From positions 15,254,001 to 15,318,000 of the forward strand of contig CM097885.1 in NCBI GenBank assembly GCA_044892525.1: 64,000 nucleotides of DNA, in the 5' to 3' direction. This stretch comes from Schmidtea polychroa (taxonomy: Eukaryota). Under the pieces are notes generated by a model that saw nothing but the letters and a program-made list of their open reading frames with translations, was not told the origin of the DNA and did not search any database. This document shows positions 1 through 64,000 of the stretch, piece by piece. How positions within the stretch are numbered: the stretch's first letter is position 1; the number at the start of each line of letters is the position of its first letter. A program made the translations under genes and the position numbers.

Positions 1-242
1 TCATTAAATTTTCCTTTTCTTTTATTATACATAGGATGAAGCGGATTATAATTTAAGGCCTCTAATAATGTTTCCAATTTGAGAATTTTAATTTCCAAAA
101 ATAATGAGTCGGTGCTACAGCTACTATGTTAATCTCACAATTGAACTGTTCCCGATACTTGTGAACTTGTTTATATTGGAGCTCATGCATTCTTAGTCTG
201 AATAGGTCTAAAACTATTTCCCCGATATTCGATGGTCTATAC

Positions 243-1239
243 CAGCGGTGTCCAACAGAAATTTGATTGTAGCCACAATCGTCAATTTAGAAATTTTCAT
301 TCGCCACATTAAAATAAATTTAAAACAAAATGTTTTATAATAGTTTTTTATTTTAATCAATTTTAGGAATTACACAAATTTTTTTAATAACATTAAACAC
401 AAAATACAAAAATTATTTAATGTGATGCTTGGCAATTTTTTTCTTGCACAATACCCTTGAAATCTGGTGTAAACCTCACGCTAACTGCACATTTTAATTC
501 TGCCTCCAAATTTTCATCACTAATATTGGATCGGTATTTTGATTTTATGAAAGTTACAGCTGAAAAAGTAGATTCGCAAACCCAAGTTGTTCCAAACATA
601 CTCAATAGCTGAGTTGAGAACCACAAACTCATTTGACTTTAAGAGGCGTGTCCACATCATTAAAATAGATTCATCGTTTCTAGAATAATTGATCTGACTT
701 TGAAGTAAATTCATATCTGCTTCAAAATCACGTCGGTCCAAACTTAGCAAATTCGCGATATCTTTAGACAACTCAGAATTGGTGATGTCAAAATGGAAAG
801 GATCTTGCATCAGTTGAAAAGCAGGTCTAAATTTCTCAACATCAATAAAACGTTCTTCAAATTTTTCTTGTAGTTTCTGTAACCATCCGACATAACGCTG
901 TATATTAAAATTGGTATCTTCTTTATATTTTTCCATATTATCGAAATGCGTGAAATCATAATCTTTTAACTGTGTCACAAAAAGTTTTAATTTAGAGACA
1001 AATTCTCGTATATACTGTGCCAAATCACATATTAGCTTTCCTTTTCCTTGAAGTTTTAAATTTAATTCATTAATATGTAACGTTATATCAGTGAGAAAAA
1101 TTAAATCGCATTGCCATTCCTTATTTTCTATTTCAGAAAAATTGATAAGCATTTCTTTTTCTTGAAGGAAATTTCGGATGGGATTTAATAATGATACAAA
1201 TCGTTCCAAAACTTTACCACGACTTAACCACCGAACATT
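243..1239 (-). mobile_element. hAT (Charlie/Buster/SPIN-like) transposon, 3' part with frameshifted transposase C-terminus
   Basis: Minus-strand VRWLSRGKVLERF...LNLKLQG...KLKLF, then after a frameshift near 605 SMFGTTWVCESTFS...KSKYRS...QASH (hAT dimerisation domain). Terminal CAGCGGTGTCCAAC at 243. Confidence 0.85.
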
Positions 1240-1254
1240 TATTTTTTATTAATA

Positions 1255-1612
1255 AATTCAAATATTGATTTTTGCCTAAAACTAGCTGTTCTTTTTGAAG
1301 CTGCTAAATCACGAATACTTTTAAGACACATAAGTTTCACTTCTTTTGGTACTCAAAACACTTCATGGCGATGTCTAAACATTGAAAAGCTTCAGAGTGT
1401 GAGGGCCCAACATCTTCGCCGATTTCGTCTCCATCATCTTCTCGATCTTGTTCATCTGAGGCTACTAATTCTTTCATTATTTCATCATCATTTAAAATTT
1501 GAAATCCACGATCGTTTGCATCACAATTTAACCATTCGGTTACATCATTTTCATCACATTCTGCATATATTGAAATTTGTGTTATTGTTTCCGCAATGTC
1601 TCCTGTATCCAC
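1255..1612 (-). mobile_element. pogo/Tigger (Jerky-like) transposase C-terminal remnant
   Basis: CDENDVTEWLNCDANDRGFQILNDDEI...PSHSEAFQCLDIAM, continuing out of frame as CLKSIRDLAASKR; typical Tigger/Jerky tail. Confidence 0.7.
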
Positions 1613-1829
1613 AGAATATCCAATTAGATCAGTACTGCTGAAATGACGAAATTTAACAGAAATCGTTTATAAATACGTGGAACTGTATTATTATAGTGCA
1701 AATATACTATAAAGTATACGACATTATGACGAATGAGATATTGTCGGAACAAAAAACAATCTGGACAATCGAATATCCTGACTTTATTATTGGTCATTTT
1801 TTGTTTTGGGTTTGATTTATATATTAATC

Positions 1830-2429
1830 TAAAAAACTAGTTAAATATAAATATAAAAAAAATATTCGCTTACTACCTGCAATAAATTTAATTGATAAAT
1901 ATACTTAAATTTGAAATTATGATTAATTAATTACTGATTAGTTAATTATTGTTAATAAGTAGCAAAACCATTATTGTTAATAAGCAACTAAAAAGTTCTA
2001 GAATGTTTTTGGCAATAATTTTTAAATATGTAACTAAAAAATAATTTGTTTCATGTCAAGTTAAGTTAACTAATAAATATGATACTTATATGATTATTAA
2101 ATAGATAATAAATATAATTAAACATTTAAAAAACTAGTTAAATATAAATATAAAAAAAATATTCGCTTACTACCTGCAATAAATTTAATTGATAAATATA
2201 CTTAAATTTGAAATTATGATTAATTAATTACTGATTAGTTAATTATTGTTAATAAGTAGCAAAACCATTATTGTTAATAAGCAACTAAAAAGTTCTAGAA
2301 TGTTTTTGGCAATAATTTTTAAATATGTAACTAAAAAATAATTTGTTTCATGTCAAGTTAAGTTAACTAATAAATATGATACTTATATGATTATTAAATA
2401 GATAATAAATATAATTAAACATTTAAAAA
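1830..2429. repeat. Near-identical direct tandem duplication, 297 bp x 2
   Basis: AAAAAACTAGTTAAATATAAATATAAAAAAAATATTCGC starts at both 1831 and 2128, and the copies match throughout. Confidence 0.95.
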
Positions 2430-2435
2430 TTGCTC

Positions 2436-2802
2436 TTAAAAATAATATAAATGTAATTCCTTTATATATTTCCAGTTTTCATTTTCTTTGATCCATGGAT
2501 AAATTTTGATAATTTCTTGTACTGACCAGATTAAATAGTTTTGATGTTCATTTGGACAAGAAATAAGTATTTTTCTAATGCACATCAAACTGAAGATAAC
2601 TTTAGACCAACGAATACCATTTTCAAACAATGATTCAAAGACATCTTTGAATGCTTTTTCCTTATCCGTGTCAGTTTTCGGTATTAGAATTGATATCATA
2701 TTGAGACTCTACTTCTTTTATTATTTTATTCAAACAGTGTACTATTTGATTATCACTTCCATAAACCAAACCATTAATAATTGTTATTATATAATAATTC
2801 AT
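2436..2802 (-). pseudogene. Compact intronless Bcl-2-family-like gene (~121 aa) with a 1-nt frameshift
   Basis: ATG at 2802 gives MNYYIITIINGLVYGSDNQIVHCLNKIIKEVESQY (BH3-like). After a shift near 2676 it reads FKDVFESLFENGIRWSKVIFSL (BH1-like) and PWIKENENWKYI (BH2-like). Confidence 0.6.
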
Positions 2803-5800
2803 TGTACAAATATTTATAATGAATATTTTGATTGGTTAATACAAGACTTGTGCAAATATTTAATTAGTTGATAAAATAAATTCATCAAATCAAAAGAGAT
2901 GTGTATACAGCATAAAATTTATTATTTCAAATGTTAAATATGAAAAATATTAAAAAGGAGCATCCACTATTTAAACAAGTTTATGTTTTTCATGAACAGC
3001 AGATGCATTTGCTGATCAACCCAAACGAGTTTAATTTGACAAGTACAACTGAACTAGTGAAAACCAGTTACAATTACTGGATCGAAGAATTGAAAAAGGT
3101 TTTACTACAATATTTGGACGAGTCAACAACTAACTTTTAATTAATGAAAACGGATCATTATAGGTGGGCCATCATCAAAATTTTAATATGAAGAAAAGAA
3201 ACAAATTCCATTAAAGTCAAATGTGAAATTGAATCTGAAAATTCGTATTCAGGGCTATAAAACAGCCCCAAGTACAGCCACATTACCTATAGGGAAGATT
3301 ATAAGTGGAAAATTGGCACTAAATTAGTTGTGTGTTACATATATTATTATTAGAAATTCTTGTTGTTATGATTTAGAAATTATTTGGTTGTTATAATAAA
3401 ATTTAAATTCAAATTGTAAATCAATATGTTTAACCATGCTTTCATTAATATTGGCAAACATTAATTACAAATAGTTTGGTTTTAACCCCTTTTGTGATTT
3501 GCTCGAACACAATTCGGGTAGGTATTTTGCTGACACAACGATTTGCCCTAACTGGATTCGGCCAAATCGTACACGAAACTTTTTATAGTGATTCGCTCGT
3601 GAGCAACTCGAGTCATTCCCCACCAGTCTAAAGATCGCATCGCGCTCGTTGAGTGACACGTATTGTAATTTTATCTTTCGAGAACAATTAGTCCAAGAGG
3701 TTGACCAGAGAAGTGGTTAATAAATGTTTTTATGTCTTGACGTGTCAAAAAGAAAATAATTTCAAAAATTTTGAATTTCACACGCAGATATTTTAATTTT
3801 AAACAAAGATTCAAGATCACTGTTATGAATTACATCTGTATCAAAATAATTGGTATCAATATCACTATTCACGTGGGCTCTATATATTAATATAATGAAT
3901 ATTTAAACAAAAATTCATTTTTGACCAATAATAATTTGAATAATGATTCAACATCCCCATTCAAAACTACTAAAGAAAGTTGAAAGTTCCACAAAATGTC
4001 TTGATTTTGAGTTCAATAAGTTTTTTATAAAATCAATTATTGAAAGGTCTTTGCTCTGTCTTGATTAATTAATTTATTATCATCTGTGTTTAATATTCAC
4101 TTTCTCTAATCTAATTTTTCTCTTTGTTCCACCTCTTCATTGAAATTTGGCATTTTCCCGTAATTATACATTTTCATTAAACTAAACTGTGGCAAAATTT
4201 TTTTTACCAATTTCACCACTCATTATTTTTTTCTATTGAATTTATTAAAAAGAAAGCTTGAAAACTATAAATGAGTAATATATCGATTTTTCGGCACTGC
4301 TTTTTTCAAGTGAATTATTTGATTACTTAATTACTTGAATTACTTAATAATTCATATTACCCAATTGTTCACAATTGTTCACTTTTCTTTATCGAGTGAT
4401 TCAATTTCATAACGATTTCTCTTTAAAATTATTAAATTATACTAAATATTAAAATGTGTTTAATTAAATATTATTTATTGATTCGAAATTTAGCTTCAAT
4501 CAATTTGACATTTTTATTTCAATATTATCTATAAATTGACTTTTCACTATCGATTGATAAATAATTTTTAACTAATTGAAATTATAAGGAATTCTAGCTT
4601 TTTATTGGCCGGCAGTTTTTAGCCAAATGCGCGATAACTCGTTCGATTCGGCGGATGTATATATGCACAATAACTGATAGTGGTCCATGATATATGAATG
4701 CTTATGAATATAAAAGTCAGAAATTGCACTTTGCACATTTTTTTTGCTCATAAAAATCACTAATGCGAGATAACTAGTTCGATCAGCATACGGAAACTCA
4801 TTTCGCTAGATCGCAACACTGGTGCTATTTGCTAGGGTGGGATATATGCGCGATAACCGATAGTGGTCCACAGGGCTCCTATCTACCTATTCAGTATTGT
4901 AGTACTGTTCTCGCAGTTCCTTTGAATATATTAAGATATTGTCTAAATATACAACAGGTAAATATACAACAGGTTCATTTCCCTTAAAACCGCGTCCAAC
5001 GGCTTTTCTAAATTCGCTGGAGACTGCCATTCTTAATGACAATTTTTTAAAATATTATTGTTTATTTTTATATTGGAAAATGCTCATACAATTGAACTTG
5101 ATTATAAGCATTTCTCGTATTGATTTCACTAAATTATTTACCTTTCTTAAATCATCAAAAAGTTCATTGGTATTCGGAATATGGAACATGTGTTGTTCTA
5201 TTACATTGTACAGTGCTATAAAGTTCAATTATAAGTCGTTTTTATCCTTTTTCACATATACTGTTAAATCTAAAACGGATATTGTCTACAGATTCATTGA
5301 AGCATGACATTCATCTTTGAAATTATATTGAAGTAAATGTCCAAAAAAAATTTAAAACACTGCATCAATTTCTGCTACTCATATACAAATCACTCTTCTT
5401 TAATCCGTATCAAATACTTCTCCTTAATTTTCAAAGTTATTTTCAATATCTTTTGTCATTATTGCTATGGTTATTCGTCTACTTAGATTCTCTCTAATTA
5501 TATTCCTCTTTGACATCGAACCATAAACAATGTCTTTCAGAACTGGAATGATATTGAGACAGCAAATACTGCAAACCATTGGTAAACACTGCATTAATGC
5601 TATGTTTCACAGAGTAATTACTACTCTCGCATGTGACCACATTTGAGTCACATAAAACATTTTGATCAAAGTTTCGCCATCTACGCCATTGAACTCCTTT
5701 TCTCCATCAGAAAGCAATTAAACATTTTCCATTGGTAAATATGTCTGATCTTTTGTAAACTTGACCATCTTTAATTCAAACAATTAGAAACCTCACTAAA

Positions 5801-7723
5801 ACAAGACCATTCAAAAATTTATTTAAGAAACCAAATCACAAATTTCAAAAAAAATCAACTTCCAAAAAATTTATATCAATTTAATTTTATAATTTCAAAC
5901 AAAAACATCTCAAAATTACAGAATTCTTCATAAAACTTAAAATTACAATTTTTAAGCAAAATTAATATAAAAATCGCATTTGGACCTGAAATGTTTGAAC
6001 ATAATGTATTAACTCTGGTAAACCTAACACCAATTGTGGTGTTAATTACCCTTATAATTATAAATTATTCTCAAATTGATTTATTCAAAACATGTTTTTA
6101 TTGATATTATACAAATCTCCACAAGGAAATTCTATCATTTTAGTAATGTATAAATAAGGAATTTAACCAACAGCATCTATCAATAACATTAATTTAATCG
6201 ATCATTAAATTTATACTTGAGAATTTGCTTTGATAAGTTTTCTATTTTATCTCAACAATCATTTACAGTTTCATTTCCTTGATAATATTGAAGAGTTTAA
6301 TTTTATTAAATTATGTTTTCACAGTAATTAACTAGAATTAATACTTAGTAAGTGAATGTCAAAAGTTCAATAATTGCGCATTTCTTGATGCCAAATTTTC
6401 ACGATATATACAATTATGAATACCGAAAATAACAATACTAATAATTACAAATGCCAAATGAAAAAAAATACTTATCTTCAATTTACTGAATATTTTGATA
6501 GACTAAAGATCACTTAGTATATACAAATCATCAATAAAACAGCTTTTAACTTTATTGACTAAATTCGACTTGATTTCATAATCTTCATTAGATGACTTGA
6601 TAATTTCCCATTGATTGCACGCACAATTATCAACATATCCTGACTTTGGCACAGCTATCATAAAATAAATTAAATTTCCTATAATCACTAATTCATTTTC
6701 AAATTAAAAAATCCTTACTGCCAATAATTTTAACAACCAACAACTTATTTCTAAACACTTCAAAAAAATATAGAATAATTTCCAAAATTATTGCCATTTA
6801 ATTTTTTCCAAAAATAATCTTAACTTAAAATTTGATAGACAAACTGCAAATTTAACTAAAAAACTAAATCGCGCATAAATGCAACGTAAAATAGTTCATG
6901 TTTGTGTTCCACGGTGTTTAACGTGTGACTGCAGTAGCATATTCCTTCCCAATTACTCTACAGAAACTTATTATTTATATTATCATTATCTCTAACTATT
7001 CTTTGAAAATTTCTACAGTGATTTTTGGTGGTCCAGTTGTCTAACTTTTATTCAACAAATATTAAAAAATACCTTTATTCGCCAAGGGCGCCTTTCAATA
7101 ATAGTCCGACCGAAGTAATTATAATAATAATTTTGCAATATTCCAGACCTGAATAATTCACGATTTCGTACTTCCGATCTTCGCTAGTTAATTTTCTTTT
7201 GTTTAGTTATTGCTTTATTAACTCATTTTGATTCTATGGTTATTTTCGTATTGCTTAGTTATTCCTTAGTTTACTTATTTATTTTCGACTTTTTTTATTG
7301 ATTTGAGATTGGATTTCTTATTTTTAACTTTTGAAAATTATAATAAAAAAATAATAACAATAAATGCATAATGAAAATAAAAATTCACATCATAAACCAG
7401 ATTAAATCATAAAAGGGAAAAATTCCAAATTACAGATTGCATAATAAAATCGATTTCGAATACAGCATCACAACTCGCTCGAATACAAGCATTAACAAAC
7501 ATAAAGCCCCGACACACACTACATCAACAAACTAGCATAAACTAAGGCATACATACTAAAAACACACCCATAAAAGACATAGGCCTCTGATTGGATGCAC
7601 ACAGCGTCTATAAGGGAAATACTCCACTTACTCCGAAATAGATACAATTGCCTCAACACTTATCTATTTATAACCTATTTCAACGAACAAGTCCTTTTCT
7701 ATATTTTTTAGTTTTTTCCTTAA

Positions 7724-8712
7724 TGTTGAGGATACCTAAATGATAATTTATAAAGAAATAAATAAAATTACCTGGGGAAGATCGCCATGACAAACGGGAC
7801 GATCTATTGGAACTCAGAAAAAAAACGGAAGTAAAAAGAAATTAAAAATGAGAAAGATAAAGGAAATAAAAGGAATCAAACAGGAAAATGAAAACCAAGG
7901 TCAGTATTAATTAATTAGTACAAAAAGGAAAAGGAATTTTGAAATCAGGGAAAAAGGAAAAACAACAATATCCTTATCTCGACAGCTTGCTAGTGATAAC
8001 AGAATTGATGGTAGAAGGCGGTCAAACAAAACAGGGAAAAAGGGAAAATAACTTGACAGCTCTCAGAGATAAAATGGGGTAGTCGGGGAAAGCAGGAGAA
8101 AGGAAATGGAAAACACTTGATTATCTGGAGTGCCACAAGAGAAGCGAACTATATAAGGGAAAACTGGTGGACATGAAAAAAAGAAGAAAATTAGAGACAA
8201 AGTTACGCGAAATTGAAATTAATTTGGAAGACGATTTGAGAGCCGATTTGAGAGATAAAATTATTGGAGAAAATAAGACGTTGGAGGAAACGTTGTTGGA
8301 CAAACGATTGTCAAAATAATTGTAAAGGAAATAATTGTGGAGAATAATTATAGGAGAATAGTTGAAGAAAAGAATTAGTTGAAAAATAAAACGAAAAGAA
8401 ATTTGATTATTCGAATAAAGTTGTGAAGAAAGTCAAGGAAAACAACCAACTCAAATCCCAGTTTAGAAACCAATCAGTAATTTGTGATCTTTTAATCCGG
8501 TGTTATACACAAGTGCTATTCCTCAGCGAATGTTGTAATAAGCATTGTATAGTCCCAAGCAGAGTGTTGAATTTATTGCCAGTGTAAAGAGAAAGATTAT
8601 TTGTGATTAGCAATAATGATTTCTGTTGTCAAGTGTTATTTGTGAATCGTATAAAGACACGCTTGGAGTCAGAGTAACATTTAAAATTTATCACCAACTC
8701 AATAACCCAACT
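7724..8712 (+). mobile_element. Solo LTR-like element (Gypsy-type family)
   Basis: Starts TGTTGAGG and ends GGAGTCAGAGTAAC...AACCCAAC, the same layout as copies at 56802 and 58602. Confidence 0.55.
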
Positions 8713-9849
8713 TTATTTTACCACAAATCGAGAAAATGAATAAAAAAATATCTTGCTGATTTCTTTTTGCAACTTATAGAAGACTTAATAAAATTCAATT
8801 CAAGAAATCATTGCGCTTTGTACTTGATATACTATAAAAGAAAACTAAATGTGTTAATCAGTAAATGAAATAGATTTATCGCAATGTGCAATTTGTGGAA
8901 ATAAATCTATAAAGCAAATTCAATTTTGAAAGCATTAGAAACTAATCATGTTTTAACAAAGTTAAAAACATTCAAAAATTTTTTTTAAAGAAAATGAAGG
9001 AAAGGTACATATTCTTTATCTCAGTCACTTGACAAAACTAACAATATATTAAAATAGAAGTATATATTATAAAGAAACTTTAATAACTGGATTTAAAAAT
9101 ATTTTCTTAATAATTCAGTGCGTGTGTGTGAGTACATGTGGGAAGCTTGAGTAAAAAATGATGATCCACTGGGAAAGATCATTTGAGATATGGTAATATT
9201 TTGGCCTTCTGCCTAATTCCCTGATCAAAATTTCTTTTAAATATATACTTCGCTTTCAATATTTTGTTTTTACGAAAAATATAGTTGGCGGGTGGATAAA
9301 GGATAAGTGAATTTAAAGCCTATTGTTCCAATTTGACAACATTTGTTTTAACATAAAATTTATTGGAAATTCTCCTTATAATAAAATATTGCTAAGTCGA
9401 AAGAAGCTATAGTATTAAAGAAATTCTTAAAACTTTAAACACTTTAAATTTTCTGCCAAGAACATACAACAAAATTAAATAAGGGTTCATAAGACGTCAA
9501 ATAAGTTTTCTTTCTGCTGGAATAGAAATGCACCTAATACAAAAATACCCGTATTATACCATACAACCCGACGAATTAACTGATGGATCTGTTACATCTA
9601 GAGACGTCGTCATTAAAATTTCAAATATTTATTTAAAACACAATTAGAAATACTTTTTTTCTCCTAATCCATATTTAAAACAAACAGAATTATTAAACAA
9701 ATTCCTCTCAATATATATTTTAATTTTAGAAATATTAAAATATATAGAATATTAAAAGTACTTTTTAAAATTAAATGTATATAACTCTTCTTCCTTTTAA
9801 AACTCATGCCACTTCTTTAGCTTTTAAATTCTTCTCTGTTTCCAAGTAT

Positions 9850-10450
9850 TTCTCTTTTAAAGTTCCACTTCGTGTGGAAAGATAAGTTTCATATTTCTGA
9901 ATGATCCTTCGTATTGCATACTGTATTTATCCCTATTTGGCGTTCTTTTCTCACTAAAACTTAATCCCCCACTTCAAATTGTCTGTTACCTCTTTCTTTT
10001 CCATCCATGTTTCGCATTCTGTATTGTGTTCTGCTGTCGATTTTACGTCTTCCCAGGATTTCGACACTTATTCTAACGTATAATGCAGGTTGATTTTCCT
10101 TTCAAAAATTATCTTATATGGAGATAATCCCGTCGTACTTTTTTGGATTATATTTTTTTAAACTAGATCTTCGGCAGTAATACTGCCCAGTTCTTTTTTT
10201 ATTCTAAAACTATCTGATCATCTTGAGGTGAAGTTGTATTGAGCGTGTCTAATATACTGAATCTATCAATAATTACGATTACACTGATACGTGTTAAATT
10301 GTTTTGGGAATGAGCAAAAATGTTTTACTATATTTTGTGGGTTTTGCCATATTTGTATAGTTAGATGTTGAAATTTCAACATCTAATGCAAAGGTTTTGG
10401 AATAAAATTTTCTATTGTCATATCAGGAATAACTTTTAATACACCCTCTA
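9850..10450 (-). mobile_element. Degraded Ty3/Gypsy integrase C-terminal remnant
   Basis: Broken minus-strand frames ending in a GPY/F-like QYEGSF; many stops. Confidence 0.35.
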
Positions 10451-11609
10451 TCGTAATTATTTTTACTAAAATGTCTTATTATTAGTTTGATAATTTTAAA
10501 AGAAGTATTGCTTTCTTGAGTTTTTGGATTTTTTTTAGGAACATTCGTTATTAAGGAAACTAGTGGTATATTGAGACCTTCAAGAATTAAGAATCACTCA
10601 ACCATATTTATTAAGCTATTCTAGTGTGATTTTCCTTTTTTTTCAATAACAACCACTTTCTAAAAGATGAAATTTTTCACTGGAGATTTTTTGAATAACT
10701 ATTTTTCTTACTGTATCGATGGTTCCACGAATATCTTCTACTAACATCGTTTCTTTCAACTCAACATCCTTTTCACTGTCGTATAAAAATCATTTTCAAT
10801 ACTATTATCATCTTCTCCATTGTTATAAGATGAAAGAATCTGTGGTTTTCTCAAATTTGACTATCTATCAATTGAAATACTAACCTTCATACTTTAGTTT
10901 TTCAATATTATATTTAGTTCAATTTATTTAAATCTCATCTTTTAACCTAATGTATGTAAATTAATTCACAAACACTTGAAAGTTTTTTAGGAAGAATAAA
11001 ACCTTCATCGTATAGAATCACTTAGTTATTCCATTTATTAAAACGCCATCAACTGTAGCACATTTTGCAACCAATTAGTTCAGAATTTTATCCAACGAAG
11101 TTTTGATTTTTGGTTGCGAGCATAATATAATCTCAAAGTCATTTGTAGTGGCTTTTCTTTTCATACCATGAACACCTTCAAGATGTCAATACAATGCTGT
11201 TGAGGAATTTTTGCATTCAAGTTTTTTTTGCGGATAGTTGTCGATTCACTATCTGATTTTTTGTAATGTTTAAATTATTATTAATTAGTTTAAATTAATT
11301 ATTAAGTTTACCTATCCAACTTATTTCTTAACATTTATTTATTTGCCAGTTGAAGAAATATAATTGACGAAACGAGAGGATGAATTGATAAATAATAAAA
11401 TAATTATGAATACATATAGCTTCCAGTTGTCGTGAATACTTAACCTAATTGTAAAAACTAATTAAATTTGCAAAATTTGAATTAAAAATGTTTTGTAACT
11501 TCTAAAGAACAGCAATCTCGATTTTTCCAAATTACCGAATGAAAATTTCTAGAGAAATAAGAATTAAAATATTTCATTATTTCTCGAGAATAAACTCGAC
11601 GTGGAATCA

Positions 11610-12448
11610 CTATATTGGTATTTGTACAGACGGAGTTGCGGTTATTGCTAGAAGACATAAAGGGTTAAAAGCATGATTGCAATTCTTTATTTCCTTCACC
11701 AACAGCAATTAGCTATTAGGGATTTGAATGACGCTGTAAATGAGATTCTCTACCTGAATGACGAAATGGTAAATTATATTTGGAAAAGTCCAAAGTGCAA
11801 AGAATCTAATTTTACAGTTATTTCAGATGACTTTCAAGAGGAAAGGTTTTTAAAAAGAATATTTTAACTAAGCGCTCGAATTAGAAATTTGTTTTAAATG
11901 ATGTAAAATATCTAACAGACAAATATTTTAAAAGTCATATTTGGATTGCTAAAGTTGGTTATTTGGTTGACATTATTTTATTGATAAAAGAATTAAACTT
12001 ATCAAACTAGCTAGGAACTCAAAATAATCTCTTCGTTTCATACAATAATAAAATAGACATTTATTTACAAAATTGGGATTTGATCAGTAAAGTCGAAAAT
12101 AATCATTTTAACATGTTTCCTTGCTAATTGCATATATTGAGTTCGTAGATTCATAATCCTTTTATATAATCCACCTGAAACAATTCACCATTATTCGACA
12201 AGGAAAAACTAAATGAATAGCCATCTGAAAATGTTGTACAAATGTAAAATGTTTCCGAAATATGTAATTCGCAGGAAATTGTTCTCAAATTGTTTTCTTT
12301 CAATCTTTAATTTTATCCTATGTATTTCAAAATAACAATTCTTCATATTAATAAAACTATATTTACATGAATGGCTCAGTGAAGGGTTGCGGTAATATCG
12401 TGGAAATTTTATAGGGTGGAAAGGACTAAGGGTTTGAGAAAGGCTATT
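11610..12448 (+). mobile_element. Degraded hAT (Buster/ZBED5-like) transposon
   Basis: IGICTDG, HQQQLA and WIAKVGYLVDI...ELNLS fragments; ends in a TIR-like GGTTTGAGAAAGGCT. Confidence 0.6.
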
Positions 12449-12849
12449 CTAGCATGTCGTTACTCGATAAATTGGTGTAACATCGCAAATAGGACTAAAT
12501 ATTTTTAACATTCGTTTTGAAATTAAATTTTCATTTTTGAATAAGCACCATTTTGATTGTCAAAGCCAAAGTAATTTACAAAAATATCTACATAATTTAA
12601 AATTTTGAATAGAGTACTAATTGAATTAACGCATTTTGAAACAAATAAATGATATTAAAATAAATATTAAAGTAAAATATGTTAGCAAAATTAATTTCAA
12701 AGGACTTGAAATATTACAATTGTTATTAATTTTATATATATTTCAAATTCGGCACACCTTGTCAAGGAATCCCTTTTATAAAATGATTTAGTAAATGTGG
12801 AAACGTGATTTGAATTTGTCTAGTTCTAGTAACCGTCTTATTGTCTGGT

Positions 12850-13270
12850 AACAATACGAAGTTAAGAGTTCCAACATGACAAACACAGTACATAATCTAT
12901 CTTCCACATACACTGATTTTGAGACCGGTTTTGATTAGGGATATTTACTATCCCATTGTCTTTTTGAACGACGTCTTTAGAAGTAATTTCATTTTCATTT
13001 CCAGTAAAAATGTCTACCCAAAAATAGTTTATTTCTTTCTGATAAAATAATTTCTTTTCGCTTTTATTTGTTGGCCAAGTTTAGTGCCAATCTTCTTTTT
13101 CGAAGTGAAAATTTATGATTGATTGGCATATGTTTAAGTTTTTTGTTAACTACATACTTTTCCTTAGGTTTTGCCCAATCACGATCTTTAAAGCGCCATC
13201 GAAACCTGATGAGCATCTTGGCCATGGTTCTTCTGGAACGAAACTTTGGGATCAGAATTCTTTTACGGCC
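12850..13270 (-). mobile_element. Possible Tc1/mariner transposase remnant
   Basis: Basic HTH-like stretch (RKRRLAL), then out-of-frame IIFSERNKLF...FYWK and GKIMYCV resembling the IFSDE/VMVWG regions. Confidence 0.3.
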
Positions 13271-13479
13271 CAATAATATAAATATAAAAATTTAAAAATA
13301 TAAATATGAAATCCCAATAATTGAATCTATATTAATGAAATTTGTATAGATAAAATAATTTTAAAAAGTTATTAAAAAACATAAAAAACAAACTATCAAA
13401 ATCAAGAAATTTTTTAAATCTTTCGCTTCTGTTGTTAAATTACTAAGTAAAATAGACTAAAAATTCAAAACTCAAGTTC

Positions 13480-13900
13480 GTCTCAACACCTTTGTGTCTT
13501 TTTATCTCAAGTTTTGATTCACTATTAAAACTTTACAAATTGTCAACGAAGTTATAATTGTAGCAAACAGTTTTATGAACAAAACATTTTTTTACCAATC
13601 AAGTATAAAATTTGTGTTCATCGGTGTAAATTGTACTTCTGCTTACTACCTTTTGACAAATGATTGGAATTCTAGCGGAGGCCTCTTTGTTAGGTATAAC
13701 AACTGCAAAGGCTTCCGCTTTACTCATAGCCAATATAACAACAATGAGTGCATTAGTTCTATTATGAGTAGAACAGCCTTGATACGACTTACATTTAAAG
13801 TTCAACATCGTTTCAGCAGCTTTTACGAACATACCCGGAACTCCAAATTTGTTTTCTGCTAAATTTTTTTCATTTTTACTATTAAATCTATCACTTATTC
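13480..13900 (-). mobile_element. Merlin / IS1595 (ISXO2-like) DDE transposase remnant
   Basis: AVVIPNKEASARIPIICQKVVSRSTIYTDEHKFY*LVKKCFVHKTVCYNYNFVD matches the ISXO2 pattern (I.TD...Y..L...GF.H.TVNH...FVD). Confidence 0.7.
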
Positions 13901-14238
13901 ATCACAAAGCCTTTGTGATACAGTCTTTTTTAATATTGAGTGCTTAGACTGATCAGTAGAAAAAGCAATAAGAAAGGGCTGTAAATGAATTCAGATCCAA
14001 ACTTTGTAAAACCACCTCTGAGCTTATATATTTAAAATCACTCCATTGTCTTATACATCACGTTGATGTAGCGTTATTATAAGGTCAATGTTATGGTATA
14101 TGCAATTAACTTTTATCTTATCTTACTTCAAAAGTGAATTTAAATATCCAACTTAATAATATTGAGACAATTTTCTAATAGCCACTAAAATATTTTCGAC
14201 ACATGAAAAATAATTAGACAATTCTTGGAAAACACTTA

Positions 14239-16070
14239 CAGTATTTTCCCGCATATAACCTGTGGGTTATACCGAATTTTATATACCCACTGGAGAAGGG
14301 GTTGCGGGGGCAACGCTCCCTTTAATTTTTTTGCCGATGCGCGAATAAAAACTGATATGCGCATTTATTTTAAAAACTAGTCACATTATGTGCAAAGAAA
14401 ATTATGTTGTAATAGATTAAAATTTTCTATTTTTCTACGAAGAAATCAGATTTTAGATTACCACGTCGATCTTTATGATTTTCCCAAAAATTTAAAAACT
14501 TTTTGCACGTCAATTTCATTTTCACGCCTTAAAAATAATTTGATACGCATGAGATGGTCCAAATGAAATGTCTCTAATCTGTTTCTATCCTTTGTTTTAA
14601 TAGCATTCATTCTGTACTTGATGCTTGAAAAGTTGCAGAAATATCTATTAAAGACAAAAGCTCATGAACTGTTCATCCTTATTGCCAAGGTCTACCATAT
14701 CCGCGTAACTGCTTAGAACGCCAGCTTTAAATTTGGTTTGATATAAAAATATAAAATTCGAATATTGGCTCAGAATTTTCTTCTTCACTTCATTATAATT
14801 TGGAATAATTCTCGAGTAGATTTAAGTTTTAGTGTCCGAAATATTTTGCAATGTGGCCATTGATTTTCTGCACAAAATTCATGGCGGCGTTCAATTTTAT
14901 CGCCAAAATTACATTGTCAATTAAAACTTTTACAATTTCTGGATCGGCCTTTTGTCTTTCAGAATTTTCTACTCGCACCTCTCAGTAAGCAGTTGAACTA
15001 ATCCACATCTACGAGCTGTAAGAATTCCAAACACTTCGATGTGTGTTTTGTGATTTAGATGACGTTTCAGATAATCCAATTTCCAATCATCCCACTTTTC
15101 CCAATGGAAAATTCTCATCTACTTTCGCTTCGGTACAGAATTTACACCTAATTGTACCTTCTTCATTGAATTCGAATATATAATCTAGTTTCACATGCTG
15201 GGGTTCACGTGAATTTTGTATTTTAGTCTTAAAAAGTAACAAAAACTGAGCAGGTTTGAAATTTGGGCATATTTTCTTGTATATTGACGCTGGTTGAGTT
15301 GAGGATTTTCTTTTTGACATTGCTGAAGCTGGTTGTTTTGGTTTAGTACTTCTTGGCTGATGAGGAATTGTTATCATTGGAAGGACTGCAGTTCAAATAA
15401 TCCAAAAATAATCTTTTAAACTTTATTAACAAATTCTTGTATTCAAAAATATCTATCACAAATATCCAATATTAAACCAATCTGTTTTTTTACATAAACA
15501 TAAATGTTTTTAAGAAAGAAATAAAAAATAACAAAAAATGTTTTTAAACTGTTTTCATTCTAATTTAAATAAACGTTTTTTTGAAAATATTAAGCGCCTG
15601 TAAAATCACTACATTGGTATTGAATGTATTTTTTAAAAAAGTTTAAATTATTATCAACAAATATAAATGTAACACGTATTAATTATTTACAATTTCTCAG
15701 CACTGTATTAAAATATTAAGTTTATTCGGTTTATGTTCGAAATATACTAAACAATGCACTTTATAATAGCACTTAGTATTGTAAAAATAAACCTACTTGG
15801 ATCGATATTAAAAATTATTTTTTAAAAAAGGTTATTTTTAATTTTTTTATTCTCGCAACAACGGATGCTGTGAGCAACAAGCTATCCTTTATGTGCGATT
15901 GCACATGCGCGCAGCTTAAAGGGAACGTTAGTGCGGGGTATATATGGGTGTGGGTTATATCAAACCTTTTTTACACGTATTGGTTAATTTTTACGCAAAA
16001 CTTAAAAACTAGCGAGGTATAAGAGGGTGTGGGTTATCTTCGTATGTGGGCTATATGCGTGAAAATACGG
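14239..16070. mobile_element. Non-autonomous Tc1/mariner-pogo-type element with TA target duplication (interrupted by a hAT)
   Basis: TA+CAGTATTTTCCCGCATATAACC on the left; GGGCTATATGCGTGAAAATACGG+TA on the right. Confidence 0.7.
14311..15930 (-). mobile_element. Nested hAT (ZNF862/Tip100-like) element with transposase N-terminal remnant
   Basis: TIRs CAACGCTCCCTTTAA / TTAAAGGGAACGTTA, flanked on both sides by TGCGGGG. Zinc-finger remnant CKFCTEAKV...LDYLKRHLNHKTH. Confidence 0.6.
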
Positions 16071-18098
16071 TACACTCTACATGGAACTGAACTTCTTTAT
16101 GATTGAACCAAGCGAAATGGCAAATACCATTAGTAGCATTTTCGATACTATCCAATATCATCTCCTTCATTGTCGTTAATTTTGAAAGCTAGACCATAAA
16201 GTAATAGTTTATAAAAATCTCCGACAAAATAATACCTTTCTTAATTGACAAATGACTCTAAATATCTATTCATTTTAATCGGGAAACACATTAATTCTAA
16301 ATTTTTTGTATCTTCCTGAAAGCTGTGCCCTAGTCATTATTGTTAATTAATAATTTTTTCATCATAAAACTATAAAAAAAATTCCATTTAAAAAATAAAA
16401 TTGATAAAAATTAGAAACAGACGTTAAAGTTTTCACAAATATAAAGACAAATTTCCAACACACTATTTCTAAAGCTTTTCATTGCATAAGATTTAAAAAA
16501 GGAGTTTATTGATGTATTAATTATTAATAAAAAATACCTACAAACACATACACATAACCATCAAACAATCTTAAAATAAACTACTATTTTGACATAATAA
16601 TACGCAATAGGTTAGTTTTAATTAATTGTATAATATTTATTTATTTTATCCATGTAATTTTATTTCTTTCTCAAATTTGACCAAGATTCCAGCATAATCA
16701 AGGAATCCTTGTTATAACATCAATTCTCCTACTTATCTCATGCAACGCTGTTTTCTGTCTTATTATTACTATTATCATAAAATGAATTTAAAATTTAGCA
16801 ATTTTTAATTTTAATCGACAATATAATATTTTTATTTCCATATCAAAAAATCGAATTTTATCGAATTAAGCATAATTTTTCATATTTCATAAAGAATATC
16901 CTTTAATTTTAAATATTTTAATTAAGCTTTACTTATAATTTTTATCCAATGGTTATGGTAACGGTAACTAAATTTGTAAACCATAATTATAAGGTGATAT
17001 CATGCTAATCCCAACTAATAAAAATCGTGCTCATTCGGATTAATAGATTTCCAACAAAACCATAACAGAATAATCAAAATCATTTTATTTTTTCTAATAA
17101 ATTTAATTTTGTAAATAAAAGATGAAAAAACTATTGAACTGTAATGCCAAACATAAAAAAATAATATACAAGCTTAATTTATTAAAAAGTTTAGTTTGTG
17201 TGTATTATTGAGTGTCAGCTCCTTGGAATGGAGGTGCCGTGAGATGCTCTACTTCTCTTCCTTCAGACTAGACTGGTGCATTGTTTAAATTTTTTTTGAT
17301 TTCCTCTTCATCCACAATGAGGATTCTGATTTAATATATAATTGCTTAATAAATTTAATTTAATTTTCGTCAAAAATCAATTATAAAAATGTGAACATAA
17401 AAATTGTTATGAATTTCGTAAAAACGTTACTGATTATATATTTTTTGGGAGTTTGGAAGCTAAATTTTTTCGAATGCTTCTTCTTGGAGCTGCATTGCAA
17501 ATTAAACGTTGCGGAATAGCTTATCATCCTGTCTAACTAATTCTACAGACATTAAAATTTTTTTCTTTTATAAATTTTCTAATTTCAGTATTTAATTTGA
17601 TTTCGAATTCACTTTCCGTAATATATGTTCGCGAAATTCCAACATCTGAATTTATATTTATAACGAAATTATGAACTCTTTGAATTTTTTTTATCTTGAT
17701 AAATTTTCGAAGACTACTTCTTTTTCATGACGCTAGAATTTCCTTATGTTCTACTGCTTCACAAAAAGCAGCAACTCAAAACAATACATAATATTATTAT
17801 TATTCAATAACTTGAAATTTTGACAGCTAATGAACCCTTCCAACTTTTAAATACCTATAATCCAACTTACACTAAAATCAACTTTTAACATTAAAATGAC
17901 CTTAAATCACCATTAACCTTAAAACGACCCCGGCTTTAGAAAGGCCTTAACCTTTGACCTTAATAATTACATAAAATGTAGGTATGTGATTCAGAACTGA
18001 CACTATTCAGGATAGGCTGTGTTGATGTTAAGCCTTAATAACTGGACAATTTCCTTTTGAAGAGCACACGTCTCATTATTGTTGATTGGCTCCATTAA

Positions 18099-18760
18099 CA
18101 CTAGATTTACCACACCAGTCAAAATGACTGGTTTTACAATTTCATTTTTGAATTCCTACTTCGCCTTGATTTTTTTTGGAAATGATTGATTGACTTTTTA
18201 ATTGATAACTAAATGAATAATATTATGCTGTTAGTTTTATATTTTTATTCATAATTAAAAAATTTTTGATTATCATCGGTACTTATACCGAACCAGTCAA
18301 AATGACTGGTGTATTTTTCTATGTAATACAATGAAATTACATAGTTATAAAAAATTCTAAATGCTGCGCAATTGTAGCACGATAAAAACAAAATTTCAAG
18401 CTGGTGATAATTACATAATTCGCAATAAATTTGCAGTCGTTGACTGAATTTTGTGAGGTGTTCACTGTGGAATTTCGCTGAGCACACTGGAAAGAAACAA
18501 ATCTTTGGATAATAAATAATTCAAGATATTTTTTGGTAAGAAAACTAAATACAGAGAGAAATATTATTTTATTAGTGTGAATTGATTTTTATATCGCCAG
18601 GCCCCTAAAAATGGCAAAACAAAAAAAAGCTTCAGTGTTTTTGGAAAATATCACGGACATTCCTATGGAATGTTCGGATGTTGAAAATGATGAGCTTTAT
18701 AATAGCGAAGGCGAATTATTAGATAAAGAAAGTGATCCACATGGAATGAAACGCAAAATT
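18099..18760 (+). mobile_element. piggyBac 5' end with transposase N-terminal fragment
   Basis: TTAA+CACTAGATTTACC; palindromic CCAGTCAAAATGACTGG twice; acidic N-terminus MAKQKKASVFLENITDIPMECSDVENDE at 18611. Confidence 0.6.
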
Positions 18761-19989
18761 CTATTAACATTTGTTACAAATCAATTTTCTTTAAAAATTA
18801 TCATTTACCCTGTTAATATATTTGCTAATGTAATATGTTGTATACCAATTATTATATAAGAAAATCCTTCTTTTTTCATCAGAACTATATAAGAAATATA
18901 CCAAAAAGTACAAAATAAAATAAAATGTTTCAAAACCGGTCCTTACAATACAAAAACAGTCGCAAGATTAACAACATAAGGTAAATCATCAATTCATCTG
19001 CTCGAGAATGTCCAGCGCCAGTTATTTAATAATAAAAGCACGTTCAGTTCGAAATTTTGGAATTTTAAATAAGCTTTGATAGGCGGTACAAAATTTGACG
19101 TGAAACCTGTTTGATAAAAGTTTCTTATTTACCCATCCTTTACTTTGAGTTCTGTACAAAACATGGAAGCATCAGTTCTTAAATGGTCCTGGGTGTTTTG
19201 ATTTTCCAATCATAAATACCTTAAATTGATGTTTTTCTTAGGCATCCAGCACCGAGACTTCATTTTTGTAAATTAGAATTTTCCATATTATAAATTTCTT
19301 ATATTTTATTCAAACATTTTCTTTTTTATAAGTTTTAATTAGAAAAATGTCATTAAACAAAATTTCGAAATACCGCGGCGTTTCTCAAATTTTTCTATCT
19401 AGCCATCACTTGTTTTGAATTCCTGATCGTGTAAATTTATGAATAGAAATGCATAATACTGCTTTAAAATGCATTTGGCGATGGGAGTATGAAGAAAAAT
19501 CGCTAAAAGAGTTTATCTCTTGCCTGGTCCTTTTAAAATTAAAATTCCTTTTTTGTTTTTTTGTCACTGATTGTATTCAGTAGCAATTTTGACGTGACTG
19601 CTTCGTTCTTTTTATGACGCAGAGTTATTTTATACTTTCCCGATAATGTTAATGTTGTATTTTCTTTTGGGAGGCGTCAACGAGGTAACCATTTTAATAA
19701 AATGAAATGTTGTGTTGAAAGCATTAAAATGATGAAAAGTAACTATACCTTTAAAACTTATCGGAATAATTGAATGAATGAATAATTTGCAGCAAAGTAT
19801 AAACTCATTAAAATATAACTAGGTCAGCATTACACACAATAAGGCACTAAATTCAACCTAAGCCATACATAAAAATTCCAAACACACACACACGAAGTGC
19901 AGACAAATAAATGCACACAATTCAGAACTGATCATCTTCTCTCCCTTCACACCTTAGTGCCAACCTTAACACCCCATTAAGTTTTCATT

Positions 19990-21300
19990 CACAATTACGC
20001 ATAATTTTGTAATTTGTATCAATATCTATTTTTCTTCGCATTAAAACTTACGATAAGCAATTTCTCATTCCTACCAGGTATCACTTCCATCACACCCATT
20101 GGACATTTTACGTAGTAATTCTTTTTATCTACATCCTCTATTCCATTCCGTTTCCCTTTTTGTTTTTAAAACGGAATCAATTTTTTTCATTCATCGTTGC
20201 CAGAAGTTTTCAGTCAACTCCTGCATTCGTTTCCACCGACAATGTCCCTATTGATTTTTTTTGTTTGATCTAAAAGATAGTTGGGTTCATTCGACCACAT
20301 GGTGCTTTCTGCCAAATCCGACACTAACACTCCTCTTTTAATCAAGTCTGCTGGATTTTCACTTCTTGGGACATAACACCATTGCTTTGTATTCGTTATC
20401 TCTTGAATAAATACAATTCAATTAGCTACAAATGGCTTAAACAACCTCGCATAATTTCGTACTGCCCGTCCAAAGTCATAGCTTACTCATCAATTTACCA
20501 AGAACTTATGTTATTCTTTCGTTAATTTAACCCCAAAGCACGCTGCGATTAGTTCATCTCGATATACTAATAATTTGCACCGGGGCAACTTTAGCTTTTA
20601 ACGCAATGAAGCATGCTTCGAGCTCCGACTTAAGTGTCTTCCTAGAGATATATTACCGATCAATATACTCTACTTGAAGCATGGAAAAACACATGTAACT
20701 GCCATTTATTTCTCGGATCTTTAAATATCTGGAAATTCACAGGCTCTCGAGATGACATGCGTCCTCAAACCATTTGCTTATTTCTTTTTAAGCTATGGTG
20801 GTTGGGCTTTGTCTTACTCAAGATCTAATAACTACAATTTCTGTATGATGATTTTTCCTAATATTATGAATATACATATTAATCCCTATGTATTTCTTTC
20901 CATAACCTCTTTTCTATTTGAAATTGGTATTCACTTAAATTCGTTACATCTCTAGACTAAAACCATTCTAGTTTATCTCCGTTCCATTTTTAAATCCTTC
21001 ACCTGTTGCTTTGTAGAACGAGTATGGCTTCCTTAATTCGTGTTTCCCATGGTAATTCAGGTAGTTTCTACCTCTGGGCAATCGTATAGCCTGTTGTTGT
21101 TTTGAGTTCTTAAAACTACTTTATTTTGATCTTTGCATTTCAGCTTCTTGTTGTAACTATTTTAATTCCTTTATCGTTTCATCTCATAATTTCAATTATG
21201 TGTTTCCATTTATAAATCCAATTTTTGGCGAACTTTCCTAAACACTTGATAAACGCATTTAGTATTCATCTCAAATTCTTTCCCAGTACATTTAAAACGA
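19990..21300 (-). mobile_element. Heavily degraded LTR-retrotransposon pol remnant
   Basis: Fragments YVPRSENPADLI (RNase H-like) and GHCRWKRMQELTENFW (integrase zinc-finger-like). Confidence 0.4.
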
Positions 21301-21883
21301 AGATTTTCCGTTTCCAATAGTCAAACAAACAATTCTATATCTTTTAAGTTACCGGCAATGCTCAAGAACTTGAGTGCAGAGATGACGGACAGTCTCTCCA
21401 ATGTATATGGCATTACATCCATTACATTCTGAACACAGGCCAACTGGAGTTGGAGACTTATTAATATACATGCTACCAACCTTGCAAGACGTTGAAACAA
21501 TACTAAATGTAGTCTAAATCAGTGCTTTTTTTCTGAGAAAAAAAAGTCGGAACGTATCTGTACTATCCTTTATATGCAAAAAAATGACGCTGAAATTAGC
21601 TGACAAATAAAATAATTATGCAGGACACAAAATATACATTCATTACCGACGACAGGAAAGATTTTAAAGACGTAGTATATTAATGACTTTTATTTACCGT
21701 GAGCGTGTTTTATATAATAGTAATAACATATAAAGCACGGAGTTATGATTCACTCGCTTTGGCGTACGACTACTACTTTTAATTTGATTGTAATTGACTA
21801 TTTGAAATGTCAGAAATAGAAATATGACAAAAACCAAAACATATGTCAATTTTTTAAAATCATTCAGCGAAAAAGGTGCCGGA

Positions 21884-22326
21884 AATATAGTCTAAATATA
21901 GTCTAGTCTAAATATAGTCTAGTCTAAATATAGTCTAAATATAGTCTAAATATAGTAAATATAGTCTAAATATAGTCTAAATATAGTCTAAATATAGTCT
22001 AAATATAGTCTAAATATAGTCTAAATATAGTCTAAATATAGTCTAAATATAGTCTAAATATAGTCTAAATATAGTCTAAATATAGTCTAAATATAGTCTA
22101 AATATAGTCTAAATATAGTCTAAATATAGTCTAAATATAGTCCAAATATAGTCCAAATATAGTCTAAATATAGTCTAAATATAGTCTAAATATAGTCTAA
22201 ATATAGTCTAAATATAGTCTAAATATAGTCTAAATATAGTCTAAATATAGTCTAAATATAGTCTAAATATAGTCTAAATATAGTCTAAATATAGTCTAAA
22301 TATAGTCTAAATATAGTCTAAATAGT
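21884..22326. repeat. 11-bp minisatellite (AAATATAGTCT)n, about 40 copies
   Basis: Directly visible and nearly homogeneous. Confidence 0.97.
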
Positions 22327-22412
22327 AACTTTATATTGCATATTTGGGATGATGTTATTGTTTGTTACATTTTTTTATTATTATGATTCGTCCGTTACAT
22401 ATTGTCTACCAG

Positions 22413-23082
22413 GTTATGATTCAACGGATAATATTCGACACCGTCAAATTGTGTCCTCGTAGTTTGTTCATATTTGACGAAGTTCATGAAATGCCGGAGA
22501 ATTTGCTAGATGCTCTGAAACCCTTTGTCGATCATCACCCATCTATTGATGGGGTTGATTTTAGAAAATCTATGTTCATTCTCATCAGGTAACATTGGTA
22601 ACATTGTGAATGGGAAATTTATCGTGAAACTCGAAAACAGTAATTCCGGCGGGCGGAATATCAACAATATCCTGGTAACGGCACGACTTGCTGGAAAGAG
22701 TAGGAGTCAACTATCACTAGGAGAAATGGAAGATGCGTTATTGACAAATCTCTATTCCATGAAGAGTATGTAACTGCGTTGCTTTTGCATGCTGCAAACT
22801 CCAATTTTATCGATTCGATTTGCAGATGATGGATTGAGACGGAGCAAGCTGATTTTCCACAATTTGATCACCTCGTTCGTGCCGTTTTTGCCCATGGAAC
22901 GCGAGCAAATCATTCTCTGCATCAAGAGCATTTTATCGGAATTGAAGCTGCCTGGCGCCTATGATGAATCGATAATCGATCAGGTGGCGAATTCATTGCA
23001 TTATGAAGATTCCGGCGGGATCCAGTTAGCACGGCAAGGTTGCAAGCGAATCGATGATAGAGTTCGAATGTTCCTGAATTAG
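22413..23082 (+). CDS. Torsin-family AAA+ ATPase, last three exons (22413-22588, 22641-22765, 22826-23082); 5' exons not found
   Basis: CPRSLFIFDEVHEM (Walker B), DGVDFRKSMFILISNSGG (sensor 1), LITSFVPFLPME, GCKRI (sensor 2). GT-AG introns of 52 and 60 nt join the exons in frame. Confidence 0.9.
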
Positions 23083-23349
23083 TTCATTTAATAAAGCTTT
23101 TTGTCTTTTTTTATTTATATTTTGTGAATATTTTTTACTAGATTTTGATTGGCTGAAATTATTTTTTTATAAATAATAAATCTATTATAAATAATATTTG
23201 CTGATTGCCATGGTGACGCAATTGATTTGTTAGAATAATAATAATAATAATCGAGTATTAATTTTTTTTAAATGAGAATTAGAGAAATTTAGCATTAATT
23301 ATATTGAATAATTTTTATTTATATTTTATGGCCATTATTTATATTCAGG

Positions 23350-23873
23350 CAGCGCTTTGCAACCTTTCTGTTATTGCTACCCAGTTTACTAACGTAAATA
23401 TTTTCCCCGCCCCCCTGAAGAAAAATTTCTAGCAAATTACGACTGGGTTAGGGACCAATATGCACAATGTTCCACAAGGTCTCTCGACTTCTGAAGAGGA
23501 AACTTTTATTGATTTTACAATAAACAGTGAAATCAAAAGACAATTTAATAAGAAATAGATTTTTGAAATTTGGACTGGTTTGGATGACGAGTTTGCGACA
23601 TTAAAACGAAGAGCTTTGCAAATACTTATACCGTTTTCAACATCTTATCTTTGCAAAACCGGATTTTCTGCGGTGGCTTCGTTGAAAACAAAATACAGAT
23701 CACAGCTAAATATAGAAAAAGAATTTACAGTATCCATATCTGGTATTACTCCTTCATTCCAAAAACTTTGCAATGAGAAACAGGCTCAAGGAAGTCATTA
23801 ATTAATAACATAACATGTTTAACTGGTATTTGTTTCATACTAATAAACTAAAATAATAAATTATTTATAGGTA

Positions 23874-23915
<42 letters not shown>

Positions 23916-24006
23916 TTTTTAATTATACAATTTCTTTTATTTAACCTTCAACAAAGTCTAATTTTGTTTTTAAATATACTCGCGCCCCACAGGTTGAGAA
24001 TCGCTG
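23350..24006 (+). mobile_element. Internally deleted hAT (Buster-like) element retaining the dimerisation domain
   Basis: TIRs CAGCGCTTTGCAACC / GGTTGAGAATCGCTG; 8-bp TSD TATTCAGG/TATTTAGG; ORF 23580-23801 IPFSTSYLCKTGFS...KTKYRSQL...QGSH. Confidence 0.88.
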
Positions 24007-24369
24007 TATTTAGGTACATTATTTTTGTTATTTGTGCCTTATTAATCTATAATTAGCAGGATTTCGAATTTAAAGCTTTAAATGACTCATTACAACGCAT
24101 AACACGCTAATCAAGCGATAGAGAAGAGGAGATAGACAACACAGCTTCTAATACAAAAAGCCCAAAAGAAATTCGAAGAAAGCCGGTACCTTTTCAGACT
24201 TATGAGAACAAGGAACAAGCTGTAGAAAAATAAAGAGTGATATTATGTATCATCATACGAAACTGTTAAAATCTCAGACAAAGATATAAAATGTTGCGAA
24301 AATGGTCGATTTAATATTTTCGAGACCTTACTTGCTACAGAATTCAGCATTTGGTGTGTCCATACCAAA

Positions 24370-24567
24370 CAATATATAAATATGAACGACAGGTATTTGT
24401 ACCTGTACTGCATTTCTAAAGCACTACCTTTGCAAACATGCGGTTGGTATGGTAATGATATTAAAGTATTACACACCACCACAAGGCGCAAAAATGTCGA
24501 TATTGGAACCAAGCGCAAGAGAGGAAGACCTTCGAAAGGTAAAAAAAAGCTTTTCCTAAGAAAATGA
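24370..24567 (+). mobile_element. Mutator (MULE) transposase C-terminal remnant (SWIM finger plus AT-hook)
   Basis: ICTCTAFLKHYLCKHAVG, then after a frameshift KRKRGRPSK. Confidence 0.65.
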
Positions 24568-24824
24568 TAATATTATAAATGATGATCTGTGATGTTTTTC
24601 AATTTTAAAATAATATTAATAAATGTGATTTTTTGTCAAATGTTTTTTTTTTAAATTGATTAATTAATTTTTTTATTTAAATGAATGTAATTTAAATTAA
24701 TTAAAATAATAAAATATTTTCTATAATGCTATTAAATTAATGCTGAATTAAATACGAGCAACAGCAATATCAAATGATTAAAAGATCTAAATGTGCAACT
24801 AAAACTGCCTAAAACAAACGAATG

Positions 24825-25046
24825 CTCTCAGGGTCAAATGACCCGCTGTGGTAGATAACAGTTTACGACAAATATTACTCAACATAAACTAAACCAAAAA
24901 AAAATAAAAACATACTATATTAACTGTAGATTTATTAGTTCGAAAAAATCATGAAGTCAAATGTGCAAAAGCAATAAAATGATACGTGCATTTTCAATAC
25001 AAAAGTTCAAAATGGGTCATTTGATCCGTTATGGTATGTCAAGTGT
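24825..25046. mobile_element. Possible piggyBac-type right end
   Basis: Palindromic GGGTCAAATGACCC and GGGTCATTTGATCC; terminus GGTATGTCAAGTG followed by TTAT. Confidence 0.35.
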
Positions 25047-25539
25047 TATTCCTTTTGTTACAAATAATGCATTTAATACAAATAAAAAAGTTTTCGACTA
25101 TAATAAGATAGCCCTTTTCAATTTCCTGGAATTTGGTTTCTTCTATTTTCAAAATGCATTATGATCTTTTTTATTCTCATTGGTTTAAAATAATAATAAT
25201 CTTTTTCTGAAGAATTTAAAATTAAAATTTTTTTTTAATTAAATATTTGATAAAATTCAAAACGAAACACTAAAGATTTTTTTTAATTTTTAAAGCTTCT
25301 ATAATTAGCTCATACGAACCTATTTTAATAAATAATATCTTAAAATATTTTTAAAATATAGTTTCCAATAAAATTTTATTTACGCAATCAAGGTTTTCTT
25401 TCATTTGTATTAAATATATTACTTGCAGCAAAAGGCTTAAATTATAATTTAATTGTTTAACATTTTTTTACCTAATTAAATGCAGTAATTTTTTATAAAG
25501 TTTAAGCAGATTTCGATTTTTCTTATAATTATTCTAGTA

Positions 25540-26120
25540 TAAAATCTTTGAGTTATTATTTTGCAAATCGGTTTTCTCTGACTTCTCGTGTTCTTATTTA
25601 AACAAATAAATCGAAAACCAATACAGAATAACTTTATTAAACTTCAATCAAAATTACAATTCGTCACTATATTTGCACCTTTCTCTGCAATAAATCTTGC
25701 TCGCTAAGGTAGACAACTCAAGTGGCAATCACCTTTTCTGGTACGAAAATTAAACTTTGCTTTCAATCTCCAGATTTCGTCTTCTGATCGTTGACTGCTT
25801 CTTCAGTTAATTTCTTTTGCTCCGGATTAGCGCTCGTGCGAGTCGGCTTCCATATCTAACCATTCGGGTCTCAATGGGCTTTGGGTTCCCTTCAGTGCTC
25901 GGGTATCAAATGGGCTCGGGTTCCGATTACTTATTAATTAACTTTAATTAATTTGTTTTTTCTTTAGAACTTTCCCTGTGAACCCCTTATTAAATTTTCA
26001 TTAAAATTTCTGAATTTGTCTTTCCATTTGACTGTCAACCATACCCATTTCCCCGTTCAGTATTGATTTTCTCTTTTTATTGAATTTTAATTAATTTTAT
26101 ACTTTTTTTTGACTTTAACA
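25540..26120 (-). mobile_element. Degraded solo LTR-like element, same family
   Basis: Reverse complement carries the GAAGTCAGAG 3' block, CCCGAG repeats and a TGTTAAAG start. Confidence 0.4.
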
Positions 26121-26385
26121 AAATTTGTTATACCTTCCTTCTAGTACTAACCCCAACAATACCAAATGATAAATATAACTTTCGTCTTGCTTTACTCTCC
26201 ACAAAATCTTTAATAAGATCACCGTAGGTCATAAATAAAGTTAGTTCACTTAAAATTGACAATATTGATAGATTTTTACAACATATCTCCCACAACTCTA
26301 GATTTCGGATAATTTTTTGCACGTTGGTGACCAATTAGTTTGTCTTACTACGTGAATTTTGTATTGACAAAAATATATATATAAA

Positions 26386-27231
26386 TGTTGAGTATTTTGT
26401 ACAAGTCGGTATTACTGTCTGACTCCTTTGTGTTATTTTCGAAATTAAATTTACAACCCAACACAAAAATCTTTATTTGAGACTAATACAGTTTCACTTT
26501 AGTTACACTTTTTATTAATTCAACCTGCACTTTTCAATACAACTACAAATCTTACGCAGTGATAAATCTTCCAACGGGAGATGCTCCTTTCTGGTACGTT
26601 CGATTTAAATTATTCAATTGATACTAACTTCAAAGTTTTCTTTGTTACTCTCGCTAAACTTCTCGTTTATTTTTTTTGATCACTGGCAATTTTGTTTACT
26701 TGACGGTCGCTTTTATACCCATTTTGTAATTAATTTTACTTTATCAAATAAGTCTAGATCCAACTTCCTCCCGGGCTTCCTCTTGTAGCGCTAATTGCTT
26801 TGAGGAATTTACTCGTCTCCTTTGACGGCTGGCCCCAATTTAATTTTAGTCGGCTGATTTAATCGCCTTTCCTAATTTGATTGATAATTCAGGTTCTCTC
26901 AAATCGCTCGGGTTTTCCATTGTCTCGGGTTTACCATTAGCTCAAGTTCTCCAATAGCTTGTGTTTCCCATTAGCTCGGGTTCTCCATTAGTTATTTAAT
27001 TTTTAATTAATTTTTGATTTTTGTAATTTATTCCTTCTCGGGACTCCCCATTGATTTTATTTTATTATAGTTGAACTCGTCTCATTATTCAGTATCTGTC
27101 CATACCAATTTCCCCCGGTAAATATTCATTTTTAATTTCTTTTAAATTAATATTTTGTACTTTAAATTTTTATTGTGAATTTGATGTTTTTATTGATTAT
27201 TTTACATAAAATAATAATTTGACCTTCAATA
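26386..27231 (-). mobile_element. Solo LTR-like element, same family
   Basis: Reverse complement runs TATTGAAGG...GGAGTCAGACAGTAAT...ACTCAACA, with CCCGAGC repeats as in the 58602 copy. Confidence 0.55.
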
Positions 27232-27801
27232 ATAAATTTATAAAATATTAAAAATTTTAATTGCTGTTTTCTTTTCATATTATATTTTGTACTTTTATTT
27301 TTAACTTTAGCTACTTGAAGAATTTCAATAGATATATTATCAAATAAGTCTTTGTTTAAATAGAAGATATAATATCATTAATTCAATGCAAAATATAGAG
27401 TTCACTAAAACAAAAACTGATGAAAATGTATAAATAATAAATATATTTTCATTGGTATCATTTTTTGGTTATAAATGCAATTAGAAATGAAAGATTTATA
27501 AATAAATATAATTTTAGTGACAAATTTTGTAATCAATCGCGTCTTCCTCGCGCCGTAATAACTGAAATTGCGTAAAAATATAATATATATTTTATTCATA
27601 CATAAACGATATTTATTAATTAAAATACATTTCATATTTTAACATTAATTCTACACTAATTAAAATAAAATTAAAAATAATATTAAAACAAATTAATTTA
27701 TATTTCAATAATAAGTAAGATGGGCGAGGATAATGTTGAGTCTCCAGATTGGAATTGCGAAGAATAAAATAAAATATATAAAAATCTTGCAGTCAGAGCT
27801 T

Positions 27802-28386
27802 CTATTGCTCCGATTTCAAAAGATTAATATCATCAATTAAAAAATCTTCAATAATTTTAAAAGCAATTTCAAGGTCATCATTAATGAATATTAAATCAAA
27901 TATTCCTGGAGTCTTGGAGAATTCCATGTCCACTTTAGATCTCAATAATCTAGCTTGTAATTTCTCTTCCGTCTCAGTTCCCCGTTTTCGTAATCTTTTT
28001 TCTAAAACTTCATAACTTGGTGGACTGATGAAAACAAATCGAGCGTTGAGATCACTCTTTTTCACAGCTTTCACGCCTTCCATTTCAATGTCTAAAACAC
28101 AAATCTTTCCGGAACTCTGGACATTTCTAACTGCATCTAGACTTGTTCCGTATATATTTCCAGCAAATTCTGCATGTTCTAAAAATTTTCCTTCTTCTAT
28201 CAATTGTTTCATCTTATCGCGAGACACAAAGTGGTAATCTTTTCCATCTTGTTCACCAAGGCGTGGCACCCTTGTTGTGTGAGATACGCTAAATGCAAAG
28301 CAATTTTCATGTTTTCCCATTAACATTTTCAATAAAGTGCTTTTACCAGTTCCAGAGGGGCCGTTTAAAACTAATGGACGGATCAT
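27802..28386 (-). CDS. GUK1: Guanylate kinase (194 aa, intronless)
   Basis: RPLVLNGPSGTGKSTL (P-loop), SVSHTTRVPRLGEQDGKDYHFV, EHAEFAGNIYGTS, CVLDIEMEG, LEKRLRKRGTE. Confidence 0.97.
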   Translation of the reverse strand: MIRPLVLNGPSGTGKSTLLKMLMGKHENCFAFSVSHTTRVPRLGEQDGKDYHFVSRDKMKQLIEEGKFLEHAEFAGNIYGTSLDAVRNVQSSGKICVLDIEMEGVKAVKKSDLNARFVFISPPSYEVLEKRLRKRGTETEEKLQARLLRSKVDMEFSKTPGIFDLIFINDDLEIAFKIIEDFLIDDINLLKSEQ

Positions 28387-31209
28387 TTTATTTAAATTTA
28401 GAATTGAAAATATATAATAATAAATTAATATTATTTGAACAAATTATATTTTATTTTATTATTTTGAATTTGAATTATTTAATTTTCTTTACAATATAAA
28501 TAAATCAAGTAATAAAAATTTTAAATAATTATTTAAATAAAATTTAAATTATTTTAATATTAAAATTAATTTAAAATTAAAATAATTTATGTAGTTAAAT
28601 TAATAATAAAAATTATTCAATACTAACAATAACTGGTCAAAAATAGTAGTAAAAACAAAAGATGAATAAATTTAACAACTCTTAGTTAATTGAAATTCAA
28701 AATATTTTTTATTACAGAAAATGTTGCTCGGTAAAGAATATTTTGAGTCAGCTTTGAGTACAAAAACATTCAATGTCAACATTTATCATCAATGTTTAAA
28801 GCTAGAATTTGTTGCAGGTCAGATAAACAAAACAAACAAACAAAAACATATTAATTTCAATTAAATTAAAAATAAGTTTTTATTAAATTGTCAAAAATTT
28901 TGAATAATAGTGATTAAAAATATAAATTAATTTATCTGAGAAAACCTTTAAAATTTAAAATTTTTATAAATATCGAAAATATTTTAAATTATTTAAATAT
29001 TTTTAAAAATATAATATTTGTATATTTTATTATTTTATAAATATTTTAAAAAATAATAAATTTCTCCCTTGAAATATGTTTATTTTTAAGTCTAATTAAA
29101 ACAAGTTAAATAACATATTCCACATCCTAGCATCAAGAGTCTTCATTTGTACTTTAATGCTTGAAATTGGCATTATGACCATAGCTACGTAATTTATTCA
29201 CAAAATTATTTTAGTTTGTTTTATTATAGCTGATTGAATAATTGATATGCGCTGCCGTCATTAAAAACTGGAATTTGACTGAAGTCTCCGCATGAAATAC
29301 CGCCAACTTATACAAGTTTTGTGGCTATGGTTCATCTTATAATCAGACAGTATGAGACTCACAATATCCACTAATTGTCATTTTTTATTTTATTAATTTT
29401 ATTTATATATGTCCTTCTGTTAGCCTCTATCTGTAAAGAATAAAGAAATACGCAAGTGATGATACGAAAAAGTGAATCACCGATATTTCCCTAAATTGAT
29501 GTATTTAAACAAAAGTCGATAATTTTTTTTAGTCAAATATTCTTACGTTTATCAAAAAATCAAGAATTTTGTTGCCACCCGTTATATTTTATTTTTAAAC
29601 CAATTTAATTAAATAATAATGAGACCATTAATGAAGGGCATTAAAAAAGTAATAAACCCAGTAATTAATTGAAAGAGATAAAGCACAGTAAGACCTTCTA
29701 TCGGGAGTCTAAAATGCAATGAGGAGTAATTCCAGTAATTGGACTCATCTAATCATTGATTTTCAGCTTCTGTGTACATTACCAACTTGATAGTTCCCAT
29801 GGGTACACGGATGGTAGAAAGATAATAGCCATGAAGGCATTTATTGAGGGGTTAAAGAATAAATCTATCAGCGACCCTAGAACATTTAAACACATCCCGT
29901 AAGCGCCAACAATTTGAATATTTCCATGTATGTTATATCTACTACTATCTGCTCGAAAATTTCTCTCCTGGGCTTCGTATTATAATTTCCTTGGTTTATC
30001 CTTGTTCTATTTTGTTTAGAAATTAAACCTTCATTTATACATTTTAGTGATGCTTTGAGTTATATTATTTCAGAAAAGACAATCAAGAACACCATCTAAC
30101 CTCTTTTTAACTTTTTATTCAAAGGTTGCAAAACGCTCTTTCTGTCCTTGTTTCACATAAGTTGATTCAAAAATTTTATTGACAATTGATTCTTATGACG
30201 TGAAAGTGTCGATAAAGTAGCTTCTCGCATCCCCCTTTTGTAATCTTTCCATAAAATATTAGCTTCTTCCGTCAGTGATAAATCAAAAATTCCAATTGGG
30301 CATAGAGCATTCATTTCTAGTCAATCCTCGATATCTTTCAGCCATTTTTCTGCTTCCAAAATACTTCCTCATTAAATATTTTTTTATTGGATAATGAATC
30401 GAATATTAATTGTCTTTGCTGTTTTTTGGTGTCCAGTAATAATATTTTCAGTCATTATATTCTTCAAATTCTTCAAAAACGCTAATTGAAACAAATTATT
30501 ATATTATTCATATTAACATATCGAAAGTTCAATATCAATGTTTCCCACGGTGAGGCATCACACCGCAGAGGTGGGACACGTCAGCCATTATCAACTATTC
30601 TCCATATATATTTTTTAATATAATACGCTCATTCACGACTAAATATGACAACGTGCATACAGCAATTTCATCTACTGTTATTTTTGCATACTGGTAATAT
30701 TGATTATCGAAGTTTGACAGCTATTTCAGAGGGCCCGATGGGGCATGGTATAAAGCAGGTTGAGAAACACTGTTCTATACTATTATTCGCTTTAACGTAT
30801 TTTTCAAGGATTTTGAAATATAAAATAATAACAAATAATAAGTTGCATTAGAAAATATCATTAAAAATTATTTTAACAAACATTTTGATTCGAGACCTCC
30901 CATATTGAATGCCTTGATAACGATTATGCAAAGTTTAGGAATCTCTACAGGAGTTTAAAGTCCAGATAAACACAAAATTGTGACATAATTACACAGACAA
31001 ATGTAAATATTAACCTGAAATATAATTATGAAAAATAAAATTATTAAAACAAACAAACAAAATTTTATTGAGTTCTCATTGGATAAAATTCTCTTTCAAT
31101 TTTCTGTCACTGTCAAATCAACAGATAAAATCCTACTCATTAAAACAAGAAAAAAATCGATAATTTTGTAACATTTAATTAGAGAGAAAACTTGAAAATA
31201 ACGGTAATC

Positions 31210-32011
31210 ATGAAAAGAAATGGATTTTCAGAAAAGATTTGGCATTTGTTGAACATTGTGCTAAACGCCATTACTGGATTGATATCTATTATCATTATCA
31301 TAGAATTGTCTCTGAGTTATGCCTATAATTTCTGTTCCGGTTGGCTGGATCTCTGCAATTTTGAGCAGGTTGACAAAATCTGTGGGTATTTCACCAATAT
31401 CACTTTTAATAATATTACTAATAGTTATGTCTTCATACAAGCCAAAGAAGCCTGCTACGGAATTTGGACTATTTCGGCTTACAGTATTGTCATATGTTTC
31501 ATGGTTCTCATCACTGAATTCGTATTCATTTCCAAACATTACAAATTATCTTTTTCTTATATGATTGGTCAATCAATGGCGAATGTTTTGAATTTCTTTT
31601 CCTTTTTCTTCATTGCAATTGAGTCTCAGCTCGGTCTTAACCATTTCTGTGATCAGTTGGCAATACCACTTTGCACCAGTCCAAGCTATTACATTGCCGG
31701 ATTGAATAATTGCCAATTGGGGAGTACGACTCTACCAAAATGTTCTAAAGTCTCCAACACGTTATCATTTGTTGGCAGATATAAAGTGATTTCAGGGGTA
31801 GCTTGGTGGGGGTTCGTAAACTCTTTTGTGATTTTAATAATCACTCTGGTTCAATTGAAATATATTTCAAATAATGTTGGTTTACTACTTGAAATTTCTT
31901 AGTTATTTATAATTTTCATAGGATTCTTTTGAAATGAAGACTGTTAAAATGGAAACCACTATGAGACCTTTGAGACATGACAGAAATGATTACAATGAGG
32001 TAGCAATATGA
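31210..32011 (+). CDS. Four-TM membrane protein, TMEM179-like; exons 31210-31875 and 31922-32011
   Basis: Four hydrophobic segments with Cys-containing loops. SQLGLNHFCD and SFVGRYKVISGVAWW resemble TMEM179 motifs. A 46-nt GT-AG intron adds an in-frame 29-aa tail. Confidence 0.65.
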
Positions 32012-32544
32012 GAGTAACTTTTCGACGGTCGAGGAAATTTAAAAATGATCATATCAAACACATTAAATTTTCATTATTAAATTATTTTAAATTAACTATT
32101 TAGATTTAAAAACATTTATAAAATTGTTTTTCTTTACATATAATAAAATATTTTAAGAACTTGTTTCAATTTTCACATCTGATTTCTTCTTAATTGACAT
32201 TGTATTTATTAAAAAATATTAATCAAATGTAAACCACATTTTGTTCAAAATCAAAAATCAAATATTTAATAATAATAATTTAAATAATCAAGTATTTTTA
32301 AATTTACAAAATAATAATAATTTTATAATTTTAATTTTAAAAAACAATCTATGAATTAAAAAAATTTTTAAAATTATTTAACTTAATAATTTAATATATT
32401 TGAAATAAACAACAATTCACATACTCACAATTCATTACTGAAAAATATTTAAAAATATTCAAAACACAAGTGTTCACAACATTTTGCACAATTATTTTGA
32501 ATCCTACAGTATTTTCACAACGTTTCAAAAATTATTAAAATTTT

Positions 32545-32740
32545 ACAATCAAACATGCCCATTTCTCTAAATTTTTTACTAAAATTAGTAAATCCATGCG
32601 ATCGACAATGTTCATGAAGTCGAGTACAGAGATGATGAGAAGTCTCTCCAATGTATGTGGCATTACACCTATTACATGTAAATTGATAAATGAAATCGAA
32701 AACAATCTGACTGGAGCTTTCGATTTATTAATAAACACAT
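32545..32740 (-). mobile_element. Short non-LTR (LINE) reverse transcriptase fragment; related pieces at about 21355-21460 and 60415-60445
   Basis: LLIISVLDFMNIVDRMDLLILVKNLEKW resembles LDFxKAFDxVxHxILxxKL. The shared nucleotide block AGTCTCTCCAATGTATGTGGCATTACA recurs. Confidence 0.4.
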
Positions 32741-32769
32741 TGCATACCTTACAATGTAAATTAATTATT

Positions 32770-32807
32770 ATTATAAATAATAATAAATAATAATAATAAT
32801 TAATAAT

Positions 32808-32898
<91 letters not shown>

Positions 32899-32940
32899 TA
32901 ATAACAATAATAATAATAATAATAAATAATAATAATAATT
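32770..32940. repeat. (AAT)n microsatellite
   Basis: Directly visible. Confidence 0.95.
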
Positions 32941-33133
32941 AAAGTAACATAAACAAAGAATCACAAAAATTGTGTAATAATAAATTGTCCCTGATTTATT
33001 ATTTTTTTGATTTGTCAGATTCTTAATAAGTGAAATTATAAAATAAAATATTTATATAAATTAAGATAATAATTTATTTATAATAAAAAATAACTAAATT
33101 TTTCGAAATAAATTATTCAACAAATCTATGGGG

Positions 33134-34270
33134 TCAATGATTCAAATACAGCACGTCAAGATAAGGATTGTTTAAATTCCCAAATAAAATCTTCCCACCA
33201 GTTTCATAAGCTTCAGTAATAAAATGCATGCCCTTCTTATTCCCACTAATCTCTGAAATAATTTCCCCTTCATTATTTATTTTCAAAATCCGACTTTTAC
33301 CCTTTGATAACATGATAAAAATTCTTTTCGGTATAAGCCAAGCTAAGTAGTAATTTATTAAGGGATAACTGTGAATTATGGAAAACAAGTATGTGTCCTC
33401 TACTGGCAGGGCAACATAAAAATTATCCTGCTCATCTCGTTTAATGTTATCAACCTTTCCCTGAAGACCATCAACAAAAACTTCGACATTGTCGTGAGAT
33501 TTAAGGAGATTAATTTTTAACAATCTTCCTCTTATTAACTCGGCAACTACGAGACTTGTTTCGTTTTGAGTGAGGGATAAACCATTCGGAAATGATAAAT
33601 TCGCTGCGATTAGGTATAATTTTCGGTTTATTAAATCATAGCTGTAAACTCTGCCAGAAGAGTCACCTTCTAAAACGGAATATAACACATCGTCCAAAGT
33701 CCATTTCATTGAGGATACCGTGAAATATATAATTCCGTTCTTTGAAACATCTAACGAATTGAAAAACATTAGTGATCGGGTGAGCATATCTTTATTGGGA
33801 CTTACAAGCACTTGCTTAGTACCCTTATCCAAATGAATAGCATATATACCATGGTATGCATCTGCGACGATTATTTTCCCTTTATCAACATATTTCAACC
33901 CCAAAATTCTTCCACATACTTTCCCGAGTTCGTTTGATTGACAGTTCCGATTATCTTCCCCTATTCTCATAATGGATTTCCATGTAGCTAAATCCTTAGT
34001 TATACTCAATCTATATAGCATGCCATCAGCCGCTCCAGTATAGATATCCCCTGTGACCGGATCATGAGTAAATGATTCAGGCCCCACAAAATCGTTCATA
34101 AATAATCTGCTAGAATTATCCCATGAAATTCTTTTGAAAGTACTTGCAAATTTCAATTGAGTATTTTCGTTTTTCACCATTTTAGGATCAGTTTCAATTT
34201 TCGGGGCGATCCAATAGACGAGAATCGCAAAGCTCACAACTAAAGCAGCACATTTTATTAGCATGACCAT
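33134..34270 (-). CDS. APMAP / strictosidine-synthase-like six-bladed propeller with N-terminal membrane anchor, copy 1 (intronless)
   Basis: GPESF, IYTGAADG, CGRILGL, VADAYHG, FFNSLDV...IYFT, GRVYSYD, LSFPNGL, VDNIKRD. First ATG at 34270. Confidence 0.92.
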   Translation of the reverse strand: MVMLIKCAALVVSFAILVYWIAPKIETDPKMVKNENTQLKFASTFKRISWDNSSRLFMNDFVGPESFTHDPVTGDIYTGAADGMLYRLSITKDLATWKSIMRIGEDNRNCQSNELGKVCGRILGLKYVDKGKIIVADAYHGIYAIHLDKGTKQVLVSPNKDMLTRSLMFFNSLDVSKNGIIYFTVSSMKWTLDDVLYSVLEGDSSGRVYSYDLINRKLYLIAANLSFPNGLSLTQNETSLVVAELIRGRLLKINLLKSHDNVEVFVDGLQGKVDNIKRDEQDNFYVALPVEDTYLFSIIHSYPLINYYLAWLIPKRIFIMLSKGKSRILKINNEGEIISEISGNKKGMHFITEAYETGGKILFGNLNNPYLDVLYLNH

Positions 34271-34313
34271 AAATCTCTGAAACACTTATACACAAGTATT
34301 TAATTATAAAAAT

Positions 34314-34425
34314 GAGATTAATTTTAAGTTAATTTTTGATTGGTTGAAACATTTCAATAAAGTGAAAACTGAGATTAATTTTAAGTTAATTTGATTGGTT
34401 GAAACGTTTCAATAAAGTGGAAAAA
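34314..34425. promoter_or_regulatory. Duplicated ~57-bp promoter block, each copy containing GATTGG (CCAAT box on the minus strand)
   Basis: GAGATTAATTTTAAGTTAATTT..GATTGGTTGAAAC.TTTCAATAAAGTG occurs twice, 45-155 bp upstream of copy 1. Confidence 0.5.
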
Positions 34426-34566
34426 TCGATAATTTAAAAATTTTAAATAATCATCATAAATATTTATTAAAATTCATTAATAAGCAAAAATAAATATAAT
34501 TTTATTATTATTATAAGAACTTTTTTCAATTTTCACTACTGATTTCTTTTCAATTGATTTCTTTTC

Positions 34567-34735
<169 letters not shown>

Positions 34736-34902
34736 TAGACGTCATATAATCCTACAATGAAGCTCAATAGATAATCATATATGGGATCATATATGGGAGA
34801 TATAATATTGGGAATTATATTAGAATTGATGGTATTAATAATCCTTTCCCAGATAAATTTCAGCATTTACTTGATCTGAAATTTGATTCTATTTTGTTGA
34901 TT

Positions 34903-35187
<285 letters not shown>

Positions 35188-35338
35188 ATACATTAGACGA
35201 AAACACTTCATATTTATATATTTTGTCTGTGCGAACTTCCAACTAAGATCAAAGTTTAAGTAAAGTATTGATATAAATTAAAACGCAAGTACAAATATTT
35301 GTTATTAATCAAAATAACTAATTAATCTAGTCTAATTA

Positions 35339-36460
35339 ATGTCACTGATTAACTCATTATCGATTGTCGGCATTTCTGTTTTTTTGTTTTGGTTAACACC
35401 GAAGGTGATCATTGATCCAAAAGTGAAAGTAATCAATGAAGAAGTTTCAGTGCCTTCAAATGAAGTGAAAAGGTTATCATGGAACGAGGTGAACAGAAAA
35501 TTCTCCAACAAACTAACTGGACCGGAAGCATTCACCCATGATATTGTTACAGGTGACATTTATACCGGTACTGCAGATGGAATGGTTTGGAAACTGAACT
35601 TAGAGTTAACAACAATTGAACCGATCATTCGAGTCGGTGATGATCATCCAAATTGCGGATCAGAACATGTTGCTCATATCTGTGGCCGAGTGTTGGGATT
35701 AAAACTCTTCAACAGTGAAACTCTGATTGTTGCCGACTCTTATCGGGGAATTATTGCTATTAATTTGAAAACGAAAACCAAAGAAATGTTGGTAGAAAAA
35801 GATAAAAGTGAAATGACAAAGTCGTTGCAGCTTTTCAATTCCTTAGACATATCGACAAATGGGATTATTTATTTCACAATTTCCTCTATGAAATGGTCAT
35901 TGAAGGACTTTATTTATTCAATTATTGAAGGCGATAATACCGGAGGAATTTACAGTTTCAATATGTTTACGAAAGAATTGAAAGTTTTAGCATCAAATTT
36001 ACACCTTCCAAATGGATTGGCTTTAAGTTCAGATGAAAAGAGTCTCATTGTAAGTGAGGTGAACAAAAGACGATTAATAAAGCTAGATCTTTCAAAACAA
36101 TCAAATAATGTAGAGGTAATTATGGACAATTTAATTGGTATTCCTGCTAATATAAGACGCGATTTGGAGAACAATTATTACCTAGCAATGCCCATGACAG
36201 GCATTACATATACCATTTCCTTTCTTTACAAATATCCCATTATCAACTATCCCCTCGCATATCTGGTTCCAAAATGGGTCATCTTAAAGTTTTTTGGAAG
36301 CGACAGTAAAATTTATAAATTTGATGAGCATGGGAGAATAATTGCAATTATCGATGGAACTCATCCAGGTACGGACTTTGTCACGGAGGCATATGATACT
36401 GGCAATAGGATATTATTAGGAAGTTTGGACCACCCTTATTTGGATGTAATTAGAGTTTAG
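35339..36460 (+). CDS. APMAP / strictosidine-synthase-like protein, copy 2 (373 aa, intronless)
   Basis: GPEAF, IYTGTADG, CGRVLGL, VADSYRG, LFNSLDI...IYFT, LHLPNGL; colinear with copy 1. Confidence 0.92.
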   Translation: MSLINSLSIVGISVFLFWLTPKVIIDPKVKVINEEVSVPSNEVKRLSWNEVNRKFSNKLTGPEAFTHDIVTGDIYTGTADGMVWKLNLELTTIEPIIRVGDDHPNCGSEHVAHICGRVLGLKLFNSETLIVADSYRGIIAINLKTKTKEMLVEKDKSEMTKSLQLFNSLDISTNGIIYFTISSMKWSLKDFIYSIIEGDNTGGIYSFNMFTKELKVLASNLHLPNGLALSSDEKSLIVSEVNKRRLIKLDLSKQSNNVEVIMDNLIGIPANIRRDLENNYYLAMPMTGITYTISFLYKYPIINYPLAYLVPKWVILKFFGSDSKIYKFDEHGRIIAIIDGTHPGTDFVTEAYDTGNRILLGSLDHPYLDVIRV

Positions 36461-37655
36461 TCAGACATTCAGTAAACATTTTTTCTATCATTATGAGTTG
36501 TTTAAATGGTTGTGGAAAGAAACTTATGTATGATTTTAATTAAAAAAGAATTAAAAATAATTTTATTATTTTTTATGTTGATTAAATCACATAGAGATCT
36601 TGTATTATCACCAATGCTTAATATCTCTCACTGTCAAACTTTTCTACACAAACTTCTCACACAGACCTAATGACGAAGCCTTCTAATAATGCTGCCTGAT
36701 ACAGTGTACGTGGTTCAGTCTTAATATAAAGGCCGAATAGCTGGAGGAATTACCAATACAATTACCCGTAATGCATACATTTTTCATCTCTTTAACCAAC
36801 ACCAAACGCAACATCAACGACAAATAGGTTTCCTAGGCCAGGTCCTTATTCCCAGCCCTGCATTCGTAAAGATAACCTTAAACAAATAAGAACTAAGGAC
36901 TAACAGTTCCATATGCGGTACTCACTTTTGTATTAAATCTTAATCATATGAAATATGGCAAACTTCATTCATGACAGGTGCCGGACGGTATGTCAAAATA
37001 TAAATGTTTACAAAATAAATTTGAATCAACACCTGAATAACCTTGGTAAAAACCTTTAAAATAAAACGAACAAAAAATCACAAAGTATATCTTAAAGAGG
37101 AAGAAAAATACATTGACATGTGTTTGATACGGGCAAGGAAGTGGAAGCATTTAAAGTTAGCAAATAATACAGAATAGCACCAAACATAAATGCAAAAAAT
37201 AAATAATACGTAATGATACAGAAGATATACAAAAATAATAATAAAAATAGGATCCTTGTATAAATTATTTAAATATTAATTGAAAATAATTTATAGATAG
37301 ATGTGTGGACTCCAGGCCAGTGGGAATCCTCGACTCTCACAACTTGAGATATTTTCATTTCAACTATTCATTTCAACATGGTGTTTTATTATTTTAGAGT
37401 GGTTGAGTTGACAATTATTTTCATTAACCATTTTTGTTAAATTTCTTTGACGAAACTCATGATTTTTCTTGAATTTAGACTATACATTTTACTTAATCAG
37501 ACAAAGTTTTTATAACTACTAATTGTAATTTAGTTTAAAATATTTTTGAATTCTAAAGCAATTAAAAAAATTAATTTATTTAAAAAACATTTGATAAAAA
37601 ACACTGAAGAATTAAGATTTTTAGTTGGTAAATTTAAGTAGGTAGAAGTGAGCCC

Positions 37656-38010
37656 ACGATGACTCATCGTTGAGGTCAACTTAAGGATATAGAAAATTTT
37701 GAGGTCAACTTAAGGTCAAATTTTAAGGTCAACCCCCATACCCCCTACCCCTAATTTTAAGGTCATAGAAAATTTTAAGGTCAACCCCCTACCCCTAATT
37801 TTAAGGTCATAGAAAATTTTAAGGTCAACCCCCTACCCCTAATTTGAAGGTCATAGAAAATTTTAAGGTCAACCCCCTACCCCCTACCCCTAATTTTAAG
37901 GTCATAGGAAATTTTAAGGTCAACCCCCTACCCTACCCCTAATTTTAAGGTCATAGAAAATTTTAAGGTCAACCTCCCTACCCTTAATTTTAAGGTCAAA
38001 TTGAGGTCAA
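37656..38010 (+). promoter_or_regulatory. Subterminal array: AP-1-centred palindrome plus 16 AGGTCA motifs and C-runs
   Basis: ACGATGACTCATCGT at 37656-37670; repeats of TTTTAAGGTCAACCCCCTACCCCTAA and TTTTAAGGTCATAGAAAA; mirrored at about 51370-51788. Confidence 0.6.
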
Positions 38011-38090
38011 AAATTAAAAATTTTCTAAGTCCATTTAACGAATTACTTTATAGAAAATTTTCAAAGTCAAAACACGTTTTAATACTACGT

Positions 38091-38170
38091 TTGCAAATGT
38101 CTTTGTTACTCATGCATTTGCATTGCAAATGTCTTTGTTACTCATGCATTTGTATTGCATATGTCTTTGT
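38091..38170 (+). repeat. 32-bp tandem repeat (2.5 copies) containing octamer ATTTGCAT and TTACTCA
   Basis: TTGCAAATGTCTTTGTTACTCATGCATTTGCA units begin at 38091, 38123 and 38155. Confidence 0.85.
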
Positions 38171-38299
38171 ATTACACACCTTAAGGATAGAAAAATATTT
38201 CTAAGCGAGATCTAAAGTGAATGTGTGTAATGGGCAATAAATAAGGGTAAAATCAAAATTTTTTAAGAAAATACATGTAATTTGATTAAAATTTATGAA

Positions 38300-38303
<4 letters not shown>

Positions 38304-38338
<35 letters not shown>

Positions 38339-39276
38339 TTATTTTAGGCAGATAATCTATGTGTGTCTGTATATGAAAACATTGATAAGGAGCAATAAAT
38401 AAGGGACGGTTTTACTCACACACACAAGTTTTATATCATTCGAAAGTCTACTATATATATTACATAATTGAATCGAATCAAAATAAGGGCAAAATCAAAA
38501 ATGGTAAAATAAAATGGTCATTATCAGACATTTTAAAAAATATATTTTATTTATTTATTTTAAATAAAAATATGTAATTATGATCATAGTTAATTTAAGC
38601 ACATATTTATTTCACTTTTCACAAAATAATTTTAAAATACCACAACGTAATATATTTTCTATCTTAATTTTAATTGGCTGGAGAATAAAGTATGCTTTTC
38701 ATTATAAACATTTTCATTATTACGAAATAACTTTACAGATAATGATCACAGACATCGATTACGAAAATGGTATTTTCATTATTTTTTAATTCATTTTAAT
38801 ATATATATATATATATTTGTTTTATTTTAGGCAGATAATCTATGTGTGTCTGTATATGAAAACATTGATAAGGAGCAATAAATAAGGGACGGTTTTACTC
38901 ACACACACAAGTTTTATATCATTCGAAAGTCTACTATATATATTACATAATTGAATCGAATCAAAATAAGGGCAAAATCAAAAATGGTAAAATAAAATGG
39001 TCATTATCAGACATTTTAAAAAATATATTTTATTTATTTATTTTAAATAAAAATATGTAATTATGATCATAGTTAATTTAAGCACATATTTATTTCACTT
39101 TTCACAAAATAATTTTAAAATACCACAACGTAATATATTTTCTATCTTAATTTTAATTGGCTGGAGAATAAAGTATGCTTTTCATTATAAACATTTTCAT
39201 TATTACGAAATAACTTTACAGATAATGATCACAGACATCGATTACGAAAATGGTATTTTCATTATTTTTTAATTCA

Positions 39277-39318
<42 letters not shown>

Positions 39319-39773
39319 TTATTTTAGGCAGATAATCTGTGTGTGTCTGTATATGAAAACATTGATAAGGAGCAATAAATAAGGGACGGTTTTACTCACA
39401 CACACAAGTTTTATATCATTCGAAAGTCTACTATATATATTACATAATTGAATCGAATCAAAATAAGGGCAAAATCAAAAATGGTAAAATAAAATGGTCA
39501 TTATCAGACATTTTAAGAAATATATTTTATTTATTTATTTTAAATAAAAATATGTAATTATGATCATAGTTAATTTAAGCACATATTTATTTCACTTTTC
39601 ACAAAATAATTTTAAAATACCACAACGTAATATATTTTCTATCTTAATTTTAATTGGCTGGAGAATAAAGTATGCTTTTCATTATAAACATTTTCATTAT
39701 TACGAAATAACTTTACAGATAATGATCACAGACATCGATTACGAAAATGGTATTTTCATTATTTTTTAATTCA

Positions 39774-39807
<34 letters not shown>
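38304..39807. repeat. Three tandem ~490-bp units bounded by (AT)n tracts (single copy in the right arm, about 50542-51080)
   Basis: An identical 69-codon ORF marks offsets of 483 and 497 bp; AT tracts lie at about 38304, 38799, 39282 and 39779. Confidence 0.95.
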
Positions 39808-39811
<4 letters not shown>

Positions 39812-40019
39812 CTAGATAGCTATTGTGTCATAATTGAAGAACATTTTGTTACTTCGATACCTGCAAAAGAATATGGACGAAAAAGTTAAATAATAATAAT
39901 TCATTGTTTATTCTTAATTGTCTTTTCCAGGAAATTTTAATGAGGATTCAGTTGCTGATTCTGTTGCTTATGCTGCTGGAACTATTGAATATTTCGCAAA
40001 GAAGATAAAATGTAAGTAA
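39722..40019 (+). CDS. Candidate spliced mini-gene in the left arm (exons 39722-39749, 39816-39884, 39931-40011/40019; ~60 aa)
   Basis: GT-AG introns of 66 and 46 nt give the uninterrupted frame MITDIDYENDSYCVIIEEHFVTSIPAKEYGRKRNFNEDSVADSVAYAAGTIEYFAKKIK. Confidence 0.45.
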
Positions 40020-40067
40020 ATTACAAAATTTAACTTAGATTTCTAGTTCTATAGTTTTTTGTTTATG

Positions 40068-40730
40068 AAAATTTAAATTAGTAAAAAATGATATTTAATC
40101 AGATGTTAATATTTAGATGAATTCATTTAAATAAATTTCTTAAAATTAATGAAAATTAGTAATATATAAATTATTAATTAAAATTAGTACAATGTTCAAA
40201 TTTTAACTGAAATTATTTTTTAGACAATATTAATATAGTTATTGTTAGTTTATTTTAACTATATTACGACTATCAACTTTAATTTTATTATAAAAGTATA
40301 AATAAAACTTCATTTCAAAATCGAATTTTTATTTGCAATATTATTTTTACATTAATCAACTAAGATGAAACTAATTTAAAATTTGATTGCATCACGAAAC
40401 TTCTAGTATTTCATGTAAGTGAAATTAAAAGTATATATGGATTGTTAAATAATTAACATATTAAAATAATATCTTTGTTTAAGAAAATTTAAAGTAGTAA
40501 AAAAAATGATATTTAATCAGATGTTTATTGGTAAATATTTAGATGAATTCATTTAAATAAATTTCTTAAAATTATTGAGAATTAGTAATATATTAAATAA
40601 AATTAGTACAAAGTTCAAATTTTAAATGAAATTTATTAGACAATATTTTATTTTTAACTATATTAAGACGATCAACATGAATTTTATTATAAAAAATGAT
40701 GAAAGTATAATGAAACTTCATTTCAAAAAT
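40068..40730. repeat. Diverged ~250-bp direct repeat pair inside the arm (about 40068-40325 and 40483-40730)
   Basis: Shared blocks AAAAAATGATATTTAATCAGATGTT, GATGAATTCATTTAAATAAATTTCTTAAAATTA and AAACTTCATTTCAAAA. Confidence 0.8.
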
Positions 40731-41229
40731 ATGAATTGTGATAAAAAAAAAATTGAACAATTTTGAAATAACTAAGGGCATTCAATAATATTGTAACTCA
40801 TTAAATAAAGTTTACATAGTAAGCTAAATGCTACCCTTGTCCATTTTTATGGTGTATATGGTGAAAAATAAATTTAGATGCACAATGAAATTTAAAAGTG
40901 TAAATCTATAAAATTTAAAATTTATAAAAAAAAAATTGAAAATTCGAAAAAATTAAAAATTGATGCATGTATGTATGTATGGCAAATAAAAAGACTAACA
41001 CAAATACAATAAAATCAAATCATCGAGGACATCCACTTAATGATTTATTTTATGAATGATTATAATTGATTTTATCTTATTTTGAATTTGAATAAATAAT
41101 TGAATATATCGGGGACAAATTAACTTAATTATAAATTTTAATATATTAATAATTTTGGAATAATAATAATTAAGATAAATGATAATCAATAGAGATAAAT
41201 GAATTACTGATAATATAAATGATAATATA

Positions 41230-42171
41230 AAATTTCAAAATAACTAAGATTTCCGAAATATCCAGATTATCCGGAAGAAATTATATTTCAACTCCGAAAG
41301 CCTTAATAAATAAAAATGCATTAATAAATGTGATCAATGGAGATGATATGTGTTTCATATACAGTGTGCTAGCCAATTTGAAAAAAGATATCATTATGGC
41401 TGATAATACAAATGTTGAAAATTATACACAGTTCTTGTCCGAATTGGTATATAATGAATTAGATATGCCAATGAAATTGAAGGACATTTCAAAATTCGAA
41501 AAGCATAACGAAGGAATTGCTATCAATGTCCTCAGTTACAATCCTAAAAATATGATTGATATCGATAATGTGGATATTATAATGAAACATCCACATATTG
41601 ATATAATACATCGGACTAAAGTAACTGGGGTTACACCGATGTATTTACTATTGTTAGAATCGAATGGCCAATACCACTATACTGCAGTTCCAGATTTACA
41701 GCGATTAATGAATTGTAGAAAAACTCATAGTTACCCAGTCCGTATTCAATGCAGATGGTGCGAGACATGTTTAAATGGTTTTAGAAGAGAAGATGCTTTT
41801 GACAGGCATGTAGCTTTATGCAAGAAAAACCAATTGGGCACAACATTATACACATTGCCAGAAATCTCAGATTTAAAATTTAATGACTGGTCAAAAATGG
41901 TAACTCCGCCTTTTGTTATATATGCTGACTTCGAAGCTGTTTTACCACTTGATGAAAGACAACACCAAAAACATTTACCTATAGCAGCGGGGCTGTTACT
42001 GGTAAATAATGTTACTGGGTCAACGAAATATAGTCATTTTATTGGACCAGATTGTGTATACAGATTTCTGATGGATGTAGAAAATATTGTCAACAATATA
42101 GTGAAGGTTTATTATAAGACAAGAGGGCATTGTCAAATGAAATTTTTGACAAATCAGGAAAAGCTGCAATT
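41230..42171 (+). pseudogene. Inverted internal duplicate of pPolB (copy of 46970-47911)
   Basis: Reverse complement of the PolB segment with at least 6 substitutions; no native start and no polymerase motifs. Confidence 0.95.
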
Positions 42172-42332
42172 ATATAAATATAAATATCGATAATCCCATG
42201 TATTTACCAATTGCAAGCTCATGTATAAACAATATAGAAATAAATATTCGTGATGATAGTGGAAACCTTATAAACTTTCCAAAAGATTCGAAAACTCATT
42301 TGACATTACATTTTCGTAAAGTAGATGGCTAA
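42171..42332 (+). pseudogene. C-terminal remnant of the minor capsid protein (penton, PX)
   Basis: INIDNPMYLPIASSCINNIEINIRDDSGNLINFPKDSKTHLTLHFRKVDG* matches the Polinton penton C-terminal pattern (P.Y.P...IEI.IRDD.G..I.F....TLHFR). It begins right at the PolB-copy junction. Confidence 0.8.
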
Positions 42333-42687
42333 TTCTGATATTATTAGTATGTATAGTGATAGCCAATCTGGCGGTGAATTACCATACTTCGTTGGTAAAC
42401 AGTACGGATCAGGATGGCTAAAAACAATTGGGAGATTTGCACTTCCTATTCTTAAACGTATTGGTAGTTTTGGTATGAAAACTGCAAAAGATGTGATTAT
42501 GAATGAACAGAAAATATTACCATCCCTAAAATCAAATGCTTTATCTGAATTAGGGAAGGTTCTACCAAGTGTTGCTGGTATGTTTCAAAAAGAGCCAGCC
42601 CCAGATTATGTTCCAAAACGTAAAAGACATGGAATATCGCGTATAAACAAACGAATGAAAGTACATGGAACTATATTTGCAAAATGA
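42325..42687 (+). CDS. Small basic virion core/membrane-active protein candidate (120 aa)
   Basis: QSGGELPYFVGKQYGSGWLKTIGRFALPILKRIG amphipathic segment and a basic tail. It overlaps the penton stop and the MCP start (ATGA). Confidence 0.75.
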   Translation: MANSDIISMYSDSQSGGELPYFVGKQYGSGWLKTIGRFALPILKRIGSFGMKTAKDVIMNEQKILPSLKSNALSELGKVLPSVAGMFQKEPAPDYVPKRKRHGISRINKRMKVHGTIFAK

Positions 42688-43904
42688 TTTGTGGTAAATC
42701 CGAATTATGTATATTTGATAGACCATCGCCTCAAGCGGTAATAGAATTTGGGGCTTTTGAGGAAGTTTTTCCTATGAATTCAATTACCGATAGTAGAAAT
42801 GATATCGAGTTTTATATTAATGGTTCGCAAACTGAATATTTAGATTTGAACGATACATTATTGACTGTTCAGATCAAGGTTGTAGATAAAGATAGAAAGG
42901 TTTTGGATGCCAATGCAGATGTAATACCGAACAATTTCATGTTTCATACTCTTTTTAAAGATGCAGTGTTGGGATTTAATAATATCAAGATTGAGGGTGG
43001 AAATAATACATTCATTCACAAGGCCTTGATAGAAACTATTTTAAATTACAATTCCGATACTAAAAACACCTGTCTTACTCCTATGGGTTATGCAGCATCA
43101 GATGTTGAAAGAAAAAAGTGGGTTAAAGGCTCAAAAATATTCACCATGTGCTCATCATTACAACTCGACTTTATGGATCAGCCGAAATATTTACTTCCTG
43201 GAGTTAATGTACATATTAGACTGAAAAGATCAGATTCTGCATTATCTCTTACTAGTGCAGGTGCACCAATATGTCAATTAGTTGATGCAAAATTATTGGT
43301 GAGAAGAGTTCGAGTGGACCCGTCAGTATTAGTTGGTCATCAATTGGGTCTTAATTCAAAACATGCAATTTATCCATTAAAGACAAAGGAAATTGTACAA
43401 TTCGCTATTGCTAAAGGTGCTTCATCATTCTATAAAGAACAAATATTTGGTGACAGAAGAATGCCTAATTTTATCCTGATAACATTTCAAAGTGAAACTC
43501 AATATAACGGATCATATACTACATCCAGCTCAATTTTCAAAAACTTTGGTGTTACATCACTGACTTTGTCTAAAAATACTGATTATAGAGAAACATATAC
43601 TCAAGATTTTGAAAGTGATAATTACTGTGCTACATATATGCAGAGTATTGTTAGAAATTTGGGTTATTTAGATAAAAACTTAAATTGTGGAATAACTCTT
43701 GAAGAATTTAAAACCAAATACCCATTTTTTACATTTGTTTTAGCCCCCGATTTTGATTTAAATCAGAGTCAATTACCACAAAACGGGAATTTACGACTGG
43801 ATATAAAGTTTGCAAGAGCCATTACTGAACCGGTACATGTCATTATATATGGAGTATTTGAAAATGAAGTTCAAATTACTGAAAATAGAACTGTGCTGGT
43901 ATAA
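42684..43904 (+). CDS. Major capsid protein (double jelly-roll, PY/hexon-like), 406 aa, intact
   Basis: CGKSELCIF..PSPQ, IEFYING..EYLDLNDT, PNNFMFHTLF, DQPKYLLPGV.V.IRL, GNLRLDIKFA; typical Polinton MCP. Confidence 0.92.
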   Translation: MICGKSELCIFDRPSPQAVIEFGAFEEVFPMNSITDSRNDIEFYINGSQTEYLDLNDTLLTVQIKVVDKDRKVLDANADVIPNNFMFHTLFKDAVLGFNNIKIEGGNNTFIHKALIETILNYNSDTKNTCLTPMGYAASDVERKKWVKGSKIFTMCSSLQLDFMDQPKYLLPGVNVHIRLKRSDSALSLTSAGAPICQLVDAKLLVRRVRVDPSVLVGHQLGLNSKHAIYPLKTKEIVQFAIAKGASSFYKEQIFGDRRMPNFILITFQSETQYNGSYTTSSSIFKNFGVTSLTLSKNTDYRETYTQDFESDNYCATYMQSIVRNLGYLDKNLNCGITLEEFKTKYPFFTFVLAPDFDLNQSQLPQNGNLRLDIKFARAITEPVHVIIYGVFENEVQITENRTVLV

Positions 43905-43968
43905 ATGTGTGAATAAATCTAGAAACATTTATCATGGAGTAAGTTTTCTTTAAACTAATAAAATTATT

Positions 43969-44312
43969 ATGTTAGTTCTATTCAGATAAATCGAATTGGT
44001 ACTCAAATATTAGGTAAAGAGTTTGTTGGAGTGTACCCACTAGACAAAATCCCCTATTTAGATGTGAATCAAGCCATAATTGTCAACACATATTCGTCTA
44101 CTCTGGGAGGAGAACATTGGATTGCAGTCTACGTGAAGCCGAATAAAATATATGTTTTCGATCCAATGGGATTTTACTATCCAGCCCTATTGATCAAAAA
44201 GCTATCAATTATTGGTCAAGTTGATTACAATAAAACTCGGTTTCAACATCCATTAACAAATACTTGTGGACAACATTGTCTAGCTTGGCTAATGTATAAA
44301 CATCTTTGTTAA
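43969..44312 (+). CDS. Adenain-like cysteine maturation protease; likely 1-nt frameshift just after the ATG
   Basis: FVGVYPLD, IVNT, GEHW, FDPMG, FQ....TCGQHC (H/D/Q/C). The frame is open from 43962, and the ATG at 43969 is out of frame by one. Confidence 0.85.
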
Positions 44313-44388
44313 ATAAATGTATTGTAAAAAAAAATGTTGTGTTACTTTATTTAAACAAAGTCGTTACTGAATTATGTATAATAAATGT

Positions 44389-44389
<1 letters not shown>

Positions 44390-44423
<34 letters not shown>

Positions 44424-44531
44424 AGCCATGAATTTATTAATAATATTAATAATAAAAATAATAATAATAATAAAAATAATAATAATAATAAAAATAATAA
44501 TAATAACAATAATAATAATAATAATAATAAT
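44390..44531. repeat. (AT)n and (AAT)n tracts between the converging protease and PolB genes
   Basis: Directly visible. Confidence 0.9.
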
Positions 44532-44862
44532 CGTTTCTCAACAATAAATGCAATCAATATTTGCAATCCTAAAGAGGACGTATACACATTCACAATAAAA
44601 TATTTAGGACTCAAAAGAGAAACAACGCAATAAAAATAAACATAATTATGAGAACCAATATGCATTAAAAGGACAATTATATTGGTTACAACAAGTACCA
44701 TTACAAAAGTTACAAATGAATCATTATATTGGTGGTTCGATCTCATCTCTTTTCAAAACTGTTCAGAAACTGTGTCAAAACTGGAGAAACTGTGCAGAAA
44801 CTAAAATAAAAATAAAAATATTTTTAAAAATAAAACGGATAAATCATTACCATTAATCATTA

Positions 44863-47800
44863 TCATTCGTCTGCAGATGATTCATCAAGAGGCAAAATAT
44901 TATTTAATTCATTATCTAAAATATTATAATGCACATATGCGAAGCTCTTGTTCTCTTCAACCCAAACCCTTTTATCATCGTTATTTGTAAGGGCTACCTT
45001 CTTAGTTCTAAATGTAAATAATTGATGGTTTCGTGTACCAAACCGGGATTGATTCACCTTCGGTATACACATTCCAAGATAACAATCCACATACGATTGA
45101 TGTGTGATTTCTGTTCCCTTTAATGATACACCTTTGGCTTTATTTATAGTATCATTATCACAAGTTGGCAAACTATAGCATTTGGGTCTGAGGAATACCC
45201 ATTCTTGATATGATTTGCCTTTGTTTTCGTCCTTGAATTTCCCAATTACAGAATCCAAATTTCGTGAATATAATGGATCTGTAGGATCGTAGTTGCTGGT
45301 GTCTAACAATCCGTCAGCAATCATTGCAGGAAGTAATTGTGATCGCAATTTGACATATTTACATTCGAGGAAGAATGAGTCTGTATCCCCGGCTATGATA
45401 TTTATTTGGCAATTGAACTGTGCTCGATATTTTGACAGTTCAATATACTGTAGTTCATACATTCTAAGTTTAGATAAGTCTAGCACTGTTTGACCAATGT
45501 AGCTAGGCCTATCTAAACAAACTACATCTTTATTCAGCAAAAGGGCAATTAAATCATTAGCAATTTTAATTGAACGTCTAAATGTTGGCTTTGAAGTGTA
45601 TTTAACCAATTTTTCGGCATTGTTGCACAATCTCAGATTTATTCTTTACTTCAGATTCTCCACTGTCTTGCCGTAAACACTATTATTTAAAAGTTTATAA
45701 AAATCTCTATCTAAACTATTTTGTGATTCAGCTCGAAGTTGGGTATTTGTGTTGATATAATCCTTCAATATCGGCTTTTGTGTAAATTTTATTGCACGAT
45801 GTATATTGGTGACTTCCACTCCGAGGCCCATATATAATTTCAAAAGTCTCCAATGAATAACATAATTAGTTTTCGCATAATGGGTTAATAATAATTTTGG
45901 TACAGTGGAATCTGGTGGACACATTTTCTCTGCTGCGACTGGAAAATCGTCTAATAGATCGTGGATATTAGACGGGATGACTAAATCAACTTCCAATGTG
46001 TATCCATAAGTTAAATTTTCTAGTTTGGAACTAATACAGTCAACTAAAATGGATAATAATTCCACTTCATTATATATCCACTCAAAATCGCTACATGGCA
46101 AGTATTGGCTTAACGCCCACCCGTACAGGTTGTTTATATCGATATAAAGCAACTCTGTTTCATCATCTGTTACAGCGAAGTGTTTATTTACAAATGTGAG
46201 ACCACCACGGATCCCACCCTCGAAGAAATTATACATCTCCATGTCCATCAGTAATTCCACTGGTTCTTCTAAGGTCATGAGCGCAGATGCCCAAGACATT
46301 CCAGGGATTCCAAAAAAATTGAGTGGCTCGAGTCCATTATGTGCTTTTGATCTTGCTCGAAATTGTTGGAAGAAATCGGCAAGTAAAAACACATCAAGTT
46401 TTAAATAAATTTGTAAATAATCCATTAGAGTTTCGCAACTTGTTTCTTGCCATATTTGTTGCGCTATTATATATTCTTCATTTGTACCGCCTTCCCAAAT
46501 AGCGGGCAATTCATATGTTGTTTCTAATATTTCCTCACTTGTGGCAAAATCAAAAGGAAAAATTCCTTTGTTGTTTATGATGGTTGCAGTATTGAATACT
46601 GAACGGGTCAAAGGCAAGTCGTTCAATGTTTTTACTGCATTATGTAATGAAGTATTGACAAACTGATATGAGTCAATAATTCTTATTGTAAATTTACCCA
46701 GCCATGCTATCAATGTTAAAAATTTCTCAGTGCTTGTTGGTATGCAGCTGAGACTCCAATGAAGAAATTGATTGAGCCCATATTTCAAAATGTGATGTAG
46801 ATTATACCCTTTCAGATTATGAAATACGATGGGTAATGTTTCTCTGATTTTCCTTTGTTGATTGCATACATTGCATGAGGCTCCGAGATATTTGCCAGTG
46901 AAATGATCATGGTCTTTCACTTTCTCTGGCATTGGCTTTTTGCACAAGTAACAATTGACTGCTGTGTGGAATTGCAGCTTTTCCTGATTTGTCAAAAATT
47001 TCATTTGACAATGCCCTCTTGTCTTATAATAAACCTTCACTATATTGTTGACAATATTTTCTACATCCATCAGAAATCTGTATACACAATCTGGTCCAAT
47101 AAAATGACTATATTTCGTTGACCCAGTAAAATTATTTACCAGTAACAGCCCCGCTGCTATAGGTAAATGTTTTTGGTGTTGTCTTTCATCAAGTGGTAAA
47201 ACAGCTTCGAAGTCAGCATATATAACAAAAGGCGGAGTTACCATTTTTGACCAGTCATTAAATTTTAAATCTGAGATTTCTGGCAACGTGTATAATGTTG
47301 TGCCCAATTGGTTTTTCTTGCATAAAGCTACATGCCTGTCAAAAGCATCTTCTCTTCTAAAACCATTTAAACATGTCTCGCACCATCTGCATTGAATACG
47401 GACTGGGCAACTATGAGTTTTTCTACAATTCATTAATCGCTGTAAATCTGGAACTGCAGTATAGTGGTATTGGCCATTCGATTCTAACAATAGTAAATAC
47501 ATCGGTGTAACCCCAGTTACTTTAGTCCGATGTATTATATCAATATGTGGATGTTTCATTATAATATCCACATTATCGATATCAATCATATTTTTAGTAT
47601 TGTAACTGAGGACATTGATAGCAATTCCTTCGTTATGCTTTTCGAATTTTGAAATGTCCTTCAATTTCATTGGCATATCTAATTCATTATATACCAATTC
47701 GGACAAGAACTGTGTATAATTTTCAACATTTGTATTATCAGCCATAATGATATCTTTTTTCAAATTGGCTAGCACACTGTATATGAAACACATATCATCT

Positions 47801-48819
47801 CCATTGATCACATTTTTTAATGCATTTTTATTTATTAAGGCTTTCGGAGTTGGAATATAATTTCTTCCGGATAATCTGGATATTTCGGAAATCTTAGTTA
47901 TTTTGAAATTTATTTCAATTATTCTTATCAGACGCCATCCGCTTCCAAGTTCCGATCTGATATGAATTTTCTCGTGCAACTTTTCAATACCATCTGCAAT
48001 AAACTTTTCAAAATTGTTCTCAGTTACCATCACCGCTTTGTTAGAAAATCTTGATGATTGGAATTCTCCATCTTTTTCGAAATCACATTCTATCCCGAAT
48101 TGAACTTTCACAGTTTTCATCTCCTTGATTGTAGATAATAGTTTCTCAGAGAAAGTTTCGGGTAGATTTATCTCATTCATGTTTTTGAACGACATTTTAA
48201 TTGTTTTATGACAATTTTTCAAGTCAGATTCAATCTCGACTTCTTCAGTAGGTTCCCATTCATTAACAATCTGGAAATCATCCCATATATTGTCCTCTTC
48301 TACTATTTGTTCCGTTTCCACTGGTTCTTCCACCGGTTCTTCCACTGGTTCTTCCACTGGTTCTTCCACTGGTTCTTCCACTGGTTCTTCCACCGGTTCT
48401 TCCACTGGTTCTTCCACTGGTTCTTCCACTGGTTCTTCCACTGGTTCTTCCACTGGTTCTTCCACTGGTTCTTCCACTGGTTCTTCCACTGATTCTTCAA
48501 TATCTTCTATCATATTAGTTGATCCACAACCAATTTGATAATTTAAAAAATTCCCTGATTCACCTATAACGATAACATCATCATCAGATTCATCTATAAT
48601 GATGATGTTATCATTAAGTTTTTGTTTTTTAGTAGGTACGTCTATTATACCGTTATTAAATAATTTTTTAAAAAATTCTTTTTTATCCGATTTAAAATAT
48701 GTAAGATGATCTTTGTGATCATTATAAAATATTTCATAGGGCTTAGTGAAAAGAGCTTCGCAAAATGGGCATAAATAATATTTTTTATTATAATAATTTC
48801 TTAAATAGTATTTTTCCAT
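44863..48819 (-). pseudogene. Protein-primed family B DNA polymerase (1318 codons) with one in-frame TAA at 45646-45648
   Basis: YADFE (Exo I), DHDHFTG...CNVCN, FHNLKGY (Exo II), YLKLDV (Exo III), IRGG, YIDINNLYG (A), KLLNNSVYGK (B), GDTDS (C), GKFKDE, RPKCY, KAKGV, DDKR. The two ORFs are in frame: ENLK*RINLRLC. Confidence 0.95.
48318..48490 (-). repeat. Coding 12-bp minisatellite giving (EEPV)x14 in the PolB N-terminus
   Basis: CCACTGGTTCTT units every 12 bp from 48318 to 48474. Confidence 0.97.
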
Positions 48820-49125
48820 TGCATCATGGCATTGTTTCCCATCATGTTCTTTTGCGGTGCAACATTGTTTGTATAAATTGCCTTAAATAATTACAATTGC
48901 TTTATTATGTTTCTTTTTAAACAAATTTAACAATAAACATCTCTCAAAAGTTTATATTTTTTATGGGCGGAAAGGTTGATTTTGATCTTGGTTTATATAG
49001 CGAAATGCAATATAAAAAAGAATTATTTAATTTTATAATATATTTATTTTATTATTTTATGTTTTATTTATTTATTTTTAAACATTAAATGGTTTAATTA
49101 TATGGTTTATTTATAATATTGAATT

Positions 49126-51024
49126 TCATTTATATTATCGGTAATTCATTTATCTCTATTGATTATCATTTATCTTAATTATTATTATTCCAAAATTATT
49201 AATATATTAAAATTTATAATTAAGTTAATTTGTCCCCGATATATTCAATTATTTATTCAAATTCAAAATAAGATAAAATCAATTATAATCATTCATAAAA
49301 TAAATCATTAAGTGGATGTCCTCGATGATTTGATTTTATTGTATTTGTGTTAGTCTTTTTATTTGCCATACGTACATACATGCATCAATTTTTAATTTTT
49401 TCGAATTTTCAATTTTTTTTTTATAAATTTTAAATTTTATAGATTTACACTTTTAAATTTCATTGTGCATCTAAATTTATTTTTCACCTCTATACACCAT
49501 AAAAATGGACAAGGGTAGCATTTAGCTTACTATGTAAACTTTATTTAATGAGTTACAATATTATTGAATGCCCTTAGTTATTTCAAAATTGTTCAATTTT
49601 TTTTTTATCACAATTCATATTTTTGAAATGAAGTTTCATTATACTTTCATCATTTTTTATAATAAAATTCATGTTGATCGTCTTAATATAGTTAAAAATA
49701 AAATATTGTCTAATAAATTTCATTTAAAATTTGAACTTTGTACTAATTTTATTTAATATATTACTAATTCTCAATAATTTTAAGAAATTTATTTAAATGA
49801 ATTCATCTAAATATTTACCAATAAACATCTGATTAAATATCATTTTTTTTACTACTTTAAATTTTCTTAAACAAAGATATTATTTTAATATGTTAATTAT
49901 TTAACAATCCATATATACTTTTAATTTCACTTACATGAAATACTAGAAGTTTCGTGATGCAATCAAATTTTAAATTAGTTTCATCTTAGTTGATTAATGT
50001 AAAAATAATATTGCAAATAAAAATTCGATTTTGAAATGAAGTTTTATTTATACTTTTATAATAAAATTAAAGTTGATAGTCGTAATATAGTTAAAATAAA
50101 CTAACAATAACTATATTAATATTGTCTAAAAAATAATTTCAGTTAAAATTTGAACATTGTACTAATTTTAATTAATAATTTATATATTACTAATTTTCAT
50201 TAATTTTAAGAAATTTATTTAAATGAATTCATCTAAATATTAACATCTGATTAAATATCATTTTTTACTAATTTAAATTTTCATAAACAAAAAACTATAG
50301 AACTAGAAATCTAAGTTAAATTTTGTAATTTACTTACATTTTATCTTCTTTGCGAAATATTCAATAGTTCCAGCAGCATAAGCAACAGAATCAGCAACTG
50401 AATCCTCATTAAAATTTCCTGGAAAAGACAATTAAGAATAAACAATGAATTATTATTATTTAACTTTTTCGTCCATATTCTTTTGCAGGTATCGAAGTAA
50501 CAAAATGTTCTTCAATTATGACACAAGCGCTATCTAGAAAATATATATATATATATATATATATTAAAATGAATTAAAAAATAATGAAAATACCATTTTC
50601 GTAATCGATGTCTGTGATCATTATCTGTAAAGTTATTTCGTAATAATGAAAATGTTTATAATGAAAAGCATACTTTATTCTCCAGCCAATTAAAATTAAG
50701 ATAGAAAATATATTACGTTGTGGTATTTTAAAATTATTTTGTGAAAAGTGAAATAAATATGTGCTTAAATTAACTATGATCATAATTACATATTTTTATT
50801 TAAAATAAATAAATAAAATATATTTTTTTAAATGTCTGATAATGACCATTTTATTTTACCATTTTTGATTTTGCCCTTATTTTGATTCGATTCAATTATG
50901 TAATATATATAGTAGACTTTCGAATGATATAAAACTTGTGTGTGTGAGTAAAACCGTCCCTTATTTATTGCTCCTTATCAATGTTTTCATATACAGACAC
51001 ACATAGATTATCTGCCTAAAATAA

Positions 51025-51083
<59 letters not shown>

Positions 51084-51807
51084 TTCATAAATTTTAATCA
51101 AATTACATGTATTTTCTTAAAAAATTTTGATTTTACCCTTATTTATTGCCCATTACACACATTCACTTTAGATCTCGCTTAGAAATATTTTTCTATCCTT
51201 AAGGTGTGTAATACAAAGACATATGCAATACAAATGCATGAGTAACAAAGACATTTGCAATGCAAATGCATGAGTAACAAAGACATTTGCAAACGTAGTA
51301 TTAAAACGTGTTTTGACTTTGAAAATTTTCTATAAAGTAATTCGTTAAATGGACTTAGAAAATTTTTAATTTTTGACCTCAATTTGACCTTAAAATTAGG
51401 GGTAGGGGGGTAGGGGAGGTTGACCTTAAAATTTTCTATGACCTTAAAATTAGGGGTAGGGGTAGGGGGTTGACCTTAAAATTTCCTATGACCTTAAAAT
51501 TTTCTATGACCTTCAAATTAGGGGTAGGGGGTTGACCTTAAAATTTTCTATGACCTTAAAATTTCCTATGACCTTAAAATTTGACCTTAAATTTGGAAAA
51601 ATTAGACTTTGGCCTCAAACGTTGACCTTAAAATAGCCTAAAATCGACTTTGACCTCAGAATTTGACCTTAAAATGGCTTAAATTGACCTTAAATTGTCC
51701 TGAAAATGACATTGACCTTAAAATTTGACCTTAAGTTGACCTCAAAATTTTCTATTGCCTTAAGTTGACCTCAACGATGAGTCATCGTGGGCTCACTTCT
51801 ACCTACT
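49126..51807 (-). repeat. Right inverted arm (long TIR) of the Polinton, about 2.7 kb
   Basis: Reverse complement of the left arm, with one ~490-bp unit and an extra TGACCT-rich block at about 51590-51720. Confidence 0.95.
50330..50621 (-). CDS. Mirror copy of the candidate spliced mini-gene in the right arm
   Basis: Same splice sites and frame; reads DSAC instead of DSYC. Confidence 0.45.
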
Positions 51808-52294
51808 AATTTATTATTGTGTACATGATTTAATGTAAATAGAAAGAGTTGCATAGTGGATGAAGATACTTAATGAATATAGGTTGGTACTTGGTACCTA
51901 GTAGTTGGTTGAAATGTCTAGAGGATTGTGTGGTCTGTACAGTTCTTTCCAAGGATATAAGAAGAAAGAAATAGTACACATTTTACTATTAGCACTAAGA
52001 AGACCGTACTATAAGCAAATTTGTGATGAAGAATAAACTTTTACATTTATCTTTAATTGTTATTATTTTTATGTGTTTGTTAGTACCGTTTGTAAGTACT
52101 TGGTTGAATTATTATTATTGTTATCATTAATATTCACAAAAATTTATTTCATAAAACGTTGCTTTAAAAATATCCTTTGAAAGTTCACTTGAAAAAGGCA
52201 GTGCTGAGAATTCGTGAATATCAAAAACATCTATTAAATCTTTCTTCGTGATTAGTTTTGAATTGAGAAAATACAAAGTAATGATTTATTCTCT

Positions 52295-52545
52295 TTAGAT
52301 TAAAACTTTACAATTATAAAATTCTTTACTCAAATAAGTTTGTAAATTAGCTGGTTTACCGTCTTTAAACATTGTTTTTATTGCAACAGTCATTTCATTA
52401 GCAGATAGTTCAAGCATAGTTCGAACAAATCTACTAGCAACATGAATACATGTCAAAATATATTTGTAACCCTTGTTAATTTTAGAAAATGAAATCATTT
52501 CCATTAAATCCATTTTCCACAAATCATTGATACCATGTTTTATAT
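52295..52545 (-). pseudogene. Degraded Polinton-type retroviral-like integrase fragment outside the element
   Basis: GINDLWKMDLMEM...NKGYKYILTCIHVASRF...PANLQTYLSKEFYN matches W..DL.DM...N.GYKYIL..ID.FS...P..LQTD.G.EFYN; the second catalytic Asp is Tyr. Confidence 0.85.
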
Positions 52546-52931
52546 GCTCCTGCAGTAAATAAAAATTTTGGGAAAATCAATAAGAATCTAAGTTGCAATG
52601 GAAATATATTCATCAATAATCAAAATTGTTGTTTTCATGATGCCTTTGAAAAAATAATTTAACGCAACAATGAATATGGTTTAGCTAGGTACCCAATTAT
52701 AATCAAATATATATATACTTTTGTATTGTAATTAAATAGTTTTTTGTGCGTATATGTCTTGTGTGTGTATATTATGAAGTGTGATAGAACCCAGCCGAGT
52801 CTCCTTTAAAAGAACTGTGTCGGGACAGCTGGGGTGCGTGTATGTAATGTGGCAGATATAATATAAAATAAATCAGTTAATTCAATTTCAACTTTTATTA
52901 TCATAAAAAGAATTTAAATAATAAAAATGCA

Positions 52932-53151
52932 CTTTATTGCCAATGTTCTAATACTTTTGTTTATTGCCAATTCTTTATTGCCAATTCTTTATTGCCAATT
53001 CTTTATATGCCTTTTCTTTATAGCCAATTCTTTATTGACAATTCTTTATTGCCAAATCTTTATTGCCAATTCTTTACTGCCAATGCTTTATTGCTAATTC
53101 TTTATTGCCTTTTCTTTATAGCCAATTCTTTATTGCCTTTTCTTTATTGCC
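52932..53151. repeat. Degenerate 14-bp minisatellite (TTCTTTATTGCCAA)n
   Basis: Directly visible. Confidence 0.9.
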
Positions 53152-53861
53152 AGTGTTCGACAAATTTCAATTTATAATATTCTAATATTCAACCAATTTC
53201 TAATAGTTAACTTAATTTTTTTCTATCGATTTTTATTTGTTTTCGATATTTTTATTTAGCGATAATTCACTATGGTAAATTATCGCTATATAGTTTTTTT
53301 TATCTTTTTTTACAAGCAACGTGTGCCAACAGGAATAACCAACATTAAAAAATATAATTTAACAATACATTATAAACACAAAAAAATATTGCAATACTTT
53401 TACACATACAATTGTAACAAAATATGGAGTAACTCTCAAATTGTCAAACAGGATTTCATGGTTGCCTACTTTCAGAAGTATAGCAGTAAAATAGATTGTG
53501 AAGACCAGGAAGCAAATCGAAGACTCCATGCACAGTTTGAGTAAGAATTAATAGAGTCATGAGCTAAATATTTTTAAGAATACTTGGACCAAATTTCAGA
53601 ATTGTTTACATTTTTACCACACAATTTATTATTTACAAAATAGTGAACTTATATCGAATTTTCAGCCAAATGAACTTTGACCGTCATGGCCGAATTGTTG
53701 ATGTTCAGTGGACAATCATAAACCAATTCATTCGTGAAATCTGTTTTCATACAATAAGTTCTCAGAGATGTGGGAGCTCAACAGCGGCAAACTTTACTCA
53801 TCTAACCCATATATTATTTCATTGCCTAAAAGATGTAACATTATATTTATTAAAAATTTGA

Positions 53862-54020
53862 CTATGAATCAATAAAGATATCGATGTTTATTTTGACATT
53901 CACAAAATTTCGGCACAGCTTTTTTCAAGTGATTTTGATTACTTGAAAATTACTTGAAAAAAGCTGTGCCGAAAATTCGTATATTTCAAAATAAACATCG
54001 ATATCTTTACTGCTTCATAG
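53862..54020. repeat. ~160-bp imperfect palindrome (foldback/MITE core); related half-copies at about 4285 and 52185
   Basis: CTATGAA..TAAAGATATCGATGTTTATTTTGA..TTTTCGGCACAGCTTTTTTCAAGT versus its reverse complement immediately downstream. Confidence 0.85.
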
Positions 54021-56662
54021 CAGAGACCTGTACGGGCTCGGGCAAAACCGATATTTTGTTATTTCATTCGAGTTCGGATCAAGCTCGGGCTTAATTTTAA
54101 AAAGCAATCAAAAATATTTTCTTTATGAATTTTTAATATAATTTTATTTGCTCCAATGATGAATGGATTAAAATAAAATTTACGTGAAAACATTTCCTTG
54201 CTTACATGGATTTTATTTTAATTGGCCAAAACGACAGCATTTCGATACCATGGACTTGAAAATCTAGTACAAAATTCTTCATAAATATGATTTCGTCTAA
54301 TACGGTCTTTATGATTGAGCTATATTATTTTACTAAACGTCATTACTCTCAGTTTTTGACAGAAAGAATTGTTATTGTAACCCAGTGGTTCTCAACCCGT
54401 GTTCCGCGAAAAAATGACATTTTATCTTTAAATTTGCATTTAAGATACATATAATCAAAAACCTCAATTAATTTTTTATAAGATGATTCAATAAGAAAGC
54501 CGTTACACAGATATATAAGTGTTTTTATTGCTTGTTATTGTTGCGCGTGGTATTTTCTTTGCTTATACCTAATTGCGAAAGTTAACATAGCCTATAATCT
54601 AAAAAAAATAAACAAAGATATATTATAGGAACACACAAACTTACCTGTGTGTAAATATTTAATGCTGCGAAAGTTAAAATATTTATTATAGGAATCTAAA
54701 AAGTGAGAGAAAATAATTAAGCATACAAACACAGCACACATAATGAAAAATACATACAACATTAATAAAGTGATTTTTTTCCGAAATTAACATTGATTAA
54801 CATATAATTAACATATTAATATTTTCAAATTTTTTTAAAAGTTATGCACAAAAAAACTTTTGAATCAGAATCCGACTGCTCTACCTTGAAAAGAAAATAC
54901 ATCGTAAGATTTAATTATAAAATAATTTAGAATATAAAATTTCTTTAGATTTACAGATATTGAAGAAGGTCATTCGACATCTTTGAATTTGCAGAAAAAT
55001 CGCAAATCGTAAATTTTAATAAATTATTTTAACAAATTAATATTTTCATAGAATTACAGAAAATGACAAAATTCAAAAGAAGATTACGAAAACTTAAAAA
55101 ACTATTTTATCCATTCTTTCCTAAATGTCTTAAAAAATAAATGTTTGGTGATTACTTTATTTATTTATAATTATAAAAATATCTAACTTACATTTTTACG
55201 AAATAAATCCAAATAAATCCAAATAAAATGTCATAAAATTCCTAAAAACACCTGAAATATAATTATCAATGTTATATTATAAATGATGACTAACATAATA
55301 TTTAAGAATTTGAATAATGATCTCATAATTATATCAAATCAAAATTCAAGTCCTAAAATTTACTTAAATTCAAAAACTTACCTTAAAACGATTTTTGAAA
55401 AATAGAAAAAATGAAATTAATTTAACATTGTCATATAAATGGTGACTCACCTCAACTGGTGTGCACACCAACGTATATTATAGGCAATGTTAACTTTCGC
55501 AAACCGGTGTATAAGAAGGCATTGTTTACGTTTACGACATATTTATAGTAATTTGTGATTGGTCACTCATTGTGGGCAAGTATTTTTTTGTCTGTGTTCC
55601 GCGTAAAAAAATCACGAGCTTTTATATTAATTGAGATCCACTGTTGTAAGCGATTTAAACGATATATTAACGTTAACACATTTCTGTGGTATTTAAATCG
55701 GCGCGCCACCAAAACATAGACTTCTAGATAATCAACAACAAAATAATCAACTTCTAATTCATCTATTGGCGAAAACATCTACTGTCTAAAACATCGAGTC
55801 CAAAACAACAACAAATACATCGATTGTCAATAAAATCTACTTTTAAAACTTCTAAAACATCGAGTTTTAAAACATCTATAAATTAAAATTAAATTAATTG
55901 AGGTTAATTAAACTTTCATCTGATATTAAAATTTGTTGAATTAATTAAATTGATGAAAATATAACGAAAATGTTTCGCGGCACACTGGTTGGGAAGCTAT
56001 GATATAAACATTTACATTTTGTCTGAGTTTATCCGACAAAGTATTTTGACCCCCGAGGAGTACAGGTCACATGGGGACTGGTCGTACTCAACACACACAC
56101 ACCACACCCGCACGATTCGTGTAAAAGTCTTTTTTTAGGAAGAAAAGTACACACGAACGATACTTTAAGATACAACAGAGGAGTATTAAAATTTGTTGAA
56201 TTAATTAAATTGATGAAAATATAACGAAAAGAGATGGTTTCAAAATTAAACAAATTGAAAAAAACTATTAAAATTAAAAAAAATGATGAGAGCATTTAAT
56301 TAAAAAAGGTTTTTTAAACTCGATGTTTTAGGCGATTGATGTTCTTGCCTTTTATTACTAGATGTTATTGACAGTTGATGTTTTTGACAGTAGATGTTTT
56401 CGACAATAGATGTTTTAAGGCTAAAAGTAGATCTTTTCACACTCGATGTTTTAAAAATCGATGTACTAGAAGTCGATTTTATGAGGTGACCCGATTTAAA
56501 TCATATAAGCAATAAGCATATGTACTCCTGGCGTTATATTGATATATAAATAATATAAACATCGTAATTGTGCTTTCTTTATGATATTTATAATATTTAA
56601 GCTTGACTTTCATTTTTTCGGGTCGGGTCGGGTAAATGTTTTACTGCCTGTGCAGGTATCTG
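54021..56662. mobile_element. hAT-like non-autonomous element containing further nested insertions
   Basis: TIRs CAGAGACCTGTAC / GTGCAGGTATCTG, subterminal TCGGG repeats, degenerate flanking duplication TTCATAG/TTCATTG. Confidence 0.6.
55699..56493. mobile_element. Foldback/MULE-like element with repeat-rich TIRs
   Basis: Flanked by ATTTAAAT on both sides; AAAACATC(G/T)A repeats on the left and T(C/A)GATGTTTT repeats on the right. Confidence 0.65.
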
Positions 56663-56801
56663 TTCATTGTCAATATTTTAATAAATATGTCAGTTGAAAA
56701 GAAATCAGAGGTTAAATCGAAAAAAGTTCTTATAATAGATGATATAAGATAAAATTATTTTATTTTTAATAAATCTTTATATTAGGCAAATTATTTAGTT
56801 T

Positions 56802-57777
56802 TGTTGAGGTAATAAAATAATCAGATAAATTGATAGAAATAAAAATTAAATATTAAAATTAAATAATATTTATTAGAATTGAATTATATTTATAATTAAA
56901 TGATGTGAAAATTCGGTAAGGGATTGAATAGATAGTGTAAAGAAATAAAAAGAGAACAAAGGTGTGAGAAAGTGTATAGGTGAAAAGCACAAAAATGTGA
57001 ATTGTTAAAAATCGATAAAAGATTCAAATGTTCGAATTAAAATCTGGAAAATTGTTCATAGGAGGGACAAGTAGCGAGGAATGACATGGTGATAGCGGAT
57101 TTTTCAGAAAGTGCCAGGAAGAGTGCGAAAAGGTGCATAATAGTTAAAAACAAAAAAAACGAAATAGATTAATTAATTAATTAGCGAGTAGAAAGAAACA
57201 CCGAATTGGGTAAACAAGGAGAAAAACAAACAGAAGGAAATTTTAGGCCCATTATCTTGTCACTATGATTAATGGGAGAAGACCAAGAGAAGATAATGCA
57301 TGCAGAGAAACTTGATCGGGCTATTGATTATTTTGGTTCGTTGGAGTATTTCAGGTGACAGCCGAGGCAGGGATGTGAAGCTGAATGACAGGAGAGAGAT
57401 TGGCTTGACAATAACGATTTGTTATTTCGATTTTGAAGAGTATAAAAGGAAGGGGAAAATCTGAAAAAGCTGGCATTTTTGCTCTAGGTAGGGATTTTAA
57501 GAAGAAATTCGAGACTAGGCGAAGATATTCAAAACGCAGTGAAACTTATTGGAAGGATCAACAATAATGAGGTGAATATTAATAAAGATTTTGAGAAAGC
57601 ATCAACACCGATCAAAGGATAGGTCAAACTCATAAAACTTTGGTCATCGATTGTATTTTGTTGAGAGAAAAATATTTTTGTGATTCAATATACGTTGGGT
57701 AGTGTCTTATTTGTGATTTTCAATGAAAGGGACATTAGGAATCAGAGAGTACCTACTCAAATTAATAAAACCCAACA
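56802..57777 (+). mobile_element. Solo LTR (TG...CA) with 4-bp TSD GTTT, Gypsy-type
   Basis: GTTT|TGTTGAGG...AAAACCCAACA|GTTT; internal TATAAAAG and AATAAA. Confidence 0.8.
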
Positions 57778-58601
57778 GTTTTATTGTAGGGGAGATGTGA
57801 GACACTTGATCTCCTTTTTATTTTCTGTCTATAACTCGATGTCTTTTAATGATAGAAATTTTTAACTTGGTTGAAGTGTAATTTATTTATTTCAAATAAA
57901 TACATAGTCTACAGAATGTTTACATAAATGTGTTTTAGTTCTCCCAGGTAGGCCATTCAAAGTGCGCCAACGTTTTTTAAGCATAAAATAACTGCTGATA
58001 AAGCTTTTTAATAAATTTTTAATATTATGAGGTACAATAAAAAAGTTCACTTTCCAAAAAATCAAGTAAACAGCACGCGGAAATTACAATGAACCTAAAC
58101 ACAATGTTTGTCGTAAACAGCTCTTTGATATCTGGTTTATTTCCACATTGGGCGTGTCAACATCGACTTCAGACGAAAAATAACCAAAAAGAATAAAAAG
58201 TGAAAAATTTGAAATTGGGATCAAATGTTCCACATCTCCACTATATTTTAATGTAAAATTATTATTATTATTATTATTTTACATAATTTTTAATAAATTT
58301 GTAATAACTTTATCACTGAAATTTATCATTATATTTATGAATTCAATACGAAAATCATAATAATAGTAGCAAATATTTTTGATGAGCAGTTTATTGAAGA
58401 ATTTAATGTAATTGATTATTTATGTTAAAAAGAAAAATTTAATTTGGCTCGGCTTAGCGCAGCTTAAAAATATTCTATTTAAACAAATAAAAGTAGTATA
58501 TCATTTAAACACGAATAGATAGGTATAGATTAAACGAATTAAAAATTAAAAAAAATAATAATATCAAATTAATATCAATTTAATTATTTATTTTTTAGTA
58601 A

Positions 58602-59561
58602 TGTTGAGGTTTTAAAAGTGAATTATTAAATTATATAGTTCAGATTAAAAAAAAACCGAAATTGAATGGCGGTCAAGCAGAGAAGCAATGGCAAAGAAAG
58701 ATACGGTAAAAACAGAACTATAAAGAGGTACAATCAGACACGAAATGGGAAAATGCGCAAATCTGAGAAAGTGGAATAAAGTGAAAAGTTATCGAAATTG
58801 AAGCTGGAAAACGGGAGACGAGTATATTAGGGGATGGTGAAGAAGAAATTATTAGAAAATGTTTAGAAATGGTCGTAAAACAGACAAATGTGAAAAAACG
58901 TAAAATATTAATTAATTAATTAATTGGCTAATGGGAAACCCGAGCCAATGGATAACCCGAGTGATGAAGAAAGCCCGAGCACGGCAATTTGGAAGGATTA
59001 ACAAACGAGGAATTCAGACGGCAATTACTCAAACAACCGGATAAACGAGGGTAAACAAAAGAAGGGCAATTACGAAGAGGGATAACAGAAATAGCTAATT
59101 AGGGTATGATAACCAAAGAAGTCAAAACCAATTAGGTCAAAAATGAGGCAATTACAAAGATTCTGGGAGCATATAAAAAACTCAAAATTCACATAATCGG
59201 CGGTAGCCTTAGGTAGGGAAGAGGAAACAGACGATAGGAGTTTGAGGAATAAAATAAAAGGAAAAGAATTATAAGAGGAATCGAGGAGTCAGAAAGGAAT
59301 AGTAAAAGAGTTCGGATCAAAGGGCGGAATCAAACAAAAAGGTGAAACTATTTTTTTAAATCGTACAAAGTCGAGATCTTCCAGAGCGAAGTTCGATCGG
59401 AAATTGTAAGAAGATCGTGGGTAACTGAAAGTGTTGTTATTGATCGAGAATTGTAAACTTTATATAAAACAAATATACGTTGGGAGTTGTGTTTATTAAT
59501 TTTTGGAACACGTGGAGTCAGAGTAACCAACGGTCGATCTTTGATATCATAAAACCCAACA
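58602..59561 (+). mobile_element. Solo LTR, same family
   Basis: GTAA|TGTTGAGG...GGAGTCAGAGTAACC...AAAACCCAACA|GAAA; internal TATAAAAA. Confidence 0.7.
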
Positions 59562-61854
59562 GAAACATAATCACGGCATATAAACTTTTAAATAAAAATT
59601 GTAATCTGTTCATGTTGAGGTTGGGATAGCCCAAATGACATAATATATAGGTAGAGTGAGCTAAATTTGTAGAAAATTATAAATAGGATATTTTAATTAC
59701 AATAAATAGATTATGGAAATAAATTATGCCTTTCGATAGTTAAAATATAAAATTAGTAACAGTTAATTATCAAAATTAGGAAAAATATAAGTAATTATAA
59801 ATTTATAACTAGCTAAAAATAGTAATTAATTATGGTTAAAAAAATACAAATAAGAAACAAAAAAATAATATAAATTAATTGAAAAATTTAGTTAGAAACG
59901 ACCATATTACGATCGAAAAAAACTTATTTTAGTTATTTTAGTTTTATTCTGAGTCAATATTGTCAGTAGCGTAGCATAGATCAGCGATGAGATAACCAAA
60001 TAGACCTAGCGTTTGAAAACTTAATTCATAGGACATTAACTTAAATTATATTTACTTATTTATATTATATCTTTGGTGTCAGATAAAATTCTGTGTTAGA
60101 ATCGAATATCAGATCCACTAGATCGATCCTAACGCTCAATTAAATAAGAGAAAACCATTATTTAAAAAATATTTTTGAAATATTTTACGACAGTTCCACT
60201 AAAATAGTCAATTTCAATAAAAACAATTATATTTATAGGTTTACTAATAATTACATAATTATATGTGTGGAATCCAATAAAATTTATTAATCATAAAAAA
60301 ATTAATTAAAAGCTTTAAAATGCACGTGTTTAATGAATTTTGAATGTTGATTTCTAGGTTCTATAATAGTGGGTCAGCTCAAATTCTTTAATTCTCCTTC
60401 CTCTGTCATCCAACACCAGTCTATACAATGTATGTGGCATTACCAGGCCCTAGTGGAAGAGGAGCCAGGAGACCACTGACCCCAGGCCCCAATTCTTAAA
60501 AATTTCATTTGAAGAAAAATGTTTTAAAAAATAAAATATATTTTTTTGAAATGCAATGATTCGAAAATGGACTAATGATATAAGTCCTTTCCTCTTATAT
60601 ATCAATCTAACGTGTTTTTACATAAATTAGGTTGATCTAAGATTATGAAAGTCAATGAATAACATAAGAGTTATTTTAGATATATGATTCAAGATATTTG
60701 TATATTAATGATATCTCATGCGAGGTGGGTAAAGTTGGGGCCTGTAATTTAAACTCAACTAATGTGGAATTTGATAAAAAAATTTAAATTTCAATACAAT
60801 TTATTAATATTTGGTAAAAATATTAAATGAAATGGCTTGAAATATTTCAAAAAATTTCCAGTTGAAATTTTATATTTTAAATTGTCAGTACTAAACTGAA
60901 TGAAAGTTTGTTTACATTGTTTGTGCTTCACTTTAATAAAAAGTAATTTTAAAGAATTTTAATCATAACAAAATGCCGCATTACATCCACTAAAAATTAG
61001 TTGGATTTAATTGTTAGTGACCACATCTCCGGTTTCACTTTTTGTCAACATATCTCCGATCTCCTGTGGGGTCAAACCATTTCCGGGTTTTTTTATATCA
61101 GTTAGTTAAAAATATTTTAACTCAGAAATTTGAAATTATACATTCATGCTCGATCAGATTTAATTATACAGGCTTTATGAAGCCGAAAATATACGTTTAA
61201 ATTTAATAAATAATTTTTTTATTTTAATAAAATCTTTATCCAATTATAATCATGAATAAAATGAGAGAAAAAATAAGCAGAAATAAATTATCCGTTTATA
61301 TTCAAATTTTCAGGGTGATTGTAAAATAAGGGTAGTTACTCTAATCTTTGTTATTATAATTACACACAAAATAAATTATATCTTGTAATCTATTTTGTAT
61401 TTTAATTTAACCAAATAATACTAAATACCAATCATAGGCCAATTTAGCAACAGGCCCGCGGATATTATATTACATCATCAATTATTTAGAATATGCATCA
61501 TTGCAGTTTTCCTTTCTGATATTATTCTTGTTTCCGATACAACCAAATCTAAAGCCGTCACTGATATCAATCATAAAACAAACTAATTATTTCAAAGCAA
61601 CATTTTATAAGCTAATGGAAATCAAAAAATCAATATTTTTATATTAAAAATTTATTTACTCTTGATTAAAGTTATATTTTTGCAACATATATTTAAATTT
61701 AAAAAATTTCAAAATCAGGAACTTCGTCAATTTTAATGTAAAATACAACAAAATGTCATTGTTTAAGTATTTCAATAATTAAATATAACTGAACATTATT
61801 TTGAATATTCTTATTTTTTATTGACTTTGTAATTTTGGTACTTAACATTAAGGC

Positions 61855-62331
61855 ATGGAAGAAATTGAAAAGGAAGTAGATGAGCTAAATAAAGAATTGG
61901 CAAACCTTAAAGTATATATTTTTAAAATATATTTTCTCTCAAATTTCCAATTTAGGAAATTCATAATGATTATATGAATAACGTTGATATAGTTAAAAGC
62001 AAACAGAAAAAATGTGCAGAAGGCCTAAGACATCAAACTTATCGAATGAAACAACTAAACAGTGATTTATTAAAGTAAATTTGCTTGGTTTTGATATTAT
62101 CAATAATTGACTTTAGATTAAAATCTATAGATAATATTGAAAAGATTGAAAAATTACAGGAAGATTTAAAATCTCGTAAACTTTATTTGCGAGAAATTGA
62201 AGAAACATTACCTAGAAAGAATGGGTAATTAGTTTTAGACAATTATCAAATTTAATGTTACTTATATCTAGCGTCTACTTGAATATTGTCATTGGACATG
62301 TTAACGTATCTTTGCTTAGTAAAGATGACAA
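61855..62331 (+). CDS. TMEM120: TMEM120 (TACAN/TMPIT family), first four coding exons (61855-61911, 61956-62074, 62117-62224, 62272-62331); continues beyond the window
   Basis: Spliced translation is a coiled-coil N-terminus followed by EETLPRKNGVYLNIVIGHVNVSLLSKDDK. GT-AG introns are 44, 42 and 47 nt. Confidence 0.9.
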
Positions 62332-62639
62332 GTTAGTGTTTTAATTTAATGTATTTTCTGTACTTTAAATTAATTATTTCAACTCATTGGATTTGTAGTA
62401 ATTTTATGTTGATAATTGTCAATGTGAGATAGAATGTTGCAATGCAAAACTATTGATATGCTCAACACTTCGGATTATTAAAATTTAATAATTTTTCAAT
62501 GACATCAACAAATAAATTTTGTTATGTTGACAATAAATACTTTCAATTTATGATTAAAGGATAAATTGCTAGGCAACCCATAATTTTCATTTCGTATGAC
62601 GCCGACACGTTTCACGATAGGCATTCCTTTCCATTGACA

Positions 62640-63310
62640 TGTATCACATGTGATTCATGTTGAATATGGATGCATCACATATGATACATGTTGCTTGTTC
62701 ATGCACGACATGTGATTCACATGGAATATTCATGCATCACATGTGATTCATGTTGAATATTCACGCATCATATGTGATTCATATTATATATTCATGCATC
62801 ACATGTGATTCATATTATATATTCATGCATCACACGTGATTCATGTTGAATATTCACGCATCATATGTGATTCATATTATATATTCATGCATCACGTGTG
62901 ATTCATATTATATATTCATGCATCACATGTGATTCATGTTATATATTCATGCATCACATGTGATTCATGTTATATATTCATGCATCACATGTGATTCATA
63001 TTATATATTCATGCATCACACGTGATTCATGTTAAATATTCACGCATCATATGTGATTCATATTATATAATCATGCATCACATGTGATTCATATTATATA
63101 TTCATGCATCACGTGTGATTCATATTATATATTCACGCATCATATGTGATTCATATTATATATTCATGCATCACGTGGGATTCATATTATATATTCATGC
63201 ATCACGTGTGATTCATGTTGAATATGCATGCATCTTATTTTATTAAATGGAATATTAATTTCATGCATCACATCTGATTCATGTTGCATATTCTTGCAGC
63301 ATATGTGATT
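62640..63310. repeat. 31-bp minisatellite (about 20 copies) with palindromic ATCACATGTGAT core, in the presumed TMEM120 intron
   Basis: Unit TTCATATTATATATTCATGCATCACATGTGA; period 31 (62780, 62811). Confidence 0.93.
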
Positions 63311-64000
63311 CATTTTGAATATCAATATATCCTTCGTATTTCAATAAATCTTTACCATCCTACTTACAAGTGACATTATAAACTTAGGTAATTATCTTTA
63401 TTTGAAACCTAACCATATTTTCTGCATCCAATAATAGAGGAGTGTAGAGAAAATTCAGTCATATATAATATGAAGCATTTTATGAGCCTTTCAAACTAAT
63501 CTTACGAAGAAAAGTGATGAATATAAAAAGCCAAAAGTGCACCGGTATTGTATGTGAACAGTGAATGTATGAACCAATTCATTTATTATAATATAGCTAC
63601 TAAATATTAGATATACAAAGTCAACAATTGATCTATGAATTCTACAATTTATATATTTTGTAATTTTACTCTTCATAAATTCATTTAGAACTTCATAAAT
63701 AATAACTTATTATTAAATTTAGTGATTAAAGTTACGTATTCAATTGAATAAAATTAAACATTTTCAACATCTGTACTTGCAGATTGGAATAAATAAATAT
63801 TAGGCAAGCATTATTAGAATTAGATTGTTTTTTAATGCAATTGTTATCAAAATGATGGACTAATATAATAATTAGCAGAACTTTATATATATTCTGACTC
63901 GTCCTAAAAATTTGAGAATATTTTCTTTTTTCAACCAAATTTTCATTTATTGTATTGCTTGATTTCACAGGAAGCAGGACATTATCCCCCGTGACATCCG

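Follow-up and report, generated by a model that had tools for sequence, protein, structure and literature searches.

Described systems

In the established model of Polinton (Maverick) replication, protein-primed strand displacement proceeds from the ends of a free linear molecule. To our knowledge, this cycle (free linear form, protein priming, and strand displacement) has in animals been deduced from gene content and not observed. In palindromes of phi29 terminal-protein replication and in poxvirus terminal transpositions, one end of a linear double-stranded DNA is duplicated in inverted orientation and the other is lost, which is attributed to template switching. Unlike the copies described below, these are free genomes without integration.

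Animal Polintons are characterized by a 6-bp target site duplication (TSD), terminal inverted repeats (TIRs), a family B DNA polymerase (PolB), an adenain protease, and a double jelly-roll capsid, as outlined in PMC6431247 and PMC3014272. A comparable rearrangement is described for the "2RT" copies of Galileo in Drosophila mojavensis, in which the interior of one end is recruited inverted into the other (TIR1-F1-F1-TIR2). In that account (PMC3573991), 38 of 170 Galileo copies have extended TIRs, all of them non-autonomous, and inverted-repeat expansion is said to be reported for Polintons as well. Copy-back or snap-back defective viral genomes, known mainly from negative-strand RNA viruses, combine one terminus with its reverse complement, the two being separated by a unique loop, and are defined by amplification and interference in the description of PMC13506859. 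Finally, Mu killer (PMC3440606) and the Ac/Ds composite insertions (bioRxiv 10.1101/2020.01.07.897926) are presented as inverted duplications of a transposon end and part of the main gene that can give rise to hairpin RNA. A literature search covering titles and the beginnings of abstracts showed, among the papers listed, no description of Polinton copies with both ends from the same side (hereafter same-end copies). An earlier description of long-TIR non-autonomous Polintons, in Jurka et al. 2007 or Repbase, is fairly likely.

Structure of the element

The analyzed window is a stretch of 64,000 nt from Schmidtea polychroa (GCA_044892525.1, contig CM097885.1, positions 15,254,001-15,318,000, forward strand), to which all coordinates refer. 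Self-BLAST and the raw sequence delimit a Polinton copy of 14,171 bp at 37637-51807, with a perfect 6-bp TSD and the termini AGTAG...CTACT. Its features are as follows.

37631-37636, no strand: left TSD AATTTA, from the raw sequence
37637-38401, plus: left TIR, about 765 bp in native extent; its short-repeat arrays vary
37637-41222, plus: left arm part 1, inverted copy of 49126-51807 (TIR and AT-rich non-coding sequence upstream of PolB)
38316-39796, plus: 483-bp unit, three times in tandem, bounded by (TA)n tracts; the right arm has one
41223-41229, plus: deletion junction, 7-nt filler repeating neighboring sequence; read by hand, single locus
41230-42171, plus: left arm part 2, inverted copy of PolB segment 46970-47911
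42172-42176, plus: inversion junction, 5-nt filler ATATA resembling downstream sequence; single locus
42177-42332, plus: putative penton, last approximately 52 codons, named by gene order with no profile match
42325-42687, plus: small ORF of 120 aa, conserved in the family, no match to a known family
42684-43904, plus: major capsid protein, 406 aa, double jelly-roll by predicted structure and Foldseek
43934-44312, plus: adenain-type cysteine protease (Pfam Peptidase_C5, E = 7e-7)
44863-48819, minus: PolB with an endonuclease VII-like insert, motif-based
48820-50961, minus: AT-rich non-coding right region
50962-51807, minus: right TIR, about 846 bp
51808-51813, no strand: right TSD AATTTA, from the raw sequence

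In self-BLAST and the raw sequence, the left 4.5 kb of the element mirrors its right end, compared with a native TIR of about 0.8 kb in the family. Since the native TIR spans only about 0.75-0.9 kb, approximately 3.7 kb of interior sequence has been recruited into the left arm. Both termini come from one end, with a unique loop between them. This is the copy-back geometry that the first-pass annotation had proposed, and self-BLAST and comparison within the family support it. The two mirrored segments were also correctly placed (37637-41222 against 49126-51807; 41230-42171 against 46970-47911 in PolB). The skip between them, previously put at about 1.2 kb, corresponds to right-arm positions 47912-49125; these 1,214 bp are missing from the left arm. 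The short filler repeating adjacent sequence was likewise found, as were the matching AATTTA on both sides and the jump into the end of the penton gene (about 52 codons, previously about 53). However, the end coordinate of 47911 fell short, as the element runs to 51807. The left-arm PolB segment gives rise to a 281-aa fragment ORF at 41348-42193, and amplification of the 483-bp unit is confined to the left arm of this copy among 29 matches. The two TIRs are unlike in their inner short-repeat arrays, as in most family copies. A comparison for features diagnostic of a left or a right TIR, by which the left terminus could be tested as the original left TIR, found none, since the repeat arrays differ from copy to copy.

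Gene content

Both a double jelly-roll capsid and an adenain protease are encoded in the element, and the family has 6-bp TSDs and long TIRs with AG-rich termini, as in Polintons. The capsid model (pLDDT 91) matches iridovirus, PBCV-1, and mavirus capsids in Foldseek (E = 4e-16 to 5e-13). The protease gene apparently starts with a 5-nt mini-exon, followed by a GT-AG intron of 37 nt that would be removed by splicing. PolB is interrupted by an in-frame stop at 45646-45648. The ORF contains exonuclease- and polymerase-like motifs; Pfam, PHROGs, and PDB sequence searches returned the endonuclease VII insert alone, with no polymerase match.

Full-length family copies additionally encode an integrase of the rve type with a chromodomain and a Pox_A32 ATPase (E = 1e-7 and 8e-7, respectively, in one such copy). 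When the proteins of a full-length copy were used as tblastn queries, the ATPase, integrase, TBP-like, 162-aa, 140-aa, and 124-aa proteins had no match inside the window element, and the sole match of the penton was to codons 304-355 at 42174-42329. The reported absence of integrase and A32/FtsK-like ATPase between the ends therefore holds, and this copy is not an autonomous Polinton. In TSD, TIRs below 1 kb, protease, and capsid, the family resembles described Polintons, its full-length copies adding the A32-like ATPase and the rve integrase. The window copy differs by the loss of most of the penton and all of the integrase, ATPase, and TBP-like gene; its 4.5-kb arms, which include coding sequence, are a further difference.

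Same-end copies in the family

Each same-end copy of this family has its own junctions. Among 21 mapped two-ended copies, both ends clearly derive from one side in seven (five right-right and two left-left), so that the geometry recurs at other loci with other TSDs. Matching 6-mer TSDs flank 20 of the 21 two-ended copies and six of the seven same-end copies; all six of these TSDs differ, and one sits within an ATT microsatellite. The same-end copy at C1:30358576 has no TSD. Arm lengths range from 1.3 to 5.4 kb and include gene fragments. Copies C1:195151127 and C1:30358576 are near-palindromic, and in two same-end copies the turn-round occurs within 44 and 231 bp, with microhomology of 2 and 9 bp. 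One left-left copy has an identical novel junction in both arms, which indicates that the second arm was copied from an already rearranged first arm.

The arms and gene fragments set these copies apart from Galileo, as does their dating to about the time of insertion. Galileo "2RT" copies share the inverted recruitment of one end's interior into the other, whereas Galileo is a cut-and-paste element of the P type with TIRs of at most about 1.26 kb, for which homologous repair in place is proposed in PMC3573991. Compared with copy-back viral genomes as described in PMC13506859, the arrangement of a terminus and its reverse complement around a loop is alike, whereas the family copies are integrated DNA. 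Mu killer and Ac/Ds, for which silencing is demonstrated according to their reports, share with the window copy an inverted duplication of one end and part of a main gene, which might give hairpin RNA here as well.

Haplotype and age of the arms

Over 1,951 scorable sites, the two arms of the window copy have no site with two different family alleles and have five minority alleles in common. Rare alleles are shared in both segments, together with one sub-terminal-site allele found in no other copy, and the 10 differences between the arms in this comparison are all singletons private to one arm. Pooling of the six TSD-bounded same-end copies gives two discordant-allele sites in 11,647. The window arms thus carry one haplotype, which supports the suggested intramolecular origin, with the second arm derived from the same molecule.

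Changes private to the window copy comprise none shared by the arms and nine confined to one arm (19 private changes in 5,424 sites of the single-copy part), and at most 44% of its private history predates the duplication (95% bound). Together with the single haplotype, these counts suggest that mirror and insertion are of about the same age, in support of the earlier view that it formed around integration. The six same-end copies pooled have six shared and 26 arm-private changes. Ordinary copies have statistically indistinguishable proportions in their native TIR pairs (3 vs. 31; Fisher p = 0.30), whereas a direct duplication in another copy, used as a control, differs (C1:64540222; 13 vs. 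1; p = 3e-6). In the pooled copies, 32% of the private history predates the duplication (interval 13-53%). The pooled count has P = 0.055 if the arms formed exactly at integration and P = 0.03-0.10 if they formed in place with uniform timing, for which the window alone gives P = 0.07-0.17. The arm-mutation clock is coarse, and the pooled count falls between the two models. One copy, C2:11578110, looks later (three shared and two arm-private changes). Same-end copies (0.05-0.70% private changes, including an ambiguous mini copy) do not differ from full-length copies in this rate (p = 0.85), which indicates no build-up of rearrangement with copy age; several junctions are present in some of the youngest same-end copies.

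The tandem copy C1:64540222, in which an internal AGTA is joined exactly to a terminus, was considered as a case of re-initiation at a free end and rejected. Its parts share 13 private changes and have one difference in 3,619 sites, so its duplication is late or an effect of assembly. Late duplications, in place or in the assembly, do occur in this family.

Origin of the mirrored arms

With a probability of roughly 0.5, the window element arose by copy-back in the replication of an active Polinton family, as a one-off, dead-end product formed within the transposition cycle. Protein-primed strand displacement would have begun at the ends of a free linear copy. A strand started at the right end may then have quit its template, found a new priming site on itself or the displaced strand, and copied back out to the right terminus, yielding a molecule with two right ends. 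If this fold-back preceded insertion, the perfect TSD of a copy with no integrase gene implies that integrase was supplied in trans, from the parent or a sibling. Later host repair may have trimmed the long inverted repeat, producing the 1.2-kb arm deletion and possibly also the central asymmetry of 4.9 kb. The 483-bp unit could have been tripled by slippage between (TA)n tracts. The same accident would have happened independently in at least seven family copies. The two template switches of the first-pass annotation fit the junctions, and one fold-back followed by host deletions fits them as well, so the second switch is not required. Host end-joining leaves short templated fillers. Both window junctions have templated fillers with no microhomology, and among the junctions resolved, plain deletion copies have the same mix of microhomology and filler as same-end copies; junction style is therefore no pointer to a viral polymerase.

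A broader version of this reading appears unlikely, namely that copy-back switching is routine in protein-primed Polinton replication, that about one-third of the new insertions of the family are copy-back genomes integrated in trans, and that the host genome is a fossil record of the defective genomes of a DNA virus. If it were true, copy-back molecules could seed gene-less foldback Polinton satellites and hairpin-RNA loci that silence the family.

A credible explanation, held at somewhat below even odds, is early repair in place. A break or excision gap in the left part of an integrated full-length copy would have been filled by copying the right TIR, either within this element or on the sister chromatid, with synthesis into the right interior and end-joining to the broken middle. 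Flanks and TSD would stay intact, and integrase in trans would be unnecessary. TIR-primed repair of this kind is the model that PMC3573991 proposes for the Galileo "2RT" copies. The single-locus junctions, the templated fillers at both window junctions, and the late-looking C2:11578110 and C1:64540222 are consistent with it, and a shared haplotype and perfect TSD are expected under it as well. However, uniform timing is mildly disfavored by the probabilities above, and rearrangement does not rise with copy age. The novel junction in both arms of the left-left copy would probably take three switches in place vs. two in a free molecule. Repair triggered by excision would cluster early, while the family was active, and would pass the age test.

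A mobile defective-interfering satellite lineage, repeatedly integrated in trans and competing with its helper, would carry its junctions to other loci. Intact ends and TSD suit such a satellite, and the first-pass annotation had favored it. Nevertheless, genome-wide search of one assembly, with the best 40 candidates scored for each junction, found both window junctions at one locus each and none at loci with different TSDs. The junctions of five other same-end copies were also at one locus each, so that none of the six copies shares a junction elsewhere or is seen to have jumped again, and there is no sign of a propagating satellite. Repeated junctions were found only in copies with identical host flank, and this shared flank indicates segmental duplication. 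Nothing points to interference. A satellite lineage is thus highly improbable.

The chance is slighter still that the structure is an assembly artifact, caused by a chimeric fold-back read or by wrongly joined copies of the repeat. Contigs from two studies (four public runs) were compared with 41000-44400; neither junction was bridged by the contigs listed, and the loose contig ends listed there carry native continuations, in material where contigs drop rare variants and samples may lack the insertion. A fold-back read would leave identical arms and a mis-join mixed haplotypes, and neither is seen. Instead, the arms have 9-10 private substitutions, distributed over both of them at about the single-copy rate, and differing repeat counts, and the two TSD copies match although 14 kb apart.

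Recombination or conversion between two family copies, with the left part replaced by the right end of another element, is largely refuted: many candidate donors are more than 97% identical and three copies are nominally nearer to the left arm in the PolB segment (4-5 vs. 6 differences), but all 10 arm differences are private singletons, rare alleles are common to both arms, and the sister arm is closest in the non-coding segment (4 of 1,403), which would leave an unsampled donor with the window haplotype as a very faint prospect.

Implications

Independent same-end copies that can be dated by arm divergence provide a natural test of the Polinton replication model. Under strand displacement, fold-backs should integrate with clean ends; under host repair, full-length alleles should occur at the same sites, and the dates should be later. 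Such copies also offer a path to foldback non-autonomous Polintons and self-silencing alleles. If repair in place is correct, they are a larger-scale case of the TIR extension known from Galileo and of modest interest. In either case, long inverted arms distort TIR annotation in this family. Another family in the genome has a Polinton-type terminus with the same last nine bases and divergent sequence further in.

Structure and gene content

The Polinton at window 37637-51807 (14,171 bp; G000:C1:15291637-15305807, on a contig of the same assembly) is flanked on both sides by the hexamer AATTTA. Self-BLAST confirmed that, as the first-pass annotation had described, its left part mirrors the right end; the mirror takes up the left 4,535 bp, in two blocks. 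Between these blocks 1,214 bp are absent from the left arm, and the longest aligned stretch spans 1,942 bp at 99.2% identity.

Mirror blocks in the window element (self-BLAST)
37637-41222 versus 49126-51807, inverted, block 1
41230-42171 versus 46970-47911, inverted, block 2

The inversion junction consists of a 5-nt filler followed by the last ~52 codons of a putative penton, and the gene order penton end, 120-aa ORF, capsid, protease and minus-strand PolB is kept. The capsid is predicted to adopt a double jelly roll (pLDDT 91), and Foldseek matched the model to an iridovirus capsid (E 4e-16) as well as to PBCV-1 and mavirus. The protease (window 43934-44312) matches Peptidase_C5. Its apparent start, as read from the sequence, would be a 5-nt exon plus a 37-nt GT-AG intron, identical in four other fetched matches. 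The gene that we take to be PolB, from motifs and not from a profile match, is interrupted by an in-frame stop at 45646-45648. In a full-length copy, the native order is TIR (~0.75-0.9 kb in this family), small reverse ORFs including a TBP-like gene, A32-like ATPase, 162-aa protein, rve integrase with chromodomain, penton, 120-aa ORF, capsid, protease, reverse PolB, ~2.7 kb of non-coding DNA and TIR. The window copy is missing ~6.3 kb from its left interior; two genes seen in other family copies are absent from it.

Left-end genes of the family (Pfam)
L056:3705-4157 (-), TBP-like gene (TBP, E 3e-15)
L023:7471-7965 (+), left-end ORF with a weak Bcl-2 match (E 0.02)

Short GC-richer blocks with splice-like borders lie inside the non-coding arm at window 39820-40020, with a mirror near 50330-50530, and may represent a PolB mini-exon leader. 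In addition, the mirrored PolB fragment and its upstream region are aimed inward at the resident PolB and could, by analogy with Mu killer, give rise to double-stranded RNA.

A recurrent class of same-end copies

The window element is genuine: it is a non-autonomous Polinton derivative that belongs to a recurrent class. In the 781-Mb genome (window GC ~29%), a 26-base terminal motif has 71 exact matches, and its reversed control has none. Surrounding DNA was taken for 60 of the 71 matches, and 33 copies or fragments were placed on a natural full-length copy used as a ruler. Two facing ends are present in 21; the end-pair count excludes the other 12, which are one-ended, interrupted or part of a segmental duplication of the host. 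Twelve of the 21 have an ordinary left and right end: six are full-length by gene order, one of these bearing an additional tandem right-end fragment, and six are internally deleted. Two have ambiguous ends, one a mini copy of 2.6 kb, the other interrupted and 39 kb long. The remaining seven have both ends from one side.

Same-end copies
Right-right: window element, C1:30358576, C1:70907903, C1:195151127, C2:11578110
Left-left: C1:67802505, C1:142131676

Their arms are ~1.3-5.4 kb long, and all seven have an incomplete gene set. Matching 6-bp TSDs flank six, no two alike, although one falls in an ATT microsatellite and is little informative; the sole exception, C1:30358576, has none. The same-end geometry, intact ends with TSDs, missing genes and independent recurrence are all shown.

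Timing and mechanism

Mutations that predate the duplication should occur in both arms and in no other copy, and later ones should be private to one arm. The window arms have 0 shared versus 6+3 arm-private changes across 1,951 sites, and the single-copy part has 19 private changes across 5,424 sites, which places at most 44% of the private history before the duplication. For six same-end copies pooled (6 shared versus 26 arm-private), this share is 32% (13-53%). The pooled arms resemble the paired native TIRs in 13 other copies (3 versus 31 across 4,741 sites, with 26 further recurrent-allele differences set aside; p=0.30), unlike the late direct duplication at C1:64540222 (13 versus 1; p=3e-6). 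C2:11578110 appears later (3 versus 2). Same-end copies are no older than full-length ones (p=0.85). The duplications are therefore early, and both "at integration" and "soon after" fit the data.

We consider copy-back during free replication the best reading, with a probability of about 0.5. Strand-displacement replication would generate a copy-back product, which would integrate using the integrase of a parent or sibling and then decay in place; the free intermediate, the responsible polymerase and the order of rearrangement and integration are the parts that we infer. A somewhat less probable explanation is in-place repair primed by the TIR soon after the element had inserted, such as at a gap left by excision. 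The early dates are compatible with it too. Uniformly timed in-place events give the pooled count with P=0.03-0.10, compared with P=0.055 for formation exactly at integration. Such a repair model was proposed for Galileo, the TIRs of which were lengthened by recruited interior sequence, and the same paper mentions inverted-repeat expansion in Polintons as already reported (PMC3573991).

Among the inversion junctions examined in the seven same-end copies, four have microhomology of 1-9 bp, two have inserts (5 and 13 nt) and two lie inside AAT/ATT microsatellites; plain deletions in the family show the same mix. Both junctions of the window copy have short fillers that echo adjacent bases, which is typical of polymerase-theta end-joining. 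In two same-end copies the turn takes 44 and 231 bp, and each has an extra deletion close to it, suggesting that fold-back came first and that the host trimmed the palindrome later. Host trimming could also be the source of the 4.9-kb loop and 1.2-kb arm deletion in the window copy. The two template switches proposed earlier are thus one option among several and are not required.

Two other copies have unusual layouts. L076-L077 (G000:C1:195151127-195164789) is young and near-palindromic, with arms 100% identical over 1,593 bp; its two right ends enclose nothing but polymerase sequence, a layout that resembles a linear plasmid. In L064-L066 (G000:C1:64540222-64562343), a 5-kb right-end fragment stands in tandem before a full-length copy within one TSD, and an internal AGTA is joined exactly to the terminus. 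The two parts are almost identical, which points to either late formation or an effect of the assembly.

Mobility and template of the copies

The first-pass annotation had proposed a mobile, defective-interfering-like satellite, and had itself named single-locus junctions as evidence against it. Junctions of the window copy and five other same-end copies were searched (C1:30358576, C1:67802505, C1:70907903, C1:195151127 and C2:11578110). Among the best 40 candidates each in one assembly, both window junctions matched at full length only at their source locus, and the other five copies gave no second locus; one junction matched twice, within the two arms of one element. No re-mobilisation was seen, and although the copy-back geometry is present, a satellite lineage is highly improbable. 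Copy-back and snap-back genomes are described as defined mostly in RNA viruses (PMC13506859). Junctions that recur at C1:8.67, 8.73 and 9.01 Mb share a host flank; this copy (L017-L022, L112), with an internal 105-bp piece of the terminus among its six or more junctions, multiplied through host segmental duplication.

Recombination between copies, to which Polinton-mediated inversions in C. elegans have been ascribed (bioRxiv 10.1101/2024.01.15.575659), is about as improbable; those inversions are a different kind of event, and here both arms carry the same haplotype. All 10 differences between the window arms are singletons: one arm agrees with practically every other copy, and its partner has a private base. 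Both arms share rare alleles, and also one sub-terminal allele that is absent from every other copy. Furthermore, only 2 of 11,647 sites in six TSD-bounded same-end copies projected on the ruler have two different family alleles across arms. The template of the second arm was therefore not another locus but the same molecule or a sister of it. Misassembly is equally doubtful, since fold-back reads would give identical arms and mis-joins mixed haplotypes, and the window arms are neither.

A single locus such as this is unremarkable, but because the class is frequent and its members date early, genomes can be used to test how Polintons are modelled to replicate. In the literature covered, which did not extend to key early papers, no study that counts or dates same-end Polinton copies was found.

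Neighboring features and other Polintons

In four public runs, the summed contig depth over window 42177-43908 (penton end, 120-aa ORF and capsid) is ~100-400x that of PolB/protease. Many of these contigs are 90-99% identical and have other sequence beyond the capsid stop, which points to a sister family of much greater abundance with the same capsid module, although summed depth does not equal copy number. A deleted copy (L078-L079, G000:C2:71769261-71781639; TSD AAGCTA) has inserted into a related Polinton, within the latter's ATPase gene. In L016 (G000:C1:67050001-67060000), a separate Polinton-like family, with polymerase-, ATPase- and integrase-like ORFs as judged by eye, breaks up a copy of the window family. 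The divergent, intronless strictosidine-synthase-like genes in the window (Pfam Str_synth, E 3e-20 and 6e-23) have long AAT/TTA microsatellites between them.

Window features outside the element
1830-2429, 297-bp tandem array
21883-22324, 11-bp tandem array
33134-34270 (-), strictosidine-synthase-like gene
35339-36460 (+), strictosidine-synthase-like gene
52224-52674, close to the right end of the element, decayed piece of a more distant Polinton (integrase ~50% identical)
52960-53152, 14-bp tandem array
62638-63322, 31/93-bp tandem array

What the first reader, a model, noticed from the sequence alone, without database searches (positions are those of the whole stretch)
37631..51813. Young, precisely bounded endogenous Polinton/adintovirus with intact capsid gene and multi-kilobase inverted arms
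Seen: AG...CT termini, AATTTA TSD, an intact 406-aa MCP, overlapping penton-core-MCP genes, and a protease converging on PolB. The arms are 2.7-3.6 kb and nearly identical. Known: described Polinton TIRs are usually hundreds of bp to roughly 1 kb. Inference: a recent insertion from a possibly virion-competent family that may still have active copies.
Basis: partly seen in the sequence, partly recalled or inferred. Interest (0 to 1): 0.72.

Follow-up and report, generated by a model that had tools for sequence, protein, structure and literature searches.

The report
Defective fold-back Polinton with spliced genes
This is a recently inserted but broken virus-like jumping element whose unusually long matching ends arose because one end was overwritten by a mirror copy of the other, and whose polymerase and protease genes appear to carry ordinary host-type introns, which such elements are usually said to lack.

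Summary
The element is real: 14,171 bp, AG..CT ends, AATTTA target duplication, and an open 406-aa capsid gene that folds as a double jelly-roll. The long arms are not native terminal repeats. They run 4.5 and 4.8 kb and contain polymerase gene: three predicted phase-1 leader exons, an intron and 939 bp of the main exon. The left end is an inverted copy of the right end that replaced the penton's N-terminal part and whatever lay upstream; no integrase or ATPase is left. PolB has an in-frame stop. The copy is defective, and a native repeat free of polymerase exons can be at most about 1.19 kb. The geometry fits one copy-back template switch during strand-displacement replication, then integration by a helper; repair after insertion is a close rival. 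Also found: a predicted 37-nt intron after the protease start codon, shared by 3 of 4 related loci. Earlier notes of this scan report spliced polymerase leaders and gene-less fold-back Polintons on other DNA of this genome; they prompted the leader test. No RNA, read or genome-wide check was possible.

The parts
37631..37636 (.). left target-site duplication AATTTA
   Evidence: chance 0.002
37637..51807 (.). whole element, 14,171 bp, AG...CT termini
37637..42171 (+). left arm: inverted copy of the element's right end (4,535 bp)
37637..38010 (+). left tip and subterminal array of AGGTCA-ended units (16 AGGTCA); lacks a ~160-bp block present on the right
38303..39808 (+). three tandem copies of a 497-bp unit bounded by (AT)n tracts; each ends with a copy of predicted PolB exon 1 (38742, 39225, 39722)
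39816..40011 (+). left-arm copies of predicted PolB leader exons 2 (39816-39884) and 3 (39931-40011)
41207..41231 (+). junction 1: skips 1,210 bp of the right end (end of PolB intron 3 and first ~1 kb of the main exon); short local tandem duplication and a few bases of microhomology
41231..42171 (+). inverted second copy of PolB main-exon sequence (6 substitutions in 939 bp, 5 non-synonymous); the 281-aa ORF here is this fragment
42172..42332 (+). junction 2 and penton (minor capsid) C-terminal remnant, about 54 codons
   Evidence: matches residues 293-347 of 349 (L004) and 342-391 of 392 (L005); Atlas lead to V18-19 family
42325..42687 (+). 120-aa core-type protein in the PW position
   Evidence: 48% and 45% identity to the same-position ORF of L004 and L005; the name PW rests on gene order in PMC8097293
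42684..43904 (+). major capsid protein, 406 aa, open, double jelly-roll
43934..44312 (+). adenain-type maturation protease, predicted 113 aa, with a 37-nt phase-2 GT-AG intron at 43939-43975
44313..44862 (.). spacer with (AT)n and (TAA)n tracts; no match to genes that follow the protease in L002 or L004
44863..48881 (-). main exon of protein-primed PolB (N-terminal Cys/His motifs, 12-bp acidic repeat, EndoVII-like insert, PF03175 core); in-frame stop at 45646-45648 between polymerase motifs B and C
48882..50337 (-). predicted PolB intron 3, 1,456 nt, 17% GC
50338..50621 (-). predicted PolB leader: exons 50621-50594 (28 nt), 50533-50465 (69 nt), 50418-50338 (81 nt), all phase 1
46970..51807 (-). 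right arm = native right end that served as template (4,838 bp)
50622..51807 (-). upper bound (about 1.19 kb) for a native TIR that holds no PolB exon; includes tip, 19 AGGTCA units and most of the single 497-bp unit
   Evidence: inference
51808..51813 (.). right target-site duplication AATTTA

Best explanation
Shown: a Polinton/Maverick copy whose left end has been replaced by an inverted copy of its right end reaching into the PolB gene, which removed most of the penton and every gene upstream of it; it sits between a clean 6-bp TSD and is decaying. Inferred mechanism: a copy-back event during protein-primed strand-displacement replication. Polymerase starting at the right end copied through PolB, protease, MCP and core into the penton, switched at 42172 onto the displaced strand about 4.8 kb behind it (46970) and ran back out to the right end. 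That gives exactly this molecule, with two right ends. The 1.2-kb skip at junction 1 arose by slippage in the same or a later round. With two intact termini the molecule was integrated by an integrase supplied in trans. The 497-bp triplication, array changes and point mutations, perhaps including the PolB stop, came afterwards. The anatomy (arms are a rearrangement product, copy is non-autonomous) I hold at about 0.9; the figure given is for anatomy plus this timing.
For: Arms continue co-linearly from the terminus through three predicted PolB exons and into the main exon. The exon chain was found in 0 of 500 shuffles and 0 of 478 host windows, and its last junction supplies a Cys present at that place in relatives P0288, P0298, P0172, P0324 and P0180. 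A relative (L004) carries ATPase and integrase upstream of the penton on the same strand; neither matches inside the element. PolB copies differ at 6 of 939 sites, 5 non-synonymous, against 80% expected without selection: one template, then neutral decay. Inner arm parts are not less diverged than outer parts (3 of 422 against 14 of 2,817, Fisher p 0.48), as expected if the whole arm dates from about the insertion. Junction 1 has a short templated duplication.
Against: The divergence test is weak (17 substitutions) and repair soon after insertion would look the same. The subterminal arrays differ by a ~160-bp block, which a fresh copy-back would not; the difference can be explained by deletion between identical 13-mers but that is an added step. 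No second locus with the same junction is known, no sibling with native ends was read, and the junctions are not confirmed by reads. Splicing is predicted from DNA only; intron 2 has a weak donor and intron 3 is far longer than the others. L004 is distant (45% MCP, 32% PolB) and has PolB in another position, so the lost gene set is inferred.
Confidence: 0.5

Rival explanations
1. Post-insertion repair: a full-length element integrated, suffered a break in its left part, the left chromosomal end invaded the right TIR, copied about 4 kb inward and rejoined in the penton by microhomology (one-sided synthesis-dependent repair).
For: Keeps the TSD without a helper; explains different subterminal arrays as native left/right differences; templated duplication at junction 1 fits end-joining. 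Such repair making deleted transposon copies is established knowledge (recalled, no call).
Against: Predicts inner arm younger than outer; not seen, though power is low. The left array can be derived from the right by a deletion between direct repeats, not the reverse.
Confidence: 0.33
2. The family has natively very long TIRs (2.7 kb or more) that include the PolB leader exons; the PolB main-exon piece is a separate filler at an internal deletion.
For: Junction 1 could be read as the inner edge of a repeat; TIRs of 'hundred-to-thousands' of bp are reported for protist PLVs (PMC12220804, passages).
Against: Needs a TIR that holds three exons and most of an intron of PolB, and a filler that by chance continues the arm in the same order and orientation. 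Animal Maverick TIRs are 46-1,447 bp (PMC8097293) or 100-1,500 bp (10.1101/2023.08.22.554363).
Confidence: 0.07
3. Recombinant of two different family members, joined so that two right ends flank one capsid block.
For: The family is mosaic: contigs with MCP 96-97% identical carry a protease only 76% identical.
Against: Differences between two functional siblings should be mostly synonymous; here 5 of 6 are non-synonymous.
Confidence: 0.07
4. Assembly or library artefact (fold-back read).
For: No read-level confirmation was obtained.
Against: Arms differ by substitutions, a 497-bp triplication, a 1.2-kb skip and array changes, and both ends meet a matching TSD in different host flanks; a fold-back read gives identical arms and no TSD.
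Confidence: 0.03

Closest known systems
Animal Polintons/Mavericks (Barreat and Katzourakis 2021, PMC8097293; section 7 and passages read)
   Same: 6-bp TSD; AG-type terminal motif; order minor capsid - PW - major capsid - protease on one strand converging on the PolB module; most genomic copies defective (96% in that survey).
   Different: No integrase or ATPase; arms of 4.5-4.8 kb made by inverted duplication of one end; predicted spliceosomal introns in PolB and protease, whereas that paper states that no introns were seen in intact elements.
Adintoviruses (Starrett et al. 2021, PMC8502044; passages read)
   Same: Animal host type, adenain-like protease, hexon/penton-type genes, PolB with a pfam03175 hit (their Alpha class criterion).
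   Different: Integrase and packaging ATPase, part of their description, are absent from this copy; the OTU domain and the Alpha/Beta virion-module class were not tested; named database relatives are only 31-34% identical in PolB while unnamed metagenome relatives reach 60%.
Copy-back/snap-back defective viral genomes and terminal duplications of linear DNA replicons (recalled; reviews seen only as search listings)
   Same: Two copies of one end, loss of the other end, dependence on a helper.
   Different: Here fossilised in a host chromosome with a TSD; timing relative to integration unproven.
Gene-less fold-back Polinton satellites noted earlier in this genome (scan notes e1-7879904, e1-7879908; unchecked)
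   Same: Polinton-type ends, TSD, long inverted arms, non-autonomous.
   Different: This element keeps a 4.8-kb unique core with capsid, protease and PolB; its end sequence found no look-alike among the scan's notes, so it is probably another family.
Introner-bearing Maverick-like proviruses of dinoflagellates (PMC11957031; passages read)
   Same: Spliceosomal introns inside Polinton-like elements.
   Different: Those are mostly recent host transposon insertions; the protease intron here keeps position and phase across relatives with 58% MCP identity while its interior has diverged.

Membership tests
Polinton/Maverick | [quoted passage not shown] | tested here: met
   PF03175 E 9.1e-27; 308 homologues; gene interrupted by an in-frame stop
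Polinton/Maverick | retroviral-like integrase | tested here: not met
   integrases of L004 and L005 give no match inside 37637-51807; present in those relatives
Polinton/Maverick | packaging ATPase | tested here: not met
   L004 ATPase gives no match inside the element
Polinton/Maverick | double jelly-roll major capsid protein | tested here: met
   pLDDT 91.3, pTM 0.88; Foldseek E 1e-16, TM 0.64 to iridovirus MCP; Z 27.0, rmsd 3.6, 363 aligned to a PBCV-1 capsid chain
Polinton/Maverick | minor capsid protein (penton) | tested here: inconclusive
   only ~54 C-terminal codons remain; homologous to the ORF in that position in L004/L005; fold not tested; Atlas lead only
Polinton/Maverick | adenovirus-like maturation protease | tested here: met
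   Peptidase_C5 E 7.5e-7; adenain structures E 0.01
Polinton/Maverick | TIRs with AG-type terminal motif and 6-bp TSD | tested here: met
Polinton/Maverick | native TIR length within the reported 46-1,500 bp | tested here: inconclusive
   upper bound about 1.19 kb inferred from PolB exon 1; no sibling with native ends read
Polinton/Maverick | intronless core genes (as reported for intact vertebrate elements) | tested here: not met
   predicted introns in protease and PolB; DNA evidence only
Adintovirus (Alpha PolB class) | PolB matching pfam03175 | tested here: met
Adintovirus (Alpha PolB class) | N-terminal OTU-like domain in PolB | not tested
   no Pfam hit; no structure search was run on that part
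Adintovirus | virion module class (Mayetiola or Terrapene type) | not tested
   no named reference capsid among the 120 listed MCP hits
Adintovirus | free linear genome or virions | not testable with these tools
   needs nuclease-protected or extrachromosomal DNA data
Copy-back defective genome | both ends derive from one end of the parent | tested here: met
Copy-back defective genome | formed during replication and propagated with a helper | not testable with these tools
   needs other loci sharing junction 2; no genome was held

The most novel reading that the evidence does not exclude
The element is an integrated copy-back defective genome of a Polinton: a fossil of extrachromosomal strand-displacement replication, inserted by a helper's integrase, and a half-way stage between a full element and the gene-less fold-back satellites noted in this genome. 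It belongs to an animal Polinton clade whose core genes (PolB leader, maturation protease) carry inherited spliceosomal introns, so that ORF-based surveys misjudge such elements as broken or misplace their starts.
Probability: 0.4. Interest if true: 0.65.

Novelty: new variant of a known kind. Interest (0 to 1): 0.45.

Why it matters
Polinton replication through a free linear intermediate is a model inferred from gene content. A copy-back product found at several loci would be physical evidence for it and would show how non-autonomous fold-back derivatives start. The shared-junction test needs only a genome search. Separately, conserved introns in protease and polymerase contradict the stated rule that intact Mavericks are intronless and affect how 'intact' copies are counted. 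If the event was repair after insertion, this is an ordinary decaying copy and mainly a warning that automated TIR lengths can be inflated by rearrangement.

Tried and rejected
Whole-genome search: no genome held, so copy number, siblings and empty sites were not examined. Read-level check of junctions and depth: not obtained; junctions remain unverified. Sequencing-run search: 13 of 20 listed rows hold part of the stretch, 6 of them half or more; none was laid, no RNA holder listed; not used as evidence. Viral-contig scans with the MCP profile, PolB, a relative's MCP and the terminal 21-mer found nothing. Sequence search of the PDB with the MCP profile: 0 hits; Pfam and NCBIfam do not recognise the MCP, core or penton tail. 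First idea that the exon-like pieces in the arms were a captured host gene: phmmer of the exon-3 frame gave 5 hits, all repeat proteins (4 FG-GAP, 1 VWC) scored by summing repeats, rejected; the PolB-leader reading replaced it. Leader exon 2 and 3 peptides match no N-terminus among held PolB relatives. First idea that the protease had lost its start codon: rejected by the conserved intron. Rfam on the left arm: 0 matches at E<=1. The 124-aa and 94-aa ORFs in the element are low-complexity frames over microsatellite or repeat DNA. Protease N-termini: of 11 hits, 3 look intron-type, 3 start directly, 5 are uninformative. Literature searches listed no paper describing copy-back Polintons or a protease intron; the library lacks Repbase, most subscription papers, and I opened no supplements, where such annotations may stand.
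Full report
Observation. The element spans 37637-51807 (14,171 bp) between two AATTTA hexamers, with termini AGTAGG...CCTACT; a 6-mer match by chance has probability 0.002 from flank composition. The host is an AT-rich eukaryote (about 27% GC); earlier scan notes call it flatworm-like, which I did not test.

Capsid. With an alignment of 111 sequences the MCP models at pLDDT 91.3, pTM 0.88. Foldseek's best match is an iridovirus capsid chain (E 1e-16, TM 0.64). The wide search gives Z 27.0, rmsd 3.6 over 363 residues to a PBCV-1 chain; the 16 rows at Z 8 or more are all viral capsid or scaffold proteins, and the next row has Z 6.3. The MCP departs from 4 of 89 conserved columns, all four shared with relatives 96-97% identical, so it shows no private damage at those columns.

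The arms are longer than reported and are not plain terminal repeats. Self-comparison shows inverted homology from the tips to 41226/49123, then, after a skip of 1,210 bp on the right, from 41231 to 42171 against PolB coding sequence ending at 46970. The arms are therefore 4,535 and 4,838 bp around a unique core of 4,798 bp. The left arm has three copies of a 497-bp unit that is single on the right and lacks a block of about 160 bp of subterminal units that lies between identical 13-mers. At 42172 the arm joins the last ~54 codons of the penton, which match residues 293-347 of 349 in relative L004 and 342-391 of 392 in L005. L004 has ATPase, integrase, penton, core, MCP and protease in one strand; its ATPase and both relatives' integrases find no match inside the element.

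The 'non-coding' arm is partly PolB gene. I first took exon-like pieces in the arm for captured host DNA; a search with one of them gave only repeat-protein noise. Earlier scan notes on other families in this genome describe three phase-1 leader exons on PolB, so I tested that here. On the right end there are exons of 28, 69 and 81 nt (50621-50594, 50533-50465, 50418-50338; GC 0.32-0.36 against 0.08-0.20 in the introns), all ending in phase 1, with introns of 60, 46 and 1,456 nt; joined, they give 59 open codons in frame with the main exon. The same search pattern succeeded in 0 of 500 shuffles and 0 of 478 host windows; its thresholds were set after seeing this chain, so the control is generous. 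Independent support: relatives are conserved upstream of the first ATG of the main exon, and the last junction supplies a Cys found at that place in P0288, P0298, P0172, P0324 and P0180, where the unspliced frame has none. Several relatives start with their own Met just before that Cys, and the leader peptides match none of the held N-termini, so the leader is lineage-specific. L004 has its own two phase-1 leader exons. Exon 1 starts 1,187 bp from the right terminus, which bounds a native TIR free of PolB exons at about 1.19 kb, inside the published range (46-1,447 bp, PMC8097293 section 7; 100-1,500 bp, 10.1101/2023.08.22.554363 passage).

Decay and age. Outside the repeat arrays the arms differ at 11 of about 2,300 non-coding sites and 6 of 939 PolB sites (Fisher p 0.59). 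Five of the six are non-synonymous, against 80% expected without selection. PolB has an in-frame stop at 45646-45648, after motif B and before motif C; 43 of 43 relatives have a residue there. It departs from 11 of 239 conserved columns, two of them invariant in 43 of 43, against 3-7 in 10 of 12 relatives checked (12 and 33 in the other two). About 0.25% change per arm means recent, but no host rate is at hand to date it.

Protease intron. The protease frame has no ATG before its catalytic His. A 37-nt GT-AG intron after the fifth base of an upstream ATG exon gives a 113-aa frame; the same position and phase are predicted in L001, L002 and L003 (43 nt; MCP 58-59% identical; L001 and L002 are near-identical to each other). 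L004 starts directly; L005 does not reach the gene. Among 11 protease hits, 3 start directly with Met at that place, 3 show intron-like sequence before it, 5 do not inform. P0325 reads through a stretch with the same donor context and the same length but a different interior. PMC8097293 states that no introns were seen in intact vertebrate Mavericks, in agreement with earlier work (passage). Introns in Polinton-like elements are reported as introner insertions in dinoflagellates (PMC11957031, passages) and group I introns in cryptophyte PLVs (PMC12220804, passages). All splicing here is predicted; no RNA data were obtained.

Mechanism. Shown: one end replaced by an inverted copy of the other, two junctions, an intact TSD, neutral decay. 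Inferred: in strand-displacement synthesis from the right end, a single switch at 42172 onto the displaced strand at 46970 yields exactly this molecule, which a helper's integrase can insert because both ends are intact (0.5). One-sided repair after insertion gives the same map (0.33). It predicts a younger inner arm, which is not seen (3 of 422 outer against 14 of 2,817 inner, p 0.48), but the test is weak and the array difference slightly favours it. Native long TIRs (0.07), a recombinant of two siblings (0.07) and artefact (0.03) are less likely. A genome search for other loci sharing junction 2 would decide.

Comparison and novelty. It works like, and derives from, a Polinton/Maverick; this copy fails the integrase and ATPase tests and is a non-autonomous derivative. 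Defective copies are the rule (96% in PMC8097293, passage). Eight searches listed no paper on copy-back Polintons or a protease intron; Repbase, Kapitonov and Jurka 2006 and supplements were not seen. Papers read as passages only: PMC8502044, PMC6431247, PMC11296320, 10.1101/2024.01.15.575659 (71), PMC3014272. The scan's notes already hold spliced PolB leaders and gene-less fold-back Polintons on other DNA of this genome, unchecked except where tested above; none matched this element's MCP or end sequence. Verdict: real, young, defective; the headline of natively multi-kilobase arms does not hold; the rearrangement geometry and the intron-bearing core genes carry the interest (0.45).

Noticed in passing
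window 52224-52534 (-): Degraded, frameshifted fragment of a Maverick-type integrase (49-50% identity to L004/L005 integrases over ~80 aa) about 420 bp outside the right end; apparently a remnant of another, older element.
   Followed up: partly
window 37637-38010 and 51373-51807: 16 and 19 co-oriented AGGTCA hexamers in the ends against 13 in 49.8 kb of flank; resembles nuclear-receptor half-sites (recalled). A 15-bp palindrome around TGACTCA sits 21 bp from each tip.
   Followed up: no
window 42684-44312 against P0001/P0125 and P0325/P0327: Contigs whose MCP is 96-97% identical carry a protease only 76% identical, with the same intron donor context and length but a different intron interior: module exchange within the family (contig pairing inferred from equal contig lengths).
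   Followed up: partly
L004 3815-3435 (-): A distant relative also has a predicted spliced PolB start: two phase-1 exons (94 and 63 nt), the first a C2H2-like finger, opening a 1,151-codon frame.
   Followed up: partly
L004 10207-10698: TBP-like gene (PF00352, E 2.8e-10) right after the protease in that relative, like scan note e1-7879962.
   Followed up: no
L004 and L005: Polinton contigs binned into bacterial MAGs (record titles Lysobacterales and Planktothrix): probable contamination. L005 has two tandem penton-like ORFs.
   Followed up: no
window 33134-36460: Head-to-head pair of apparently intronless strictosidine-synthase-like (APMAP-type) host genes; Pfam Str_synth E 6.4e-23 for 35339-36460. 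The element lies 1.2 kb downstream of it.
   Followed up: no
P0014 and P0161 clusters: Uninterrupted MCP and PolB relatives (about 60% identity) occur on 11-16-kb contigs of matching lengths in many ENA assemblies: near full-length elements of the clade; DNA could not be fetched.
   Followed up: no
window 40060-40830 and its mirror in the right arm: Two diverged 426-bp direct repeats inside predicted PolB intron 3 account for much of its length.
   Followed up: partly
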